Shown here: one piece after another, positions 1 to 55,952 of the stretch | Layout of the letters: each line of letters begins with the position of its first letter | Position numbering within the stretch: position 1 is the first letter of the stretch | From: a virus | Taxonomy: Duplodnaviria > Caudoviricetes | Length of the DNA: 55,952 bases | Virus record (IMG/VR): IMGVR_UViG_3300032117_000033 | Location: 1-55,952 of that record | Strand: one strand, 5' to 3' | The notes under the pieces: model-generated | What the model was told of the DNA's origin: nothing | Database searches by the model: none | The model's input: the letters and a program-made list of their open reading frames with translations, nothing else | Made by a program: the position numbers and the translations under genes

Positions 1-113
1 CCGTGAGTGGCTCGAACAGGCATCAATGTATGTCTGTGCCAAGCCGCAGCTTACCTCGGACGATTGGCTCAACCTCGCCATCAAGGCCGAGGCCGATGGG
101 CGCCAGCATATCG
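1..113. repeat. Terminal direct repeat, left copy (circularisation overlap)
   Basis: 1-113 is identical to 55827-55939 (ccgtgagtggctcgaacagg...cagcatatcg). Confidence 0.95.
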
Positions 114-251
114 CCGAGGACTTTATGATGGCCGCGATGGCCTCGGAACTGGAAGAACTCGACCGCTAACAGACCAACGCAAGCGCCAGGCGTGGAACTG
201 GCGCAAGTTCTTTTATTCCAGCTCCTTGGACAGGGGCTGGACTGGAAGGAA

Positions 252-473
252 CTATTCCGTGAACACCGGCGCTGCCGCCTTCTTGGCGGTCGGATTCACG
301 TCGATGGACCGTGGCTTGGGTTTCATCCTCAGGATCCTCTTTCTCTCCTCCAGCGTGTTCCAAGCGCTGGTCAGGGCGGCCAGGTCCTTGTGCGAGAGTT
401 TGTCGTCGTTCATGTGAACCAAAATCCTCTTCTGGATCTGGCAAGCTATGGAGTAGTTTGGTGTCCACTTCAT
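252..473 (-). CDS. Small hypothetical protein (MKWTPNYSIACQIQKRIL...); lone minus-strand gene in the early arm, possible terminase small subunit
   Basis: ATG at 473 directly follows TTGACA-16-CAGAAT-6. Helical, basic C-terminus. The function is a guess. Confidence 0.6.
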   Translation of the reverse strand: MKWTPNYSIACQIQKRILVHMNDDKLSHKDLAALTSAWNTLEERKRILRMKPKPRSIDVNPTAKKAAAPVFTE

Positions 474-507
474 GGACAAATTCTGGTCCACTTTTAGGGT
501 CTGTCAA
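474..507 (-). promoter_or_regulatory. Sigma70-like promoter, probably leaderless
   Basis: TTGACA (507-502), 16-nt spacer, CAGAAT, 6 nt, then ATG. Confidence 0.6.
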
Positions 508-602
508 CATCTAGCTAGTGGGGGCACGTGGAAGGGGAAGCGCTTTCTTCAATTTCACTGAGCAAACCGTGGAGTCGTGACCCACAAAACCAAAGGACAG
601 AC

Positions 603-734
603 ATGCAGATCATATTCCCCAGGTTCTTCAGCCTCTACGCCGCGCTGGCGTGGCTGGAGAACCGCAACATTCGTCTCCGGGTCATGCGGATTGGACGCGA
701 CCGCGCCCGGAGATTCATCACGGAGGCGCCATGA
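603..734 (+). CDS. Small hypothetical protein (MQIIFPRFF...)
   Basis: AAGGACAG at 593-600 before ATG 603. Stop overlaps the next ATG (ATGA). Confidence 0.6.
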   Translation: MQIIFPRFFSLYAALAWLENRNIRLRVMRIGRDRARRFITEAP

Positions 735-958
735 CCCAGGCCGAGTATCAAGCGCTCCTGGACCTGCTCAAGCGCTTCCAGGATGACGAGCTGGATCGGC
801 TCAACTCCCGGCCCCGGGGAGAGATTTACCTCTTCTTCGTGAACCAGGAGCTCCTCGCCCCCTTGAGCCAGATCATCGCCCTCCTGGTGGTGCGGCTGGA
901 CCAGACCAAGCTGGTGGACTGCAAGCTCACCAACTACGGACAGGAGAATCAACCGTGA
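731..958 (+). CDS. Hypothetical protein (MTQAEYQALL...)
   Basis: GGAGG upstream; coupled at both ends. Confidence 0.65.
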   Translation: MTQAEYQALLDLLKRFQDDELDRLNSRPRGEIYLFFVNQELLAPLSQIIALLVVRLDQTKLVDCKLTNYGQENQP

Positions 959-1191
959 GCGCTGCCCAGTTATCGCCCGAGCGCAGGCTGATCATCCTCT
1001 CCCTGCTGCTTCATCGTATGCTGCTGCGGTTCCCGGACGAGGACTCGGTTTTACGGGTCATCATCGAGTCCTTCGATGAGGGAGTCTGCCAGGGGATCGG
1101 GTTCGAAGAGTTCATGGCGGTCTCCCGGACCGTGATGGACGGGTATCAAAAACAACGCGCAAGCAACCCCATCGCGGGGATGTTTGCCTGA
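955..1191 (+). CDS. Hypothetical protein
   Basis: GTG start overlapping the previous stop; AGGAG upstream. Confidence 0.65.
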   Translation: MSAAQLSPERRLIILSLLLHRMLLRFPDEDSVLRVIIESFDEGVCQGIGFEEFMAVSRTVMDGYQKQRASNPIAGMFA

Positions 1192-1325
1192 TAGTCGGAA
1201 CCTGGGCCTGGACAGCTACGGGCTCAGAGTCCGGCCATCATTGTGGTGGTTCGGAAACACAACGGGAGAGTGCGACTCCTTAACGGGGCCAGAAACCCCT
1301 CGCACACGTTAGTAACAAGGACAGT

Positions 1326-1850
1326 ATGAGTAAGTTAATCGTAGCTCAGGTACTCGAGAAGGCTCGGTATGACGTAAATCGGGTTGCCAACGAAGCGAAG
1401 CTTCCGCCTCAGTTCAAGCGGATCAGCGACGCGTTCCAGAACAACCCCAACCTCCAGAACCAGGAAGGCCTGGCGGATCTGTGCGGATTGATCACGGGAT
1501 ATCGCCCCCGCGCGATGTTCTCCAAGATCGCTCCGTTCCAGGTCTTCGCGGTCATGTCCAAGGCCGAACAGCGCGTCACGAAGTTTGCGATCTGCATGAT
1601 CGCCAGCTCCGGGAGCGCCTACGGGTGCAGCTCCCTCAGCGAGAACAACGTGCCCTTCACGGTGGACACCTGCCGTTTGGCCACGCCGGAGGAAGCGACC
1701 GCGTTCATCGAGAGCGAAGTCGCCAGTTGGGAAGACAACGCGTTGCTCACTTGGATCAACGCCAAGCTGGGCTCCAACTACTTCCAGGTCTTCTTCAATG
1801 AATTGGAGCGGACCATTCCCACGGAAGTCACTGACCGCAAGGCCAGGTAA
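1326..1850 (+). CDS. Hypothetical protein, first gene of the Ubl operon region
   Basis: 174-aa ORF with AAGGACAG 1 nt before the ATG. Confidence 0.8.
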   Translation: MSKLIVAQVLEKARYDVNRVANEAKLPPQFKRISDAFQNNPNLQNQEGLADLCGLITGYRPRAMFSKIAPFQVFAVMSKAEQRVTKFAICMIASSGSAYGCSSLSENNVPFTVDTCRLATPEEATAFIESEVASWEDNALLTWINAKLGSNYFQVFFNELERTIPTEVTDRKAR

Positions 1851-1889
1851 TCGGGACCTTAAACATCAACTCGGTAATCGAATACCGGT

Positions 1890-2150
1890 ATGAAGCGTTT
1901 CAAAGTCCGTTATGGGTCCAACGTGAAGATCTACGATCTTCCCCAGGACACAACCATCGGGGACATTAAGTGCTCCGATATCATCCGGGCGGATCTCGGA
2001 TTCGGCGACAATGTCAACATCCTGTACAATGGTGTTGCGCTCCCGGACTCCGCGATCGCGCCGGAGTTCATCGAGCCGTTCGGCGGGGGCAGCCCCTTCA
2101 CCGGCAGCATTGTTGTGGAAACCGCCTGCAACAAGAAGGAACAGAACTAA
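1890..2150 (+). CDS. Ubiquitin-like beta-grasp protein (prokaryotic Ub / PRTRC protein C-like)
   Basis: 86 aa with a strand-strand-helix-strand pattern (FKVRY, VKIYDL, TTIGDI, VNILYNGVAL, IVVETA). Lies immediately upstream of E2, E1 and JAB genes. Confidence 0.75.
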   Translation: MKRFKVRYGSNVKIYDLPQDTTIGDIKCSDIIRADLGFGDNVNILYNGVALPDSAIAPEFIEPFGGGSPFTGSIVVETACNKKEQN

Positions 2151-2177
2151 TCCCGGCCGGGATTAGTTAGCTAATCC

Positions 2178-2219
2178 GTGGGGGTGGGGCGATTCGTCGC
2201 TCTGCCCCCACACTTTTTT
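2178..2219 (+). terminator. Intrinsic terminator or attenuator between Ubl and E2
   Basis: 15-bp stem GTGGGGGTGGGGCGA-TTCG-TCGCTCTGCCCCCAC followed by ACTTTTTT. Confidence 0.7.
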
Positions 2220-2231
2220 AAGGACAGAATT

Positions 2232-2939
2232 ATGGCAACAACACAGTATGTATTCCAGCCCGACGGCAAGCTGTTCCGCGAGGACATTACCCGCCGGGAG
2301 ATTGGAATCACCCCCCAGATCGCCCGGGCGATGAGTGGGGACGTGTCGGCCCGCGCGAACGCGATCGCCCAGCATGAACGCTGGGGCCAGTTCAACGTCC
2401 AGGTCGAATCCACCGGCGACTGCTGGTGGACCGCCCTGCTTCCCCGCCTCACCATCAAGTGCCCCTGGCGCATGGATGGCGGGAAGTGGACGCCAAACCT
2501 CAACAATCCCGAAGACCCGATCCAGGCGCTGGATTGGATTCCCCCGGACGACATGCGGCTGGTGTTTCTCATGCCGGTCAAATGGAGCCCGGGCAACTGC
2601 ATCGCCGAGAAGGTGGGCCACACCTACCTCTTTGCGTTCGATAACCAAGGAGCCACCTGGCGCCTCCCGCTGGGCAACTTATACGACGAGTGTCGTATCT
2701 GCCTCGGACAGGAGCGGTTCGCCGCTGCCAGCCACATGCAATGTGTGGCGGCCGCTCTGGAACAGTTCGCCAACAGCCAGTGGAACGCGGACCTGTGGCG
2801 CACCCAGGCACAGACTAAAGCCCTGTTCTCCTTCCTGCCCAAGGACAGCGGCTTCGATCAGATCCCGCCCGAGAGACACTGGACATCCTACTGCTCCAAG
2901 GTCGGCAACGCGATCAGCGAGAAGGTGGTGCTCTTATGA
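2232..2939 (+). CDS. Prokaryotic E2 (UBC-like) conjugating enzyme, similar to Prok-E2 family D / PRTRC protein B
   Basis: LPLGNLYDECRICLG matches the UBC (H)PN...G.IC pattern, with candidate catalytic Cys at 2700-2702. Downstream FANSQWNADL. AAGGACAG precedes ATG 2232. Confidence 0.75.
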   Translation: MATTQYVFQPDGKLFREDITRREIGITPQIARAMSGDVSARANAIAQHERWGQFNVQVESTGDCWWTALLPRLTIKCPWRMDGGKWTPNLNNPEDPIQALDWIPPDDMRLVFLMPVKWSPGNCIAEKVGHTYLFAFDNQGATWRLPLGNLYDECRICLGQERFAAASHMQCVAAALEQFANSQWNADLWRTQAQTKALFSFLPKDSGFDQIPPERHWTSYCSKVGNAISEKVVLL

Positions 2940-3235
2940 CTATCTACGAGCTGCTCAATACCTGCCCGGTGCGTGTCTCCCTGGAGGAGAAGATGCTCCA
3001 TGCATTCAAGCAACTGTCGGAGCCAATCCACTGGGCGCTGCACACACGGGACGCGGTGGCGGTAGGGATGATCCACGATCCTAGCGTCGGCACCAAGCTG
3101 TTGACTACGGATCAGTACTCGCAGCTCATGCGCCTGCTCGACACGGCGGTCACCAAGCTGCAAATCGACATGGCCCTGTCGGAAGAACAGTTGGACCTGG
3201 CCAAGGCCATCATTGAAGAAAGCCGCCGACCATGA
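2936..3235 (+). CDS. Hypothetical helical protein within the Ubl operon
   Basis: Translationally coupled to both E2 and E1 by ATGA overlaps. Confidence 0.75.
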   Translation: MTIYELLNTCPVRVSLEEKMLHAFKQLSEPIHWALHTRDAVAVGMIHDPSVGTKLLTTDQYSQLMRLLDTAVTKLQIDMALSEEQLDLAKAIIEESRRP

Positions 3236-3981
3236 GAGTCTTCATCATTGGCGGAGGCGGAGGCGGTAGCTGGCTCCTGCCGTCCATGTGCATGTTAGTG
3301 GGCCGCAAGCACCTGATCATCGTGGATCGGGACAAGCTGACCCAGAAGAACCTCAATCGCCAGCTCTTCACCGAAGAGGACGTTGGCAAGAACAAGGCGG
3401 TGGCCCTGGCAGAACGGTATCACTGCGAGGCGCTGCCGATCTGGTACACGCTCGGGTGCATCGACCTGACCCGGGACGATTGGCTCATCTCCTGCGCGGA
3501 CAATCATCCGTGCCGGTTGGCGATCCTTCGCTCGGTCGATCAGTTCAAGTGCCGCGCGATCATCGCGGCCAACGAGAAGACCAGCTCCGAGGCCTACTTC
3601 TATCGCCGCGACTGGCGGGACACCCCGCTGGATCCGCGCTGTTACTATCCGGACATCGAGACCGATGATACGGATGATCCTTCACGCCCCGAGACCTGCA
3701 CCGGGGAAGCTCAGGTCGCCACACCGCAACTGGTGTCGGCGAATGTCATGGCCATCTCATTGGCCCAATGGCTCTATGTCTTTTGGGGCATGAAGCGCCC
3801 GGGCATGGGGCTCAATGTCGATGAGAGCAACTTCCCGTATCATTACCGGGCCAACATGACCATGTTGGAAACCTTTAGGATCAAAGATGCCAACAAATCC
3901 TTTGAATTGGTGGGAGAACCTGGAACCGAGCCTGAACCCACACCTGATGGCGCATCCGCCGCAGGGGCCGTTTACGCTTGA
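3232..3981 (+). CDS. ThiF/MoeB-family E1-like adenylyltransferase
   Basis: IIGGGGGGSW nucleotide loop, IVDRDKLTQKNLNRQLF..EDVGKNKA, CADNHPCR, and C-terminal PETCT..Q..QL..AN (candidate thioester Cys at 3697-3699). Confidence 0.9.
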   Translation: MRVFIIGGGGGGSWLLPSMCMLVGRKHLIIVDRDKLTQKNLNRQLFTEEDVGKNKAVALAERYHCEALPIWYTLGCIDLTRDDWLISCADNHPCRLAILRSVDQFKCRAIIAANEKTSSEAYFYRRDWRDTPLDPRCYYPDIETDDTDDPSRPETCTGEAQVATPQLVSANVMAISLAQWLYVFWGMKRPGMGLNVDESNFPYHYRANMTMLETFRIKDANKSFELVGEPGTEPEPTPDGASAAGAVYA

Positions 3982-4042
3982 TCCCTACACCCAGTTCATC
4001 AGTGAACGGGAGAGATTAAGACTGGAACAACAGATACAAAAT

Positions 4043-4876
4043 ATGAGCACACAAACAGCACCGATCGCGCCAGATCTGGAAGAAGCGATCAAGCAAGAGA
4101 CACTTCGGCAGTTAAATGCGGAAGAGGCCACTAAGGCCAAGCCGAAGGAAGACAAACCACTCAAATGCCCCAAGTGCGGGGCGTTTGCCGAGCGGGTCCT
4201 GGTCGCCAAAGACAATCGGCTTCCAGGACTTTTTTGCAATAAAGAGGGCTGCGGTTGGACCGCAACTCTCGATGTATTGCCGGTCCGCCTGCGGGAATGG
4301 ACCTACGTGATCCATCAGTCGATCCATGAACTGCTTCGACTGGCACCACTGAATCCGGTTGCCCGGACTCATGTTCACTCCAAGGTGGGGATTCCGATCC
4401 CCCCGGTATGCACCACGCTAGCCCAGATCCTGCAATGGATCGAGACCGTGGAGCTGAAGAAAGGGGTGTTGTCTAGTGACGAAATCCCTTTTAACCTACC
4501 GACGCTTCCTCGATGGGCGCCCACCAATGCCCTGTCGATCGAAGTGGGATACTCGTATCGAGAGTCTGGGAGAGCCAGTTACTCCTGCACACAGTATGGC
4601 TGCCGCAACTACGAACTAGGACGCGACGACATCGCCGAGATGGCGGAAGAGTGCGGCTCGTTATCCGAGTTGGAAACAGTGGTGAAACGGCGGTTCCGGG
4701 CTATGTGCGGTGAAAATCCTCCCAACACCGAGGCCTCTGATTACGACTACAGTGATGAAGAGGCCACGGACAGTGATGACCACGAGACAGAGATCCACGA
4801 GGAGACTCTGAGAACCAAGTTAGCCGAGTGGCTGCGCAACCATTTGCCAGCCGAGTATGACCGATTAAACACATAA
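4043..4876 (+). CDS. Zn-ribbon-containing protein with acidic C-terminus (Ubl operon)
   Basis: CPKC...CNKEGC motif. The start could be as far upstream as 3887. Confidence 0.7.
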   Translation: MSTQTAPIAPDLEEAIKQETLRQLNAEEATKAKPKEDKPLKCPKCGAFAERVLVAKDNRLPGLFCNKEGCGWTATLDVLPVRLREWTYVIHQSIHELLRLAPLNPVARTHVHSKVGIPIPPVCTTLAQILQWIETVELKKGVLSSDEIPFNLPTLPRWAPTNALSIEVGYSYRESGRASYSCTQYGCRNYELGRDDIAEMAEECGSLSELETVVKRRFRAMCGENPPNTEASDYDYSDEEATDSDDHETEIHEETLRTKLAEWLRNHLPAEYDRLNT

Positions 4877-4894
4877 CAGAAAGGACAGTAATAC

Positions 4895-6091
4895 ATGCAG
4901 ACCGTTAAAATGAAGGACGACACAATCAACCAGGTCCTGGAGTTTCCAGGCATTGTGTCGGTCAAGTTAAAACACAAGATCAGCTCCACCGAGCTGGACT
5001 ACGACTACGCGGGGCCCAAGATCCCCTACGAAGAGTGGCACAAAGTTCTGTCATTCTTCCGGTGGACCTACCAGGAGGCTCATAGCGAGAGCCAGGTGAG
5101 GGGATTCATCGATCCAACCACCAACAAGATCCTGTTCTGGGCCTTCCCGCAGGAAGCCGGGACCGGGATGACCACCAAGGAACTGGATGGAGACGAGTTC
5201 AACCAGCAGAGGGCCGCGCTGCCCAATGCCAATGAACTGATCTACTTCTTCACCATTCACCATCACTGCTCGGCGGGAGCGTTCCAGTCGGGCGGCGACA
5301 GCAACAATGAGGAGCGGCCTGGTGGCCGCGCCCATGAGACCGGCCAGGACGGGCTCCACATCACCGTGGGGCTCATGGACAAGGCCCGGCACGACATGCA
5401 TGCCCGGCTCTACCTGAAGGGGGTCAAGATGCAGCCCAGGTTCTCGGACTTCTGGGACATCTCCGACAGCCTGAAGGTCATGCTGCCCAATACGCTGCAT
5501 GACAACGTGGCCTACTACCAGATGACCGAGAAGGTGGAGTTGGAGTTCCCCCAGAAGTGGAAGGACAACTACATCAAGGTGGAGCGCAAGGTCACGACCT
5601 ACGTCACGCCCGACTATTACGGAGGGGGGTATTCTGGCTACACCAGTGGCAAAAGCCTCACGGAAAGAATCGAGGCGTCGGCGGCGGAAGTGGTGGAGAC
5701 GCTGATGGACAATCCGAAGTTCGACGTGCCCATCGAGATCCTCCAGCAGGTGCTGGATTTCTTGCAGGAGTCTCCCATTATCGATGAGATCCTGGATGAG
5801 GCCATGAAGGAGCGCTACGACGCCATCGACATCCGGTCGCTGGTGAAGAACATGGAAACGATCGCCGACGACTGGGTGGAGATCGAGGCCGAACGGGCCC
5901 TGGCCATCGAGAAAGGGGAAAAGGTTGACATAGCTGTCAAACGGGGCAAACGTAAGAAGAATGGCAAAGGCACCATCGTGGCCGGTAACGAATCCGATCA
6001 ACCGAAGTCGGTGGCGGATCAGCAGGCGCAGCAGGCTCGAGAGCCTGACAAGGAATCAAGCCCCCTTGGAGCCAATGCGGCTTGGGATTAG
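4895..6091 (+). CDS. JAB/MPN+ metallopeptidase (deubiquitinase-like; PRTRC protein A-like) with C-terminal extension
   Basis: N-terminal Glu (HSESQ), FPQE, TIHHHCSAGAFQSGGD (HxH-x7-S-x2-D) and GLHITVG. AAGGACAG upstream. Confidence 0.85.
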   Translation: MQTVKMKDDTINQVLEFPGIVSVKLKHKISSTELDYDYAGPKIPYEEWHKVLSFFRWTYQEAHSESQVRGFIDPTTNKILFWAFPQEAGTGMTTKELDGDEFNQQRAALPNANELIYFFTIHHHCSAGAFQSGGDSNNEERPGGRAHETGQDGLHITVGLMDKARHDMHARLYLKGVKMQPRFSDFWDISDSLKVMLPNTLHDNVAYYQMTEKVELEFPQKWKDNYIKVERKVTTYVTPDYYGGGYSGYTSGKSLTERIEASAAEVVETLMDNPKFDVPIEILQQVLDFLQESPIIDEILDEAMKERYDAIDIRSLVKNMETIADDWVEIEAERALAIEKGEKVDIAVKRGKRKKNGKGTIVAGNESDQPKSVADQQAQQAREPDKESSPLGANAAWD

Positions 6092-6144
6092 CTAAACAAA
6101 CGGGGGCCCCACCAAGGGCCCCCAAGAAACAAGGACAGTAACCT

Positions 6145-6552
6145 ATGACGAAACGTAAATGCGAAGTGTGCGGTTGGCAAACTGAATTTGCCAAAACCGC
6201 AGCGATAGCCAACCGAGCGTTGGGCTATCACAAGTTCAAGCAGCACGGCATCCGGGGTATGGATGGCCGGGTCCGCTACCTGGTCTACTCCAAGGGCATG
6301 ACCCCGGAGCAGGCCAAGGCGGCCGTGGCAGCCAAGGATGCCGGAGTTCCCACAATGCCTAGTGTTCTGTCTGCCGTTGAGGCAAAGAAGAAGCACCGGC
6401 AGGAATACGGTCGGATGTACCGTGAGAAGCAGAAGCTTCTAAAACAAAAACAACAGAACCCGGTCAGCAACGGCACGGGGGCCATTCCGGCCTACCTGCC
6501 GTTCTGTCCTAAATGTCAGACAAGGTTCTGGATGTGCGTTGGTGAACAGTAA
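6145..6552 (+). CDS. Zn-finger-containing basic protein
   Basis: CEVC...HKFKQH (C2H2-like) and C-terminal CPKC. AAGGACAG upstream. Confidence 0.7.
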   Translation: MTKRKCEVCGWQTEFAKTAAIANRALGYHKFKQHGIRGMDGRVRYLVYSKGMTPEQAKAAVAAKDAGVPTMPSVLSAVEAKKKHRQEYGRMYREKQKLLKQKQQNPVSNGTGAIPAYLPFCPKCQTRFWMCVGEQ

Positions 6553-6577
6553 AACTAAATAAGAAAGGACAGCAGAC

Positions 6578-6910
6578 ATGCAGAAAAAGTATAAACGAAT
6601 CAACAAAAACATAATAACATTCCAGGCAGGTGATGACTACATCGCCCTCGCTCTGGCAAAGCGGGGGATGTCCAATCGGGCCATCAGGGCCAGAACGTCG
6701 CTGAGCAACAACCAGATCAACTACCGGCTTCACCGTGCCAAAACGGTGGAGGATCTGGATTGGGGATACCGCGTTGCCTTCCGCAACGGGGTGTCGCCGC
6801 TGGCACAGCAGGTGATACGGGACACCGAGGCAGTGGTCCGAGCTGACATCATGCGCAACGTGGTGGAAGTCATTATTCATCCCACGCCAGAAGTGCGGGG
6901 TGCCAAATGA
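6578..6910 (+). CDS. Putative helix-turn-helix DNA-binding protein
   Basis: GMSNRAIRARTSLSNNQINYRL is HTH-like. AAGGACAG upstream. Confidence 0.65.
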   Translation: MQKKYKRINKNIITFQAGDDYIALALAKRGMSNRAIRARTSLSNNQINYRLHRAKTVEDLDWGYRVAFRNGVSPLAQQVIRDTEAVVRADIMRNVVEVIIHPTPEVRGAK

Positions 6911-7083
6911 TCAGCGGTGAACCACCGGTCGAGATGATCACCTGGACCCGGCAGAAGCTCAAAAGGTTCAAGAAGGCGCTCAAGAAGGCCTCCAAGGAAT
7001 CGGTGTTCGAGTTCGAAGGACACCAGTTCGTGGTAGGCTATGGAGAGTACCTGGTTGAGTATCTTGAGGACAAACTGAAATAA
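6907..7083 (+). CDS. Small hypothetical protein (58 aa, MISGEPPVEMITWTRQKLKRFKK...YLVEYLEDKLK)
   Basis: Translated by hand; ATGA-coupled to the upstream gene; below the ORF-track cutoff. Confidence 0.7.
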   Translation: MISGEPPVEMITWTRQKLKRFKKALKKASKESVFEFEGHQFVVGYGEYLVEYLEDKLK

Positions 7084-7174
7084 TCAACAGGCCGGGATGG
7101 CCAGCTAAACACAACCTGCTAGGCGCACGATCTGTCCCGTGCAACATCCCGGCCTATCCTTTGAAAGACAAACT

Positions 7175-8455
7175 ATGACTGAAGAAGAAGAAGCAGAACT
7201 GATTGAAGAACACGAGAACACGGCCATGCCGATCGCAGTTCGATCGCCAGAGCCGGAGAAGCCGCCCATGACAGCGGCTCAAGCGAAGGTCCAGGCCATT
7301 GCGGACCTTACTCACAGCGCCTACCAGAAGGCGTCCACGCTCCAGCTCACCAAGGAGGAGAGCGATGCGTTGCAGGCGGACTTCCCGGACGATGCGTTCT
7401 TCACGGGCGCGGCCGGGAAAGAGAACCTGATCTACATTGCCCACCCGCACTTGCGAGAGCGCCTGACCAAGGTGTTCGGAATGGGGGGATGGGCTTTGAT
7501 CACTCGGTCGCGGTGGGACGTTCCCTTCAAGACCGAGAAGGGTGTGGACGGGACCAACGTCTATGTCGAGGCCATGTTAGTGATCCGCGGTTGCTTCGTA
7601 GCCGAGGCAATCGGGGACATGGCTTACTACCCCAAGAACCAGCAGACCAACTACGGGGATGCGGTGGAGGGGGCGGAGAGCGCAGCCCTCAGGCGGTGCT
7701 GCAAGAAGTTCGGGATCGGACTCCAGGCCTGGAAGAAGGACTGGATCGAGGGATGGTGGCAGAGGCGCCGGGACCCCAAGCAGCCGATGGGCGCCACGCC
7801 AAGGGCCAAGCCCAAGGAAGCCGCACCAGCCCCCAAGCTGCCGACGGAGGCAACCAGGGCCTGGATGATCGCCCAGCTCAACATCGGTCCCGGACAACCG
7901 GCCAGGAAGCTGGCAACCGAGTACTTCGAGAAGATCTCGGCGCTGATCCCGGGGGAACAGGTGGAGGATCTGCCTCTCCAGTTCGTCCCGTTCAGCAAGC
8001 AGGAGCTGGAAGCCCTGGCATCCTGCCTGGCCAACTTTGAGGCTGGCGGGGATGCGGTGAGGGCCTTCGAGCCTCATTATGAGACAAAGGAGAGCAAGCC
8101 TGTCCAGAAACAGGACAAACCCATTGAGGTTCCTCGAGTGAAAGCCGAGGAATCCCAGTCGGGAGATGTGAACGAGTGGTTCATGGACATCGTGGTCCCG
8201 GTGCCTCGGAAGGGGCAGAAGCGGGACGAGTATATGAAGGATCCGGACACGATCCGATCCCTCTACGACGCGCGGCACGACGACGAAGACGCGCGTAAGC
8301 GTCTCTGGGGCTTCGTGAATCACTACGAGCCCAAGGGTTGGGAGAAGAAGGACGGCACCAAGATGCCGCCCGGTGACGCGGACATCAAGTTCCGGGAGGC
8401 GTTAGACGCCTTCAACGACTGGTTCGAGAAGGAGCACCCCGATGAGAGCTTGTAA
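7175..8455 (+). CDS. Rad52/Rad22-superfamily single-strand annealing protein, Mgm101-like
   Basis: YIAHPHLRERLTKVFGMGGW and AVEGAESAALRRCCKKFGIGLQAW match Rad52/Mgm101 motifs. Adjacent to an exonuclease. Confidence 0.8.
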   Translation: MTEEEEAELIEEHENTAMPIAVRSPEPEKPPMTAAQAKVQAIADLTHSAYQKASTLQLTKEESDALQADFPDDAFFTGAAGKENLIYIAHPHLRERLTKVFGMGGWALITRSRWDVPFKTEKGVDGTNVYVEAMLVIRGCFVAEAIGDMAYYPKNQQTNYGDAVEGAESAALRRCCKKFGIGLQAWKKDWIEGWWQRRRDPKQPMGATPRAKPKEAAPAPKLPTEATRAWMIAQLNIGPGQPARKLATEYFEKISALIPGEQVEDLPLQFVPFSKQELEALASCLANFEAGGDAVRAFEPHYETKESKPVQKQDKPIEVPRVKAEESQSGDVNEWFMDIVVPVPRKGQKRDEYMKDPDTIRSLYDARHDDEDARKRLWGFVNHYEPKGWEKKDGTKMPPGDADIKFREALDAFNDWFEKEHPDESL

Positions 8456-8714
8456 TGGCCCACCCTTGCCCCCAGGACATGGTGAATGCCATCAAGGAGG
8501 GGGCTTAACCCCAGCCCAGGTAAAACGGATCAATCAGTGGGGTCAAACGCGTCGTAGGGCTGTAGAACGCTCCTGGCGAGGGGTCTGTAGCCCCAGGACG
8601 GCGATCAAGCTCCAATGCTTGGATTGCTGCGGGGAGGACGAGCGTGCTATAACCGAGTGCGGTGATCGGTGCTGTCCTCTATGGAGGTTCAGGCCGTTTC
8701 AGCGCCAGCAATAG
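8442..8714 (+). CDS. Small Cys-rich phage protein
   Basis: AIKLQCLDCCG...ECGDRCCPLWRFRP motif. Confidence 0.65.
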   Translation: MRACNGPPLPPGHGECHQGGGLTPAQVKRINQWGQTRRRAVERSWRGVCSPRTAIKLQCLDCCGEDERAITECGDRCCPLWRFRPFQRQQ

Positions 8715-8792
8715 GTCGGGAGGTAGCCCCCGGGAGGGTTGGGTAACGTTCCCGGGGGCATTTTAACGATAAACATTCAATGAAAGGACAGT

Positions 8793-9569
8793 ATGACAGC
8801 AGTAAATGTAAGAAGATCGGAAAGTAGCCACTGGTACACCCAGTCTGGGGAACCGTGCTACGAGTTGAAGAAGAAGTCAGGGCCGGGAATGAAGCGGCCA
8901 ACACTGGCGGATGCCAGAGAGTTGGGTCTACTTCCAAGTGTCACAACTTTACTCAAGGTGCTGGCAAAACCAGCCCTACAGGACTGGTTAATCGCCCAGG
9001 CGGTAAGGGCGGTGATGGACACGCCCAGGCTCGAGGGAGAGACAAACGACCAGTTCGTGGAGAGGGTGCTGGTCACCGAGCGCATCCAGGACAGGGAGGC
9101 CGCTGGAGCGGCAGACTTGGGCAGCTCAATTCACGATGCCCTGGAAGAGGCAGTGGGTGGAAGGCCTTATGATGCCAAGTGGCGGCCGTATGTCTTCCCG
9201 GTGCTGGATGCAATTCAAGGGATGGGCAAGGTGGTCAAGTCAGAGTTCATCCTGGTTGGCAATGGCTACGCCGGAAGGTCGGACATCCTGATCGAGAACG
9301 AGAGGGAGCTGATTGTTGGGGACTTCAAAACTACCCGGTCGGTCCCACCGAAGGAGCCGTGGATCGAGGCAAGGCTACAGACCGCTGCCTATGCCAAGTG
9401 CCTGGGGAACGTGGCTGACAAGCATATCCTGACAGCGGTAATCTACATCAGCACCGTCAACATCGGTGAAGTGAAAGTGTTTATGAACGAGAACTGGCCG
9501 GAGATCTACGAGAAGGGATTCCTGCCGATTCTCAACTTTTGGAGATGGTCCAACTCATATTCCCCATGA
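8793..9569 (+). CDS. PD-(D/E)XK exonuclease (Cas4/lambda-exo-like recombination nuclease)
   Basis: PSVTTLL, GSSIHDALE, YAGRSD...DFKT and LQTAAYA motifs. Confidence 0.85.
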   Translation: MTAVNVRRSESSHWYTQSGEPCYELKKKSGPGMKRPTLADARELGLLPSVTTLLKVLAKPALQDWLIAQAVRAVMDTPRLEGETNDQFVERVLVTERIQDREAAGAADLGSSIHDALEEAVGGRPYDAKWRPYVFPVLDAIQGMGKVVKSEFILVGNGYAGRSDILIENERELIVGDFKTTRSVPPKEPWIEARLQTAAYAKCLGNVADKHILTAVIYISTVNIGEVKVFMNENWPEIYEKGFLPILNFWRWSNSYSP

Positions 9570-9655
9570 ACCACCCCATCGCCCTATCCATCCTGATCGG
9601 AACCCTGATCCTGGTGCTGTGGATAGCCATAGACTACTGGAGGAGGGGGGATTAA
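9566..9655 (+). CDS. Small single-pass membrane peptide (MNHPIALSILIGTLILVLWIAIDYWRRGD)
   Basis: ATGA-coupled; one hydrophobic helix. Confidence 0.5.
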   Translation: MNHPIALSILIGTLILVLWIAIDYWRRGD

Positions 9656-9661
9656 GTTAGC

Positions 9662-9723
9662 TTGACATAACCAAAGGTATCTTGACATAACCCCTTGACA
9701 CCCCTTTAAGGGAGGGGCAGGAT
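9662..9723 (+). promoter_or_regulatory. Triple TTGACA promoter/operator cluster
   Basis: TTGACA at 9662, 9682 and 9695; CTTGACATAACC occurs twice. The third copy has CAGGAT 17 nt downstream. Confidence 0.55.
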
Positions 9724-9729
9724 AGGACA

Positions 9730-10340
9730 AGATGAATAAGCCAACCATGTCAGATGCAATTTCCGGTGCAAGCCGGAATCTGAACCTTGGCTGGTTCATC
9801 TCAACCCCATCGGTCGAAAGACCGGTGGGGTGTTTCTCTGAACGGCCAGAGACCATACGGTAGCCGAAACCTGCGCGGCCCAGCTTTGGCTGGTGCTGCG
9901 GTTAGGGGTGAGCGAGGACGGAAGACTTCCCGCCCAACGAGATGGAAAACGATTGTCCTTTGAATGCTTTGACCGGAACCACGGTTAAGCGAAGGCGCGA
10001 ACACTGCCAGCCTGACGGGGTGCGTGGCGCGTCAACCAGGGCCAGCTACCGGCGAGAACGTCTCCGGTACGGACATAGCCCCAGTCGTCCGGCAACACCG
10101 GAACTCGAAACCAGTGGACTGGCACGGCCAAGGCACTCAGAGGACAAAGGTTTTCCCTTTCCTATCAGAAGGCGGTTGCATGCCCTCGGACCGTATCAAA
10201 ATCGAGGCCGAATCTTCAGTGGTTAGGGGACCCGGAAGCCACCGGGAGTCCGCAGAAAAGGCCACTATAAATAAGCGCGGACGGTTACCCTCCTGTCTTA
10301 CTTCCTCGGCTGGCTGCCAAGGGGGGTAAGGGGGGTTTTG
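9730..10340 (+). ncRNA. Candidate ~600-nt structured non-coding RNA or replication-origin transcript
   Basis: No convincing ORF. Dense series of hairpins (for example 9731-9800 and the GAAA-capped 9804-9831), ending in G6-TAA-G6-T4. Confidence 0.5.
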
Positions 10341-10348
10341 GCAGAGGT

Positions 10349-10621
10349 ATGGAGATGATTATGGTATTGAACTACGAACTGATTACTGCGTTAGGTACAC
10401 TCAACTCCTATCAGCTTAGGTTGTTGGGCATTGGCTGGCCACCAAGAAGGGGATGGATCTACCATCTTGTGGGCCAGGAGATCACAGACGATATGTTCCG
10501 AATTCTAGTGGAGCCAAAGGGTCCCAGGAAGAAGGCGGAGCGAATACAGATACTGAAACGGCATGGTATTTCACCATCCAAACTATTCCAGAGCAAAATT
10601 AAATACGAAAGGACAGTATGA
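10349..10621 (+). CDS. Hypothetical protein
   Basis: 90-aa ORF with GAGG upstream; coupled to the next gene. Confidence 0.65.
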   Translation: MEMIMVLNYELITALGTLNSYQLRLLGIGWPPRRGWIYHLVGQEITDDMFRILVEPKGPRKKAERIQILKRHGISPSKLFQSKIKYERTV

Positions 10622-10917
10622 ACATGCAGGAGCAGATCAACCTCTTGTGTAAGAGGATGGCAGGTCTGGAGTCAGAGATCAGGATTCTTAAACAATCCCC
10701 CCCTTCCCTCGAAAAGGAGAATGCCGGGGGATCTAAGGACGCCTGGCTTATCTCCAAGAAGATGGAGGCGCTGGAGAGGGTGGCTCAGGGGATCAAGGAT
10801 CGGTTCTCCAGCGAGGTGGCCTTCGGGGTTCAGTGGGACTCGCCGGAGAAGAAGAAGGAATACCTTGGGGTCAAACGACAGATCAAACAACTCAACGGGC
10901 AGTTGGCAAGCCTATGA
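10618..10917 (+). CDS. Hypothetical coiled-coil protein
   Basis: AAGGACAG at 10609-10616 before the ATG. Confidence 0.75.
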   Translation: MNMQEQINLLCKRMAGLESEIRILKQSPPSLEKENAGGSKDAWLISKKMEALERVAQGIKDRFSSEVAFGVQWDSPEKKKEYLGVKRQIKQLNGQLASL

Positions 10918-11231
10918 AGAAACAACGCAAGCGGTTTGAAACCGCCCAACAGATCAATGACGCCATCGACCAGTACAAGTCCAAGGCCCGGAAGATGATC
11001 GATCACGCGGTCAACCTTGAGTACCTGGCCGGGCAACTGGCCATGGCCGGTCCGCTGGAGGCCGAGAACGTCCTGTACAAACGGGCCGTCGCGCGTAAGC
11101 TGCGCGTGTCGGCGTTCAACATCGAGAAGAACAAACTGCCCAAACTCAAGGAGAAGCTCTCGGAGTTTATGACTCCGCAGCTTCCCGGTTTGGATGATGG
11201 CGATCCCAGCATCCCAGCCAAACTGACATGA
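10914..11231 (+). CDS. Hypothetical protein (MKKQRKRFETAQQ...)
   Basis: ATGA-coupled start at 10914 within ORF 10833..11231. Confidence 0.7.
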   Translation: MKKQRKRFETAQQINDAIDQYKSKARKMIDHAVNLEYLAGQLAMAGPLEAENVLYKRAVARKLRVSAFNIEKNKLPKLKEKLSEFMTPQLPGLDDGDPSIPAKLT

Positions 11232-11554
11232 TTATGAAAGATCAGGAAATAAACATCGCCATCGCGGAGGCGTGCGGGTGGAAATGGAATTACGAAACGG
11301 CAGGGTGGCATGGGCCGGATGGCAGGTTTGAAACCAAATTCGACAGGAAACTTCCCGACTACTGCCACGACCTCAACGCGATGCACGAGGCGGAAACCGT
11401 TTTATATCGGGACCAGCCACATTCATGGCAGGAGTACACGGACCAACTCCGGATTGTGTGTGAATATCCAATCCATCGCGCCACCGCCCACCAGCGTGCC
11501 GTGGCTTTCCTTCGGTGCAAGGGACTGTGGAAGGAGGAATCACATGGCCTGTAG
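11228..11554 (+). CDS. Conserved-type phage protein (possible ABA-sandwich domain)
   Basis: INIAIAEACGW...LPDYCHDLNAMHEAE...ATAHQRAVAFL pattern. Confidence 0.6.
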   Translation: MIMKDQEINIAIAEACGWKWNYETAGWHGPDGRFETKFDRKLPDYCHDLNAMHEAETVLYRDQPHSWQEYTDQLRIVCEYPIHRATAHQRAVAFLRCKGLWKEESHGL

Positions 11555-11750
11555 GGATCTTTTTAATAGCGCCTACGTACGCCGGGCCAGCCTGGATGCG
11601 CCGGTCAGGATCCACCCCAGATGCCACCCAAAGGCAGGGGTTGACGTATTCGTTGACACCCAGAATCACTCGGTCATTCTGGTGTGCAGCAGATGCGATA
11701 GAACTATTGCGTGTGTTAAAGCTGCTCCATTTAGTAAGAAGATTGAATAA
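11544..11750 (+). CDS. Small Zn-ribbon-like protein
   Basis: AGGAGG before ATG 11544; CH...CSRC. Confidence 0.6.
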   Translation: MACRDLFNSAYVRRASLDAPVRIHPRCHPKAGVDVFVDTQNHSVILVCSRCDRTIACVKAAPFSKKIE

Positions 11751-11807
11751 TTATGGGAACAAAGAGAAACTGCTGGTGGCAAATCACACACGGAATGTCA
11801 CACACTC

Positions 11808-12263
11808 ATGGAACAGAGTATGATAAAGCTAAATGACATCAAGAGCCCAGCTCTGCGCAGGCGGATCGAGGATGCCCTGCACAACGCGGAGATGATCAAG
11901 CACGAGTTGCAGAACGTGGTGACGGTCAAGACTCCCGTGAAGAAGCGCATACGGCAGCGTTCCAAGCCAGCTCTTAACAAGCTGGAACAGGAGGCTCTGG
12001 ATACTCTGCACAGCCGATTCCCGTTCTCCACCTTCCGGCCTCACTGCCTGAACCTGGAGATCGCAAATGGAACCTGGTTGTGCCCGGACATCGTTGAGTT
12101 TGCTGCCGAGCCGCCCTTGAGGATCTACGAGGTAAAAGGAAAACAAGCTTGGGAGGACTCCATCATCAAGCTGAAGGTGGCGGCAAGAACCTGGAAGGAG
12201 TTCCACTGGTGGCTGATGTGGAAGGACGATCTGGCCTGGCACTCCCAGAGAGTGCTGCCTTAG
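11808..12263 (+). CDS. PD-(D/E)XK nuclease (DUF1064 / resolvase-like)
   Basis: NKLE...CPDIV...IYEVKG...IKLKVAA. The start may be 11820. Confidence 0.7.
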   Translation: MEQSMIKLNDIKSPALRRRIEDALHNAEMIKHELQNVVTVKTPVKKRIRQRSKPALNKLEQEALDTLHSRFPFSTFRPHCLNLEIANGTWLCPDIVEFAAEPPLRIYEVKGKQAWEDSIIKLKVAARTWKEFHWWLMWKDDLAWHSQRVLP

Positions 12264-15200
12264 GGCTCAGTAGGAGCCAAGCGCACGCCCGTGCCAGCCG
12301 ACAGACCGAACACGGCCAGGGAGATTGCCAGCTTCCTGGCTGTGGCGGTATCCATCCCAATCTGCCGCCACGTATCCAGCGCTTCTTCCAGCGGGATCGG
12401 CGAGATCTGCTGGCCCACCCATTCACCCATACCCCACGGTTCCACTCCCCTTCTTCGCAAGTAGGTCGGCACCTGGTCGCTGGACCACGGCAGCGGTCGG
12501 CGCGAGAAGTCCTGCTGCGTCGCCACATCGTAGGCAAAGCTGGCGAAGGGCGAGAACTTCCCCCGCGCATACCGGCCGATCGTGGTGTCCATCAGGTTCT
12601 GCCTGCCCTGGAGCTTCTCCATCTGGGACAGGTCGCCTTGCCCCGAGTGGAACGCATTGGCAAAGAGCTTCACGATCCCGATTAACGGATTCACCACCCC
12701 CACCTTGAACCCCGGAACCTTGAACCACATGAAGTCAGGCTTCCTGGGGTCGGTCAGGTTCACATCTTCATCGCTTCCAATCGCCTTCAAAAACCCCTGG
12801 TTCATCGCCAGCATCGAGTAATACATCCCCACCATCGCCGCCTTCTGGCGGATCTCACTCTTGGCCCACAGGATCTGCTCCGGACTGGCGTTCTTGCCCG
12901 GCCTGATGATGTCCAGCGCCTTGACCAGGTCGGTGGCCATCGCCCACCTAGACGCTTCCAGATTGGGAGCGAACATGGCCCAGTTGAGCGCCTCATGGAA
13001 GTGGGTCTTCACGATCCCGGTGGCATGGTTGACGCTGTCGGCGATGTACTTGCCCATGATCTTCCCTGATTCACCGGTCTTCATGTGCTCCGGCAGGGTG
13101 TCCCACCACTGCTCCGCGCGGTTATGGCGCAGGAGCTTGAGCACGTCGAACCCTCTCCCGCCAATCAGCCCTCCAAGCTTCTTCTTCTCGAACCACTTCT
13201 TCAGCATCTCGATCTGGTAGTCATCGGTGATCTGCCTTGGATCGCACTTCAGGTCGCAGATGTTCACCCAGAAGTCAAACCGAGGCTTGTTTTGCAAGTC
13301 CATCATCACAGCGGCATGGTAGTCCCTCCCGGATAGCCCCTTGGCGCCGAAGGTCATCTTGTACATGTCCAGCCATACCGGGAAGTAGGTCTTCCAGGCG
13401 TAGGGGTTGAACGCCATGTTCCCAGCGTGGGTCACTAGCGGCACCATGCCGTGGCCGAAGATCTTGTCCATGAAGAAGTACCGAGGGATCCTGCGGATGA
13501 ATTGCAGCCAGCCGGGATAGCGGCGGTTCTTGAGCCAGTTCTTGGCATCCTGAACCACCCGGTTCTCAATGCGCATCTTCTCCAGGGCATCGGCGGTCAG
13601 GTGCTTGAGTGTCCGATTAGTGGACAGTGCCGCCAGCAGCCTGTCCATCGGCAATCCAGTCTCCTGGGAAGCCCGGAACCACAGCTCCAGAGGGTCCTTG
13701 ATCACCTTGTCCTTGGGGTCCAGGAACACCTGCTTGACCACGTTGAACACATGGTAGGCCTCGATTGGCCGGGGGTGATACCCCTTGGGGTCAGCCTTGA
13801 CCGCCCGGGCGATGGCGGCCTTGCTCTCTTCGATCGTTGGACGCTTGCGGGTAAGGATCTCCCTGGCCTCTTTGGTGGACTCGCCTGAGGCGATGAAGTT
13901 GTCCAGGAAAATATCTCGGATTTCCTGGGAGATGGCCCTGATCTTTCCCAGGTAGTTGTCGTACTTGTTCCCTATCGCCTTGACCTTGCGCATTTCCTCT
14001 AGCCAGCGCTCATCGGTCAGGTCGCCCTTGTTGGACAGGTCCATCATTATCTCGTAGCCGACATTGGCCAGAGCGTCCTCGGTCTTATGGTCCAGCGGCG
14101 GCAGATCCTTGGACTGCTTGGCCATCATGGGCATACCCTCAATCACACTCAGATAGTCCTCAGCCGCTTCACGGTTTTCCCTGGCCTGCCTCAGCGCTTC
14201 GTTGATGGCAGCCGCGTTGCCCTTATCGGTCGCGGTGGGTGCTGCGGCCTTGCTCAGGGCGCTCACCGCCTTCTCTCGCTCCTTCCTGGCCACCTTGACA
14301 CCGTCCACCATGTCCCGGATGTGCTGATCGTCCTCGACGGTTATATCCCCTTCGTCTTCTTCCTCCACCTGCCTGCGGATGGAAGTGTAGTTCCCCATGT
14401 CATCCAGATCTCCCTGGAACACCTTGCCGGTTTCCGACCAGGTGGTCTTGAAGGTGTTGCTGTACCGGGTTCCCCATGCCTTGGATTGCTCCTGAGCCAT
14501 CTTGGTCTGGTCGGACCCAAATCCGGTGTCGATCGCAATGTTGTCGGCGTTCTCGTCCAGCAACTGCCAGGCGTGACGGCCGATCGCGGCAGCCTCGAGT
14601 GGGTTCACCACCACCCCTTCCTCGGCCATGTTCATCATCCTCAGGGCATCGTCCCACCCCTTCCAGGACTTCCTTCCCATAACGGCCAGCTCCTGATCCC
14701 CCATGCTCTTGCGTATCTCAGTGATCGCCAACGCACGGTGACCCTGTTCCAGCTCTCCCCTGGCCCGGTTGGACGGTCCATATCCGCCCATGCCCAGGCG
14801 CATGGCCGGACCGGTTTCCTCTCTCGGAGGGTGCTGGTAGCCCGGTGGAGCTTCTCTGGGTGGCCTGCCAAGGGTTTCCGGACCCCTATTGGCCAACTGG
14901 GCGTAGATCTGGGTTCCCCACCTGGGCGGAGCCACACCGGCAGCATGCTCCTTCACGTACCTCTGTGACCCGGGATCAAGAAGTTGTGGAGGAATGCTCT
15001 CAGCTCCACCTGGAGGTGGCGTAGGCCCTAGCCTGCGGTAGGCCGGGACTCCGCCTCCGCGCTGTTCGGCGGTGGGCGGGATGCCCTTGCCGCGCAGCTC
15101 CACCATCCGTGACTCGGCCTCCGGGCGGGTGATCCGGGGTGGGAACTTGGGTCCCTTGCGTCCGGGGTATTCGCTGTAGATCCCCCACTGCTTGAGCCAG

Positions 15201-18200
15201 TCCTCTACTGGTTTGTGGGTGAGGAGGTATCGCTCGCGCTCTCCGACGACTCCGGGGGAGGGCCCTTGAGCGGCTCGCTTTTTCGCCAGCGCAAGTTCCC
15301 TAGCAAGTCGTCCAGTGTTTTCGCCATAGACTTCCAGTGCTCGTGTTCGGAAGTTGGCCGACTCGAGAGGAACCCCTTGCTCGGTTGGGCCTTGGACGCC
15401 GGTGTGTGCGGATTCTTTGAGTTCATAGACATGGTTCAGCGCCTCCATGAGCGCTTCTTGGTTCAGGCCTTCCAGGTAAGCCTTCTGTTCTTTCTGGGGA
15501 AGCGATCGTATGTACTTCCTGTTCTGCTTCTTCAACTGGTTTTGCCACCAGGTAACGATCTTGTCCATCCCGGTGACAAAGCAATAGTCCTCCCCGCGCA
15601 GGCCCTTGGGCTTGCCGGTGTACCAGCCGATGTGGGTTCGCCGGAACTGTACCTGCTTCAAGACGTTCAGGAGATCCAATGGGCTGGTAATCGCCTTCTG
15701 GATCCTGCGGCCGTATTCCTTCCAGGTGGTGACCCCGCGCTTCTTGCTGGCGGCCTGCTTGATGATCGGGATCTGGTGAGTGCCCTTCTCGTAGTTCGAG
15801 ATGGCCTGGGAGATCGCCTCGGCTTCCTCAGTGGTCAGAGGACCCCTCACCAGCCTCTGGGGATCGGTCTGATACAGCCCCAGGACGCCCATGCCCGGCC
15901 CCTGCAAGTGGCCGGAGCCCTCAGCCAGAGTCTCGGGTGACCCGGACTTCATCTCGATGGCTCGTTCTTCCGGCGCGGCCTGTTCGTCCTCAACCAGCCC
16001 GGCTTCGCTGGGTCTCATCCCTTCCGCTTCTGTGGTAGCTGCCTTGGCTTCCGCACCCTCAACCTTAGCTTCACCCTCTTCCCCAGCCTCCTTAGGCAAC
16101 TCTCCCGTTACTTCCTCTTCCTTGGTCGGACCCTCCAGCAGCTTCTCCAGTGCGCTGATAGCCGCTTTGGCATCGCGCTTCTTCTGTCCCATTTCCCAAA
16201 CCGAATCCGCCAGCACTTCCTTGATGGTCGCGTTGTCGCCGATCTCCCCCATGAACGCTTCTTCGGTCTTCCAGCGCTGGTGAAACTTGTTCACCGGGGA
16301 TTCCAGCAGGAACATCTTGGTGATGTCCCATGTTCCCAGGACGCTCTTGATCGGTATGTGCTGCTGGGTCTTGTCCCCCGGTAGGAACCGAGGATTGTAG
16401 ACGTAGACTTCCTTCTTGGTCGGGTGCAGGTAGAGGGAAACCGCGTCCATCTGCTTGGTGATCCGGTTCTTCAGCAGCACCACACCGCGAGTCAGCTTGG
16501 ACGGGGCCACGCCTTTGACTCCGGTTCCCTGCCAGATCTGGCCTCTAAGGAACGTGATGTCAGCCGCCTGTTCCGGGGTCAGGGTCCAGACCGTGCGGAT
16601 ATCATCAAGCGACAGCTTGGGCCTGGCCGGGTCCAGGTCTGGACGCCTCGAGGGCTTGATCAGCCTCTCACTCAGGTAGTCGATCGCCCGGCGCCTGCGG
16701 TCCATCGCCTTGTCAAGGCTCTGGCGATAGGCCTTCTGGGCCTCCTTGAGGCTCATGGTGCGGCCGCGCTTGGCCTCCAGGAATGCAAGCTTGCCTTCCT
16801 TGCTGACTACCTTCTGCTTGCCTCCCCGGTGCAGCTCCAGGAACTCGTTGGCGTCAGCCAGCTCGCTGTGGATCTGCTGGCGCAGCATCTTGATCGCCTC
16901 GCCGGGAGTGACTCCCTTGGCGGCTGCGTAGCGATCCAGGCGGAACAGGGCTTCGTCCTTCTCCCGGAACAGGATCTCAGCCGCCTTGGCGTCTGCCTCC
17001 TGCTCCGTGTAGGGTTGGCCCGTGGTAGGGTTATCGCCCTGGACGTTCAGGTCGCGGAACTTCTGGAACTCCTTGGGGTCCTGGATCAGGTATCCCCGGT
17101 CCAGCGGACGCAGGATCTCCGTGGCGTCTACATCGCCCATGAACCCCCGGAACCGGCCGTGCTCCAGGTCCTCCCCGTGTGCCTTGAGCAGGTCCATGAT
17201 CTGGTCCCGGGAGGCGTTCTGGAGGTAATCGTTGACCGCTTCGGACCAGGCCTGCCGGACGTAGTCCTCAGGGATGGTGGGGTCCTGGCGGTGGATGGCT
17301 CTCCAGTAGCTTGCGTAGTCTCCGAAGTCGTAGTAGATCCGCTTGGCCAGGTTCTGAGGAACCGTCAGGCCCATTGAGTTCTTGGGAAGCTTCTCGGTTT
17401 TGATCTGCGACGGCGCGGCTTCTCCCTTGGCCTGCCGTGGGGTGGCTGGCCTTCCCAGGTGCCTGAGCATCCCGGTGTAGAGGAAGTTCCAGGTGGTGGC
17501 TGGTGGCGGAGGAAGGTCGATAACCTTTCCTCCAGTCGTGGCTTCGAACTCCGCTATGAGCTGCTTGCGGATCCGCTCAACCTCCTGGTCCTGCGGGGTG
17601 ACATTGGTGGCGACGATGTTGGCCGCCTCGGCGTTGCGCTTCTCGGCGATGCGCTCTGAGAACTTCTCGAGGTAGGCGTCCCAGGTTTCTGGCGGCTTGT
17701 CCTGGAGCCAGTCCGCGAAGTTGTGGGCGACGGTCAGGGCCTCTTCAGGCGTGTAGGCGTCCCCGGCGCTGTAGGCAATCGCCTTGATCCGGCGCTCGGT
17801 TTCCTCGCCTCTCTCTCCGCCCAGGGGCATGGCCGGGCCGGTCTCACCCGCACGACGGGCCTTGGCCTGGGCAATCGCACGCTCTCTTGACTCTCTGGTC
17901 AACTCGCGGTGTTCCTGCGCTTCCTCCGCCGTGGGAGGACGATCCGCCCACAGCTTTCTTAGCTCTGCTAATCGAGGATTCTGGACTTCAGCAGGAGTTG
18001 TGCTTATAATTGGAGTAGCCGCAGGTGCTGGAGCGGTTGGAGCCGCCCCAGCTTTAGCTGCACCAACCGGAGCCTGCCCAGGTTGAGCCCCCACAGGTTG
18101 CGCTGCTGGGGGCGCTTTCGCTTTCTTTGCTGGTCGGATGTTGTTTACGTCTCCGACAAATTCTCGTCTGCCTCCCTTGAGTTCAACTTCAGCGAATATC

Positions 18201-19753
18201 TGCCCGGTAGTGGGATCTGTCTTATGACCAACTACCGTTCCGGACTCGGACTTCTTGGGATCCAGTGCCCCGGGAGGAGTGTATTTTACTTTGGCCCCTA
18301 CCGGGAACCGTTGGTTCAGTGGTACCGGTACTCCTTCGCCCACGGGTTTGGGTTGTCCGGGTGTCGCTTGTTCCACGTTCTGGCCGCTATCTCCTTGGCC
18401 TTCTTGAGCGACTTGCCCCGCTTGCGCAGGCTGTCCCTTATCTTCTCGTACTCTTTGGGCATCTTTTGCTCCTTTCCTGTCTGCGGCAAGGTTCTCTTCC
18501 ACCTTGCCAAGTATCTCTAGCTGCCGTTTGCTCGCCTTGGTTCCGAGCGTCTCCCGGATCCAGCGGACAATATCCTCCAGCTTGGTGAGCAGCTTGTTGG
18601 ACATGACCGTGTTCTCTCTGTAGAACAGGTACTCGCCCGGGGTCATCTTGGTGGCCATCTGGAGCTGGAACCGGATGGCTTCCGATCCGTAGTCCGAGTC
18701 GCTCAGGGTTTCTCCCTTGTAACGCGGCCCGTGGTAGCGCCTGCGCTCGATCCACTTCTCCAGCGGGGTCATCGCGCGGTAGAACTCGGCTGCCATCTCG
18801 TCCCCGCCCGGCAGGGTGCGCGTGGCCCCGTGGATGGACTCTTCGCTGACGATGGAGTCCAGTGCCTCATCGATGCTCTTGCCTGCCAGGAGATGCTGCT
18901 CCAACTGCTCATGTAGGTTCGGTCGGCTGATCTGGACCGTGCCGTCCTTGAGCGTCTGCGCTACCGCGTTCTCGTTCCTGGCCAGCTTGCCTGGGACGAT
19001 CTCAGCCTTCCTGCCCTCGGACTCATACTTCTGCTTCAGTGCCTCCTCACGGACCTTCTGCTCCTCGGGAGTAACGGCTGAACGTTCTGGTTTAGTAGAG
19101 GGCTCTCCGGCCAGCTTGCCCAGCGGACCGCGCAGCTTGCCAAAGGCGCCGCCCATGATGGCGGCTTCCCCGACTTCCGCCTTAGATGGCAGACCCTGTC
19201 CACTGGCCAGTGACTGAGCTGTGACGATGCCTTCCTGAAGGCCAATGTTCAGCCCCAGACCGGCCACATCCTTGATGGCCTCGGGAGCCCCGCGCATGGC
19301 GGCAGGGATCTCGGCCAGGGCCTTGGCGGATTGAAGCGGGGAGAACTCGGCAAATGGAGCCACAGCGGCGATGCGGCCCAGGGCAGATCCGATCTTCTGC
19401 TCCTGAACATCCCGTTCCTGCTGGGCTTCCAGGCCGGGAAAGGCCTTCTTGAGCACCGGCTTCTGAGCCTTCTCCCAGGCCCACGCACCCGCCAATCCGG
19501 CGCCCACTGGAAGAAGCAGGGATGCTCCATAGGTGGGAATAGCAGCCTCCATCGCCGGTCCCATGAACGGGGCGGCTGCTGCCATGCCAGCGCCGGTGGG
19601 GCCAACGGAGGTTCCGAAGGACCGCGCGGCTGCGCCCAGGAAGCTGGGCTTGGACTTCTCTACCGCCGACAGGATCTCCTGATCGGTAGGCTCATGGTCC
19701 GACTCGATCTCGACAGTCGTGCCATCGGATAGATCTGCCTTGTAGATAGGCAT
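12260..19753 (-). CDS. Giant (2,497 aa) internal virion / DNA ejection protein
   Basis: Last gene of the tail-ejection module; Ala/Gly-rich N-terminus; size and position typical of podovirus ejectosome proteins. Confidence 0.7.
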   Translation of the reverse strand: MPIYKADLSDGTTVEIESDHEPTDQEILSAVEKSKPSFLGAAARSFGTSVGPTGAGMAAAAPFMGPAMEAAIPTYGASLLLPVGAGLAGAWAWEKAQKPVLKKAFPGLEAQQERDVQEQKIGSALGRIAAVAPFAEFSPLQSAKALAEIPAAMRGAPEAIKDVAGLGLNIGLQEGIVTAQSLASGQGLPSKAEVGEAAIMGGAFGKLRGPLGKLAGEPSTKPERSAVTPEEQKVREEALKQKYESEGRKAEIVPGKLARNENAVAQTLKDGTVQISRPNLHEQLEQHLLAGKSIDEALDSIVSEESIHGATRTLPGGDEMAAEFYRAMTPLEKWIERRRYHGPRYKGETLSDSDYGSEAIRFQLQMATKMTPGEYLFYRENTVMSNKLLTKLEDIVRWIRETLGTKASKRQLEILGKVEENLAADRKGAKDAQRVREDKGQPAQAGQVAQEGQGDSGQNVEQATPGQPKPVGEGVPVPLNQRFPVGAKVKYTPPGALDPKKSESGTVVGHKTDPTTGQIFAEVELKGGRREFVGDVNNIRPAKKAKAPPAAQPVGAQPGQAPVGAAKAGAAPTAPAPAATPIISTTPAEVQNPRLAELRKLWADRPPTAEEAQEHRELTRESRERAIAQAKARRAGETGPAMPLGGERGEETERRIKAIAYSAGDAYTPEEALTVAHNFADWLQDKPPETWDAYLEKFSERIAEKRNAEAANIVATNVTPQDQEVERIRKQLIAEFEATTGGKVIDLPPPPATTWNFLYTGMLRHLGRPATPRQAKGEAAPSQIKTEKLPKNSMGLTVPQNLAKRIYYDFGDYASYWRAIHRQDPTIPEDYVRQAWSEAVNDYLQNASRDQIMDLLKAHGEDLEHGRFRGFMGDVDATEILRPLDRGYLIQDPKEFQKFRDLNVQGDNPTTGQPYTEQEADAKAAEILFREKDEALFRLDRYAAAKGVTPGEAIKMLRQQIHSELADANEFLELHRGGKQKVVSKEGKLAFLEAKRGRTMSLKEAQKAYRQSLDKAMDRRRRAIDYLSERLIKPSRRPDLDPARPKLSLDDIRTVWTLTPEQAADITFLRGQIWQGTGVKGVAPSKLTRGVVLLKNRITKQMDAVSLYLHPTKKEVYVYNPRFLPGDKTQQHIPIKSVLGTWDITKMFLLESPVNKFHQRWKTEEAFMGEIGDNATIKEVLADSVWEMGQKKRDAKAAISALEKLLEGPTKEEEVTGELPKEAGEEGEAKVEGAEAKAATTEAEGMRPSEAGLVEDEQAAPEERAIEMKSGSPETLAEGSGHLQGPGMGVLGLYQTDPQRLVRGPLTTEEAEAISQAISNYEKGTHQIPIIKQAASKKRGVTTWKEYGRRIQKAITSPLDLLNVLKQVQFRRTHIGWYTGKPKGLRGEDYCFVTGMDKIVTWWQNQLKKQNRKYIRSLPQKEQKAYLEGLNQEALMEALNHVYELKESAHTGVQGPTEQGVPLESANFRTRALEVYGENTGRLARELALAKKRAAQGPSPGVVGERERYLLTHKPVEDWLKQWGIYSEYPGRKGPKFPPRITRPEAESRMVELRGKGIPPTAEQRGGGVPAYRRLGPTPPPGGAESIPPQLLDPGSQRYVKEHAAGVAPPRWGTQIYAQLANRGPETLGRPPREAPPGYQHPPREETGPAMRLGMGGYGPSNRARGELEQGHRALAITEIRKSMGDQELAVMGRKSWKGWDDALRMMNMAEEGVVVNPLEAAAIGRHAWQLLDENADNIAIDTGFGSDQTKMAQEQSKAWGTRYSNTFKTTWSETGKVFQGDLDDMGNYTSIRRQVEEEDEGDITVEDDQHIRDMVDGVKVARKEREKAVSALSKAAAPTATDKGNAAAINEALRQARENREAAEDYLSVIEGMPMMAKQSKDLPPLDHKTEDALANVGYEIMMDLSNKGDLTDERWLEEMRKVKAIGNKYDNYLGKIRAISQEIRDIFLDNFIASGESTKEAREILTRKRPTIEESKAAIARAVKADPKGYHPRPIEAYHVFNVVKQVFLDPKDKVIKDPLELWFRASQETGLPMDRLLAALSTNRTLKHLTADALEKMRIENRVVQDAKNWLKNRRYPGWLQFIRRIPRYFFMDKIFGHGMVPLVTHAGNMAFNPYAWKTYFPVWLDMYKMTFGAKGLSGRDYHAAVMMDLQNKPRFDFWVNICDLKCDPRQITDDYQIEMLKKWFEKKKLGGLIGGRGFDVLKLLRHNRAEQWWDTLPEHMKTGESGKIMGKYIADSVNHATGIVKTHFHEALNWAMFAPNLEASRWAMATDLVKALDIIRPGKNASPEQILWAKSEIRQKAAMVGMYYSMLAMNQGFLKAIGSDEDVNLTDPRKPDFMWFKVPGFKVGVVNPLIGIVKLFANAFHSGQGDLSQMEKLQGRQNLMDTTIGRYARGKFSPFASFAYDVATQQDFSRRPLPWSSDQVPTYLRRRGVEPWGMGEWVGQQISPIPLEEALDTWRQIGMDTATARKLAISLAVFGLSAGTGVRLAPTEP
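18316..18462 (-). CDS. Overprinted small basic protein (48 aa, MPKEYEKIRDSLRKRGKSLKKAKEIAARTWNKRHPDNPNPWAKEYRYH) nested in the giant gene
   Basis: Strong SD AGGAAAGGAG 6 nt before ATG 18462. The host frame here reads as a low-complexity linker. Confidence 0.55.
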   Translation of the reverse strand: MPKEYEKIRDSLRKRGKSLKKAKEIAARTWNKRHPDNPNPWAKEYRYH

Positions 19754-19756
19754 AGA

Positions 19757-21022
19757 TTACTCGTAGGGGGAACCTTCGCTGGTCGTCTGGTGCGTCAATG
19801 CGCCTTGAGCGCCGGGCTGCATGCCGAGGGTCCATCGGGTTCCGCCCTGGTGGCTGACCAGGGATGTGTCCCACTCCGGACCTTTGATATCCAGCTTGTT
19901 GTCAGGCCAGTTCTTCTTGATGATCGACTGGGCTTCGCTCTTGGAGATCCTGCCGTGGCGATAGAGCATGATCACTTTCGTCGGGCTGTCCCACAACGGC
20001 TTCGCTTCTGGCGGCGCGGCTGCCTTCCTGGGAACCGGTGGAGTTGCTGGAGTCGATTTGGTGGCTTGTGCTGGAGCCGTTGCTCGAGATGCGGCAGGAG
20101 GAAGCGTGGCGTTACCGCCAAAGCCAGGACCCATGCCGAACTGGGCAGCGGGAGCTGCTGGTGCTGCTGGAGATGTTCCTTCACCTGACGGTGCGGTGCC
20201 GGTGGGATACTTGCGGAGGACATTTACTTTCGATTCACCTTCACCTGCTGGTTTGGCGGCTTCGAGATCATACTCTGGTGGAAATCCTTCGGCTGCTCTC
20301 AGCTTGTTGACGTGGGCCTCGGCTTCATCCAGGACTTCCTTGTTCGCCTTCCGTTGGGACCCGGACGATTTGACATACTCCGAATACGCTTCCTTGACCC
20401 GATCACGGGCTGACTTGAGTGAGGCGCTTTCCTCCTTCTGCGCGGGGGTGGTGGTGGTCTTCTCCTGTGGAACCAGTTGCCACGGCTGAGTGGGTGCGCC
20501 ACGGAAGAACTTCTGCCCGTTGACATCCTGAATCTCCGGCATGGCGGCCTGCGTCTGCTGCTGCTGGACGGACTTCTGGAGCGCTCCGGTCAGGCCGGAC
20601 GGCAGAGAGCCTTGCATATCAGCTCCGTACATCGAGAGGGCCTGGAGCATCAACTGCTGAGGATCGGCCTGAGGGTTCTGGGCCATGCCTTTCTGGACGA
20701 AATCATCCACCTTCTGCTTGGCAGCCATCTGGTTCATGGCCTGCTGGATCTTCTGATCGTTCAGCTTCTTGGCTTCCTCGGCCTTCTGCTTGTTCAGCTC
20801 GAGCTGCTGCTGATGGTACTGCGCAGAGATCTCCATGCGCTGCTGGTTCATCAACTGCTGCTGCTTGGCCAGCGCGTGACGAGCGGCAATGTCCTGCTGC
20901 TCCAGGCCAATGCGCTGCTGGGCTTGCTGCAACATCACCCCGCGCCGATTGGCATCCACCATCGACTGTTGCAGGGCTACGCCTTTGGAGAAATCATCGA
21001 ATGGATTGTAGGCATCTGCCAT
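19757..21022 (-). CDS. Putative ejection / internal virion protein (Gln/Ala-rich coiled coil)
   Basis: Composition and position between the pilot-like and giant genes. Confidence 0.65.
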   Translation of the reverse strand: MADAYNPFDDFSKGVALQQSMVDANRRGVMLQQAQQRIGLEQQDIAARHALAKQQQLMNQQRMEISAQYHQQQLELNKQKAEEAKKLNDQKIQQAMNQMAAKQKVDDFVQKGMAQNPQADPQQLMLQALSMYGADMQGSLPSGLTGALQKSVQQQQTQAAMPEIQDVNGQKFFRGAPTQPWQLVPQEKTTTTPAQKEESASLKSARDRVKEAYSEYVKSSGSQRKANKEVLDEAEAHVNKLRAAEGFPPEYDLEAAKPAGEGESKVNVLRKYPTGTAPSGEGTSPAAPAAPAAQFGMGPGFGGNATLPPAASRATAPAQATKSTPATPPVPRKAAAPPEAKPLWDSPTKVIMLYRHGRISKSEAQSIIKKNWPDNKLDIKGPEWDTSLVSHQGGTRWTLGMQPGAQGALTHQTTSEGSPYE

Positions 21023-21036
21023 ACGCTGCTCTTTCT

Positions 21037-21843
21037 TTAACCGAGTAGATCTTCCAGGCCTTCTGAGTAGTCTCCCTCACCGCCTCCCCAATCATCGAAA
21101 TACCCCCCTCCACCATAGGCACCACCCGAACTGCCACCGGCATTTATGGTCGGATCCACGTTGATGTCTATGTTGGGAGTTTGACTTTGTAGTTGTGGAG
21201 TCAGAGAGGTGGTTCCACTTCCCGCTGACCCGCCTTGCATTCCAGAGCCCATCAGTCCTCCCAGATAGTTTCCGGAAGCCATTCCACCGAACGACATAAT
21301 CTCCTTGTTCAGGGTCGAAAGTGTCGGGTCGGGCTGGGCCTCAATGCCGTAGGAGTTCTGCTGCGCCTGGTACTGCTGCATTGGAGTCACCAGGAACTCG
21401 TTCGGGTTGAAGAGAGATCCCTTAGGCATTTCCTGCATCATTCCCGACAGATTTGACATACCCTGTTGCATCTCGCCCTGGGAAGTCTGACCCATCGCCC
21501 GGAGCCAGGCGGCATTCGCGTTGGGGCTGTTGGTCATGGTTTGCCCGCCCATGATGCCGCGCTCCGCCATCAACTGGGTTTCCAGGTTCGTCACGTCGCT
21601 GGGAATCTGGCCCTGCAACTGCTGTCCGGTGTTCGTCGCAGCCTGGTTCCAGCTTGACTGGAATCCTGGTAGATTGGAAGTGTACTGCGACATCGCCGCC
21701 TGGTTCTGCTGGGTGTTGTACAGGTTGCCGAGCTGGCCGATGCGGCCCATCGAGCTAATGTCCTCAGTCAGGGCAGCCTGCTGACCGGCGCCCGGGCTGG
21801 TGGTCTTCTGCTTCGATCCAAATACGTCTCCTAAGAATCCCAT
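21037..21843 (-). CDS. Putative DNA-transfer / pilot-like internal virion protein
   Basis: MGFLGDVFGS start; Gly/Gln/Met-rich; follows the tail genes. Confidence 0.6.
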   Translation of the reverse strand: MGFLGDVFGSKQKTTSPGAGQQAALTEDISSMGRIGQLGNLYNTQQNQAAMSQYTSNLPGFQSSWNQAATNTGQQLQGQIPSDVTNLETQLMAERGIMGGQTMTNSPNANAAWLRAMGQTSQGEMQQGMSNLSGMMQEMPKGSLFNPNEFLVTPMQQYQAQQNSYGIEAQPDPTLSTLNKEIMSFGGMASGNYLGGLMGSGMQGGSAGSGTTSLTPQLQSQTPNIDINVDPTINAGGSSGGAYGGGGYFDDWGGGEGDYSEGLEDLLG

Positions 21844-21853
21844 AATTGTTCTC

Positions 21854-22897
21854 CTAAATCATACCGATGTGTATCCGTTCCAATGAAGCGCTGCCAAATG
21901 GAGAAAATCTTACCGCCGGGTTGTCCTTCCCCAGGTAGTGGTTCAGCTCGCCGTTGAGATGGCCGATGGCCTTCTTGTGGTGCGCTGCCGATTCCACCAT
22001 CGCTGCCTCGCCTTCCAGATCGCCAAAGTGAACGCTCCACGCCTCCTCGATCATGGCCTCCAGGTTCTGGATCACCAGGTAGTCCTGATCCGCCACGACG
22101 GGGATCAGCTCCAGCTTGGCGATGGCCGTCACCTGGACTGGAGCGTATTGCGAGCAGCAGTAGTCCGGCAGGTTGTTGAGGTAGTAGCGCCGGTAGCCGG
22201 ACACCTGCTCGCCCGGGTCCATGATCAGGATGGGTGTCTGGTTGCCGGTGGTGGGGTCTGCGGCCACGAAATGGGCCGAGCCGGTGGTGATGTCCTTCTG
22301 GATCCCGGTGATGCGCGAGTAGGAATACTGGGTGAAGGCGAACGGTGAGGTGAAGTAGACGTACTCGCCCATGACCTGGTTCTTGCCGTCCGTGGATCGG
22401 ACCACTTCACCGTTCTGGTCCAGCCCCTGAACCAGCGCTCGCAGTCCATTGGTTACATCGCTATGGTCGGTCGTGTAGACCATCAGCGTCTGGGACGATG
22501 AAGGCAGATCGGCAAACGTGACGGCGTTGTTGCGCTCGAAGGTTTCGGTCACTCCCCAGTTGTCCAGCGACTTCCTGAGCTGCGGCATCCGGCCGTTGCC
22601 GAAGGCGAGATACTCGTAGAACTGGTTGTTGATCGGGACGGCATGGCGGCACACAGCGATCTGCTCGAGGCGAGCCAGCGTCCGGGGCAGCGTGATGTAG
22701 GGGGCATACCGGGAAACGGAGTTGAAGGTGACTTCCACCCAGCTTCCCCACCAGCCTTCGTCACCCGCCTCCTTGGCGAAGATCAGCCTTCTCTGGCAGC
22801 GGTTGGCCAGATTGGCCACCGCCACGGTGTCGCTCGAGCAAAGCCCGTTGGTCTGGGGGAACTCGGATTGGCGAACGTCAAATAGCCTGAGTCTCAT
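21854..22897 (-). CDS. Putative head-tail adaptor (tail tubular protein A-like)
   Basis: 347 aa; position next to the nozzle gene. Confidence 0.5.
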   Translation of the reverse strand: MRLRLFDVRQSEFPQTNGLCSSDTVAVANLANRCQRRLIFAKEAGDEGWWGSWVEVTFNSVSRYAPYITLPRTLARLEQIAVCRHAVPINNQFYEYLAFGNGRMPQLRKSLDNWGVTETFERNNAVTFADLPSSSQTLMVYTTDHSDVTNGLRALVQGLDQNGEVVRSTDGKNQVMGEYVYFTSPFAFTQYSYSRITGIQKDITTGSAHFVAADPTTGNQTPILIMDPGEQVSGYRRYYLNNLPDYCCSQYAPVQVTAIAKLELIPVVADQDYLVIQNLEAMIEEAWSVHFGDLEGEAAMVESAAHHKKAIGHLNGELNHYLGKDNPAVRFSPFGSASLERIHIGMI

Positions 22898-25191
22898 AAG
22901 TTATCCGTCTTTATAGGAACGCACCCGGCTCGAATGTCTTCAACGCAGGTTGCCTCTGAAGGAACAAGTTGACCAGCGGTGGTCTGCTCCGGTGCCAGGT
23001 TGTGGTAGAGCGCCGTGCGCACCATGCTGGCCCTCAGGAAGATGCCCCGCACCCGGCAATAGCCGGTCACGGTCAACCTGGGCTGGAACTGGTAGCCCAG
23101 GTTGCTGGGCCTGCGCATCTGGCTGCAAGTTGAGGGCGGCTTTCCGATGGTTATGGTCTGACGGTAGCTGGAGCCGTAGCTGGCCGGGTAGGGGGAGGAG
23201 ATGGTCGGTGGCAGGAACTCGTTCACGTTACGCGCGGAGCACTCCTTCCACTTGAGCCAGGGCACCCAGCAGGTTTCCCCGTCCACGCGGTACTCGAGGT
23301 TGAACTCCACTGTGCCGAACAGCTTGTCCACCCACAGCTCGGCGGCCAGCAGGTTCTTCATGGACAGTGGGTGGTCCCAGTTGAACGCGGGGAACTCGAT
23401 CTGCATGGTCACCCGCTGATCCCCGTTCTCAAACTTGTCGTTGTTGGTCAGCTCCCAGACCCAGATGCCGTTGTCGTCCGCGTTGTACATCACCGCGAAG
23501 GCCCGGGGAGTCCCCTCAAAGTCCTGCTCCATAAGCTGAAGGATCGGGATGCCCTCGTAGTGACCCTCCCACACCGGGGAGTATTGCTCGTTGAAGCTGG
23601 AGACGGGAAGGAAGTCCAGAGGCACGGCGGCCTGGTGGGCGATGCCGCAGGGGACCGCGTAGGGCAGCGCCGTCTGCCAGAGCCGGTTGTCAAAGCAGAT
23701 GCCGCTGGCGTAGCCGAGCAGGGACTGGTTGTTCCACTGGAGGATCCGGTTCTCGTTGGCGCTGATGGGTATGTTCCCGGGCTGCTGGAAGTAGCGCATG
23801 GCGGCTACCAGGGATTGGATCTGTTTGTCGTAGGTCTGGAAGTAGAGATCGCCGTTTACCGAAACAATAGAGTCGTCGTTGACCGATCCGTTGGTCAGTT
23901 GAACCACGGTCATCAGCGGCTGGTTGGTGGAGTCGGCTTTGATCCAGTCCTGCCGGGTGACCGGAACGGTGAGCCCGTAGATGGCTCGGCGAGTGAAGAT
24001 GTAGAGCTGTCCCTCTCCCTGGGCCACATTGATGTTCCCCATGTACTGCATCGCCACGATGTCCCCGGAGTTGTCCGGCACCGTGAAGCCATCGCCGCCA
24101 ACCACCAGAGGGTTCTCGGTCACGTTCAGCACAGCGTCGCGGAACTCGTAGCCTTTGGTTCCAGAGGATCCGCCAACGATATCCCCAGCGGACAGGTTTC
24201 TGCCGATCGCATACCAGAGTCGGCCCATGTAGTAGACCATCGGACCGGCTGCGGGGATCTCATTGCCCCAGTTCGCCGGGTTGGGATCGTTCCAGGCTGA
24301 GGGTGTGCCCGGAGCGATCGCGGTGTCGTTGATACCAATCGACCGGCGCAGAAGGTTGCCGTCCCAGATCAGCGGCAGGGTGAACCCATCGCCGACCTGG
24401 ATAATGAGGAACTGCTCGGCCTGGCAGAAGAAGGCGCGGGAGGCTGAATCGGGGTCATTTGGATCGAAGGGGTACGACGGCATCAGCAACTGGAATCCAC
24501 CGGGAACGGTGATCGTGGTGGATCCCTGGGCCGATACGATCTCGTAGGTGCCCTCCCCGACTACCTTGGTAGGCCCACCGAATGGAGGTGGAGGTGTGTA
24601 GGTGAACGCCGGGAATGTCAGCACCGGCCCGGCGCCGCCCAGGTAAGCGGAGTCCAGCATGACATCTACATTGTCTCCTGACTTGGGGATGATGAAGGAT
24701 CGGTAGGATCCAAGCGTGGGATCAGGGGGAGGAAAGGTGTTGGGCTGCTGATCGTAGGTGCCGGGTCGGGGGATGCCGGGCTCACCATCGGACAGGTTCT
24801 TTAGCGACACCGTGGTCAAGCCGGTGATCGTGGTGATGGTGGTGGTGGGGGACAGGAAGGCCAGCGAGAGATCGGTAACCGACCCCGAGTCTATGTCCAC
24901 CTTCAGCACATGCCCGGCAATCAGCACGATCAGGTAGGGTTTGCCGGTGATCGGCTCGTAGATGAATCCGCGCTGGTAGACTCCGGAGGCGTCGGAGATT
25001 CTGGTTTTGGGCTGCCAGCCCCAGCGCGGGGAGATGCCGCCGTCCCGCACGGTGGCGTTGACGAGCCAGCATTGTTCATCGCGCCGTAGCCCGTTGGGGT
25101 TAGACACTCCGGCCACCGTGGAGGCCTTGAGCGAATCGACTCCGCCCGAGAAATTCGTAGTGCCGTCGGTTAGTATCTCAATCCGTTCCAT
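22894..25191 (-). CDS. Putative tail nozzle (tail tubular protein B / P22 gp10-like, beta-propeller)
   Basis: 765 aa, beta-rich, N-terminal FSGG...LVNATVRDGGISPRWG. Confidence 0.6.
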   Translation of the reverse strand: MERIEILTDGTTNFSGGVDSLKASTVAGVSNPNGLRRDEQCWLVNATVRDGGISPRWGWQPKTRISDASGVYQRGFIYEPITGKPYLIVLIAGHVLKVDIDSGSVTDLSLAFLSPTTTITTITGLTTVSLKNLSDGEPGIPRPGTYDQQPNTFPPPDPTLGSYRSFIIPKSGDNVDVMLDSAYLGGAGPVLTFPAFTYTPPPPFGGPTKVVGEGTYEIVSAQGSTTITVPGGFQLLMPSYPFDPNDPDSASRAFFCQAEQFLIIQVGDGFTLPLIWDGNLLRRSIGINDTAIAPGTPSAWNDPNPANWGNEIPAAGPMVYYMGRLWYAIGRNLSAGDIVGGSSGTKGYEFRDAVLNVTENPLVVGGDGFTVPDNSGDIVAMQYMGNINVAQGEGQLYIFTRRAIYGLTVPVTRQDWIKADSTNQPLMTVVQLTNGSVNDDSIVSVNGDLYFQTYDKQIQSLVAAMRYFQQPGNIPISANENRILQWNNQSLLGYASGICFDNRLWQTALPYAVPCGIAHQAAVPLDFLPVSSFNEQYSPVWEGHYEGIPILQLMEQDFEGTPRAFAVMYNADDNGIWVWELTNNDKFENGDQRVTMQIEFPAFNWDHPLSMKNLLAAELWVDKLFGTVEFNLEYRVDGETCWVPWLKWKECSARNVNEFLPPTISSPYPASYGSSYRQTITIGKPPSTCSQMRRPSNLGYQFQPRLTVTGYCRVRGIFLRASMVRTALYHNLAPEQTTAGQLVPSEATCVEDIRAGCVPIKTDNL

Positions 25192-25238
25192 AACTGGGAG
25201 CTGCGCGGCGTGAACAGATCATGCTCGAACTTCCCACA

Positions 25239-25272
25239 TTGCGGCCACAATCGCAATACCTTATCTTGCAGC
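25239..25272 (+). promoter_or_regulatory. Sigma70-like leaderless promoter for terL, overlapping a divergent promoter
   Basis: TTGCGG-17-TATCTT-5-ATG (25273). The minus strand has TTGCGA-17-GAAGTT. Confidence 0.5.
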
Positions 25273-27966
25273 ATGGCCCGATCAACCAAGATGCCGCAGA
25301 TCCTCAAGTACAACTTGTCCATCAACCAGGCGGCGGATCCAGCCCGGATCGAGATGGAGATGATCCTGAGGGGCGGCCAGTGGAAGAAGCGGGACGGGAC
25401 CCTGGCCGGGGAGGGGATCAACTTCCACTTCAAAGAGCTGATGAAGCAACTTTGGCCTTGGATCGTTTGGCACCCGTGGGCAGACTTGCAGCTCGAATGT
25501 TACCTGAACTACCGGATCATCGGCCAGCTAGGGTGCGCTAGCTCGGGAAAAAGTTTTATTTCTGGGGCATGTGCCCTGGCGGATTATTACTGCTACCCGG
25601 ACTCGACCACGGTTCTGGTTTCGTCCACTACCAGGGAGAGCCTAGAAATGAGGGTATGGGGAGAAATCAAGAAATTGCACAAGTCCGCAAAGAAGCTTCA
25701 CGATTGGCTGCCAGGGTATTTGATCGAAGGAAAACAAAGAATCGTTACGGACGAACGCACACAGTCTGCGGAGGGTAGGGATTTCAGGAATGGAGTATTG
25801 GGGGTAGCTCTAAAACGCGGTCAGGCATTTCAAGGAATGGAGGAGCTGGTTGGGATTAAAAACAAAAGGCTTAGGTTCCTTGCTGATGAGTGTTTCTTAT
25901 CTGGCACTCTAGTGAACACCCCGACAGGACAGGTTCCAATAGAAAGGATAACCACAGGGGATCGAGTTTATTGCGCGTCAGGAATTGGGACCGTCTCGGC
26001 CACCTCTTGCCGTGTGGTTGAAAGCCTGGTAGAGATAATCACCAAGGATCTTCGGGTTTTTCGCTGCACCCCAAACCACCCATTCCTTACACAAAAAGGC
26101 TGGGAAAAGGCTTGCAATCTTAACCAATCGCATTATCTTCTAAGCCATGATGAAGCGATGCGAGTTCTGCGGCAGTCCGCTAAAACCAAAGCAGAGGCGC
26201 TTTTGCAGCCTATCCTGCAACGCGAAATGGATGCACTCCCAGCCACAGGAAGAAAGGCTGAGGAAATTATCGGCAGGTCTTTTAATGGCTCACAAGAGAA
26301 AGCCGGAGTGGGCGGCATCATTGTCCAAGAGCATGAAGTCGAACAATCCGATGAGAAGTGCGGAAATCAGAGCAAAGGTTTCAAATCGTCTGCGATTTAT
26401 TCACCACCATCCAAAGATTCGAGGCGGAAACGGAACCGGCCCAACCAGAGCCGAACAGTTCCTTCTCACGGCATTCCCAGAAGCCGTGTGGAATTATCCT
26501 ATTCCCACCGGCAAGCGGTCGGGGAGCGGATACCCGACCAACTACAAAGTGGATTTGGGATTCCCTGGTATAAATCTGGCCATCGAGGCGGACGGCCCAT
26601 GCCACACAAACTGGGACCAGCGCAAGGCCAAGGACATGAAGAAAGACTCACTTCTAAAGGAGCTTGGGTGGACTGTGTTAAGGATTACAAACCGCTTAAT
26701 CATGGAGCATCCGCTGGGGGTGCTATTGGATATACGGTCCACAATCTCCAAGTTGAAGGACATCCGAGCTACTGCGTCAATGGCATAACCGTACACAACT
26801 GCCAGTTCCTTCCTCGTTCATTTGTTGACGGTATAGCCAACATGAACAAGAACAAGGACTTCAAGTGCGTGGGGTCCGGAAATCCGAAAGATACGACAGA
26901 TGCCTTGGGAGTACTTTGTGAGCCAGCGGCCAATCGTGGAGGGTGGGATGGTGGTGTTGACCAGACGCCGAAAACCAAAACCTGGGAAATCCGATTTCCC
27001 CAAGGAATATGCATCCAGTTGCCGGGTAGTGATTCGCCCAATCTGGACGGACGACTCGGCATACCCCTCATTACCCAGGAGGCTATAGACGCCGACATCA
27101 AGTTCTACGGCAAGGACTCGATCCAGTATTCGATGATGGATGAGGGCCGCATGCCGCGCGGCCAGGGCGCCCGGAGGGTGATCACACGCCAGCTCTGCCT
27201 CAAGCACATGGCGATGGAGGAGCCGGTGTGGCTCAACTCCATCAAGACCAGGGTAGGGGCGCTCGACGCCGCTTACCGTGGGGTGGGCGGGGATCGGTGC
27301 GTGTTCATGGAGCTGGCCTACGGGCTCAACAGCGAAAGCAAGATGATCCTGGCCCTGATCGACACGATGGTGATCCCGATCAAGGACAGCCAGGTCGATC
27401 CGGCCGAGGACCAGATCGCCCTCCAGGTGAGGGACCAGTGCGAGCGGAGGGGGATCAGCCCGGAGTACTTCGGCTTTGACTCCACCGGCCGGGGAAGCCT
27501 CATGGCCGCCTTCGGCAGACTGTGGTCGCCCAACGTGATCCCGATCGAGTTTGGCGGGTCACCCTCCGAACGCGCGGTGGGCAATGGCCTGGATGTCACC
27601 TGCAAGGACTACTACTCTAAGCGGGTGTCCGAGCTGTGGTACACCGTCCGGCACATCATCGAGGGTGACCAGTTCCGGGGCATGACCGAGGACGTGATGA
27701 TGGAGGGGTGCATGCGGGAGTGGACCATCGTGGGTGCCAACAAGATCGAGATCGAAACCAAGGACAAGTGCAAGCTCAAGACCGGCCGGTCTCCCGACCT
27801 GTTCGACACCCTGGCCTCCGGGGTGGAAGTGGCCCGTCACCACGGGTTCAAGATCGATCGGATCATCAACCCGGCCTTCGCTGGAAACGACCAGCGGTGG
27901 AAGAAGGAACTACGGGAACGGGCCCGGGCTCTCTGGCAGAGCCACGAGCTGTCCTACCAAGCCTAA
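25273..27966 (+). CDS. terL: Terminase large subunit, intein-containing
   Basis: Walker A GCASSGKS; Walker B FLADE interrupted by the intein; nuclease motifs ALDAA..GGDRC, FDSTGRG and SPDLFD. Confidence 0.9.
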   Translation: MARSTKMPQILKYNLSINQAADPARIEMEMILRGGQWKKRDGTLAGEGINFHFKELMKQLWPWIVWHPWADLQLECYLNYRIIGQLGCASSGKSFISGACALADYYCYPDSTTVLVSSTTRESLEMRVWGEIKKLHKSAKKLHDWLPGYLIEGKQRIVTDERTQSAEGRDFRNGVLGVALKRGQAFQGMEELVGIKNKRLRFLADECFLSGTLVNTPTGQVPIERITTGDRVYCASGIGTVSATSCRVVESLVEIITKDLRVFRCTPNHPFLTQKGWEKACNLNQSHYLLSHDEAMRVLRQSAKTKAEALLQPILQREMDALPATGRKAEEIIGRSFNGSQEKAGVGGIIVQEHEVEQSDEKCGNQSKGFKSSAIYSPPSKDSRRKRNRPNQSRTVPSHGIPRSRVELSYSHRQAVGERIPDQLQSGFGIPWYKSGHRGGRPMPHKLGPAQGQGHEERLTSKGAWVDCVKDYKPLNHGASAGGAIGYTVHNLQVEGHPSYCVNGITVHNCQFLPRSFVDGIANMNKNKDFKCVGSGNPKDTTDALGVLCEPAANRGGWDGGVDQTPKTKTWEIRFPQGICIQLPGSDSPNLDGRLGIPLITQEAIDADIKFYGKDSIQYSMMDEGRMPRGQGARRVITRQLCLKHMAMEEPVWLNSIKTRVGALDAAYRGVGGDRCVFMELAYGLNSESKMILALIDTMVIPIKDSQVDPAEDQIALQVRDQCERRGISPEYFGFDSTGRGSLMAAFGRLWSPNVIPIEFGGSPSERAVGNGLDVTCKDYYSKRVSELWYTVRHIIEGDQFRGMTEDVMMEGCMREWTIVGANKIEIETKDKCKLKTGRSPDLFDTLASGVEVARHHGFKIDRIINPAFAGNDQRWKKELRERARALWQSHELSYQA
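26112..26146 (+). promoter_or_regulatory. Internal promoter-like element inside the intein
   Basis: TTGCAA (26112-17), 16 nt, TATCTT (26134-39), 7 nt, ATG 26147. Confidence 0.5.
26147..26788 (+). CDS. DUF559/Vsr-like endonuclease with N-terminal Zn finger, in the +1 frame inside the intein
   Basis: CEFC...FCSLSC, NUMOD-like NNPMRSAEIRAKVS, TRAEQFL, YKVDLGF..NLAIEADGPCH and KDSLLKELGWTVLRITN. Confidence 0.85.
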   Translation: MMKRCEFCGSPLKPKQRRFCSLSCNAKWMHSQPQEERLRKLSAGLLMAHKRKPEWAASLSKSMKSNNPMRSAEIRAKVSNRLRFIHHHPKIRGGNGTGPTRAEQFLLTAFPEAVWNYPIPTGKRSGSGYPTNYKVDLGFPGINLAIEADGPCHTNWDQRKAKDMKKDSLLKELGWTVLRITNRLIMEHPLGVLLDIRSTISKLKDIRATASMA

Positions 27967-28190
27967 GACACCAGCGCCAGCAAGGCCTGGCCCTGAGGCG
28001 AAGCTGGGTCAACACCGTTGCGCACCAGAGCGGCGGTCATGTCCTGCCTGCGGGTGGCTGTGCCTAGAGCTTTAAGCGCATCCCAAGCCGCCTGATCAGG
28101 CACGGCATTAGTTGACCATAGCTGCCAAATCTTCTCAGCGATGGGAAGGCCATACTGCACAATAATCGGAATCAATGCTGCCCAGGTCAT
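27963..28190 (-). CDS. Small hypothetical protein in the lysis-like cluster
   Basis: Coupled to the upstream lipoprotein-like gene. Confidence 0.65.
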   Translation of the reverse strand: MTWAALIPIIVQYGLPIAEKIWQLWSTNAVPDQAAWDALKALGTATRRQDMTAALVRNGVDPASPQGQALLALVS

Positions 28191-28540
28191 GGAGTTCCTT
28201 TCGTCTTGGCTACGTTAATATCGGCCAGGACCGTGGCTGAGGCGTTGGCTACAGCCGGGCTGGCAGGCGCCGTGACGCCCGATGCCGCTATGCTCACGGC
28301 TCCGTTCCACACGGCGATGAACGTGGAGTAGTCCCTGGACACAACTGGGACCATGTTGGTGGATAGCTTGCCTTGGACTACCAAATCCAGGTAGGCGTTG
28401 TAAGCCCCGCTCGTGGTCAGGTGGACGCTCGACAGGGTGTTGTAGGTCGTGGTCTGCTGGCTCGGCTTGCAGGTCATGCCCGGAAGCACAACCAGTGCGA
28501 GGCACAGGCCAAAGACCGCTGCGATGTTTCGTGTTCTCAT
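28187..28540 (-). CDS. Putative lipoprotein (spanin-like position)
   Basis: Basic N-terminus, hydrophobic stretch, then GMTC lipobox-like Cys. Confidence 0.55.
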   Translation of the reverse strand: MRTRNIAAVFGLCLALVVLPGMTCKPSQQTTTYNTLSSVHLTTSGAYNAYLDLVVQGKLSTNMVPVVSRDYSTFIAVWNGAVSIAASGVTAPASPAVANASATVLADINVAKTKGTP

Positions 28541-28543
28541 AAA

Positions 28544-28807
28544 TCAAGGCTTGGTTGGTTCAGTCGCGGTTGCCTGCTGCGCCCTTTGGACAGCGGCATC
28601 GGCGGCGGCGGTTTCGTTGTGGAACACATTGACCAACCCCACGATGGCAAGGCCAGCCGTGGTGATGGCTGCGATTTGGTCCGGTTTCAGGTAGATACCG
28701 GCTGAAGTCAGCAGGAGGATTATCCCCTTCCATGTTGACTGCTGCTGCAACTGGCCCAGAATCCAGGCCAGTGCGGCGTTTACTTCTACTGTTGTTTTAC
28801 TTGGCAT
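28544..28807 (-). CDS. Putative holin
   Basis: 87 aa with two hydrophobic segments; QSTWKGIILLLT motif typical of small holins. Confidence 0.6.
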   Translation of the reverse strand: MPSKTTVEVNAALAWILGQLQQQSTWKGIILLLTSAGIYLKPDQIAAITTAGLAIVGLVNVFHNETAAADAAVQRAQQATATEPTKP

Positions 28808-28810
28808 AAA

Positions 28811-29134
28811 TCACTTGTTCGAGAACAGCGCAATGGTCGCAATGATGGTGCTGATGATACCGACAATGGCCACCAGCGTCAGCACAGCCGCCACGCCCTT
28901 GCCCTGCATCTTCTCCACGGACTCAATCCGGTAGATAAGAGCTTCGTGCGCCTTCTGGTACTCGCCTCTGGTCATCACGTCGCCCCGTAGCTCGTTGAGC
29001 ATTTCCAGGCGCTTTTCGAGGGCTTGAGCGGTCAGGTTGAGGATCTTCTCCCGTTCACGCGACTCGGCTTCGATGGTTGATACCCTATGTTCCAAGCAAA
29101 CGTCTCCGTTATACAGTTTTTGTTCCTGATTCAT
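28811..29134 (-). CDS. Coiled-coil protein with C-terminal TM helix (MNQEQKLYNGD...)
   Basis: Likely ATG at 29134; C-terminal hydrophobic helix. Confidence 0.65.
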   Translation of the reverse strand: MNQEQKLYNGDVCLEHRVSTIEAESREREKILNLTAQALEKRLEMLNELRGDVMTRGEYQKAHEALIYRIESVEKMQGKGVAAVLTLVAIVGIISTIIATIALFSNK

Positions 29135-29142
29135 GGCACCGT

Positions 29143-32100
29143 TTATTGGCTTAATATAGCACGACCTAGCTTGGCCTGCCCAAGGTGAATCATGTAAATA
29201 TTGGTGGAAGGGGTAGGAGGAGTTGGGGTGTTGGTTCGGGCAAATGTCACGATGACCGAAAGGGTTGAACCGTAGGTGTTGATAGCCGTCGCTTGGACGT
29301 TGTTTGTGCCCACCGGATATCCAGTCCCCGTCACCCAGCTTGAGCCGGTGGCCACGTTGGTCCCGTCCATCGTCCATTGGTAGGAGGTTGCCCCGGTTGC
29401 CGACACGGTGAACGTAGCCGAGTTGCCAACCGTTACGCTCTTGCTCACGGGCTGGGTCACTATGACAGGCAGGGCCCCGTTGGTCACGTAGAGGTTGGCG
29501 TTGGTGGAAACCACCCCGCCGTAGGCGCTGCCGATGTTGACGTAGACCACCGTCCCGTTCTCGTTCGTGGTCGACGGTGTGACGCTCACGCTGCTACCGC
29601 TGCCGACGTTGGTCCCGTGCCAGCGCCAGTCGTAGGTCAAAGAGGTTCCCACCGCCGTGACGCTAAACGTCGCCGGTGTCCCCACCCGCACCGTCTGGTC
29701 CTTCGGCTGAGAGGTAATAACCGGAGCTGAGTTAGTTGCGGTCACACTGATGTCGTCAAAGCCAAAAGCAGTGGGATCGTCCCGGAAACCGAATTGCAGC
29801 ACAGTACTGCTGCCGGTTGCCTGCACCGTAAATTGCAGGTTAGTCCAGCCGATGTTTGGAATGTTGGCTTGGTCGAAGATGACGCTGCCGTTCCAGCTTA
29901 CCTGGAACTCGTTGGGCGTGAGTCCGTCTGGGCTGTTCAGCCACAGCGACAGCAGGTAGGTCTGTCCGTTGGTCGTTGCCAGAGTCTGCGATAGGTAGCC
30001 GAGGGACGTTACAGCTCCCAGGTTTGCTCCGTACGTTCCTGAATGAACATCCTTTGCGGCACTGGACACATTATTGTCAGAGGAGCTACCCACAAACGTC
30101 CAGCCCGTGAAGTCTCCTGTCTCAAATCCGCCGTTTACCACTAGGCTGCCGTTCGTGTTGACTACGACATTGGTGATGAGCACGTTGACTGCCGTGGAGG
30201 TGATCGCCCCGTACAGGTTAGTGATAACGCACGAGTAGCTGCCGCTCTGGTTGGTCGTAGCTGGCATGGAGCCGTAAGAAGAAGACGTGGCACCAGCCAC
30301 TGGCGAGTTATTCGTAGCCCACTGGTAGGACAACGGGGCAGTGCCGCTCGCGGTCACGCTCACCGTAAAGCCTCCGCTGGTCGAATTGGTTACGCCTGCC
30401 GACTGGCTGGCGATGCTGGGCGCGTAGGTGTTCGTCTTGCTGGTAAACCAGTAATCCGCCCCGCTCGTCCCCGACGGGTCGAGCGTGCGGGAGTCTGCCG
30501 CCAACGTGGCGCTGTATGGCGCGAAGCCAACATCGCTCACGCTGCTCTGCCCGCTGCCGAAGAAGTTCACCGGGCCACACACATTTGCCAACGCTATTCC
30601 TCTCGCCGCACTGCCACTGGTCAGCCAGTAAAGGCCCGTGGATGGACTCACAAATGCCGGTGTCCCGACGTAGTTGTGCCCGGCTAAAACCGTTCCGCCG
30701 TAGATGCCGTTCCCGGATGTGGCCCCGATGATGTTGTTGGTGAGATACCAGGTGCCATTCGCGCTGACGTTGATGGCGTAGGCGTTGGTGCTCAGGATAG
30801 TATTGCCAAAGACGTAATTCTTCGTCCCATCGGCCTGCGAATAGAGATACATCTGGTCCCCGCTGGCGAACACCGCGCCCCAGCCGTTGCTGTAAACGAG
30901 GTTGTTGTAAATCTGGGCATTGTCCGTTCCGCCCGTGCCGTAAACCTGTATACCTGACGCGCAGTTGTGCCGCGAGACGTTGTTGCGAATCACGTTGTTG
31001 GTGCCGCAACCATAAATGCCGTGATCGTAACTCGCATCCACTCCGTTCCACTCGATCAGGTTATTCTGGATCAGCGTGCCATTCTGTGGGCCGTAGAGGA
31101 AAATTCCGTGCCCGAACTGGTGTCCCGCCGCAGCCACGCCGCTGTGATCTATCCAGCAGTTCTGCACCGTGCAGTTCGGGCCGCATAACTCGATGCCCGC
31201 ACCGCCAGCGTGGGTGATGTGCAGGCCGTCAATCGTGACGCTGGACACGGTGGATGCTGGCCAGGTGTAGAGTGCCACAGAATAGTCCGTCAAGCTAGTA
31301 TTAGTGATGACTGCCTTCCACTTGTTCAATGCCTTCACCGTCATGTAACTGGCAGGAATGGCCAACCCTCCGCTCTGAGGATAAACTCCATCGAGCAGTG
31401 TGACCGTGTTCGATACTCCCGCGCTCGCCAAGGCTGTAGGCAGGCTCCACGGTGAGGCGAGCGAACCATTCCCGGTGCCGGTTGGTGAGGCGTAGTAAGT
31501 GGTTGTACTGGGCGCGTTGGTCGTATAGGCATAGGCTCCAATGTCCCAAGCGCCGCTTGCAGCACGGGTGTTGCCAGCGTAATCGGTGGTGAAGTAGTTG
31601 GAAAGATTCACCCCTTGACCTATCAACGGATTGCTCGGCGGGGCCAGTCTCATGTTGTTATTCGTCCCGCCGTAGGTGCTGTATCCAACGAAGTCAGGCG
31701 ATGATGCCCCACTCACATTATCTGCCACTGTGATTGAACCTGTGTCATTTGCCCCTATGGAACCGCCGATTCCACCCGCGCAGTTTATCGAGACGTTGTT
31801 GTCCACATAGCAGGAAGTCCAAGTGCTTGGATGCACAGTCGAATTGTAAAGCTGAATGGCGAACACGGCTGGACTGGGAAGGTCCATGATCGTGTTGTTG
31901 GCGATCACCACGTCATTCCATACGGTAGGGTTGGCCAATGCCCCACCATCAGTCCCAAATTCAATGCCGCGAGTGTAGCCGGTGGGTACTGTATCCCAGC
32001 CGATGATGTTGTTGTAGCAACGAACGTGGCTGAAGCCCCCATTGTAACCATCGGCAAACAAGCCCGAGTTGCCCATGTCTATTATGGTGTTGTCGTAAAT

Positions 32101-32892
32101 CTTGATGTAGCTGCTGCCTCCAGTGTCTTGCCATCCGTCCTGGTGATTGACGCCTCCGGGCAGGGTGTAGCCAACGATGGTGTTTGAATAGATGCTGTAT
32201 CCAACGCCTACCACTTGAAAGCAGTCGGCCCCGATAGCCGGGTCTGAAGTGTGCGGCACCCAGATCGTGTTGTTATGGAATAGGCAGTTGTCCCAAGTTG
32301 ATCCGCCGCAGGAGACGTAACAGAACGAGTCAGCACTGGCCGATGTGCATTTCACAAAGCAGCTATCCAACTCGAAATTAACCGCTGAGGGGTAGATATA
32401 CATATCCCCGGCACTGCTCCCACCGGAACCACCGTTGGGTTGGTAAATGTAGCCGAGGTAAACCGTGTTCACCGTTGACCCCAGGTAAAGACAGGTATAG
32501 CCAGTAACCTCGAAGTGTTGTTTGCCGTCTCCCGCGTTGCCAGAAATGCGAACATACTGAGCGCCATTAAGCCAAATGCCTCCTGCCGTCCCATTGAATA
32601 TCGCCATGCCATTGTGCGACGAGTCCTGGCCAATCTGGTAGGTCGTGATGTTCCCCGCTGAACCCCCGCTGATGCCCCAACTCCCGGAGATGTTGTAAGT
32701 GATGCCCGCACCGCCGCTGGTTCCGCCGTCAATGTAAACCGTGCTGCCTGCCGCCACGCCGCTGGCCGACGAAAGCGAAGTCCACGCATTGGCCCAGCTA
32801 TTACCGGATGAGTTGTTCCCGTTCGGGCTGACGTAGTAGGTCGCAGCCCCCGCCGTCAGGGCTGAGAGGAGTAGGGCAAGGAAGATTCTCAT
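29143..32892 (-). CDS. Large signal-peptide protein: two right-handed beta-helix domains, a CBM-like domain and Ig-like repeats
   Basis: MRIFLALLLSALTAGA signal; TYYVSPNG and TYYASPTG starts; WDIGAY; LVVNGGFETGDFTGW; PVITSQP...YQW Ig motifs. Confidence 0.8.
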   Translation of the reverse strand: MRIFLALLLSALTAGAATYYVSPNGNNSSGNSWANAWTSLSSASGVAAGSTVYIDGGTSGGAGITYNISGSWGISGGSAGNITTYQIGQDSSHNGMAIFNGTAGGIWLNGAQYVRISGNAGDGKQHFEVTGYTCLYLGSTVNTVYLGYIYQPNGGSGGSSAGDMYIYPSAVNFELDSCFVKCTSASADSFCYVSCGGSTWDNCLFHNNTIWVPHTSDPAIGADCFQVVGVGYSIYSNTIVGYTLPGGVNHQDGWQDTGGSSYIKIYDNTIIDMGNSGLFADGYNGGFSHVRCYNNIIGWDTVPTGYTRGIEFGTDGGALANPTVWNDVVIANNTIMDLPSPAVFAIQLYNSTVHPSTWTSCYVDNNVSINCAGGIGGSIGANDTGSITVADNVSGASSPDFVGYSTYGGTNNNMRLAPPSNPLIGQGVNLSNYFTTDYAGNTRAASGAWDIGAYAYTTNAPSTTTYYASPTGTGNGSLASPWSLPTALASAGVSNTVTLLDGVYPQSGGLAIPASYMTVKALNKWKAVITNTSLTDYSVALYTWPASTVSSVTIDGLHITHAGGAGIELCGPNCTVQNCWIDHSGVAAAGHQFGHGIFLYGPQNGTLIQNNLIEWNGVDASYDHGIYGCGTNNVIRNNVSRHNCASGIQVYGTGGTDNAQIYNNLVYSNGWGAVFASGDQMYLYSQADGTKNYVFGNTILSTNAYAINVSANGTWYLTNNIIGATSGNGIYGGTVLAGHNYVGTPAFVSPSTGLYWLTSGSAARGIALANVCGPVNFFGSGQSSVSDVGFAPYSATLAADSRTLDPSGTSGADYWFTSKTNTYAPSIASQSAGVTNSTSGGFTVSVTASGTAPLSYQWATNNSPVAGATSSSYGSMPATTNQSGSYSCVITNLYGAITSTAVNVLITNVVVNTNGSLVVNGGFETGDFTGWTFVGSSSDNNVSSAAKDVHSGTYGANLGAVTSLGYLSQTLATTNGQTYLLSLWLNSPDGLTPNEFQVSWNGSVIFDQANIPNIGWTNLQFTVQATGSSTVLQFGFRDDPTAFGFDDISVTATNSAPVITSQPKDQTVRVGTPATFSVTAVGTSLTYDWRWHGTNVGSGSSVSVTPSTTNENGTVVYVNIGSAYGGVVSTNANLYVTNGALPVIVTQPVSKSVTVGNSATFTVSATGATSYQWTMDGTNVATGSSWVTGTGYPVGTNNVQATAINTYGSTLSVIVTFARTNTPTPPTPSTNIYMIHLGQAKLGRAILSQ

Positions 32893-33060
32893 TTAATCTC
32901 TCCACTCAAACGTGCCGTCCTCTTTTTGCACCACTCGCAAGTCGTACTGTATTACCAAGTCTGGATCAGTTGTTTTATTTCCATCCAAGAGGACGCGCTC
33001 GCTTTGCATTTCAATCGCCTCTGTCAGAATTATGTCCAGCATGTCTTTTTGGCTTATCAT
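32893..33060 (-). CDS. Small acidic hypothetical protein (MISQKDMLDIILTE...)
   Basis: ATG at 33060 coupled to the upstream 19-aa ORF. Confidence 0.5.
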   Translation of the reverse strand: MISQKDMLDIILTEAIEMQSERVLLDGNKTTDPDLVIQYDLRVVQKEDGTFEWRD

Positions 33061-33116
33061 AACAAATCCCCCGCCGTCAGGCACAGGCACAGCAGGATTG
33101 AGAGCAGGGGTTTCAT
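33057..33116 (-). pseudogene. Orphan signal-peptide ORF (MKPLLSILLCLCLTAGDLL*)
   Basis: ATGA-coupled at both ends; shares the 14-bp CCCCCGCCGTCAGG with the signal-peptide region of the downstream gene. Confidence 0.5.
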
Positions 33117-34219
33117 GGAGAAATTGCGTATTTATTGGTCAAATAATTGTATAGATTAGTTCTAGCTGACGCTGATGAGAATACGCCCGCGCTTCCAACT
33201 CCCCCTAGTATATTGGAATAAGTAACAATTTCGGCAACATCAAATAAACAGCTCTGACTCAGATCGTATCTATTTCCAAAAGTGAATCCAGCGTCAGCCT
33301 GCGTGCCGATACTATTCGTTCCACTTGCTGAAACATTATTGCTCAGAATCCCAGAGCTTGCACCTGAAAACACCAAGTCCAGCACGAACCATTTTCCGGG
33401 CAGGGTATAGTAACCCGACGCTGATCCAGCATAGTGCCTATAAGCACCACTGACCGCCGAGCTGGTTTCAAAACCATTCCGATAAGAGGTGTTAGTCGAA
33501 TCGATGATCCAAGTATAAGCAGGTTCCGTTGCAACGGGTATAGAAATGACAGCCATGACTTCCTGGGGCTGGTTGGCAAAATACGCTGTATTCACCAAAG
33601 CTGAATTGGTGGTCGTCGAGAAATGAACGATGGCATGTCCGTTAAGCCAGTTATTGCTAACCATAGGAACTCCGGCGCTTCCGATCTTTCTAAGGTTAAA
33701 GCCACCCAGCCCAGAGTCAGGCCAATTAGTGATGTAGCCGGTAGCATTTGTGCCGGTGATGTTGTCTGCCACCCACCATGCTATGTTGGTTGCCCCCGAT
33801 AGGTTGGTTGGCGTAATGCTTAATGTCCAAAACGTACTATCTGTATTGGTAGAGTTCAGACCATTCGAGGCGTTACCGGAACGGCACCGGAAGTGATAGG
33901 TTGTCGCCTCGGACAACCCGGTAACATAATTAGATGGCGTTGTGGTATTGACATTACTCAGCACCGTTGATCCATAAGCGGTTGTCAGACCGTAATCGAC
34001 ACAGTTATTGGTGGTGGACGGCGAGGTAGTCCAAGATACTCCGGCGCTGGTTGAGCTTAAAGCCAGCACTTGCACCGATGTGATGGTCGGGCCGGAGCCT
34101 GCTGGCGGCACGCTGGTGAACATCGTACCATTAGTTATCACCTGCCCGGTATATTCTAGGTTGGTTTGAGAATATCCTAAGCCGCAAAGGCAGAACAAAA
34201 TGACGAAAATGAAGATCAT
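33113..34219 (-). CDS. Signal-peptide protein with FN3-like and LamG/concanavalin-like domains
   Basis: Hydrophobic N-terminus; VSWTT...VDYGLTTAYG...GLSEATTYHFR (FN3); WWVAD...WPDSG...FDVAEIVTY. Confidence 0.75.
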   Translation of the reverse strand: MIFIFVILFCLCGLGYSQTNLEYTGQVITNGTMFTSVPPAGSGPTITSVQVLALSSTSAGVSWTTSPSTTNNCVDYGLTTAYGSTVLSNVNTTTPSNYVTGLSEATTYHFRCRSGNASNGLNSTNTDSTFWTLSITPTNLSGATNIAWWVADNITGTNATGYITNWPDSGLGGFNLRKIGSAGVPMVSNNWLNGHAIVHFSTTTNSALVNTAYFANQPQEVMAVISIPVATEPAYTWIIDSTNTSYRNGFETSSAVSGAYRHYAGSASGYYTLPGKWFVLDLVFSGASSGILSNNVSASGTNSIGTQADAGFTFGNRYDLSQSCLFDVAEIVTYSNILGGVGSAGVFSSASARTNLYNYLTNKYAISP

Positions 34220-37200
34220 GGATTGTTTGTGGACAAGACCAGCGAATAGGTGACTCCGTTATTCGTGAACTTCAAATAACCGCAAACAGTGCTGGTGAAG
34301 TTCCCCAGAGTCAGATTTGCCGCGCTGATTACGTTGGTAGCGTTTACGCTGGCCAGCGACGTTGCAGTATCGGCATTCCCGTGAAAACCGTTGCCGGCAT
34401 AAACATCCGGCGCACCCAGACTGACCGTATTCGTTGACTTGCCTACCACAGTCAATAACTGATTCGTGACATACCATTGAAAAGTTGAGGCTCCAGCATC
34501 GGTGATCTTGTTTTGCCCCACGTTATTCACAATGATGGTATTTACCGCCTCGCTTCCGACTGCTATCGAGCCGTTGTGTGCCGCCGTAGCTCCGTTGAAT
34601 ATGTTGTCAGTGAAAACAGTATTCGTTCCGTGGTTGCTGATTGCATCATAAGCCCAATCGCCATAGAAAACACTGTTTTGCACGATGGCACTAAGCGGAC
34701 TGCCGTATGAGGCCAGATAAAGTGCGTAGCCTCCTGTAGCCCCACCGTAGAACGAACACCGCTGAAACATCAAAGCCGTGCCACCGTATGCAGCCACTAA
34801 TATGCCGTTAGTAGGGGGAACAGAAAAGGAGCAACCTTCAAACAGCGTCCCATCATTAACACCGTTGATAAACGTTCCGTAACCGTATGTGCTCTGACCA
34901 TCACCCGTGCAGAAATCGCAATCTCTGAATACCGTATTGGTCGCTCCACCGTTGAACGTGATGGACACCGGCCCGTTCATAAAACGCACATCTTCAAACA
35001 GTTGATTGTTGAACGATCCCACATTGATGCTGTTGGTTTGCGGCGTGACTCCATAGATACGGATACCGCTGAAAGTTGTGTTCGGTCCATTGGCTTGGAT
35101 TGTCGAGTAGCCGCCAGCGATTCTCCACGAGTTAGTGATTATAATGTCGTTAAATCGAACGTCACTTGTCACAGCGGTAGCAGAGCCGGAATCGACCAAT
35201 GGTCCAGCCGAGTTTTCCAGATAGAAATGCGAGTAACTGACATTATGAGTGTAAGCGGTGGCAAAGCTATGGGTGTGCGCTGAAATGGTAAAACTGTAGG
35301 TGGTGCCATTTGTCGGGTACACATTCACAATTCTGCCATTCTGACAGAATACATTTACTGCCCCGTCCTCGGGTTCGATTGCTCGGTCGGAGTTTTCAAC
35401 ATCAATACCGTTTACAAACAACCCATTACCAGCAGTATCTTCAATCGCATTAGCCCAACCGTTTATGCCGCGCAAATTAGTGGCCAGGTAATTGAGCACC
35501 CAAACGTTAGTTGCTCCGTTAACCTTAATTCCAGACGCGCAGTTATCAATCCACAAATCTCTGATAACGTTGTTATTGCCAGCCAGAATAACCGGCTGAT
35601 CTGTGGTCAGGGGATTACTTGTAGCCGTTATTTTGCAAGATGATAAAACACAGTTACTTGACAGAACGAAGGATGAATTGGTTGTAATTGAAACGGTTAG
35701 AATGGTTCCAAAACCAGCACCTTTCAGAGTGATACCAACTGGAACACTCAACACGTTTGTTCCAAAACTATATGTGCCATCCGATAAATTCACAATGCCG
35801 GTTCCTATCGTTTGCATGGCATTGCTGATGGTCGTGGTATCATTTGCGCTTGGAGAAACCTGAACAACGCGGCCCGCCGTCACCGTCCCGCTCGCCGTGA
35901 TGTTGCCGTTGGTTTTATCAATGGTGACGGTGGTCGCGCCGTTATACCATTCCTTCTGCGAGCCTGCCGTCCACTCCGAGCTGGTCAGCGTGGCGGTGTT
36001 GGTGATGACGGTGTGGGTGCTGTCGTGCGTGAAGGTGCGGGTGCCGGAGGTGAAGGTGCCAGCCCCATTGGTCAACCCCACGCCGTTGATCGCCGAGCCG
36101 GAGGAACTGATGACGTTGGTGGTTTGAAAACCAATGCTGCCGTCGTGCTCTGCGTGGAACACCAAATTCGATCCGCCTGTGCTGGCGCTGTAGGTCCACA
36201 ATTCCGCCCAGCCACCGAGATAAGCCAGCGGATTGTTCCCCGCCAGAATCTTGGCCATTGGCCCCGGATAACCCGAGAACTCCAACGCGATGCCCACGTT
36301 CGCCGCGCTGTTATTGTTGTTCAGAATAAGCCCGATGTTCGTCGTGCTGTTCGCGTTGTTGGTAATCGAAAGGGTTGAAGTGTTCAACCAAGTTGCGCTG
36401 CCGTCCACATTCAAACCCGAAGCAGTCCCGGTCAATCCCGTTCCCGGCCCTCTGAAGTTAGAGGCCGTCACGGTCCCGCTGGCGCTCACGTTGCCGTTTG
36501 TCACCGATACCCCCGACGATGGAACGAACGTAAGCCCCGAACTCACAAACTGATTAGGCTCCAGGTCGATCTCGGAGCAAGTGCTGTCCACGGCCACCGA
36601 GTCTTTATACAGAAACGAGTTATCCTCAATCGTTGCCCCCACGCAGTTCGTCATCGCCAGCGCCATCTCCGAAGATGAACCGTTGCCTTCCCAGGTGTTC
36701 GCGGAAAAGAGAAGCTCATTCACTCCGTAAAGCACGCAGCCAACGCTGTTGTCCTCGCAATGGTTTTGCGAGATGGTCACACCCCCGTTGTTTGTAATCA
36801 TCAGCGCCATGCCGGTGTTTTCCTCCATGTCGTTGTGAATAATCTCAATCGTATTGCCATACCACGTTCCCAGCGAAGTGATGGAGACGCCATTCGTGCT
36901 CGACACCAAGATGTTGTTCCTGATTTGCAGGTTGTTGACGTTCGTGCAGGAAATACAGTTCTGGCACGCCCCGAACACGCAGGAGTCGATGTCTACGATC
37001 CAGGAGTTGGTGAGCAAAATGCCATACCCGTAATGGCTGATGTTGAGGTTCAGCAGCTTGTTCTTTTGAGACGATGGCGCAGCATTGACGATGGCTACCG
37101 TGTTGGCCGCCGCACCGCCGCCGCTGTAGAAGGCCAGGTTCCTGACTTCGTTCAACTGGCTCAGGGACAGCACAGGATTGGCCGTGCTGGAAACGAACCC

Positions 37201-39213
37201 GGTGACATAGGCACCGAGGCCGCCGTCGCCTTGCAAGCAGACTCCGATTGGCACGCTCAGGGTTCCCGAGACGGTGTAGAAACCAACCGGGAAGAACACC
37301 GAGGCTCCCGAGGCTCCGGTGGCTGCCGCGTTGATCGCAGCCTGAATCGCAGCAGTTGCGTCCGAGCCGTTAGGTTTCGCGCCATAGTCCAGTACGTTCA
37401 CCGCCGTGGCAACGCCGCCGCCGTTCCGGGTCAAAGCCCCGGCGAAGTTGTTACTGCCGGTGAAGGTCTGGTTGGCGGTGAGGGAGGCTCCGCTGCCAGT
37501 CGTAGCCGTCAACGTGTACTTCGTCGTCGCCCCGCTCACGTTGGTCACTATCGAAACACTGGCGTCACCGGCGGCGAGGACGGTGTTGTTCGTTTGGCCG
37601 CTGATGCCCGTCACGGTGCCAGTGAAGTTGTAGTTACCGTGCAGCGTCGTGACGTTGTTAGTCAGCAGCACTTCTCCAAAGTCCAAGTCGTAATTCCCGT
37701 ACCAAATTGAGTTGGTAAACCCAGGCTGAATCAGAACATGCTGTCCGGCAATGCCGGTAGTGAACTCGTTGAAGCGGTAGTAGTTAGTCCCCGCCGAGTA
37801 GTCCAGCATTCCGCCAAGAGCAAGCTGGCAGAAGTTGTTGTCGAACTGAACACCATTGCAGTTCTGGTAAACATAGACTGCCGCGCATCCGAGCACGTTG
37901 TTGTCCTTGAACAAGCATCCGGTTTGGCAGTTGGTGAAGTAGGCTCCCCAGCAGCAGTGGTTGAATGTGTTGGCCACCACGTTGTCGTGCGAGCGGCCAT
38001 CCAGCGAACGCGACAGGTAACCAAAGCTGCCCTCGTTTCCGCTGTTGGCCACGATCTCCTTGTTCGCCCCGTAGTTGTCGATCATCACCCAGCACTCCCA
38101 CATCTTATTACCAGTAATGACTCCATACTCCGCGCTGTCAGCTCCGTCCACTCCGAGCACGATGGCTTCGGTGCAGTTGGTGAGGTAGCAGGACCGGATG
38201 AAATAATGGTTATACTGATTGTTAATCCCCGGCAGGGAAGAGTAAACCGAGATGCCGTAGCCGCTGAAGTTGTAGACGTTCAGATCGGAAATGCGGGAGT
38301 TGTAAACGCAGTTGATCCGCATGGCGCTGCGGTTGCCGGGAGTCGGCAGGGCGCAGATCCCCGGACCGCCAGCGTAGATATTCGTGTCGTTGCCCTGGAA
38401 CGTTCCTGGGCCCTCCAGGCTGTTCCCCAGACCGTTCAACTCGAACAGGTATCCCGTGGCGTTGGTCTTGTATAGCAGGATGGAACCAGCCTCAAAGATC
38501 ATGTGCTGCGGGACGGTGGATGTTTGTGAACCAGTCAAGAACACCCCGGCCGGGAACAGCAGGTTGGTGCCAAGGGCCAATGCGTTCGAGATAACCAATG
38601 TGTTGTCCGTAACCCCATCGCCCACGGCTCCAAGGTCGGTGATCGAAACGGTGCCAACCAAGTGGGTGGCGGATATCGAACCGACAATATATGAAGCTGG
38701 CAAATTCCCATAAATAGTTCCACCTACATGGAGATCGTTGGTGATCGTCTCCGATTCGGCGTAGATGTTGATGAACTCGGAGTTGGTATCGGCCGGGTTG
38801 ATGCCAAGCACGGAGATCCCTCCAGCGAACACGTTGGGCGCAGTCCAATAATTGCTCGATACCAGAAGGTTCGTGCCCGATCCTCCCGACCCGGCCAGCG
38901 CCAGTTGCGCCTGCGTCGCCGCATCTAGCTTGTTGCTGTTGACCGAGCCCAGCGTCAGGTTGGCGCCGTTGAGCGCACTGGCCGACGTTAGCCACGGGGC
39001 TCCCTGGGCGGCCGTGGCGGTAGCGGCGTTGCCTGCGGTCGCCGCGCTGTTTGCGGTCGCGGCGTTGCCGGTGATGCTGCCGTGGATCGGCTGGGTGAAG
39101 GTGTTGACCCCGTAGAAGGTCTGGTTGGCGTTGGTGCTGGCCGGGTAAACCGGCGTGGCGGCAAACGAGCGCACGCCCAGCATCATCAGGATGAAGGCTA
39201 TCAAGATTCTCAT
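34216..39213 (-). CDS. Large signal-peptide protein with multiple pectate-lyase-like beta-helix domains (tailspike/depolymerase-like)
   Basis: MRILIAFILMMLGVRSFA signal; DLGAVGDGVTDNT and VNVLDYGAKPNGSDATAAIQAAI Pectate_lyase_3-type starts. Confidence 0.8.
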   Translation of the reverse strand: MRILIAFILMMLGVRSFAATPVYPASTNANQTFYGVNTFTQPIHGSITGNAATANSAATAGNAATATAAQGAPWLTSASALNGANLTLGSVNSNKLDAATQAQLALAGSGGSGTNLLVSSNYWTAPNVFAGGISVLGINPADTNSEFINIYAESETITNDLHVGGTIYGNLPASYIVGSISATHLVGTVSITDLGAVGDGVTDNTLVISNALALGTNLLFPAGVFLTGSQTSTVPQHMIFEAGSILLYKTNATGYLFELNGLGNSLEGPGTFQGNDTNIYAGGPGICALPTPGNRSAMRINCVYNSRISDLNVYNFSGYGISVYSSLPGINNQYNHYFIRSCYLTNCTEAIVLGVDGADSAEYGVITGNKMWECWVMIDNYGANKEIVANSGNEGSFGYLSRSLDGRSHDNVVANTFNHCCWGAYFTNCQTGCLFKDNNVLGCAAVYVYQNCNGVQFDNNFCQLALGGMLDYSAGTNYYRFNEFTTGIAGQHVLIQPGFTNSIWYGNYDLDFGEVLLTNNVTTLHGNYNFTGTVTGISGQTNNTVLAAGDASVSIVTNVSGATTKYTLTATTGSGASLTANQTFTGSNNFAGALTRNGGGVATAVNVLDYGAKPNGSDATAAIQAAINAAATGASGASVFFPVGFYTVSGTLSVPIGVCLQGDGGLGAYVTGFVSSTANPVLSLSQLNEVRNLAFYSGGGAAANTVAIVNAAPSSQKNKLLNLNISHYGYGILLTNSWIVDIDSCVFGACQNCISCTNVNNLQIRNNILVSSTNGVSITSLGTWYGNTIEIIHNDMEENTGMALMITNNGGVTISQNHCEDNSVGCVLYGVNELLFSANTWEGNGSSSEMALAMTNCVGATIEDNSFLYKDSVAVDSTCSEIDLEPNQFVSSGLTFVPSSGVSVTNGNVSASGTVTASNFRGPGTGLTGTASGLNVDGSATWLNTSTLSITNNANSTTNIGLILNNNNSAANVGIALEFSGYPGPMAKILAGNNPLAYLGGWAELWTYSASTGGSNLVFHAEHDGSIGFQTTNVISSSGSAINGVGLTNGAGTFTSGTRTFTHDSTHTVITNTATLTSSEWTAGSQKEWYNGATTVTIDKTNGNITASGTVTAGRVVQVSPSANDTTTISNAMQTIGTGIVNLSDGTYSFGTNVLSVPVGITLKGAGFGTILTVSITTNSSFVLSSNCVLSSCKITATSNPLTTDQPVILAGNNNVIRDLWIDNCASGIKVNGATNVWVLNYLATNLRGINGWANAIEDTAGNGLFVNGIDVENSDRAIEPEDGAVNVFCQNGRIVNVYPTNGTTYSFTISAHTHSFATAYTHNVSYSHFYLENSAGPLVDSGSATAVTSDVRFNDIIITNSWRIAGGYSTIQANGPNTTFSGIRIYGVTPQTNSINVGSFNNQLFEDVRFMNGPVSITFNGGATNTVFRDCDFCTGDGQSTYGYGTFINGVNDGTLFEGCSFSVPPTNGILVAAYGGTALMFQRCSFYGGATGGYALYLASYGSPLSAIVQNSVFYGDWAYDAISNHGTNTVFTDNIFNGATAAHNGSIAVGSEAVNTIIVNNVGQNKITDAGASTFQWYVTNQLLTVVGKSTNTVSLGAPDVYAGNGFHGNADTATSLASVNATNVISAANLTLGNFTSTVCGYLKFTNNGVTYSLVLSTNNP

Positions 39214-39214
39214 A

Positions 39215-39718
39215 TCAATACTGTGCTCCTAAGTTTCCAACGGGATCAACCACCAGGGTCCAGGTGTGGCCATTGATGTCGTCCAGGAAGTTGTTCGTGC
39301 TGGCAGGGCCGGAGACAGACTCAGCCCCGCGCAAGCCGCTGACATCCACCACCACCTGCCAGAACCCGCCAGCTCCATCGTCGAGGATGACCGGATTGGT
39401 GGCCGGTCCGGAAGACCGATCCGTGTACAGGTTGCCGTCCGTGTCCACGAACAGCGCCCAGAAGTTCCCGCTGTCATCCTCTAGGATGATGCTGGAAGTC
39501 AGTACGACAACTTCCACGCAGGACGCCAGGCCGCTGAAAGACTGGCAGTCCGGATCCGGTCCCCATCCCGGGCCGGGAATCACGGCATCGTAAGACCCGT
39601 AGGCGTAGTCGTTGATTACGTCCGGCAGGGTGGAGTCAAGACCAATGACTGGATTGGCGTCATCCGGGCAGACATTCCGCTTATCGCAAGGCATGCTCAT
39701 GGCCCGGTCCCAGATCAT
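39215..39718 (-). CDS. Structural or fibre-associated protein with three LxDxxGxxWxLxVDxxGxL repeats
   Basis: ATG at 39718 coupled to the upstream stop; repeats visible in the translation. Confidence 0.6.
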   Translation of the reverse strand: MIWDRAMSMPCDKRNVCPDDANPVIGLDSTLPDVINDYAYGSYDAVIPGPGWGPDPDCQSFSGLASCVEVVVLTSSIILEDDSGNFWALFVDTDGNLYTDRSSGPATNPVILDDGAGGFWQVVVDVSGLRGAESVSGPASTNNFLDDINGHTWTLVVDPVGNLGAQY

Positions 39719-39957
39719 ACCAGTTGGTCCAGCAGGTAGATGATCACCTCGTTCTGCATGCCTGCCGGGATGCAGTTGAAGGAGGTTGACTGGTAGGAGA
39801 CTGCCGCGTCCATCAACTGCTGCGGGGTCAGGTTGGTTCCCAGGATCGAGTTCAGGAGGTAGATGATCACCTCGTTCTGCATGCCGGTCGGGATGCACTT
39901 GTAGCAGGAGGAGTTGGCGATCAGTTGATCAACCGATGGTCGTGTCGTGCTCGGCAT
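39715..39957 (-). CDS. Small protein with an internal duplication (CIPxGMQNEVIIYLL twice)
   Basis: 29-bp direct repeat at 39734-39762 and 39857-39885. Confidence 0.7.
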   Translation of the reverse strand: MPSTTRPSVDQLIANSSCYKCIPTGMQNEVIIYLLNSILGTNLTPQQLMDAAVSYQSTSFNCIPAGMQNEVIIYLLDQLV

Positions 39958-39961
39958 AGTG

Positions 39962-40267
39962 TTATCCTAGCATGGCGCTCATCGGGCCGCCACCCCCACC
40001 GCCAGGGGCGGCAGCGGGTTCGGGGGCCGGTTGCTCCGGGGGCGGTTCCTCCTCCTGGGACCGGCTGGCGTACTTGACGATCGCCGAGTCCTCGGAAACC
40101 TGGGTGACTTCGAACTCGCACTTGTCCCCCACCTTGGGGTGTTCGGGGAACACGGCCAGCGGCAGCTCCGCCGTTTGGCTGTCGCCAGCCTCGGACTTGC
40201 CGGTAGGGGAATCCTTCGGTGCGGAGTCGGCCGGTGGGGCCGCATCGGAATAGAAATCTTCGGGCAT
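39962..40267 (-). CDS. Small acidic, Pro-rich hypothetical protein downstream of the capsid gene
   Basis: GAAAGG upstream; 101 aa. Confidence 0.7.
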   Translation of the reverse strand: MPEDFYSDAAPPADSAPKDSPTGKSEAGDSQTAELPLAVFPEHPKVGDKCEFEVTQVSEDSAIVKYASRSQEEEPPPEQPAPEPAAAPGGGGGGPMSAMLG

Positions 40268-40294
40268 AATGGCCTTTCAACATCGTGGCTGTTA

Positions 40295-40330
40295 GAAAAG
40301 GACTGGCGGCCAACCACTAACCGCCAGTCC
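40295..40330 (-). terminator. Intrinsic terminator after the major capsid gene
   Basis: 10-bp stem GGACTGGCGG/CCGCCAGTCC followed by TTTTCT on the minus strand. Confidence 0.7.
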
Positions 40331-40352
40331 CACCAAACCCCAACCCTCTCTC

Positions 40353-41882
40353 TTATTGGTCGGGCGGATTCGAGGCTGTCGCAGGCGGCAGCGTGAACGG
40401 CGTCTGGGACCCTAGCGGACCGGCGCCAGTTCCACTCGGAGGAGGAGTCCCGCTGCCAGTAGGAACACTGGAAACGAAGTTCTCCGGCCAGGTGGCTGGC
40501 AGGTCGCAAACCGGCAGGGCGCTGTTGTAAACCTGAGTCGGATACCCAGGATCCGCGCTGCACGGACTGATGTTCGGGATGCAGAACTGCTCGCGCTTAT
40601 GGAAGAACACTTCGGCAAACTCCGTGTGTAACGGGCGCACGTAGTACTTGAACCACGAGATGAACTGCCCTTTGTTTTCCCACTTGTTGCTGATGGCCGT
40701 GCCGGATTGATCGGCACCCAGATCGTGCATGGCGAAGCGCCACTTGCCACCGAAGTCGCGGTGACCGAATGGCATTTCGGGACTCAGCGGCCGGGCGTCC
40801 GGCACCAATAGCTCCATCGCTTTCTTGTGCCAGATGAAGCTGATGGCGTAGTGCGCCTTGTCGAAGTCCGGGTTGGCATCGCTGCCCAGCCCGGCTGCGC
40901 CACCGGCGCCCGTGGTGATGCCGTTCACATACGGCAGGACCACCTGGTAGCGGTAGCGGTTCGGAGCGGCAGAGGCTCCCAGGTCCGCGACAAAGTTGAA
41001 GCGCAACCCCATTTCGTCCACGCGGACCATGTAGTTGCCAATCTGGCCGGAGAACCCGTAGCGCCAGTACTTCTCGGTTTCATCGAAGTTCTGGAACCGC
41101 CAGTTGCCCAGCACGTTCGGGCTGTCGCCGCCGCCGATGCCGTTCTGGCCACCGAGGCGCTCGAGGTTCCAGCAGGTGTCCATGTCGGTCACCAGCTCGA
41201 TGTAGGGAGCGGTGTCCTTGAACGGATTCTTGCCAGCGTAACCGCGCCGCATCAGCGGGGAGAACCGGTTCTGCAACATCTGCGGAACCAGCATGAACAC
41301 GTTGTTCGGCGGCACCGAGCAGTTGAAGATCGACTCGTCTCCGTTGGCGTCCAGCGCCCAGGCAAAGGTGAACTGGTCCAGGGTGGAGTTCGCGGTGTTC
41401 TTCTGCTTGGCCCAGAGCAACGCGCGTTTGCGCAGGTAGTTGCTCGAGATGGCGGTGGTGGCCGGGCGCAGGATCTCGTTGATCAACTGCGAGATGTGCT
41501 GCTCGGCATGGGTGATGTGCATGTCCTGGTCATAGCACAGTAGCGGCGTAGCCCAGGTCTGTTGCTCGGCGTAGTAGGTCAGCCGGTCCGCGCCCCAACC
41601 GATGGTGTGTTCGGTGGGATCGCAGGGGTTGCCGGTGCAGCCGGGCCCGTTGGCGACCACCTTGGTCCACGGCTTGGTCGTGTTGGGCCAAACCGAGCGG
41701 AAGCGGTCCTGGGTGATTTCAACCGGCGTGCCCATAGGGGTGGTGCCGGTGCTAACATTCAAAAGCCATCCATCAGTAGGTCTTATATCTTCCATAATCA
41801 ATTCATCAAACTTCGGAGTTTGATCGACAAAGAATTGAGGGAGGTCACAAGCCTTGACGATGCCAGGGGTTGGACAAGACAT
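40353..41882 (-). CDS. Major capsid protein
   Basis: 509 aa; follows the scaffold gene, has a long structured leader and a downstream terminator; strongly biased codon usage. Confidence 0.75.
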   Translation of the reverse strand: MSCPTPGIVKACDLPQFFVDQTPKFDELIMEDIRPTDGWLLNVSTGTTPMGTPVEITQDRFRSVWPNTTKPWTKVVANGPGCTGNPCDPTEHTIGWGADRLTYYAEQQTWATPLLCYDQDMHITHAEQHISQLINEILRPATTAISSNYLRKRALLWAKQKNTANSTLDQFTFAWALDANGDESIFNCSVPPNNVFMLVPQMLQNRFSPLMRRGYAGKNPFKDTAPYIELVTDMDTCWNLERLGGQNGIGGGDSPNVLGNWRFQNFDETEKYWRYGFSGQIGNYMVRVDEMGLRFNFVADLGASAAPNRYRYQVVLPYVNGITTGAGGAAGLGSDANPDFDKAHYAISFIWHKKAMELLVPDARPLSPEMPFGHRDFGGKWRFAMHDLGADQSGTAISNKWENKGQFISWFKYYVRPLHTEFAEVFFHKREQFCIPNISPCSADPGYPTQVYNSALPVCDLPATWPENFVSSVPTGSGTPPPSGTGAGPLGSQTPFTLPPATASNPPDQ

Positions 41883-42109
41883 TTGTTTATTCTTTCTTCA
41901 AAACTAACAGTTACCGTTCGGAAAAGTCTCCGCACATCTACTGGTGTGCGTCTTTTCCGTTCTGTGTTTTGAAGCGAATAGCGGCTCTTGCGTCGCTTCT
42001 GCCCACATGGCCGATGCCGCTGCCAGTTTTTAACGGTGGTTGGTTGCCACCAACGCTTCAGAGCGCGTCAACTCAAAGCACCTATGGCACAGGGAAACCT
42101 AGCCGTCAA
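41883..42109 (-). promoter_or_regulatory. Promoter (TTGACG at 42109-42104) and structured 5' leader of the capsid gene
   Basis: Nested stems CTTCAAAAC/GTTTTGAAG, CGGAAAAG/CTTTTCCG, CGCACA/TGTGCG and AGCGGC/GCCGCT. Confidence 0.5.
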
Positions 42110-42160
42110 CAGAAGATTGAATGTTTCGTGCGCTAACTGCACGATGTAATATAGCCTATT

Positions 42161-42247
42161 TTATCCAGGCCATCTAGGCGTGCACTTCACAATTACCACT
42201 AGAAGCGTAACGATGATCGCTGAAAGAATTCCAACCAGAATCCACAT
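42161..42247 (-). CDS. Small membrane peptide (MWILVGILSAIIVTLLVVIVKCTPRWPG)
   Basis: Translated by hand; one TM helix. Confidence 0.4.
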   Translation of the reverse strand: MWILVGILSAIIVTLLVVIVKCTPRWPG

Positions 42248-42248
42248 A

Positions 42249-42557
42249 TCAATGCGCTGGTGGCCTGCTTACTCCTGAAAATCCAATCCTCGGGATGCGA
42301 ATGTCATAATCAATTCCTCCCCTCTGTTCCTTTGTTTCACCTCTCTGTTTGCGAACGGCTCCACGGTTAAGGTATGGAGTCCACATGGCGCTTCCGCCTT
42401 GCCACCACACCGAATCTCCCGGGGATATTCTCAAAGCCTTTTCGTTCTTCTGGACGTATATGGCGCATTGGGTATTTCTGGTTTCGTCGTTGTCGACCGT
42501 GTTCACCCACACACGATCTTCGAGAATGATGGTTTCTACTACAGTTCCTCCAACCAT
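42249..42557 (-). CDS. Hypothetical protein inserted between scaffold and capsid (MVGGTVVETIILEDRVWVNT...)
   Basis: AAGGAG before ATG 42557; AT-richer than the flanks. Confidence 0.65.
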   Translation of the reverse strand: MVGGTVVETIILEDRVWVNTVDNDETRNTQCAIYVQKNEKALRISPGDSVWWQGGSAMWTPYLNRGAVRKQRGETKEQRGGIDYDIRIPRIGFSGVSRPPAH

Positions 42558-42567
42558 ATTAACTCCT

Positions 42568-43860
42568 TCAATGCGCAATCTTCCTCAATGCCCCAAACAC
42601 CTGGTCCCTGGCGGTGGTAGCCACCTGCTGTCCGGTGGGCGCGTGAGGCTCCCCGGCGCCTGGCTCGACGCTCTTGTACTTGGCCAGCGCGGCGGTCAGC
42701 TCGGCGACTTTGGCTTCGAGCTGGAGAGCCTGGTAAGCAACTCGTCCAAACGCCGCTGCTCGGTTTCGGACAGCCGCGTGAAGCCGCACGACTTCGGCTC
42801 GCTGGTCCTTGGTGAGCTGTGGGTTGTTGGGGTTGACGGAGAAGGCCCGGTCGGACAGCTCGTATCCCTTTTGCAGCCGGGCGTTTCCCTCTTCGTCTCC
42901 TTCGACGGGCTTGAAGAGTTTTCCATATTTCTCATCGGCCACTACGGCCTTGTTGGCTTCCTCCCATACCTGGGCCTGCTCCTTGCGCAGGGCCTCCATT
43001 TGCTCCTGCTGCTGCTTCTGCGCCTGTGCGGTTCGCTCGCTGCCCAGCTTCTTGGCCTCTTCCAGCGCTCGCTGCTGCTGGTCAAACAGGCTGCGGATCT
43101 CCTTCCGGGCGCTCATCACATCATCGGCGAAGTTGCCGAAGGTTGACTCGGCCGCCTCACGGGCCTTCTGGAGCGGCAGGTTCACTAACTCCAGGAGATC
43201 GGCTGGCTGAATGGGGCGCTCGGCCCCGCTGGGATCCTGCACGGTCAGCTCGCCCAGGTCGGCCATCCACCGCTGCCAGGCCTGCTCATAGGGCTTCTGG
43301 TACTTCTCCTGGAACTCGGAACTCTTGGTGTAGTCCACATACTTGATGTGCTCGTCCAGTTCCTTGGCTCGCTTCTCATACTCCTGGGCCTTGGTTTCCA
43401 GCTCCTTCACCTTGGCGGGATCCACCATCGCCTTGCGCAGCTCGGCCAGCTCGGTCTCCGCCTTGAGCCGCGCGGCCTTGTGCTCGTCCACGAGCTTCCA
43501 CGGGCTGGCCTTCTTCTTGCCCTTGTCATCGGCGGCTGGTGCCTCGGTCGAAGATTTATCGGCGGAAGCGGCGGGTTCGTCAGTGATAGTAGTATCGGGA
43601 GGAGTATCGTCCTCTCCGGTCACCGGGGCTGTTTTCTTGGTGGCGGCCGGTTTAACCGGCTCCTCCTCCACCCCGGACTTCTTGCGCAGTTCGGAGAACA
43701 TCCGCTCCTTGGCCGATCCCGGCTTGGGCGGGGCGGAGGATGGTCCCGGGTCGGAGGCGACTCCGGCTTCGGTAACGTGGATCTCGGTGACCGCCTTTGA
43801 GGGCGGCGGAGTGATCGGCGCGGCGGGAGCCGCAGGGGCGTCTATAACGTCTGGTGGCAT
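42568..43860 (-). CDS. Capsid scaffolding protein
   Basis: 430 aa; Pro/acidic N-terminus and long coiled coil; lies between portal and capsid. Confidence 0.7.
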   Translation of the reverse strand: MPPDVIDAPAAPAAPITPPPSKAVTEIHVTEAGVASDPGPSSAPPKPGSAKERMFSELRKKSGVEEEPVKPAATKKTAPVTGEDDTPPDTTITDEPAASADKSSTEAPAADDKGKKKASPWKLVDEHKAARLKAETELAELRKAMVDPAKVKELETKAQEYEKRAKELDEHIKYVDYTKSSEFQEKYQKPYEQAWQRWMADLGELTVQDPSGAERPIQPADLLELVNLPLQKAREAAESTFGNFADDVMSARKEIRSLFDQQQRALEEAKKLGSERTAQAQKQQQEQMEALRKEQAQVWEEANKAVVADEKYGKLFKPVEGDEEGNARLQKGYELSDRAFSVNPNNPQLTKDQRAEVVRLHAAVRNRAAAFGRVAYQALQLEAKVAELTAALAKYKSVEPGAGEPHAPTGQQVATTARDQVFGALRKIAH

Positions 43861-43891
43861 ATTATTTAACGTGCACTCTTCTTTTACCGTA

Positions 43892-44209
43892 TCAGTTCTT
43901 TCTGCCAGCGTTGAGGCTGGTCACGTTTCCCGGCAGGTTCGTGCTATCCGACTTGGCCGCCACGGTGGGAGCCTCGGCCAGGTTGAGGAACGTCTCCACG
44001 AACTCCTGGGCCCCCATGAGCCGTAGAAGGGAGGCGGCGCACATATTGAAGTTCTGCGGATCAGTGCCAGCGCTGGCCCGGTACTGCATCTCCTGAAGGG
44101 CGATCTTCAGGTGGGCTCGCAGCCAGTCGTCGCTGGCAAACGCGGCGTGGCGCTTGACAACCTCCGGGCTCTTGAGCAGTTCGGTCTTGGGAGAGGGATT
44201 ATGGTTCAT
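43892..44209 (-). CDS. Small head-morphogenesis-region protein
   Basis: 105 aa, helical; typical position upstream of the scaffold. Confidence 0.65.
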   Translation of the reverse strand: MNHNPSPKTELLKSPEVVKRHAAFASDDWLRAHLKIALQEMQYRASAGTDPQNFNMCAASLLRLMGAQEFVETFLNLAEAPTVAAKSDSTNLPGNVTSLNAGRKN

Positions 44210-44398
44210 TTAATAAAAGGTCACCTTGTGTTTGTTCTTAGTTCGTTTGAGGGAATTCTTAATCATCCGGTGCATCTTAGGCTTGAGCATCTTGCCCAGC
44301 ATCTTGTTGAGCGGCCCCTGCTGCTTGGGATGCAGGAAGCTCTTGCTATCAGCGTAGGACGGCAGAGAGGGGATCTGTGGTTGTTCGACTTCTTCCAT
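44210..44398 (-). CDS. Small Lys-rich protein (MEEVEQPQIPSLPS...KHKVTFY)
   Basis: ATG overlaps the upstream TGA; stop abuts the next ATG. Confidence 0.6.
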   Translation of the reverse strand: MEEVEQPQIPSLPSYADSKSFLHPKQQGPLNKMLGKMLKPKMHRMIKNSLKRTKNKHKVTFY

Positions 44399-44559
44399 CA
44401 GTAATACCTTGCCCGGTTTCGTTTGTCGGGGCGAATGATGCCAGCCTGGCCGATCACCTGGTTGGGCCGCCTGCCCTTGCGCCTGCGCTTGCGAACAGCG
44501 TTGTCGTACTTGGGCGTCTGGTCCACCATGTTCTGCGGAAAAGAGCATTGGCCTTGCAT
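44398..44559 (-). CDS. 53-aa basic peptide whose N-terminus resembles the capsid N-terminal motif
   Basis: MQGQCSFPQNMVDQTPKYDNAVRKRRRKGRRPNQVIGQAGIIRPDKRNRARYY; promoter-like element upstream; coupled downstream. Confidence 0.7.
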   Translation of the reverse strand: MQGQCSFPQNMVDQTPKYDNAVRKRRRKGRRPNQVIGQAGIIRPDKRNRARYY

Positions 44560-44594
44560 AGGAGGAATGTTTATCCGTTTGTCAAAGTTGTCAA
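44560..44594 (-). promoter_or_regulatory. Sigma70-like leaderless promoter with two TTGACA
   Basis: TTGACA (44594-89), 16 nt, AAACAT, 7 nt, ATG. A second TTGACA lies at 44585-80. Confidence 0.5.
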
Positions 44595-45889
44595 CCTTCG
44601 ATTAGCTCGGCGGGCTCCGGCAGCGGCTTGTCCGTGAAGTCGATCCCTTCCTTTTCCGCCTTCTCGATCTCCTGGATCAGGTCGGCGAAGGAGGCCAGGT
44701 CCACCTTGATCTGGGCATCTCCCAGGGCTTCCACGCTTTCCTTGATGCTGTCGATGACTTCGCTGGGGGTGTCGCCCAGGCCCACCACGCAGCCGATCAC
44801 TTCCTCGTCCTCGGGCGGCCACCAGAAGGCGCCGTCCACGTAGGCCGATCCGTAGATCTTCACCCGGTTGCGGAACTCCTCCGGCACCACCAGGCACTTC
44901 CACTCGGTCTTCTCCCCGGTCCAGTGCAGGTAGGCCTCACCGGCAAACTCGTAGGTGATCTCCGGCTCCACCAGCTCACCGTGGGCACCACGCCAGAAAA
45001 TGTCTCCGATATTGCCGAACAGATCGAGCATCTCTTCACCGGCCGGTGAGGCGGTGCGGCAGGTAGGATCGATGAAATAACTGGTATCGCCTTTGACTCG
45101 CACCTCCGTGGAAAAGAAATTGCGATAACGGTAACGGGCCAGCACAGGGGAAATGGCTCGGTTGACCATAGTGAATACCTCGGGAATCTCGTCCATCGGC
45201 TTGACTGTGGCCAGATATGTCTCGTTCTTCTTTTCGTAGCCGAGGACGGCCATACCGGGCCATTGACCGTCCACGCAGTAGGAGTCCACGCCTCCCTCGA
45301 TGGGTGTGTCAATCTTTTGGAGCACATAAAACGTCACCAGTTCCTGGAACGGCCCGAGCTTGACCGTGAGCAGATCCAGGTAGGATAGGCTCTGCTGGTA
45401 GGTCACATGGTGCCAGGTGTCCATCGTCCCGCGAAAGCGCGACATCTTGACGAACACATCCTCGTGGTCCATGAGGTAGAGCCGCAGGTTGTTCATCCCC
45501 ACGATCTCCTCATACTCCGGAACGGCCAGCCCGACTTCCTCGAGCATGTCGTAGAACTGGCCCTTCATCGTCTCCAGCTCGTAGGCCTGCCGGGAGCCCC
45601 AGACGGCTTTTCCGCATGATTCCAGGTGATGCTGCAACCCGCCATCTAATATATACGGGAAGCAGAACAGATCCACTTCATCGAAGATCGCAGGGGTAAA
45701 CCAGTCGTTGACTCGATGAATGTTATCAACTCCAGCGCCCAAGCAGAAATCACCTATTTCCTGAAATCCCTTTTCAGTAGGAGTGGTGTAGTAAACCTTC
45801 TTAAACTGTTCCGCCAGCCTGACTGCTACTGGGAGGAACATGCCGAAATCCCGGACCAGGCAAACAACGTCTTTGGTTTCTTTAATCAC
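44591..45889 (-). CDS. ATP-grasp fold ligase (GARS/PurD-like fold)
   Basis: AVWGS..AYELE..K, VFVKMSRFRG..DTW, LQKID..IEGG, FFSTEVRV...YFIDPTCR. Confidence 0.75.
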   Translation of the reverse strand: MIKETKDVVCLVRDFGMFLPVAVRLAEQFKKVYYTTPTEKGFQEIGDFCLGAGVDNIHRVNDWFTPAIFDEVDLFCFPYILDGGLQHHLESCGKAVWGSRQAYELETMKGQFYDMLEEVGLAVPEYEEIVGMNNLRLYLMDHEDVFVKMSRFRGTMDTWHHVTYQQSLSYLDLLTVKLGPFQELVTFYVLQKIDTPIEGGVDSYCVDGQWPGMAVLGYEKKNETYLATVKPMDEIPEVFTMVNRAISPVLARYRYRNFFSTEVRVKGDTSYFIDPTCRTASPAGEEMLDLFGNIGDIFWRGAHGELVEPEITYEFAGEAYLHWTGEKTEWKCLVVPEEFRNRVKIYGSAYVDGAFWWPPEDEEVIGCVVGLGDTPSEVIDSIKESVEALGDAQIKVDLASFADLIQEIEKAEKEGIDFTDKPLPEPAELIEG

Positions 45890-46127
45890 GGCATTGATTG
45901 TGGTGATGACATTCCGGGCACAGGGCGGGGAAACGAGCTGCCATTCCTCCGAACCCTTCGATATCCGATAGCTGCCACTTATTGGCCAAGGCCACCGCCT
46001 CGAGGCTGAGATACCAGCCGTTCTTCCTCACGCTGACTTCGAGCTTCTTGCCGCAGGGACAGCACAGCTCAGTCCTCATCATCCTCCGGCGCCTGGTCGG
46101 GGAAGTCGGTGTCTTCGTCGTCGCCAT
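45882..46127 (-). CDS. Small Cys-rich hypothetical protein (start 46127 or 46082)
   Basis: CCPCG...LCPEC. Confidence 0.5.
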   Translation of the reverse strand: MATTKTPTSPTRRRRMMRTELCCPCGKKLEVSVRKNGWYLSLEAVALANKWQLSDIEGFGGMAARFPALCPECHHHNQCRD

Positions 46128-46145
46128 CTGTCCATCCTTCCGGCA

Positions 46146-48518
46146 TTACTCTTCTCCACCTTCGGAGGCCGCCGCGCTGGCTCGCTTGGCCGCGATGTCC
46201 ACGGCATTCTCCCGGATCTTGTGGTGCAGGCCCATCCGGGCTTCGGCCGCCTTGGCCCTCATCTCCAGCATGTGCTTCTGCTCCTCCCGCTTGAGATCCC
46301 GCGCCAGCCGCGCGTCCTCGCGCTTCTGTTCCAGCTCAAACTGAATCTGCCGCTGGGCGGTGCGCTGGGCGTGTGACTCGCGGGTGTTGGCCGCCTTGGC
46401 ATCCGCCATGACCTTGGTGGCCTGAACCTTGGCCGCCAGCTCGGGATCCTGGCCATTGCCCTGCTGCTTCTGGGCCTTCTCCTGCATCTCCCGGAGGCGC
46501 TGTTCGAAGGCCTTGATCAGGTTGATCATCAGGGTCAGCTTCTTCTGCCACTCGGTCACGCGCTGCTTCTCGTTCTTGTCCTGGGCCACGATCTTGATGT
46601 GGTCCACGATATGCCGGACGATCGCGTTCATACCGGCAATCTCGTCGGGCGTGGCCATGCCGCCGCGCTGCTGGGCCTTCTGGATCACCACCTCGAGGCT
46701 GACCAGCATGGCGTCCACATACTCGATGTGGTTCTGGCCGGTCTTGATCGCCACCGGCAGGCCGATCATCAAGGTACCGGCCGCCAACTGGGCGTCGTGT
46801 ACCGAGTCGGTGATGCGCACGGGTTCTTCCGGAACCATCGCCTCGGTCCGGCCCGGGTCGCCCGTGACCGCGAAGGTGAAGTCGCGCAGGATCTGCCGCT
46901 GCGGCTCGGGGTCGTAAAGGTTGCGGAACTGCATAAGCTGCTCGGCGATCACCATCTCGAGAGTCTTGTTGCCAGCCCCCAAAACCCGTTCCGGCTCTAT
47001 GTTCCATGCTTCAGGGGAAAGCATGTTGGGAGGAACACCCTGGGATTGTGCCCGAGCCCGGAACAGGTTTACATCGGGGTCCCGGGAGTCCTTGAGGCAG
47101 AAGCGCCGGAAGATCTCGCGGTACTCAAACTCCTGGTAGCGGTAGGCCTGGTCCAGCCCGGAGGCGATCATCGCCTGCATCGCCTGCATCTCGGCCTGAA
47201 TCTGAAACTTGGTCTTCTCGGTGCGGTCCTTGAACTGGCTGGAGTTCTGCACGTAGGAGGACATATTCTCGTTGATGATCCTCTCGTTATCCTGGAGAGC
47301 ATTCTCCACCAGGTTGGCGTTGACCTGGAATCGTTCGTCGGCGGGAATAAACTGGAGCGTTTCATCAATGAATCCACGGTTGAGCAGTTCCACCTTCAAT
47401 GCCCGTTCGGCCTCGTCGCCGCTGCGGACGCGGAAGTACATCATCAAGGCCTCGAACACGGCTTCCTGGAACTTGCAGCGCAGCCGGTTCTGGAGGTTGG
47501 TCACGGCGTAGATCAGGAACCCGATTGACCGGATCGAGTGGTATCGGAAGGGAGCCACGGCCGAGAGATCGGCGAACTGGAAGGCCACGATGTTGCTCCA
47601 CTTGTCGGCCACCTTGCGGGTGTGGGAGTTGAACAGGAACTGGTTCTTGGCGAAGTCCACCTTGCTGTTCCAGCCCATCGGCTGGCCCACGCCAGCGGGG
47701 GTGCTCCAGGAGTCCAGGATGATCCGGCGCTTCCAGCCCTCGGTGGCCTTGTCATCGTCCCAGAAGTAGAAGTCGAAGCAGTCGATCGTCGGCACCTGGT
47801 CACCGGCGTAGAACCCGCCGTCGCCCTTGACCCGCTCGGCCGCCTTCTCTGGGCTCCAGACTTCCGGCCAGTTGGTCCCCATGAGCGCGGTGGTTTCCCG
47901 GTCGATGTACTCCAGGCACTTGTCCACCAGGCCCAGGTTCCACCCGGCTTCCTTGGCAATGTCCCGGTCGCGCGTCAGCCGCACCAGCTCCGGGCCGGTG
48001 TAGCTGCGGTAGATGGCGAAGAACGGGAGGTTCTTCATGGTGATCAGGGTGTTGGCCGGGATCAGGACATCCTCCACCCCCAGCGCGTCCGGGCACCAGT
48101 GGTCGTCGGTGTCCCAGCCGGAAGGCCCGATCCCGTGCAGGATGTCCAGGGCGAACTTGCTGCGGAAGGTTTCGTAGTAGATCGAAGACTGCTTCATCAG
48201 CTTGGCCAGCTCCCGGGTCACGATGGCAGATCGTGTTCCGCGCTTGTGCTTGGGCCCCATGTCGGTGGTGGCGTTGAAGAACCGCCCCGGCCGCAGGAAG
48301 TTGCCGGTGAACTGCATCCGCGCGTCGTGGCCCAGGCGCGTGGCGCCCAGGAAGTTCACATTGATGGCGATGTTGTTGCGCTCCACCTCCTCGGCGGAAT
48401 AAGGGGGAACACCATTGAAAAGGTCGTTGATCCGGGCGCGGTTCAACCCGCGCGGGAAATCGGCCAGCTTAAGTTCGTACGCCACTTGTTCGACTTCCGC
48501 TGCCGTGTTGAACTTCAT
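46146..48518 (-). CDS. Portal protein
   Basis: 790 aa with C-terminal coiled-coil barrel (P22-like); first head gene. Confidence 0.75.
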   Translation of the reverse strand: MKFNTAAEVEQVAYELKLADFPRGLNRARINDLFNGVPPYSAEEVERNNIAINVNFLGATRLGHDARMQFTGNFLRPGRFFNATTDMGPKHKRGTRSAIVTRELAKLMKQSSIYYETFRSKFALDILHGIGPSGWDTDDHWCPDALGVEDVLIPANTLITMKNLPFFAIYRSYTGPELVRLTRDRDIAKEAGWNLGLVDKCLEYIDRETTALMGTNWPEVWSPEKAAERVKGDGGFYAGDQVPTIDCFDFYFWDDDKATEGWKRRIILDSWSTPAGVGQPMGWNSKVDFAKNQFLFNSHTRKVADKWSNIVAFQFADLSAVAPFRYHSIRSIGFLIYAVTNLQNRLRCKFQEAVFEALMMYFRVRSGDEAERALKVELLNRGFIDETLQFIPADERFQVNANLVENALQDNERIINENMSSYVQNSSQFKDRTEKTKFQIQAEMQAMQAMIASGLDQAYRYQEFEYREIFRRFCLKDSRDPDVNLFRARAQSQGVPPNMLSPEAWNIEPERVLGAGNKTLEMVIAEQLMQFRNLYDPEPQRQILRDFTFAVTGDPGRTEAMVPEEPVRITDSVHDAQLAAGTLMIGLPVAIKTGQNHIEYVDAMLVSLEVVIQKAQQRGGMATPDEIAGMNAIVRHIVDHIKIVAQDKNEKQRVTEWQKKLTLMINLIKAFEQRLREMQEKAQKQQGNGQDPELAAKVQATKVMADAKAANTRESHAQRTAQRQIQFELEQKREDARLARDLKREEQKHMLEMRAKAAEARMGLHHKIRENAVDIAAKRASAAASEGGEE

Positions 48519-49579
48519 AGGGCTACACTATTATCGAAAAGCTCTTTTAGCAATCCCTGTTGTCGCTCGATGGGGTGAACGTCATTCACGTACTGGTGGG
48601 CGGCCATGCCCATTCGTGACAAGAGCCACCGGCAATCTGCCAGCGCAACCATCCTTTCCTTGAGCCCGGCCACCATCGGCAGGGTCTGCGGCCACTTGCT
48701 GTAATTCTCCCGCATCACCTGGTCGTGCCAGGTCACAACCCCATACATGCCGCGCACCTGGAAGCCGGTGACGCCATCGGTCACATACTCGTTGAGGCCC
48801 CAGCCATCGCTGCAAATCACCGGCAGTCCATGAGAGAACGGCATCAGGACGGAATGCACATGAACGCGGTGGGATGGGAGCAGCAGGCAGTCCGAGGTGC
48901 GGATCAGCTCGGTGAATTGATCGTCCGGCACATGATGTTGCAGGACCTGAACCCCTTCGCAGTTGAGCGCGAAGTTGGTTTCCTTGGGATCGGTATCCGG
49001 TGGAATGCCGCACAGGACGCGCAGACGCAGGTCGCGCCTGCCCGATTGCCACAGCTCGCGGAAGGCTCGCAGGACCAGCTCCCCGCCCCGGTTGCGAAAG
49101 TTCCAGTGCGCGTTCATCCAGGAGTTGATGAAGAGGAAGGTCACCTCGGGCCGCACGCCCACCGGCACGCGATGCTGGCGGGGGATGCCCACCGGAACGT
49201 AGCGAAGCTTGTTGGTCAGATTCAGACACACCAGGTCGGTGAATGTGCCGCGATGGTGGCAGACGATTCCGCGAAAGGTGGGCTGCTCGAACTGGGATCG
49301 CAGCGCGGCTGTCTTGGGATGGCGAGCGACGTCCACCCCTTCGGTGGCGCCGTTGAGAATGTCTGAGTGGTAGAGAGTCACCCAATCTTCGATGAACACC
49401 AGCCACGGCCGCTTGCCGTCATACCAGGGCCGGGTGGGGGAGATCACCAGGTCGGCCGCATCGTCCCCCGGCAGATCGATGGACCACCCGTAGGGAGGGT
49501 GCTGGTGGATCAGGTGGTAAACCGGGTGGCTTCCCGGCCAGGCGGAGTTGACGAAGTGAATGTGCTTCAAGCGTCCCAC
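48515..49579 (-). CDS. Glycosyltransferase, GT-B fold (GT4-like)
   Basis: VTFLFI...RGGELVLRAF...SDCLLLPS...HGLPVICSD..GLNEYVTDGVTGF. Confidence 0.85.
   Translation of the reverse strand: MGRLKHIHFVNSAWPGSHPVYHLIHQHPPYGWSIDLPGDDAADLVISPTRPWYDGKRPWLVFIEDWVTLYHSDILNGATEGVDVARHPKTAALRSQFEQPTFRGIVCHHRGTFTDLVCLNLTNKLRYVPVGIPRQHRVPVGVRPEVTFLFINSWMNAHWNFRNRGGELVLRAFRELWQSGRRDLRLRVLCGIPPDTDPKETNFALNCEGVQVLQHHVPDDQFTELIRTSDCLLLPSHRVHVHSVLMPFSHGLPVICSDGWGLNEYVTDGVTGFQVRGMYGVVTWHDQVMRENYSKWPQTLPMVAGLKERMVALADCRWLLSRMGMAAHQYVNDVHPIERQQGLLKELFDNSVAL
48519..48553 (-). promoter_or_regulatory. Sigma70-like leaderless promoter for the portal gene
   Basis: TTGCTA-17-TAGTGT-6-ATG (48518). Confidence 0.5.
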
Positions 49580-50148
49580 CTCCCGGGCTCCAGGTAGTTG
49601 AACCAGACAAACGCTTCGGGAACAAACGCCGGTGGGTGGCAGTGAACCACGCTCGAGATGAAGTCCCAGTCACCATCGGCCCCCCGGCCGTGCCGGTGCT
49701 GCCTGAGCACCTTGCCGGAGACGATGATCTGCTCCATGCCGATCTTGCCGTGGTGAATGTTCTCCGGACAGCCCACCAGCGTGTCGGCCGGGTATCCCGG
49801 GTTGGGCGTCTGATGCTGGCCACGGTTCATGGAGACAACGAGCGCTTCGCCTGCCCGGGCGTCGATCTTGTCGAAGAACCCCGGCTCGTAGAAGTCATCA
49901 TCCGAAAGATAGGAGTAGCGATCGCCATCATGGATCTCCTCGTTGCGGATGAACCAGTTGAATATCCATCCGCCCGGGTTCCACAGCTCGGGCGCCCGGG
50001 GACACCGCAGGCATGGGAAGGTCGCCGCCGATCCCTCGTCCACCACCACATGCCACTCCACCCGCTGGGCATCCAGCATCGCCTTGAGCACCGGGTAGTT
50101 CTCCATCCGGCTGAATGGCGTGATGACATGGTAGATGTGGTTTCTCAT
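49567..50148 (-). CDS. Glycosyltransferase, GT-A fold (GT2-like)
   Basis: VITPFSR, WHVVVD, YLSDDDFY (DxD) and ADGDWDFI. Confidence 0.75.
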   Translation of the reverse strand: MRNHIYHVITPFSRMENYPVLKAMLDAQRVEWHVVVDEGSAATFPCLRCPRAPELWNPGGWIFNWFIRNEEIHDGDRYSYLSDDDFYEPGFFDKIDARAGEALVVSMNRGQHQTPNPGYPADTLVGCPENIHHGKIGMEQIIVSGKVLRQHRHGRGADGDWDFISSVVHCHPPAFVPEAFVWFNYLEPGRWDA

Positions 50149-50798
50149 GCCGGGCAGTTGAGCGGGAAGTGCTGGGCGAAGTCGTGGATGATGGGCGCGT
50201 GCTTGCTCTTGCCGATCCAGGTTTCGGCTTCGTAGCGGTGTTCGTAGGAGTCCTCCGGCAGCGGCGGCAGGGTCAGGAGATAGTCGCTGGTGGCCCAGAA
50301 GAAGTTGCCACCCCAGTACCTCTGTCCAGACGGGATCATTTTGTACTTTGCGTCAGTCATCCAGTGGCACCCTACCGTGTCGCGGCCTTCCCAGTGAAGC
50401 TTGGCCACGCACTCGCGCCAGCCCCACACGCACCACTTCTCCATGCAGTTGCGCCAGCGGTCCCAGGTGGGATTGTCCGGGTACTGCACCCCCTTGATGT
50501 GGTGGTAGAGCACGAGCCACCCCGGCTGGAGCCACTCCTGGAGTCCGCGCAGGGTGGCCAGCTCGCTCTCGGCATACTCCCCGTTCACCCGCATCAGGGC
50601 ATTGGAATGGGCAAAGCAGCTCACGAGCAAGGCCTGGGCGTTGTCCCCGTTGACCCCGATGTGCAGCTCCTTGGCTTCGGCGGCCAGTCCGCTGTCCCTC
50701 AGCGCCTGCATCTGGTGGCTGATCAGGCACAGGGCATGGTCGGTGTGCGGCATGCGGTGGTTGTGAATCAGGCAGTGGTACCAAACTGCAATTCTCAT
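50145..50798 (-). CDS. Glycosyltransferase-like protein (YxHxKG family)
   Basis: VLYHHIKGV...WRNCME...YWGGNFFWATSDYL..LP...RYEAETWIG. Confidence 0.6.
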   Translation of the reverse strand: MRIAVWYHCLIHNHRMPHTDHALCLISHQMQALRDSGLAAEAKELHIGVNGDNAQALLVSCFAHSNALMRVNGEYAESELATLRGLQEWLQPGWLVLYHHIKGVQYPDNPTWDRWRNCMEKWCVWGWRECVAKLHWEGRDTVGCHWMTDAKYKMIPSGQRYWGGNFFWATSDYLLTLPPLPEDSYEHRYEAETWIGKSKHAPIIHDFAQHFPLNCPA

Positions 50799-50995
50799 AT
50801 CCGGTTCTTCCTCTGCCAGGAGAGCTTCTGTTGGTGGGCTCTGGAAAACTTCTCCTCTTCAGTCATCCCGGCCAGGGAGATGGGCTGGTTGCGCCTGCGG
50901 GGCTGGCCGTCCCAGGTAAGGCCCAGCGCGTAGTTGCGCTCGCGGCGTTTGCGCTGCTGCTCCTTGGGATCCAGCTTGTAGAGGGACTGGTTCAT
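50795..50995 (-). CDS. Small basic hypothetical protein
   Basis: ATGA-coupled at both ends. Confidence 0.55.
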   Translation of the reverse strand: MNQSLYKLDPKEQQRKRRERNYALGLTWDGQPRRRNQPISLAGMTEEEKFSRAHQQKLSWQRKNRI

Positions 50996-51615
50996 ACGTG
51001 GGTGTGCTGATCCCACACAAGACTATCGGCAGGACCTGGCGCGTGATCATTCCACTGATCAAATGGAAAACAACCCTTCCAAGTAACCATGATGCAAGGA
51101 AGACCAGCCGATAGAACGTGGCGCGTAAGAGAATTTGGCCCGTGCTCAAAATCATATCTACTGGCTTTTGAACTTCCTATTTGATTTGGATACGACTGGA
51201 TTATTTCCGGTGGGCAGAAAATCACCGTGGTGCGGACGTGCCAGTTGGGCGAGAGGTAGGCCCAGCAGCCGTAGAGTCCGGGGCCGTGCTGAACATATGC
51301 GTCACCCATCCGATCCAGCCAGCCGGGGACATGAAAATGTACGGGAGCCCCCAGACAGACCAGCAGGTCGCAGGGAATGGTTTCGGCGGCCATCTGAAAG
51401 GCGCCGATGTCCCAGCCGAAGTTGTTGTGCACATGGGGCTCATAGTCCATCCCATCAAAGGGGGCCGACTCGACCGGCTGGGGCTTCCAGCCGTTGAAGA
51501 CCACATGGAGCGAGTGGCCGGGGAAGCGCTGCCAGGTACGAGCGAACCGGTAGGCCAGCGGCAGGTAGGTCGGCCGTTTGACCAGGGGGTAGCAGTAGAC
51601 TACCGCGATCTTCAT
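50992..51615 (-). CDS. Glycosyltransferase-like protein (RgpF / rhamnan-synthesis-like motif)
   Basis: VVFNG...NNFGWDIGAFQ...HVRTT...FEHG. Confidence 0.55.
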   Translation of the reverse strand: MKIAVVYCYPLVKRPTYLPLAYRFARTWQRFPGHSLHVVFNGWKPQPVESAPFDGMDYEPHVHNNFGWDIGAFQMAAETIPCDLLVCLGAPVHFHVPGWLDRMGDAYVQHGPGLYGCWAYLSPNWHVRTTVIFCPPEIIQSYPNQIGSSKASRYDFEHGPNSLTRHVLSAGLPCIMVTWKGCFPFDQWNDHAPGPADSLVWDQHTHV

Positions 51616-52322
51616 TTGCCTGACTCACGGAGTATCCAGCAGGCCGGGGCCTCTTTGAGTTTGACGAATTGTTCGGGGGTCAGGCGCTTGGTGATCCAGG
51701 CGATGGGAACGTGACATTTTAATTTGAGTGGGCAGTGGCAGGCGGTGCAGAGGTTCAGGTGTTCGTCATGCATCGTAGAGAGGGCGCGGGATTGGGCCTT
51801 CTCGATCTGGCGCTTGATCAGCTCGGCGGCGGGGACGGTGAACCACTTGGTCAGGTCCTCCGGGCTGTTCTTGGGGCAGTCCACGCAGATCTCGGCCCGT
51901 TGGGTCGCGCAGTCGCGCGGAACCGGGGGAACATCCGAATCGATCCACTCGGTCAAGGATTGCGCCCCCGCGATCAGGTCTTTAACGAGCCCCGCAGCAG
52001 CGCGCAAGCTTGCGAGGTTCTGACGCGGGGGCTCCGATTTTGGGATCGCCGAGCCTCCTTCGCCCGGTAGGATGTAGTCGTCCCAGCCCATCGCGGCGCA
52101 GAGGGTGGCGTTGTAGGAGTCCACCCAGTCCTCCAGGGAGGGCCGGTCCAGGGGCCAGTGGTGCTTCTGGGCCAGGGCGGGGTTGGCGCGGATCACCGCC
52201 TGGAGCATGTCGCAGACCACGGTGAAGCTGGGGTAGTTGCCGGGGGCTCGCCACTTGAGTTCGGGCACATACATCGTATAACCCCCCGGCACCTGTCTCT
52301 GACGATCTTTCAGTTTAGGCAT
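51612..52322 (-). CDS. First gene of the late operon; C-terminal Cys-rich domain
   Basis: RAEICVDCPKN...CTACHCPLKLK...CW; ATG at 52322. Confidence 0.7.
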   Translation of the reverse strand: MPKLKDRQRQVPGGYTMYVPELKWRAPGNYPSFTVVCDMLQAVIRANPALAQKHHWPLDRPSLEDWVDSYNATLCAAMGWDDYILPGEGGSAIPKSEPPRQNLASLRAAAGLVKDLIAGAQSLTEWIDSDVPPVPRDCATQRAEICVDCPKNSPEDLTKWFTVPAAELIKRQIEKAQSRALSTMHDEHLNLCTACHCPLKLKCHVPIAWITKRLTPEQFVKLKEAPACWILRESGK

Positions 52323-52371
52323 GGAGAAACATTCGCTTGACAACTCTGTGAATGCAAGTAGAATTTACGCG
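52323..52371. promoter_or_regulatory. Overlapping divergent promoters at the late/early switch
   Basis: + strand: TTGACA (52337)-16-TAGAAT-7-ATG (52372). - strand: TTGCAT-17-GAATGT-6-ATG (52322). Confidence 0.65.
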
Positions 52372-52572
52372 ATGAATGAAATAGCATCTATGCTGGGACA
52401 ATGTGAAGACATTTCGCCCAATCAGTGTTGCTCCCCCTCGCTTCTGGAGACGCTCAAGCGCCGACAGAAAGAACTGGCTAGCCGCCTCGATGACGTAACA
52501 GCGGCAGTGAACGCTCTGGAAACCAACCCGGAAATCTCCAAGGTTCTCGAACTGGTGGCCCGGGCCCGGTGA
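52372..52572 (+). CDS. Small coiled-coil hypothetical protein
   Basis: Leaderless ATG after a near-consensus promoter. Confidence 0.65.
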   Translation: MNEIASMLGQCEDISPNQCCSPSLLETLKRRQKELASRLDDVTAAVNALETNPEISKVLELVARAR

Positions 52573-52778
52573 AAAAGAAGTGCGACAAATGCTGGGGAAC
52601 CGGTAAGGCGTTGAACCACGCCAAGCTGGGTCGCAAGGCTCGGAGGCGCCGGGAAGAGGTGGGCAGCTCATTGAGGGCGGCCGCCAGGCTCCTGGGCGTC
52701 TCCGAGTCTTTCCTCTGTCTCCTGGAGTCCGGCAAGCGGAGCTGGACTAAGGCGCTGTATGAAAGGGCGATGGAATGA
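52569..52778 (+). CDS. XRE-family HTH regulator with N-terminal CxxCxGxG
   Basis: RRRREEVGSSLRAAARLLGVSESFLCLLESGKR. Confidence 0.8.
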   Translation: MKKKCDKCWGTGKALNHAKLGRKARRRREEVGSSLRAAARLLGVSESFLCLLESGKRSWTKALYERAME

Positions 52779-53269
52779 ACGAAACCCCGCAGATCAGCAG
52801 TAGCTGTTACGCCAGCAACACCACGTCCCTGCCGCTGGCGGTCTGGGGCGGGAGCACGGTGCAGGAAAGAATATCGCCGCAGGCCTCACCCGCCGACTTC
52901 GTCTCCTTGATGGCCCTGTCGCTTGGCGGGGGCCAGGATAGTTCAACCCCAATCACCAAAATAGAAAGGTCAAAAGTTATGGCAGACAAACCCACTCGAC
53001 GGATCGTGCAGGTATTCATCGCCGATCCCAACGAAAACGTCCCGCTGGAGCGATCGGTGCTCTACACGGGGGAACAGAAGCTCACCGACTTGAACGACAC
53101 CGAGCTGTACTTCGAGCTGCCGATGGCGGAGCTGTTGAAGAAGCACAACGATTACCGGGTCAAGCTCGTGGACAAGGAAGCGTCCCGGAAGTCGGGGCGG
53201 GAGATATACCTCGAGCCCGTGCGGATCCGGGACCTGCGGATGGTCGTGGTGACCGTGGCCCAGTTCTAA
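52775..53269 (+). CDS. Hypothetical phage protein (core may start at 52979, MADKPTRRIVQVFIADP)
   Basis: Coupled start at 52775; AGAAAGG before ATG 52979. Confidence 0.7.
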   Translation: MNETPQISSSCYASNTTSLPLAVWGGSTVQERISPQASPADFVSLMALSLGGGQDSSTPITKIERSKVMADKPTRRIVQVFIADPNENVPLERSVLYTGEQKLTDLNDTELYFELPMAELLKKHNDYRVKLVDKEASRKSGREIYLEPVRIRDLRMVVVTVAQF

Positions 53270-53393
53270 ATGATTTACCGTCCGGCGTGGGGTTTATGGG
53301 TTTAATCCCGATAGAGCCGCTACCGCCCCCGGGCGGCGCCGGAACGGCGGGGGCGCTTGACAACCTTTGGGTTGTGGTGTAGAGGTAGCCAAT

Positions 53394-53594
53394 ATGAATC
53401 AATCGGGTTACGAGCCCAGTGGCGAAGCGAAACCGGAAAACATTTCGGCCGCTTCGCCGAATGAACCGTTGGTCGAGTCGCCCTCCGCCAACACCCCCCG
53501 GATTGCTCGTAACAGTCCGGGACCTTTTCCCGGGGAGATCGTGATCGTGGATCGTCCCAGGGTCAGGAAGAGTGACACGATCAAGTGGGTATGA
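53394..53594 (+). CDS. Hypothetical protein
   Basis: TTGACA at 53357 and GAGGT upstream of ATG 53394. Confidence 0.45.
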   Translation: MNQSGYEPSGEAKPENISAASPNEPLVESPSANTPRIARNSPGPFPGEIVIVDRPRVRKSDTIKWV

Positions 53595-54178
53595 GCCGAG
53601 CCTGGAAACCCCTGCCGACGCACCTTCCGGGGTGGCATCAAGCCGAACGATCGGAACCCATACCCGAGTCCTGGTGGAAGAAGCGGTCAAAGGGAAAGCA
53701 CAAGTCCCGTTCTTCTGTCTCACGTGGACGCCTGTCTCGCAAATCCAAACCCATCCACAGCCCGTTTGCCCCGCACACCACCCCCATTCTCAAGAAGGTC
53801 CTTCATGTCGAGGGACAGGGGGTTTCCGCTTATTGCCTGTTCAAACGGGAGCACGGCCATTGGAAGTGCCTGGCGGCGGGAGGGCCCTTTGAATGGTTCA
53901 CCCGGGTCCACGACATGGCCACCATTGGCGACTGGCTTAAGCGCCAGCACTACGAATTTCATTGGATTGCCTTCACGCCGGATACAGCTTACAATTGTCC
54001 GGCCGGACCAGCGCAGGGTGCGGGTGCTGAAACATGCCCCGCAGCGCCTCCGTCATCAGTAATCCCCCCCACACACGCAGGCCCCGACGGCTCGGTCAGT
54101 GGGGGGCTGGCGCAGAATGGCTTAACCAGTCCTCGCTGCTTAATTGCCAGGGGCGTCCCTGGACCTCTCACACCGTAG
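53591..54178 (+). CDS. Hypothetical protein
   Basis: ATGA-coupled ORF of about 195 aa. Confidence 0.5.
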   Translation: MSRAWKPLPTHLPGWHQAERSEPIPESWWKKRSKGKHKSRSSVSRGRLSRKSKPIHSPFAPHTTPILKKVLHVEGQGVSAYCLFKREHGHWKCLAAGGPFEWFTRVHDMATIGDWLKRQHYEFHWIAFTPDTAYNCPAGPAQGAGAETCPAAPPSSVIPPTHAGPDGSVSGGLAQNGLTSPRCLIARGVPGPLTP

Positions 54179-54447
54179 CCACCGCTGTTCCTGGCTCCAC
54201 GGAGGGGCAAAGGTGCTCCAGCCTCCGTGTAGGTGTGTAAGAGCAAAACACCTGACCAGGTGACGTGTGCCCAGAGGTTCCCTGTCGTGGCATCCCGGGC
54301 AATCCAAAAGATTCCTTACCACCCTTGGTAGAACATGGGACCAAGCGAGAGGGAGGGAGGCTCTTACGATCTGACCGTGGGTGGTATGTCCCCCCCCCAG
54401 GGTGTAAGGGCAGGGGACGGTCCCTTGCCCATGGTAAATTCCTTCCA

Positions 54448-55095
54448 ATGAATACAAACATTCAAACGTCAGAAGCCACTACTGGCACCATTCAAGCTAG
54501 TGGAGAAGTCAATACACCGGAAGCCAAGCCTAAGCGCAAGCGGGTTGTAAAGGCACCAAAGCAGACCGACAAGGCACCTAATGTCGATCAACCCATGGTA
54601 CTATTCCAACCTTCGGAAATACAGTTCGGCAAGGGACTTAAGACTCTTACACCGGGACAAAAGACAGGCAAGTTAAGTAAGAAGCTTAAGAATGCCGATG
54701 GTACTGCCAGGGAATTGTTAAGTTCTGGCTACTCCGCCCAAGTCCCTGGCATTGCCGAGCTTGAGAAGCAACCCGACAATGCGGGACTCTCAAAAGAGGC
54801 ATTGGCGCAGAAGAGGGTAGAGTTAGGGCAGCAACTCCGAACGGATGCCGCGCCTGCTATCGGGTGCATGCAATCCAGCAAGCACTTCATTCTCCGTTCC
54901 TTCCGGGCGGGGATTGACAGGGAAACCAGGCAAGTCAAGAGTGCGAGTGCGGCTTGGGAAAGAGTGGCCGTAACCGACAAAGCATGGGACTTGCACGTTA
55001 CCAGCGGGAAACCGCTGGCAGAATGTTACAAGTTTCTGGGGATTGAGCCCCCAGTGAACACCGTGGAAGTCAAAGCCACTTCGATGCCAGCATAG
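54448..55095 (+). CDS. Hypothetical Lys-rich protein (MNTNIQTSEATT...)
   Basis: Likely ATG at 54448; followed by a terminator. Confidence 0.7.
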   Translation: MNTNIQTSEATTGTIQASGEVNTPEAKPKRKRVVKAPKQTDKAPNVDQPMVLFQPSEIQFGKGLKTLTPGQKTGKLSKKLKNADGTARELLSSGYSAQVPGIAELEKQPDNAGLSKEALAQKRVELGQQLRTDAAPAIGCMQSSKHFILRSFRAGIDRETRQVKSASAAWERVAVTDKAWDLHVTSGKPLAECYKFLGIEPPVNTVEVKATSMPA

Positions 55096-55100
55096 AGCAA

Positions 55101-55131
55101 GAGTAGGGGCGGGTGCCCCTGCTCTTTTTTG
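55101..55131 (+). terminator. Intrinsic terminator
   Basis: GAGTAGGGGC-GGGT-GCCCCTGCTC followed by a T-run. Confidence 0.8.
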
Positions 55132-55267
55132 TGCCTTTTTGGGCACATTCGGGCTGGACTGGACAGGCCAGCCGTGAGCCTTGAATCACGGCTCTTTACC
55201 TCTGCTCACGCTGAAGCGTGGGCGGAGTTAAGGACAGATAACCAAAGGAGATACAAAGGACAGAACT

Positions 55268-55522
55268 ATGAGTAAGCTAATGAATGACAGAGAGTTGTGT
55301 GCGGTCACGGACAATCATCACGACAACGAACAATGCATACCCGTATCGTTTCGCTGGCCCATCAAACAGGTAGGCGACTCACAGGTCATCGTCATGATCC
55401 CGACCGGGGACATGCCGATCCTAAACCCCTCGTTCGTGGATGCCTACCAGCTCACGGACAAACAGCTCGAAGCCTGCGAGGACCAGGTCCTCCGTCAGGT
55501 CATGATCCTCCCGGAGGCGTGA
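55268..55522 (+). CDS. Hypothetical protein
   Basis: Two AAGGACAG motifs upstream (55230 and 55256). Confidence 0.75.
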   Translation: MSKLMNDRELCAVTDNHHDNEQCIPVSFRWPIKQVGDSQVIVMIPTGDMPILNPSFVDAYQLTDKQLEACEDQVLRQVMILPEA

Positions 55523-55523
55523 T

Positions 55524-55730
55524 ATGAGCCAAATCACCATGCGGAGACTGAGCTGGAATTTGTTCCGGTTCGATCTGAAGTATGCGCTGCGATACGGCTG
55601 GTCCAAGTCCGGCAGGTGGTATTGGAAGATGGTCCCGCAGGACTTGCTCTACATCTGGAAGTGGCGCAACAACAAGAGCTTGGTTGACGTTGCCGATGAC
55701 TTCCTGGAGATCGACGAGATCACCCATTAA
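55524..55730 (+). CDS. Hypothetical Trp-rich protein
   Basis: GGAGG upstream; 68 aa. Confidence 0.65.
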   Translation: MSQITMRRLSWNLFRFDLKYALRYGWSKSGRWYWKMVPQDLLYIWKWRNNKSLVDVADDFLEIDEITH

Positions 55731-55806
55731 CGCAAGCGGGGCGCGTGGAAGCCCCGCTCTTCACCTCGCTCCCGGTTAGGCCCGGGGGCAAGTTGAGGAC
55801 AGACCT

Positions 55807-55939
55807 ATGAGTGCTGGAATGACAGACCGTGAGTGGCTCGAACAGGCATCAATGTATGTCTGTGCCAAGCCGCAGCTTACCTCGGACGATTGGCTCAACC
55901 TCGCCATCAAGGCCGAGGCCGATGGGCGCCAGCATATCG
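55807..55939 (+). CDS. Hypothetical protein spanning the circular junction (joins to 1..169; 62 aa MSAGMTDREWLEQASMYVCAKPQ...ELEELDR)
   Basis: ATG at 55807 preceded by GAGGACAG. The frame continues through the repeat to TAA at 167-169. Confidence 0.75.
55827..55939. repeat. Terminal direct repeat, right copy
   Basis: Identical to 1-113. The tip after it is the reverse complement of 81-97. Confidence 0.95.
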
Positions 55940-55952
55940 GCCTCGGCCTTGA

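What the first reader, a model, noticed from the sequence alone, without database searches (positions are those of the whole stretch)
9656..10345. ~600-nt structured non-coding element ending in G6-TAA-G6: candidate large ncRNA or RNA-primed origin
Seen: after three TTGACA boxes comes about 600 nt without a credible ORF but packed with stems: GATGAA..AGCCAA/TTGGCT..TTCATC enclosing TTCCGG/CCGGAA, ACCCCATCGGTC-GAAA-GACCGGTGGGGT, TCTCTG/CAGAGA, CCAGC/GCTGG, TACCGG/CCGGTA, TCCGG/CCGGA, AAAGG/CCTTT and AGTGG/CCACT. It ends in GGGGGG-TAA-GGGGGG-TTTT (10321-10339). It lies where a replication initiator gene usually follows recombination genes, and I recognise no initiator, primase, helicase or polymerase in the genome. 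Established: ColE1 RNA II (about 555 nt) and mitochondrial CSB II use a transcript with a G-tract to form an R-loop primer. Inference: a protein-free, RNA-primed phage origin, or else a new phage ncRNA class.
Basis: partly seen in the sequence, partly recalled or inferred. Interest (0 to 1): 0.72.

Follow-up and report, generated by a model that had tools for sequence, protein, structure and literature searches.

The report
Phage non-coding leader with origin-type G-tract
A 690-base gene-free stretch of a lake phage holds promoter-like boxes, one unusually stable hairpin with a terminator, and a G-rich end signal that other phages keep inside their replication genes and that matches a mitochondrial replication-priming block, so it may mark where this phage starts copying its DNA.

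Summary
It is not uniformly "packed with stems". Only the 5' ~130 nt (hairpin 9730-9801 plus intrinsic terminator 9804-9839) folds exceptionally well against this genome's own background, and only on the + strand. The remaining ~500 nt folds no better than ordinary sequence of this genome. I found no homologue of the element as a whole, so covariation could not be tested.

The new result concerns the 3' end. The tandem AAGGGGGGT x2 is an exact 17-mer found in at least 114 IMG/VR stretches. It was single-copy in each of the 5 phage genomes I checked. It mostly sits in replication modules: antisense in replisome-organizer genes beside iteron-like repeats, or just upstream of helicase-primase genes in E. 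coli prophages. A third class lies in promoter-proximal 5' leaders. Window 10321-10338 is the exact reverse complement of the gecko mitochondrial CSB-2 block.

Best reading (about 0.35): a transcribed control module whose G-tract end is an origin-type signal fed by terminator-gated transcription. Main rival (about 0.3): an expression leader only. The "600-nt ncRNA class" reading is unsupported.

The parts
9566..9655 (+). Flanking tiny membrane ORF (29 aa from ATG 9566). Its start overlaps the exonuclease stop as ATGA.
   Evidence: The TTG-start version matches PHROG 13382 'transmembrane protein', E 2.9e-4.
9644..9653 (+). Left copy of a 10-nt direct repeat (AGGGGGGATT) that borders the element.
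   Evidence: Repeat D8. G6 is rare in the genome.
9654..9704 (+). Two 19-nt direct repeats spaced 20 nt apart, each holding TTGACA, followed by a third TTGACA flanked by C4 runs. These are promoter -35 boxes, operators or iterons.
   Evidence: Repeat D3. CTTGACATAACC occurs exactly only here. Three of the 23 TTGACA in the genome lie within 39 nt.
9682..9717 (+). Candidate promoter: TTGACA, 17 nt, TTTAAG, then a G-rich discriminator (GGAGGGG).
   Evidence: Read. The layout matches L182 (TTGACA, 18 nt, TTTAAG, then the G-tract motif) and is like the other contigs of the promoter-28 class (31 occurrences), whose -10 hexamers differ. It falls below the threshold of the consensus scan.
9730..9801 (+). 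72-nt hairpin with a GCAA apical loop. ATG 9732 sits in its basal stem.
   Evidence: Pair probabilities 0.92-0.99. Fold statistics.
9804..9839 (+). Intrinsic terminator: 12-bp stem, GAAA loop, GTTTCTCT tail.
   Evidence: pair probability 0.99.
9732..9863 (+). Possible 43-codon leader ORF that runs through the terminator (uncertain).
   Evidence: AGGA lies 4 nt before the ATG. The ORF was never called as a gene. Codon score -0.12.
9859..10289 (+). Long irregular hairpin ('rod') with core helix 9939-9975 / 10125-10161. Its fold stability is ordinary for this genome.
   Evidence: (I1). Background rank 13 of 111.
10172..10209 (.). 38-nt core matched at 90-95% by one 151-nt contig of another lake run, with unlike flanks on both sides.
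   Evidence: Not found in 249 stored loci or in the collection scans.
10288..10339 (+). A pyrimidine-rich arm pairs with the G-tracts and is followed by T4. This is a weak terminator-like end of the element.
   Evidence: Its stability is not exceptional (z 0.44 and -0.60).
10319..10338 (+). Tandem AAGGGGGGT x2 plus TT. Positions 10321-10338 are the reverse complement of the gecko CSB-2 block. This is the widely recurring 17-20-mer.
10329..10338 (+). Right copy of the 10-nt direct repeat (AGGGGGGTTT).
10349..10621 (+). Downstream gene with possible starts at 10349, 10355 and 10361. No family match.
   Evidence: All three start versions are in the protein collection, and the 10355 version is the cluster representative.

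Best explanation
The gap is a transcribed, non-coding control module with three parts.

(1) Promoter-like boxes sit in direct repeats at 9654-9704.

(2) The first ~110-125 nt of transcript form a very stable hairpin and an intrinsic terminator. These stop most transcripts, either as an attenuator or as a short RNA. A 43-codon leader ORF runs through the terminator, so a closely following ribosome could let RNA polymerase read on.

(3) Transcripts that read on cross ~480 nt of ordinary leader and reach AAGGGGGGT x2 followed by T4 on the non-template strand.

I take this G-tract to be an origin-type DNA signal, as in other phages. There the same 17-mer lies in the replisome-organizer gene next to iterons, or just upstream of helicase-primase genes. 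At the G-tract the G-rich RNA and the displaced strand would stall transcription and hold an R-loop that opens or primes replication. This is the mechanism shown for mitochondrial CSB II and, with a G-run, recalled for ColE1 RNA II.

Shown here: the anatomy, the non-coding status, the fold statistics, and the distribution of the motif. Inferred: transcription, termination, the R-loop, and origin function in this phage.
For: The region is non-coding.

The 5' module is the most stable local fold in the genome and is + strand specific. The terminator is found by the scan.

Distribution of the motif:
- The exact 20-mer occurs in 8 IMG/VR contigs and the 17-mer in at least 114 stretches.
- 122 occurrences in 121 loci were classed. 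39 lie in one enterobacterial prophage family, 31 lie downstream of a promoter, 25 lie antisense inside ORFs of at least 120 aa, and 27 are other.
- In the enterobacterial family, phage Fostie carries the motif in a 427-nt gap 287 nt upstream of the DNA helicase and DNA primase genes, with the G-rich strand as sense strand.
- Of the 25 antisense occurrences, 18 have tandem repeats within 80 nt.
- Of 21 such ORFs scanned, 12 match DUF6291 (6), DUF1376 (4) or Phage_rep_org_N (2).
- The next gene downstream is a DnaB helicase, a G39P or IstB-type loader, or a Toprim primase in 9 of 10 scanned.
- This is the gene order of SPP1, whose oriL lies inside gene 38 (PMC6316719, passage read).

The constraint is on the DNA. 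The motif is read in three frames (TPLTPL, PPLPPL, NPPYPP) and keeps a TTA codon in a 68% GC contig.

It was single-copy in 5 of 5 phage genomes checked and in the window.

Window 10321-10338 is the reverse complement of CSB-2 as printed for geckos, 18 of 18 bases. The function of CSB II is taken from abstracts only (PMC3488243 and PMC4176368).
Against: The window has no replication gene around the motif and none recognisable anywhere (best E 0.31).

There are no tandem repeats next to the motif.

There is no AT-rich stretch: the lowest GC in 60-nt windows is 0.42. DnaA-like boxes are at chance level, 7 seen against 7.3 expected.

The promoter boxes lack a good -10 by the scan and lie 620 nt from the motif, with a strong terminator in between.

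In 31 of 122 occurrences the motif is a promoter-proximal 5' leader, 5-23 nt before a start codon. In the window it is 13 nt before ATG 10349. AAGGGGGG is listed as a ribosome-binding site in phage JG068 (PMC3765740, passage read).

In replisome-organizer genes the G-rich strand is the template strand, the opposite of the window.

The 20-mer is also multi-copy in two metagenome-assembled genomes and lies in frame inside an amidase gene, which points to a mobile or structural unit.

GC skew follows gene direction and says nothing about an origin.
Confidence: 0.35

Rival explanations
1. An expression leader only. An internal promoter cluster drives the last early genes (10349-12263). The hairpin and terminator form an attenuator, or release a small RNA. 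The G-tract is a strong double Shine-Dalgarno or translation enhancer for the next gene. There is no role in replication.
For: The motif lies 13, 19 and 25 nt upstream of the three candidate ATGs of the next gene, in sense orientation.

31 of 122 occurrences elsewhere sit between a -35 box at -27 to -29 and, in the members translated, a TerS-like HTH gene that starts 5-23 nt downstream. The motif stays exact there while the protein falls to 36% identity.

AAGGGGGG is listed as an RBS in phage JG068.

The 43-codon ORF crossing the terminator resembles ribosome-coupled attenuators such as pyrBI (recalled).

The terminator is found by the scan.
Against: This reading does not explain why the same 17-mer lies antisense inside replisome-organizer genes next to iterons, or 287 nt from the helicase start in the enterobacterial family.

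It does not explain ~480 nt of untranslated spacer.

A spacing of 13 nt to the first ATG is long for a Shine-Dalgarno sequence.
Confidence: 0.3
2. An inserted selfish or moron-like non-coding module. A ~685-nt unit with its own promoter and terminators landed between two translationally coupled genes. It may do little for the phage.
For: 10-nt direct repeats (9 of 10 identical) border the element and contain G6, which is rare in the genome.

Removing 9644-10328 puts the tiny ORF in frame to TGA 10356, which overlaps ATG 10355 as ATGA. This is the same coupling as at the exonuclease / tiny-ORF junction. The 10355 start is the representative form in the protein collection.

A 13-nt inverted repeat joins the third TTGACA box to the right end (I4).

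The related C6-loop-G6-TAA-G6 unit is multi-copy in two metagenome-assembled genomes and sits in frame in an amidase gene.

The exonuclease relatives have no such gap.
Against: There is a single copy in the genome. No second copy of the element exists in any collection searched.

The inverted repeat is placed asymmetrically, 37 nt inside the left border.

No empty-site variant appeared among four lake runs (no joints).

An insertion origin does not exclude either function above.
Confidence: 0.15
3. One large (~600 nt) structured non-coding RNA of a new class.
For: The whole-element fold has z -5.3 on + against 20 shuffles. Long-range helices have high pair probability. A 38-nt core is conserved in another lake contig.
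Against: The 3' 500 nt is ordinary against the genome background. The - strand scores as well or better. A strong terminator lies 100 nt into the RNA. There is no Rfam match, GOLLD and ROOL included. No homologue exists, so there is no covariation evidence.
Confidence: 0.08
4. A missed or decayed protein gene.
For: ORFs of 94 and 101 aa exist. The codon score has limited power in this phage.
Against: Searches are all negative.
Confidence: 0.03

Closest known systems
Mitochondrial conserved sequence block II (CSB-2) downstream of the light-strand promoter
   Same: The sequence is the same. Window 10321-10338 is the reverse complement of the gecko CSB-2 block, 18 of 18 bases. The frog version differs only in run length. 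The G-rich strand is non-template for the neighbouring genes' direction of transcription. A T/U run follows. Promoter-like boxes lie upstream.
   Different: This is a bacterial virus with no T7-type RNA polymerase recognised. The promoter-to-motif distance is ~620 nt and a terminator lies between. Priming and termination are untested. The motif is low in complexity, so identity may be convergence.
Phage origins embedded in initiator genes (SPP1 oriL in gene 38; lambda ori in gene O, recalled)
   Same: In other phages the same 17-mer lies in the inter-domain linker of organizer genes, next to tandem repeats and upstream of loader, helicase or primase genes.
   Different: In the window the motif is intergenic, with no initiator gene, no adjacent iterons and no AT-rich element.
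ColE1 RNA II / RNA I primer system; T4 oriF/oriG and the T7 primary origin (recalled)
   Same: A promoter lies several hundred nt upstream of the site. The 5' end forms stable stem-loops. A G-run is involved in a persistent RNA-DNA hybrid.
   Different: There is no sequence or Rfam similarity. No antisense promoter was found. There is an internal terminator. Dependence on Pol I or RNase H is unknown.
Promoter-proximal terminated leaders (lambda PR'-tR' 6S RNA, pyrBI-type attenuators, HK022 put; all recalled)
   Same: A promoter, then a ~110-nt structured RNA ending in a terminator, then a long untranslated stretch before the next genes. A leader ORF crosses the terminator.
   Different: No antiterminator gene or qut/nut/put-like sequence was identified. 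The downstream genes are small early genes, not a late operon.
Large phage-associated RNAs GOLLD and ROOL
   Same: Size range, phage setting and lake origin.
   Different: No match even at E<=10 with permissive filters. No tRNA neighbours. Only the 5' part is exceptionally structured.

Membership tests
CSB II-type transcription-primed origin | Two G-runs separated by 1-3 nt on the non-template strand, followed by a T run | tested here: met
   Window 10321-10339. Identical to the printed CSB-2 block.
CSB II-type transcription-primed origin | A promoter upstream that transcribes the G-rich strand | tested here: inconclusive
   There are three -35 boxes, and box 2 has TTTAAG at 17 nt. None passes the consensus scan. 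No RNA data are available.
CSB II-type transcription-primed origin | RNA 3' ends and DNA synthesis starts at the motif | not testable with these tools
   Needs end mapping in infected cells.
ColE1-type RNA II origin | Antisense RNA I gene opposite the 5' stem-loops | tested here: not met
   No promoter-like site on the - strand in 9400-10700. No RNAI or other Rfam match.
ColE1-type RNA II origin | Dependence on RNase H and DNA polymerase I | not testable with these tools
   Experimental.
Iteron-type phage origin (lambda / SPP1 kind) | Three or more iterons next to an AT-rich unwinding element | tested here: not met
   There are only 2 full and 1 partial direct repeats, at 9654-9704. Lowest GC is 0.42. 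No tandem repeats lie near the motif.
Iteron-type phage origin (lambda / SPP1 kind) | Location inside or beside the initiator gene | tested here: not met
   No homologue of 9 motif-associated replication proteins anywhere in the window. 40 ORFs scanned have no replication family.
Recurring phage 17-mer AAGGGGGGTAAGGGGGG (defined here) | Exact 17-mer, single copy per genome | tested here: met
   Window 10319-10335, unique in the window. Single copy in 5 of 5 other genomes.
Rfam large RNAs (GOLLD, ROOL, group I/II introns, RNase P, tmRNA and others) | Covariance-model match | tested here: not met
   0 matches at gathering score in the window. The best of 3 weak matches has E 3.1. No tmRNA or tRNA.
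Intrinsic terminator | GC-rich hairpin followed by a T-rich tail | tested here: met
   9804-9831 plus GTTTCTCT. Pair probability 0.99.
MITE-like or inserted mobile element | Target-site duplication, terminal inverted repeats, several copies | tested here: inconclusive
   A 10-nt direct repeat with 9 of 10 identical is present, and excision restores an ATGA gene junction. The inverted repeat is asymmetric. No other copy was found anywhere.

The most novel reading that the evidence does not exclude
AAGGGGGGTAAGGGGGG is an undescribed, widely shared cis-element of phage replication origins. It would work like mitochondrial CSB II, by G-quadruplex or R-loop formation that stalls transcription and makes or stabilises a primer. 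In this lake phage it is uncoupled from any initiator gene and is fed by a terminator-gated 600-nt leader. That would make an initiator-free, RNA-primed origin. It would give a direct sequence-level link between phage and mitochondrial replication priming.
Probability: 0.2. Interest if true: 0.85.

Novelty: new variant of a known kind. Interest (0 to 1): 0.62.

Why it matters
If the G-tract is an origin signal, three things follow.
1. Many phage origins could be located from sequence alone.
2. Phages with no recognisable initiator would have a candidate way to start replication.
3. The block that primes mitochondrial DNA replication would have an exact counterpart in phages. The mitochondrial replication proteins are thought to descend from phage enzymes (recalled).

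The motif occurs in prophages of 67 of 5426 complete E. coli genomes, so the idea can be tested directly in a laboratory strain.

If the motif is only a leader or ribosome-binding signal, the window is an ordinary regulatory gap. The recurrence of an exact 17-mer in three unrelated settings would still be unexplained.

Tried and rejected
Homologue searches for the element, all negative:
- blastn against 50,697 phage records.
- nhmmer, blastn and tblastn against 88 loci that encode relatives of the neighbouring exonuclease. These relatives are only 29-40% identical and mostly AT-rich. The 22-27-nt blastn hits to the TTGACA repeat fell inside a coding region of those phages and were dismissed as chance.
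- Whole records of the 5 nearest relatives.
- Exact-pattern scans with the terminator hairpin and with pieces of the 38-nt core. The 3 genome hits were a conserved protein gene, so chance.

Close relatives of the phage were sought without success through the annealase, ORF 10349, the exonuclease in genomes and the glycosyltransferase. The host is unknown.

Sequencing runs: 20 lake or freshwater DNA runs from 17 studies hold the stretch, and no RNA holder is listed. Contigs of 4 runs were identical to the window, with no variants and no joints, so no population covariation and no empty site could be seen.

A protein-coding reading was rejected. A decayed replication gene on the - strand was rejected.

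DnaA boxes are at chance level. GC skew is uninformative.

My idea that the motif lies near chromosome starts in complete genomes was dropped. Locus coordinates there are storage pieces, not contig positions.

ORF-free stretches in AT-rich exonuclease relatives gave no Rfam match.

Supplements of papers were not consulted.

The enrichment of the 17-mer therefore rests on a rough expectation, not on a control.

Full report
SETTING

The window is a complete 55,952-bp IMG/VR virus record (CheckV estimate 100%). Its DNA is held by 20 lake or freshwater runs from 17 studies.

The element lies in the + strand early block. Upstream are an Mgm101/Rad52-type annealase (7139-8455) and a PD-(D/E)XK exonuclease (8793-9569). 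A tiny membrane ORF follows, and its ATG overlaps the exonuclease stop as ATGA. Downstream are small genes up to 12263. These converge on a 2497-aa gene on the other strand.

Forty ORFs were scanned with Pfam, 20 of them also with PHROGs. Few matched anything and none matched a replication family.

THE OBSERVATION

Seven of its eight stems appear in the minimum-free-energy fold.

The region is non-coding by the following tests:
- Codon log-odds is at most 0.01 in all frames. This score has limited power.
- No Pfam or PHROG match.
- 0 hits among 1.84 billion representative proteins for the 101-aa ORF, and none for the 94-aa ORF.
- None of the five internal ORFs was ever called as a gene, while both neighbours were.

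Rfam gives nothing at gathering score in the whole window. It gives only three chance-level matches (E at least 3.1) in a permissive scan of 9400-10600. There is no tRNA or tmRNA.

IS THE STRUCTURE MORE THAN CHANCE?

Against shuffles the whole 646 nt looks strongly structured on both strands: z -5.3 on + and -7.5 on -, with 20 shuffles each. Shuffles are a lenient null here, so I used the phage itself as background.

- Of 557 windows of 300 nt, the + strand windows at 9601 and 9701 rank 1 and 3 after GC correction. The same windows on the - strand rank 28 and 34.
- That signal comes from two adjacent features. One is a 72-nt hairpin (9730-9801, GCAA loop). The other is a 12-bp GAAA-loop hairpin followed by GTTTCTCT (9804-9839), which the terminator scan also finds.
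- As a 128-nt RNA the two fold at -59.0 kcal/mol, z -5.99, with 0 of 200 shuffles as good.
- The remaining 500 nt (9841-10340) ranks 13 of 111 on + and 8 of 111 on -.
- Its predicted long hairpin (9859-10289; z -3.06 against shuffles) is therefore not exceptional for this genome.

"Packed with stems" is true of the first ~130 nt only.

HOMOLOGUES OF THE ELEMENT

None was found.
- The phage has no close relative in the collections I could reach. The best exonuclease relatives are 29-40% identical. A 64% match covers only 43 residues at a contig end.
- None of these relatives has a similar sequence.
- The four relatives inspected (L002-L005) have no comparable gap right after the exonuclease gene.
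- Four lake runs gave contigs identical to the window.
- One 151-nt contig shares only 10172-10209 at 90-95% identity, with unlike flanks. I could not find it again anywhere.

THE G-TRACT

G6 is rare in this genome: 6 seen against about 37 expected. Three of the six border the element. The right end is a perfect tandem AAGGGGGGT x2.

Scanning IMG/VR with the exact 20-mer gave 8 contigs of 46-68% GC with unrelated flanks.

I classed 122 occurrences in 121 stored loci.

(a) 39 belong to one enterobacterial prophage family.
- In Escherichia phage Fostie the motif lies at locus position 2766-2782 in a 427-nt gap.
- The gap sits between a small ORF and the annotated DNA helicase and DNA primase genes. 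The G-rich strand is the sense strand.
- The same gap occurs in 67 of 5426 complete E. coli genomes. No feature is annotated under it in 6 of the 8 rows listed.

(b) 25 lie antisense inside ORFs of at least 120 aa.
- 18 of these have a 5-8-mer repeated three or more times within 80 nt.
- Of 21 such ORFs scanned, 6 match DUF6291, 4 DUF1376, 2 Phage_rep_org_N, 1 also Phg_2220_C, and 1 a methyltransferase. Three further ORFs of this class and one spurious ORF were not scanned.
- Of 18 organizer-like ORFs examined (16 viral, 2 from genome contigs), 13 had a gene of at least 150 aa directly downstream. I scanned 10 of those 13, leaving out L170, L175 and L118.
- 9 of the 10 are replication genes: DnaB helicase (3), G39P-type loader (2), IstB/DnaC-type loader (2) and Toprim primase (2).
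- This is the SPP1 arrangement, where oriL lies within gene 38 ahead of the loader and helicase genes (PMC6316719, passage read).
- The motif is read in three frames (TPLTPL, PPLPPL, NPPYPP) and keeps a TTA codon in a 68% GC contig. The constraint is therefore on the DNA, not the protein.

(c) 31 have TTGAC[ATG] 27-29 nt upstream.
- In those examined, an ORF of about 125 aa starts 5-23 nt downstream.
- The ten I translated are TerS-like HTH proteins.
- Here the first G-run is the promoter discriminator. The second sits where a Shine-Dalgarno sequence would.

(d) 27 are unclassed. 14 of the 22 that are not inside an ORF also have nearby repeats.

The motif is single-copy in 5 of 5 phage genomes checked.

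In genome contigs the 20-mer gave 34 loci.
- Many come from one AT-rich "Rickettsiales" metagenome-assembled genome and one Parcubacteria genome.
- There the motif usually forms part of a C6-loop-G6-TAA-G6 hairpin unit.
- One copy lies in frame inside an amidase gene.

LITERATURE

A full-text search for the 15-mer in either orientation returned only two vertebrate mitogenome papers.
- One prints the gecko CSB-2 block. Window 10321-10338 is its exact reverse complement, 18 of 18 bases (PMC6295329, passage read).
- The other prints a frog CSB-2 with longer runs (PMC4395372, passage read).
- No phage paper in the library holds the string.
- From abstracts only, CSB II stops transcription through an RNA or hybrid G-quadruplex and yields the replication primer (PMC3488243 and PMC4176368).
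- AAGGGGGG is listed as a ribosome-binding site in phage JG068 (PMC3765740, passage read).

WHAT THIS MEANS FOR THE WINDOW

Beyond the 17-20-mer, the element shares nothing with any motif-bearing locus. The window holds no homologue of the associated replication proteins. It has no iterons near the motif and no AT-rich stretch.

The G-rich strand is the sense strand, as in family (a) and as in the mitochondrial arrangement. The motif lies 13 nt before ATG 10349, which resembles class (c). However, there is no -35 box at the class (c) position.

At the left end, box 2 (TTGACA, 17 nt, TTTAAG, then GGAGGGG) copies the promoter layout seen in L182 of class (c).

I therefore read the gap as a transcribed control module: promoter boxes, an attenuator or short RNA, a long leader, and an origin-type G-tract. 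I put origin function at about 0.35 and a purely expression-related role at about 0.3.

A 43-codon ORF with AGGA 4 nt before its ATG starts in the base of the hairpin and runs through the terminator. It would allow ribosome-coupled read-through. This is an inference only.

INSERTION

The element is bordered by 10-nt direct repeats (AGGGGGGATT and AGGGGGGTTT). Removing 9644-10328 puts the tiny ORF in frame to a TGA that overlaps ATG 10355 as ATGA. This is the coupling seen one gene upstream. The 10355 start is the representative form in the protein collection.

This suggests the module arrived as a unit between two coupled genes. It does not decide the module's function.

LIMITS
- There are no RNA data, no host and no homologue.

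Noticed in passing
window 2178-6091: The early genes look like a ubiquitin-like conjugation set. ORF 2178-2939 has a short ubiquitin-like match (residues 108-131, E 2e-6 to polyubiquitin chains). ORF 3232-3981 has a ThiF/E1 N-terminal match (E 1.4e-18). ORF 4895-6091 resembles clusters that carry Prok-JAB in 11-46% of members.
   Followed up: partly
window 25210-27966: The large terminase gene appears to carry an intein. Hint and intein-splicing matches, all below the Pfam cut-offs, fall at residues 228-530, with a terminase match after them.
   Followed up: no
window 12260-19753 (- strand): A 2497-aa ORF with no Pfam match. Its end converges on the early block.
   Followed up: no
window 9566-9588 versus 9789-9799 and 9816-9836: The start region of the tiny membrane ORF is complementary to two arms of the hairpin/terminator module: 11 nt at 91% and 21 nt at 76% (I6 and I2). 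The 9-mer ACCCCATCG occurs in both (D9). This raises the possibility of RNA-RNA control of the small hydrophobic peptide.
   Followed up: no
window 10172-10209: A 38-nt stretch is matched at 90-95% by a 151-nt contig of another lake run with unrelated flanks. It is far too long to be chance and is unexplained.
   Followed up: partly
L102-L133 (genome contigs): A ~30-nt unit, C6-TG(A/T)-CAAG6-TAAG6TT, is multi-copy in one AT-rich 'Rickettsiales' metagenome-assembled genome, often near contig ends. It is also multi-copy in one Parcubacteria genome. In L134 the unit lies in frame inside an amidase gene. It may be a small mobile palindromic element, or organelle-type GC clusters.
   Followed up: partly
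L249 2642-3068 (Escherichia phage Fostie) and 67 E. coli genomes: A 427-nt unannotated gap upstream of the helicase and primase genes holds a ~60-nt run of G-tracts around the 17-mer. This is a tractable place to test the motif.
   Followed up: partly
window 52337-52364 and 55099-55230: A near-consensus sigma-70 promoter (TTGACA, 16 nt, TAGAAT; 11 of 12) lies at the head of the + strand block. A cluster of terminator hairpins follows ORF 54265-55095 and is the second most stable + strand fold in the genome.
   Followed up: no
window 8442-8714: A Cys-rich 90-aa ORF (CxxC-type motifs) has a negative codon score (-0.30). It may still be a real gene, which shows the limit of the codon test.
   Followed up: no
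L080, L027, L032, L028 and others: AT-rich phages with a related exonuclease have ORF-free stretches of 300-580 nt about 1 kb downstream of it. None has an Rfam match.
   Followed up: partly
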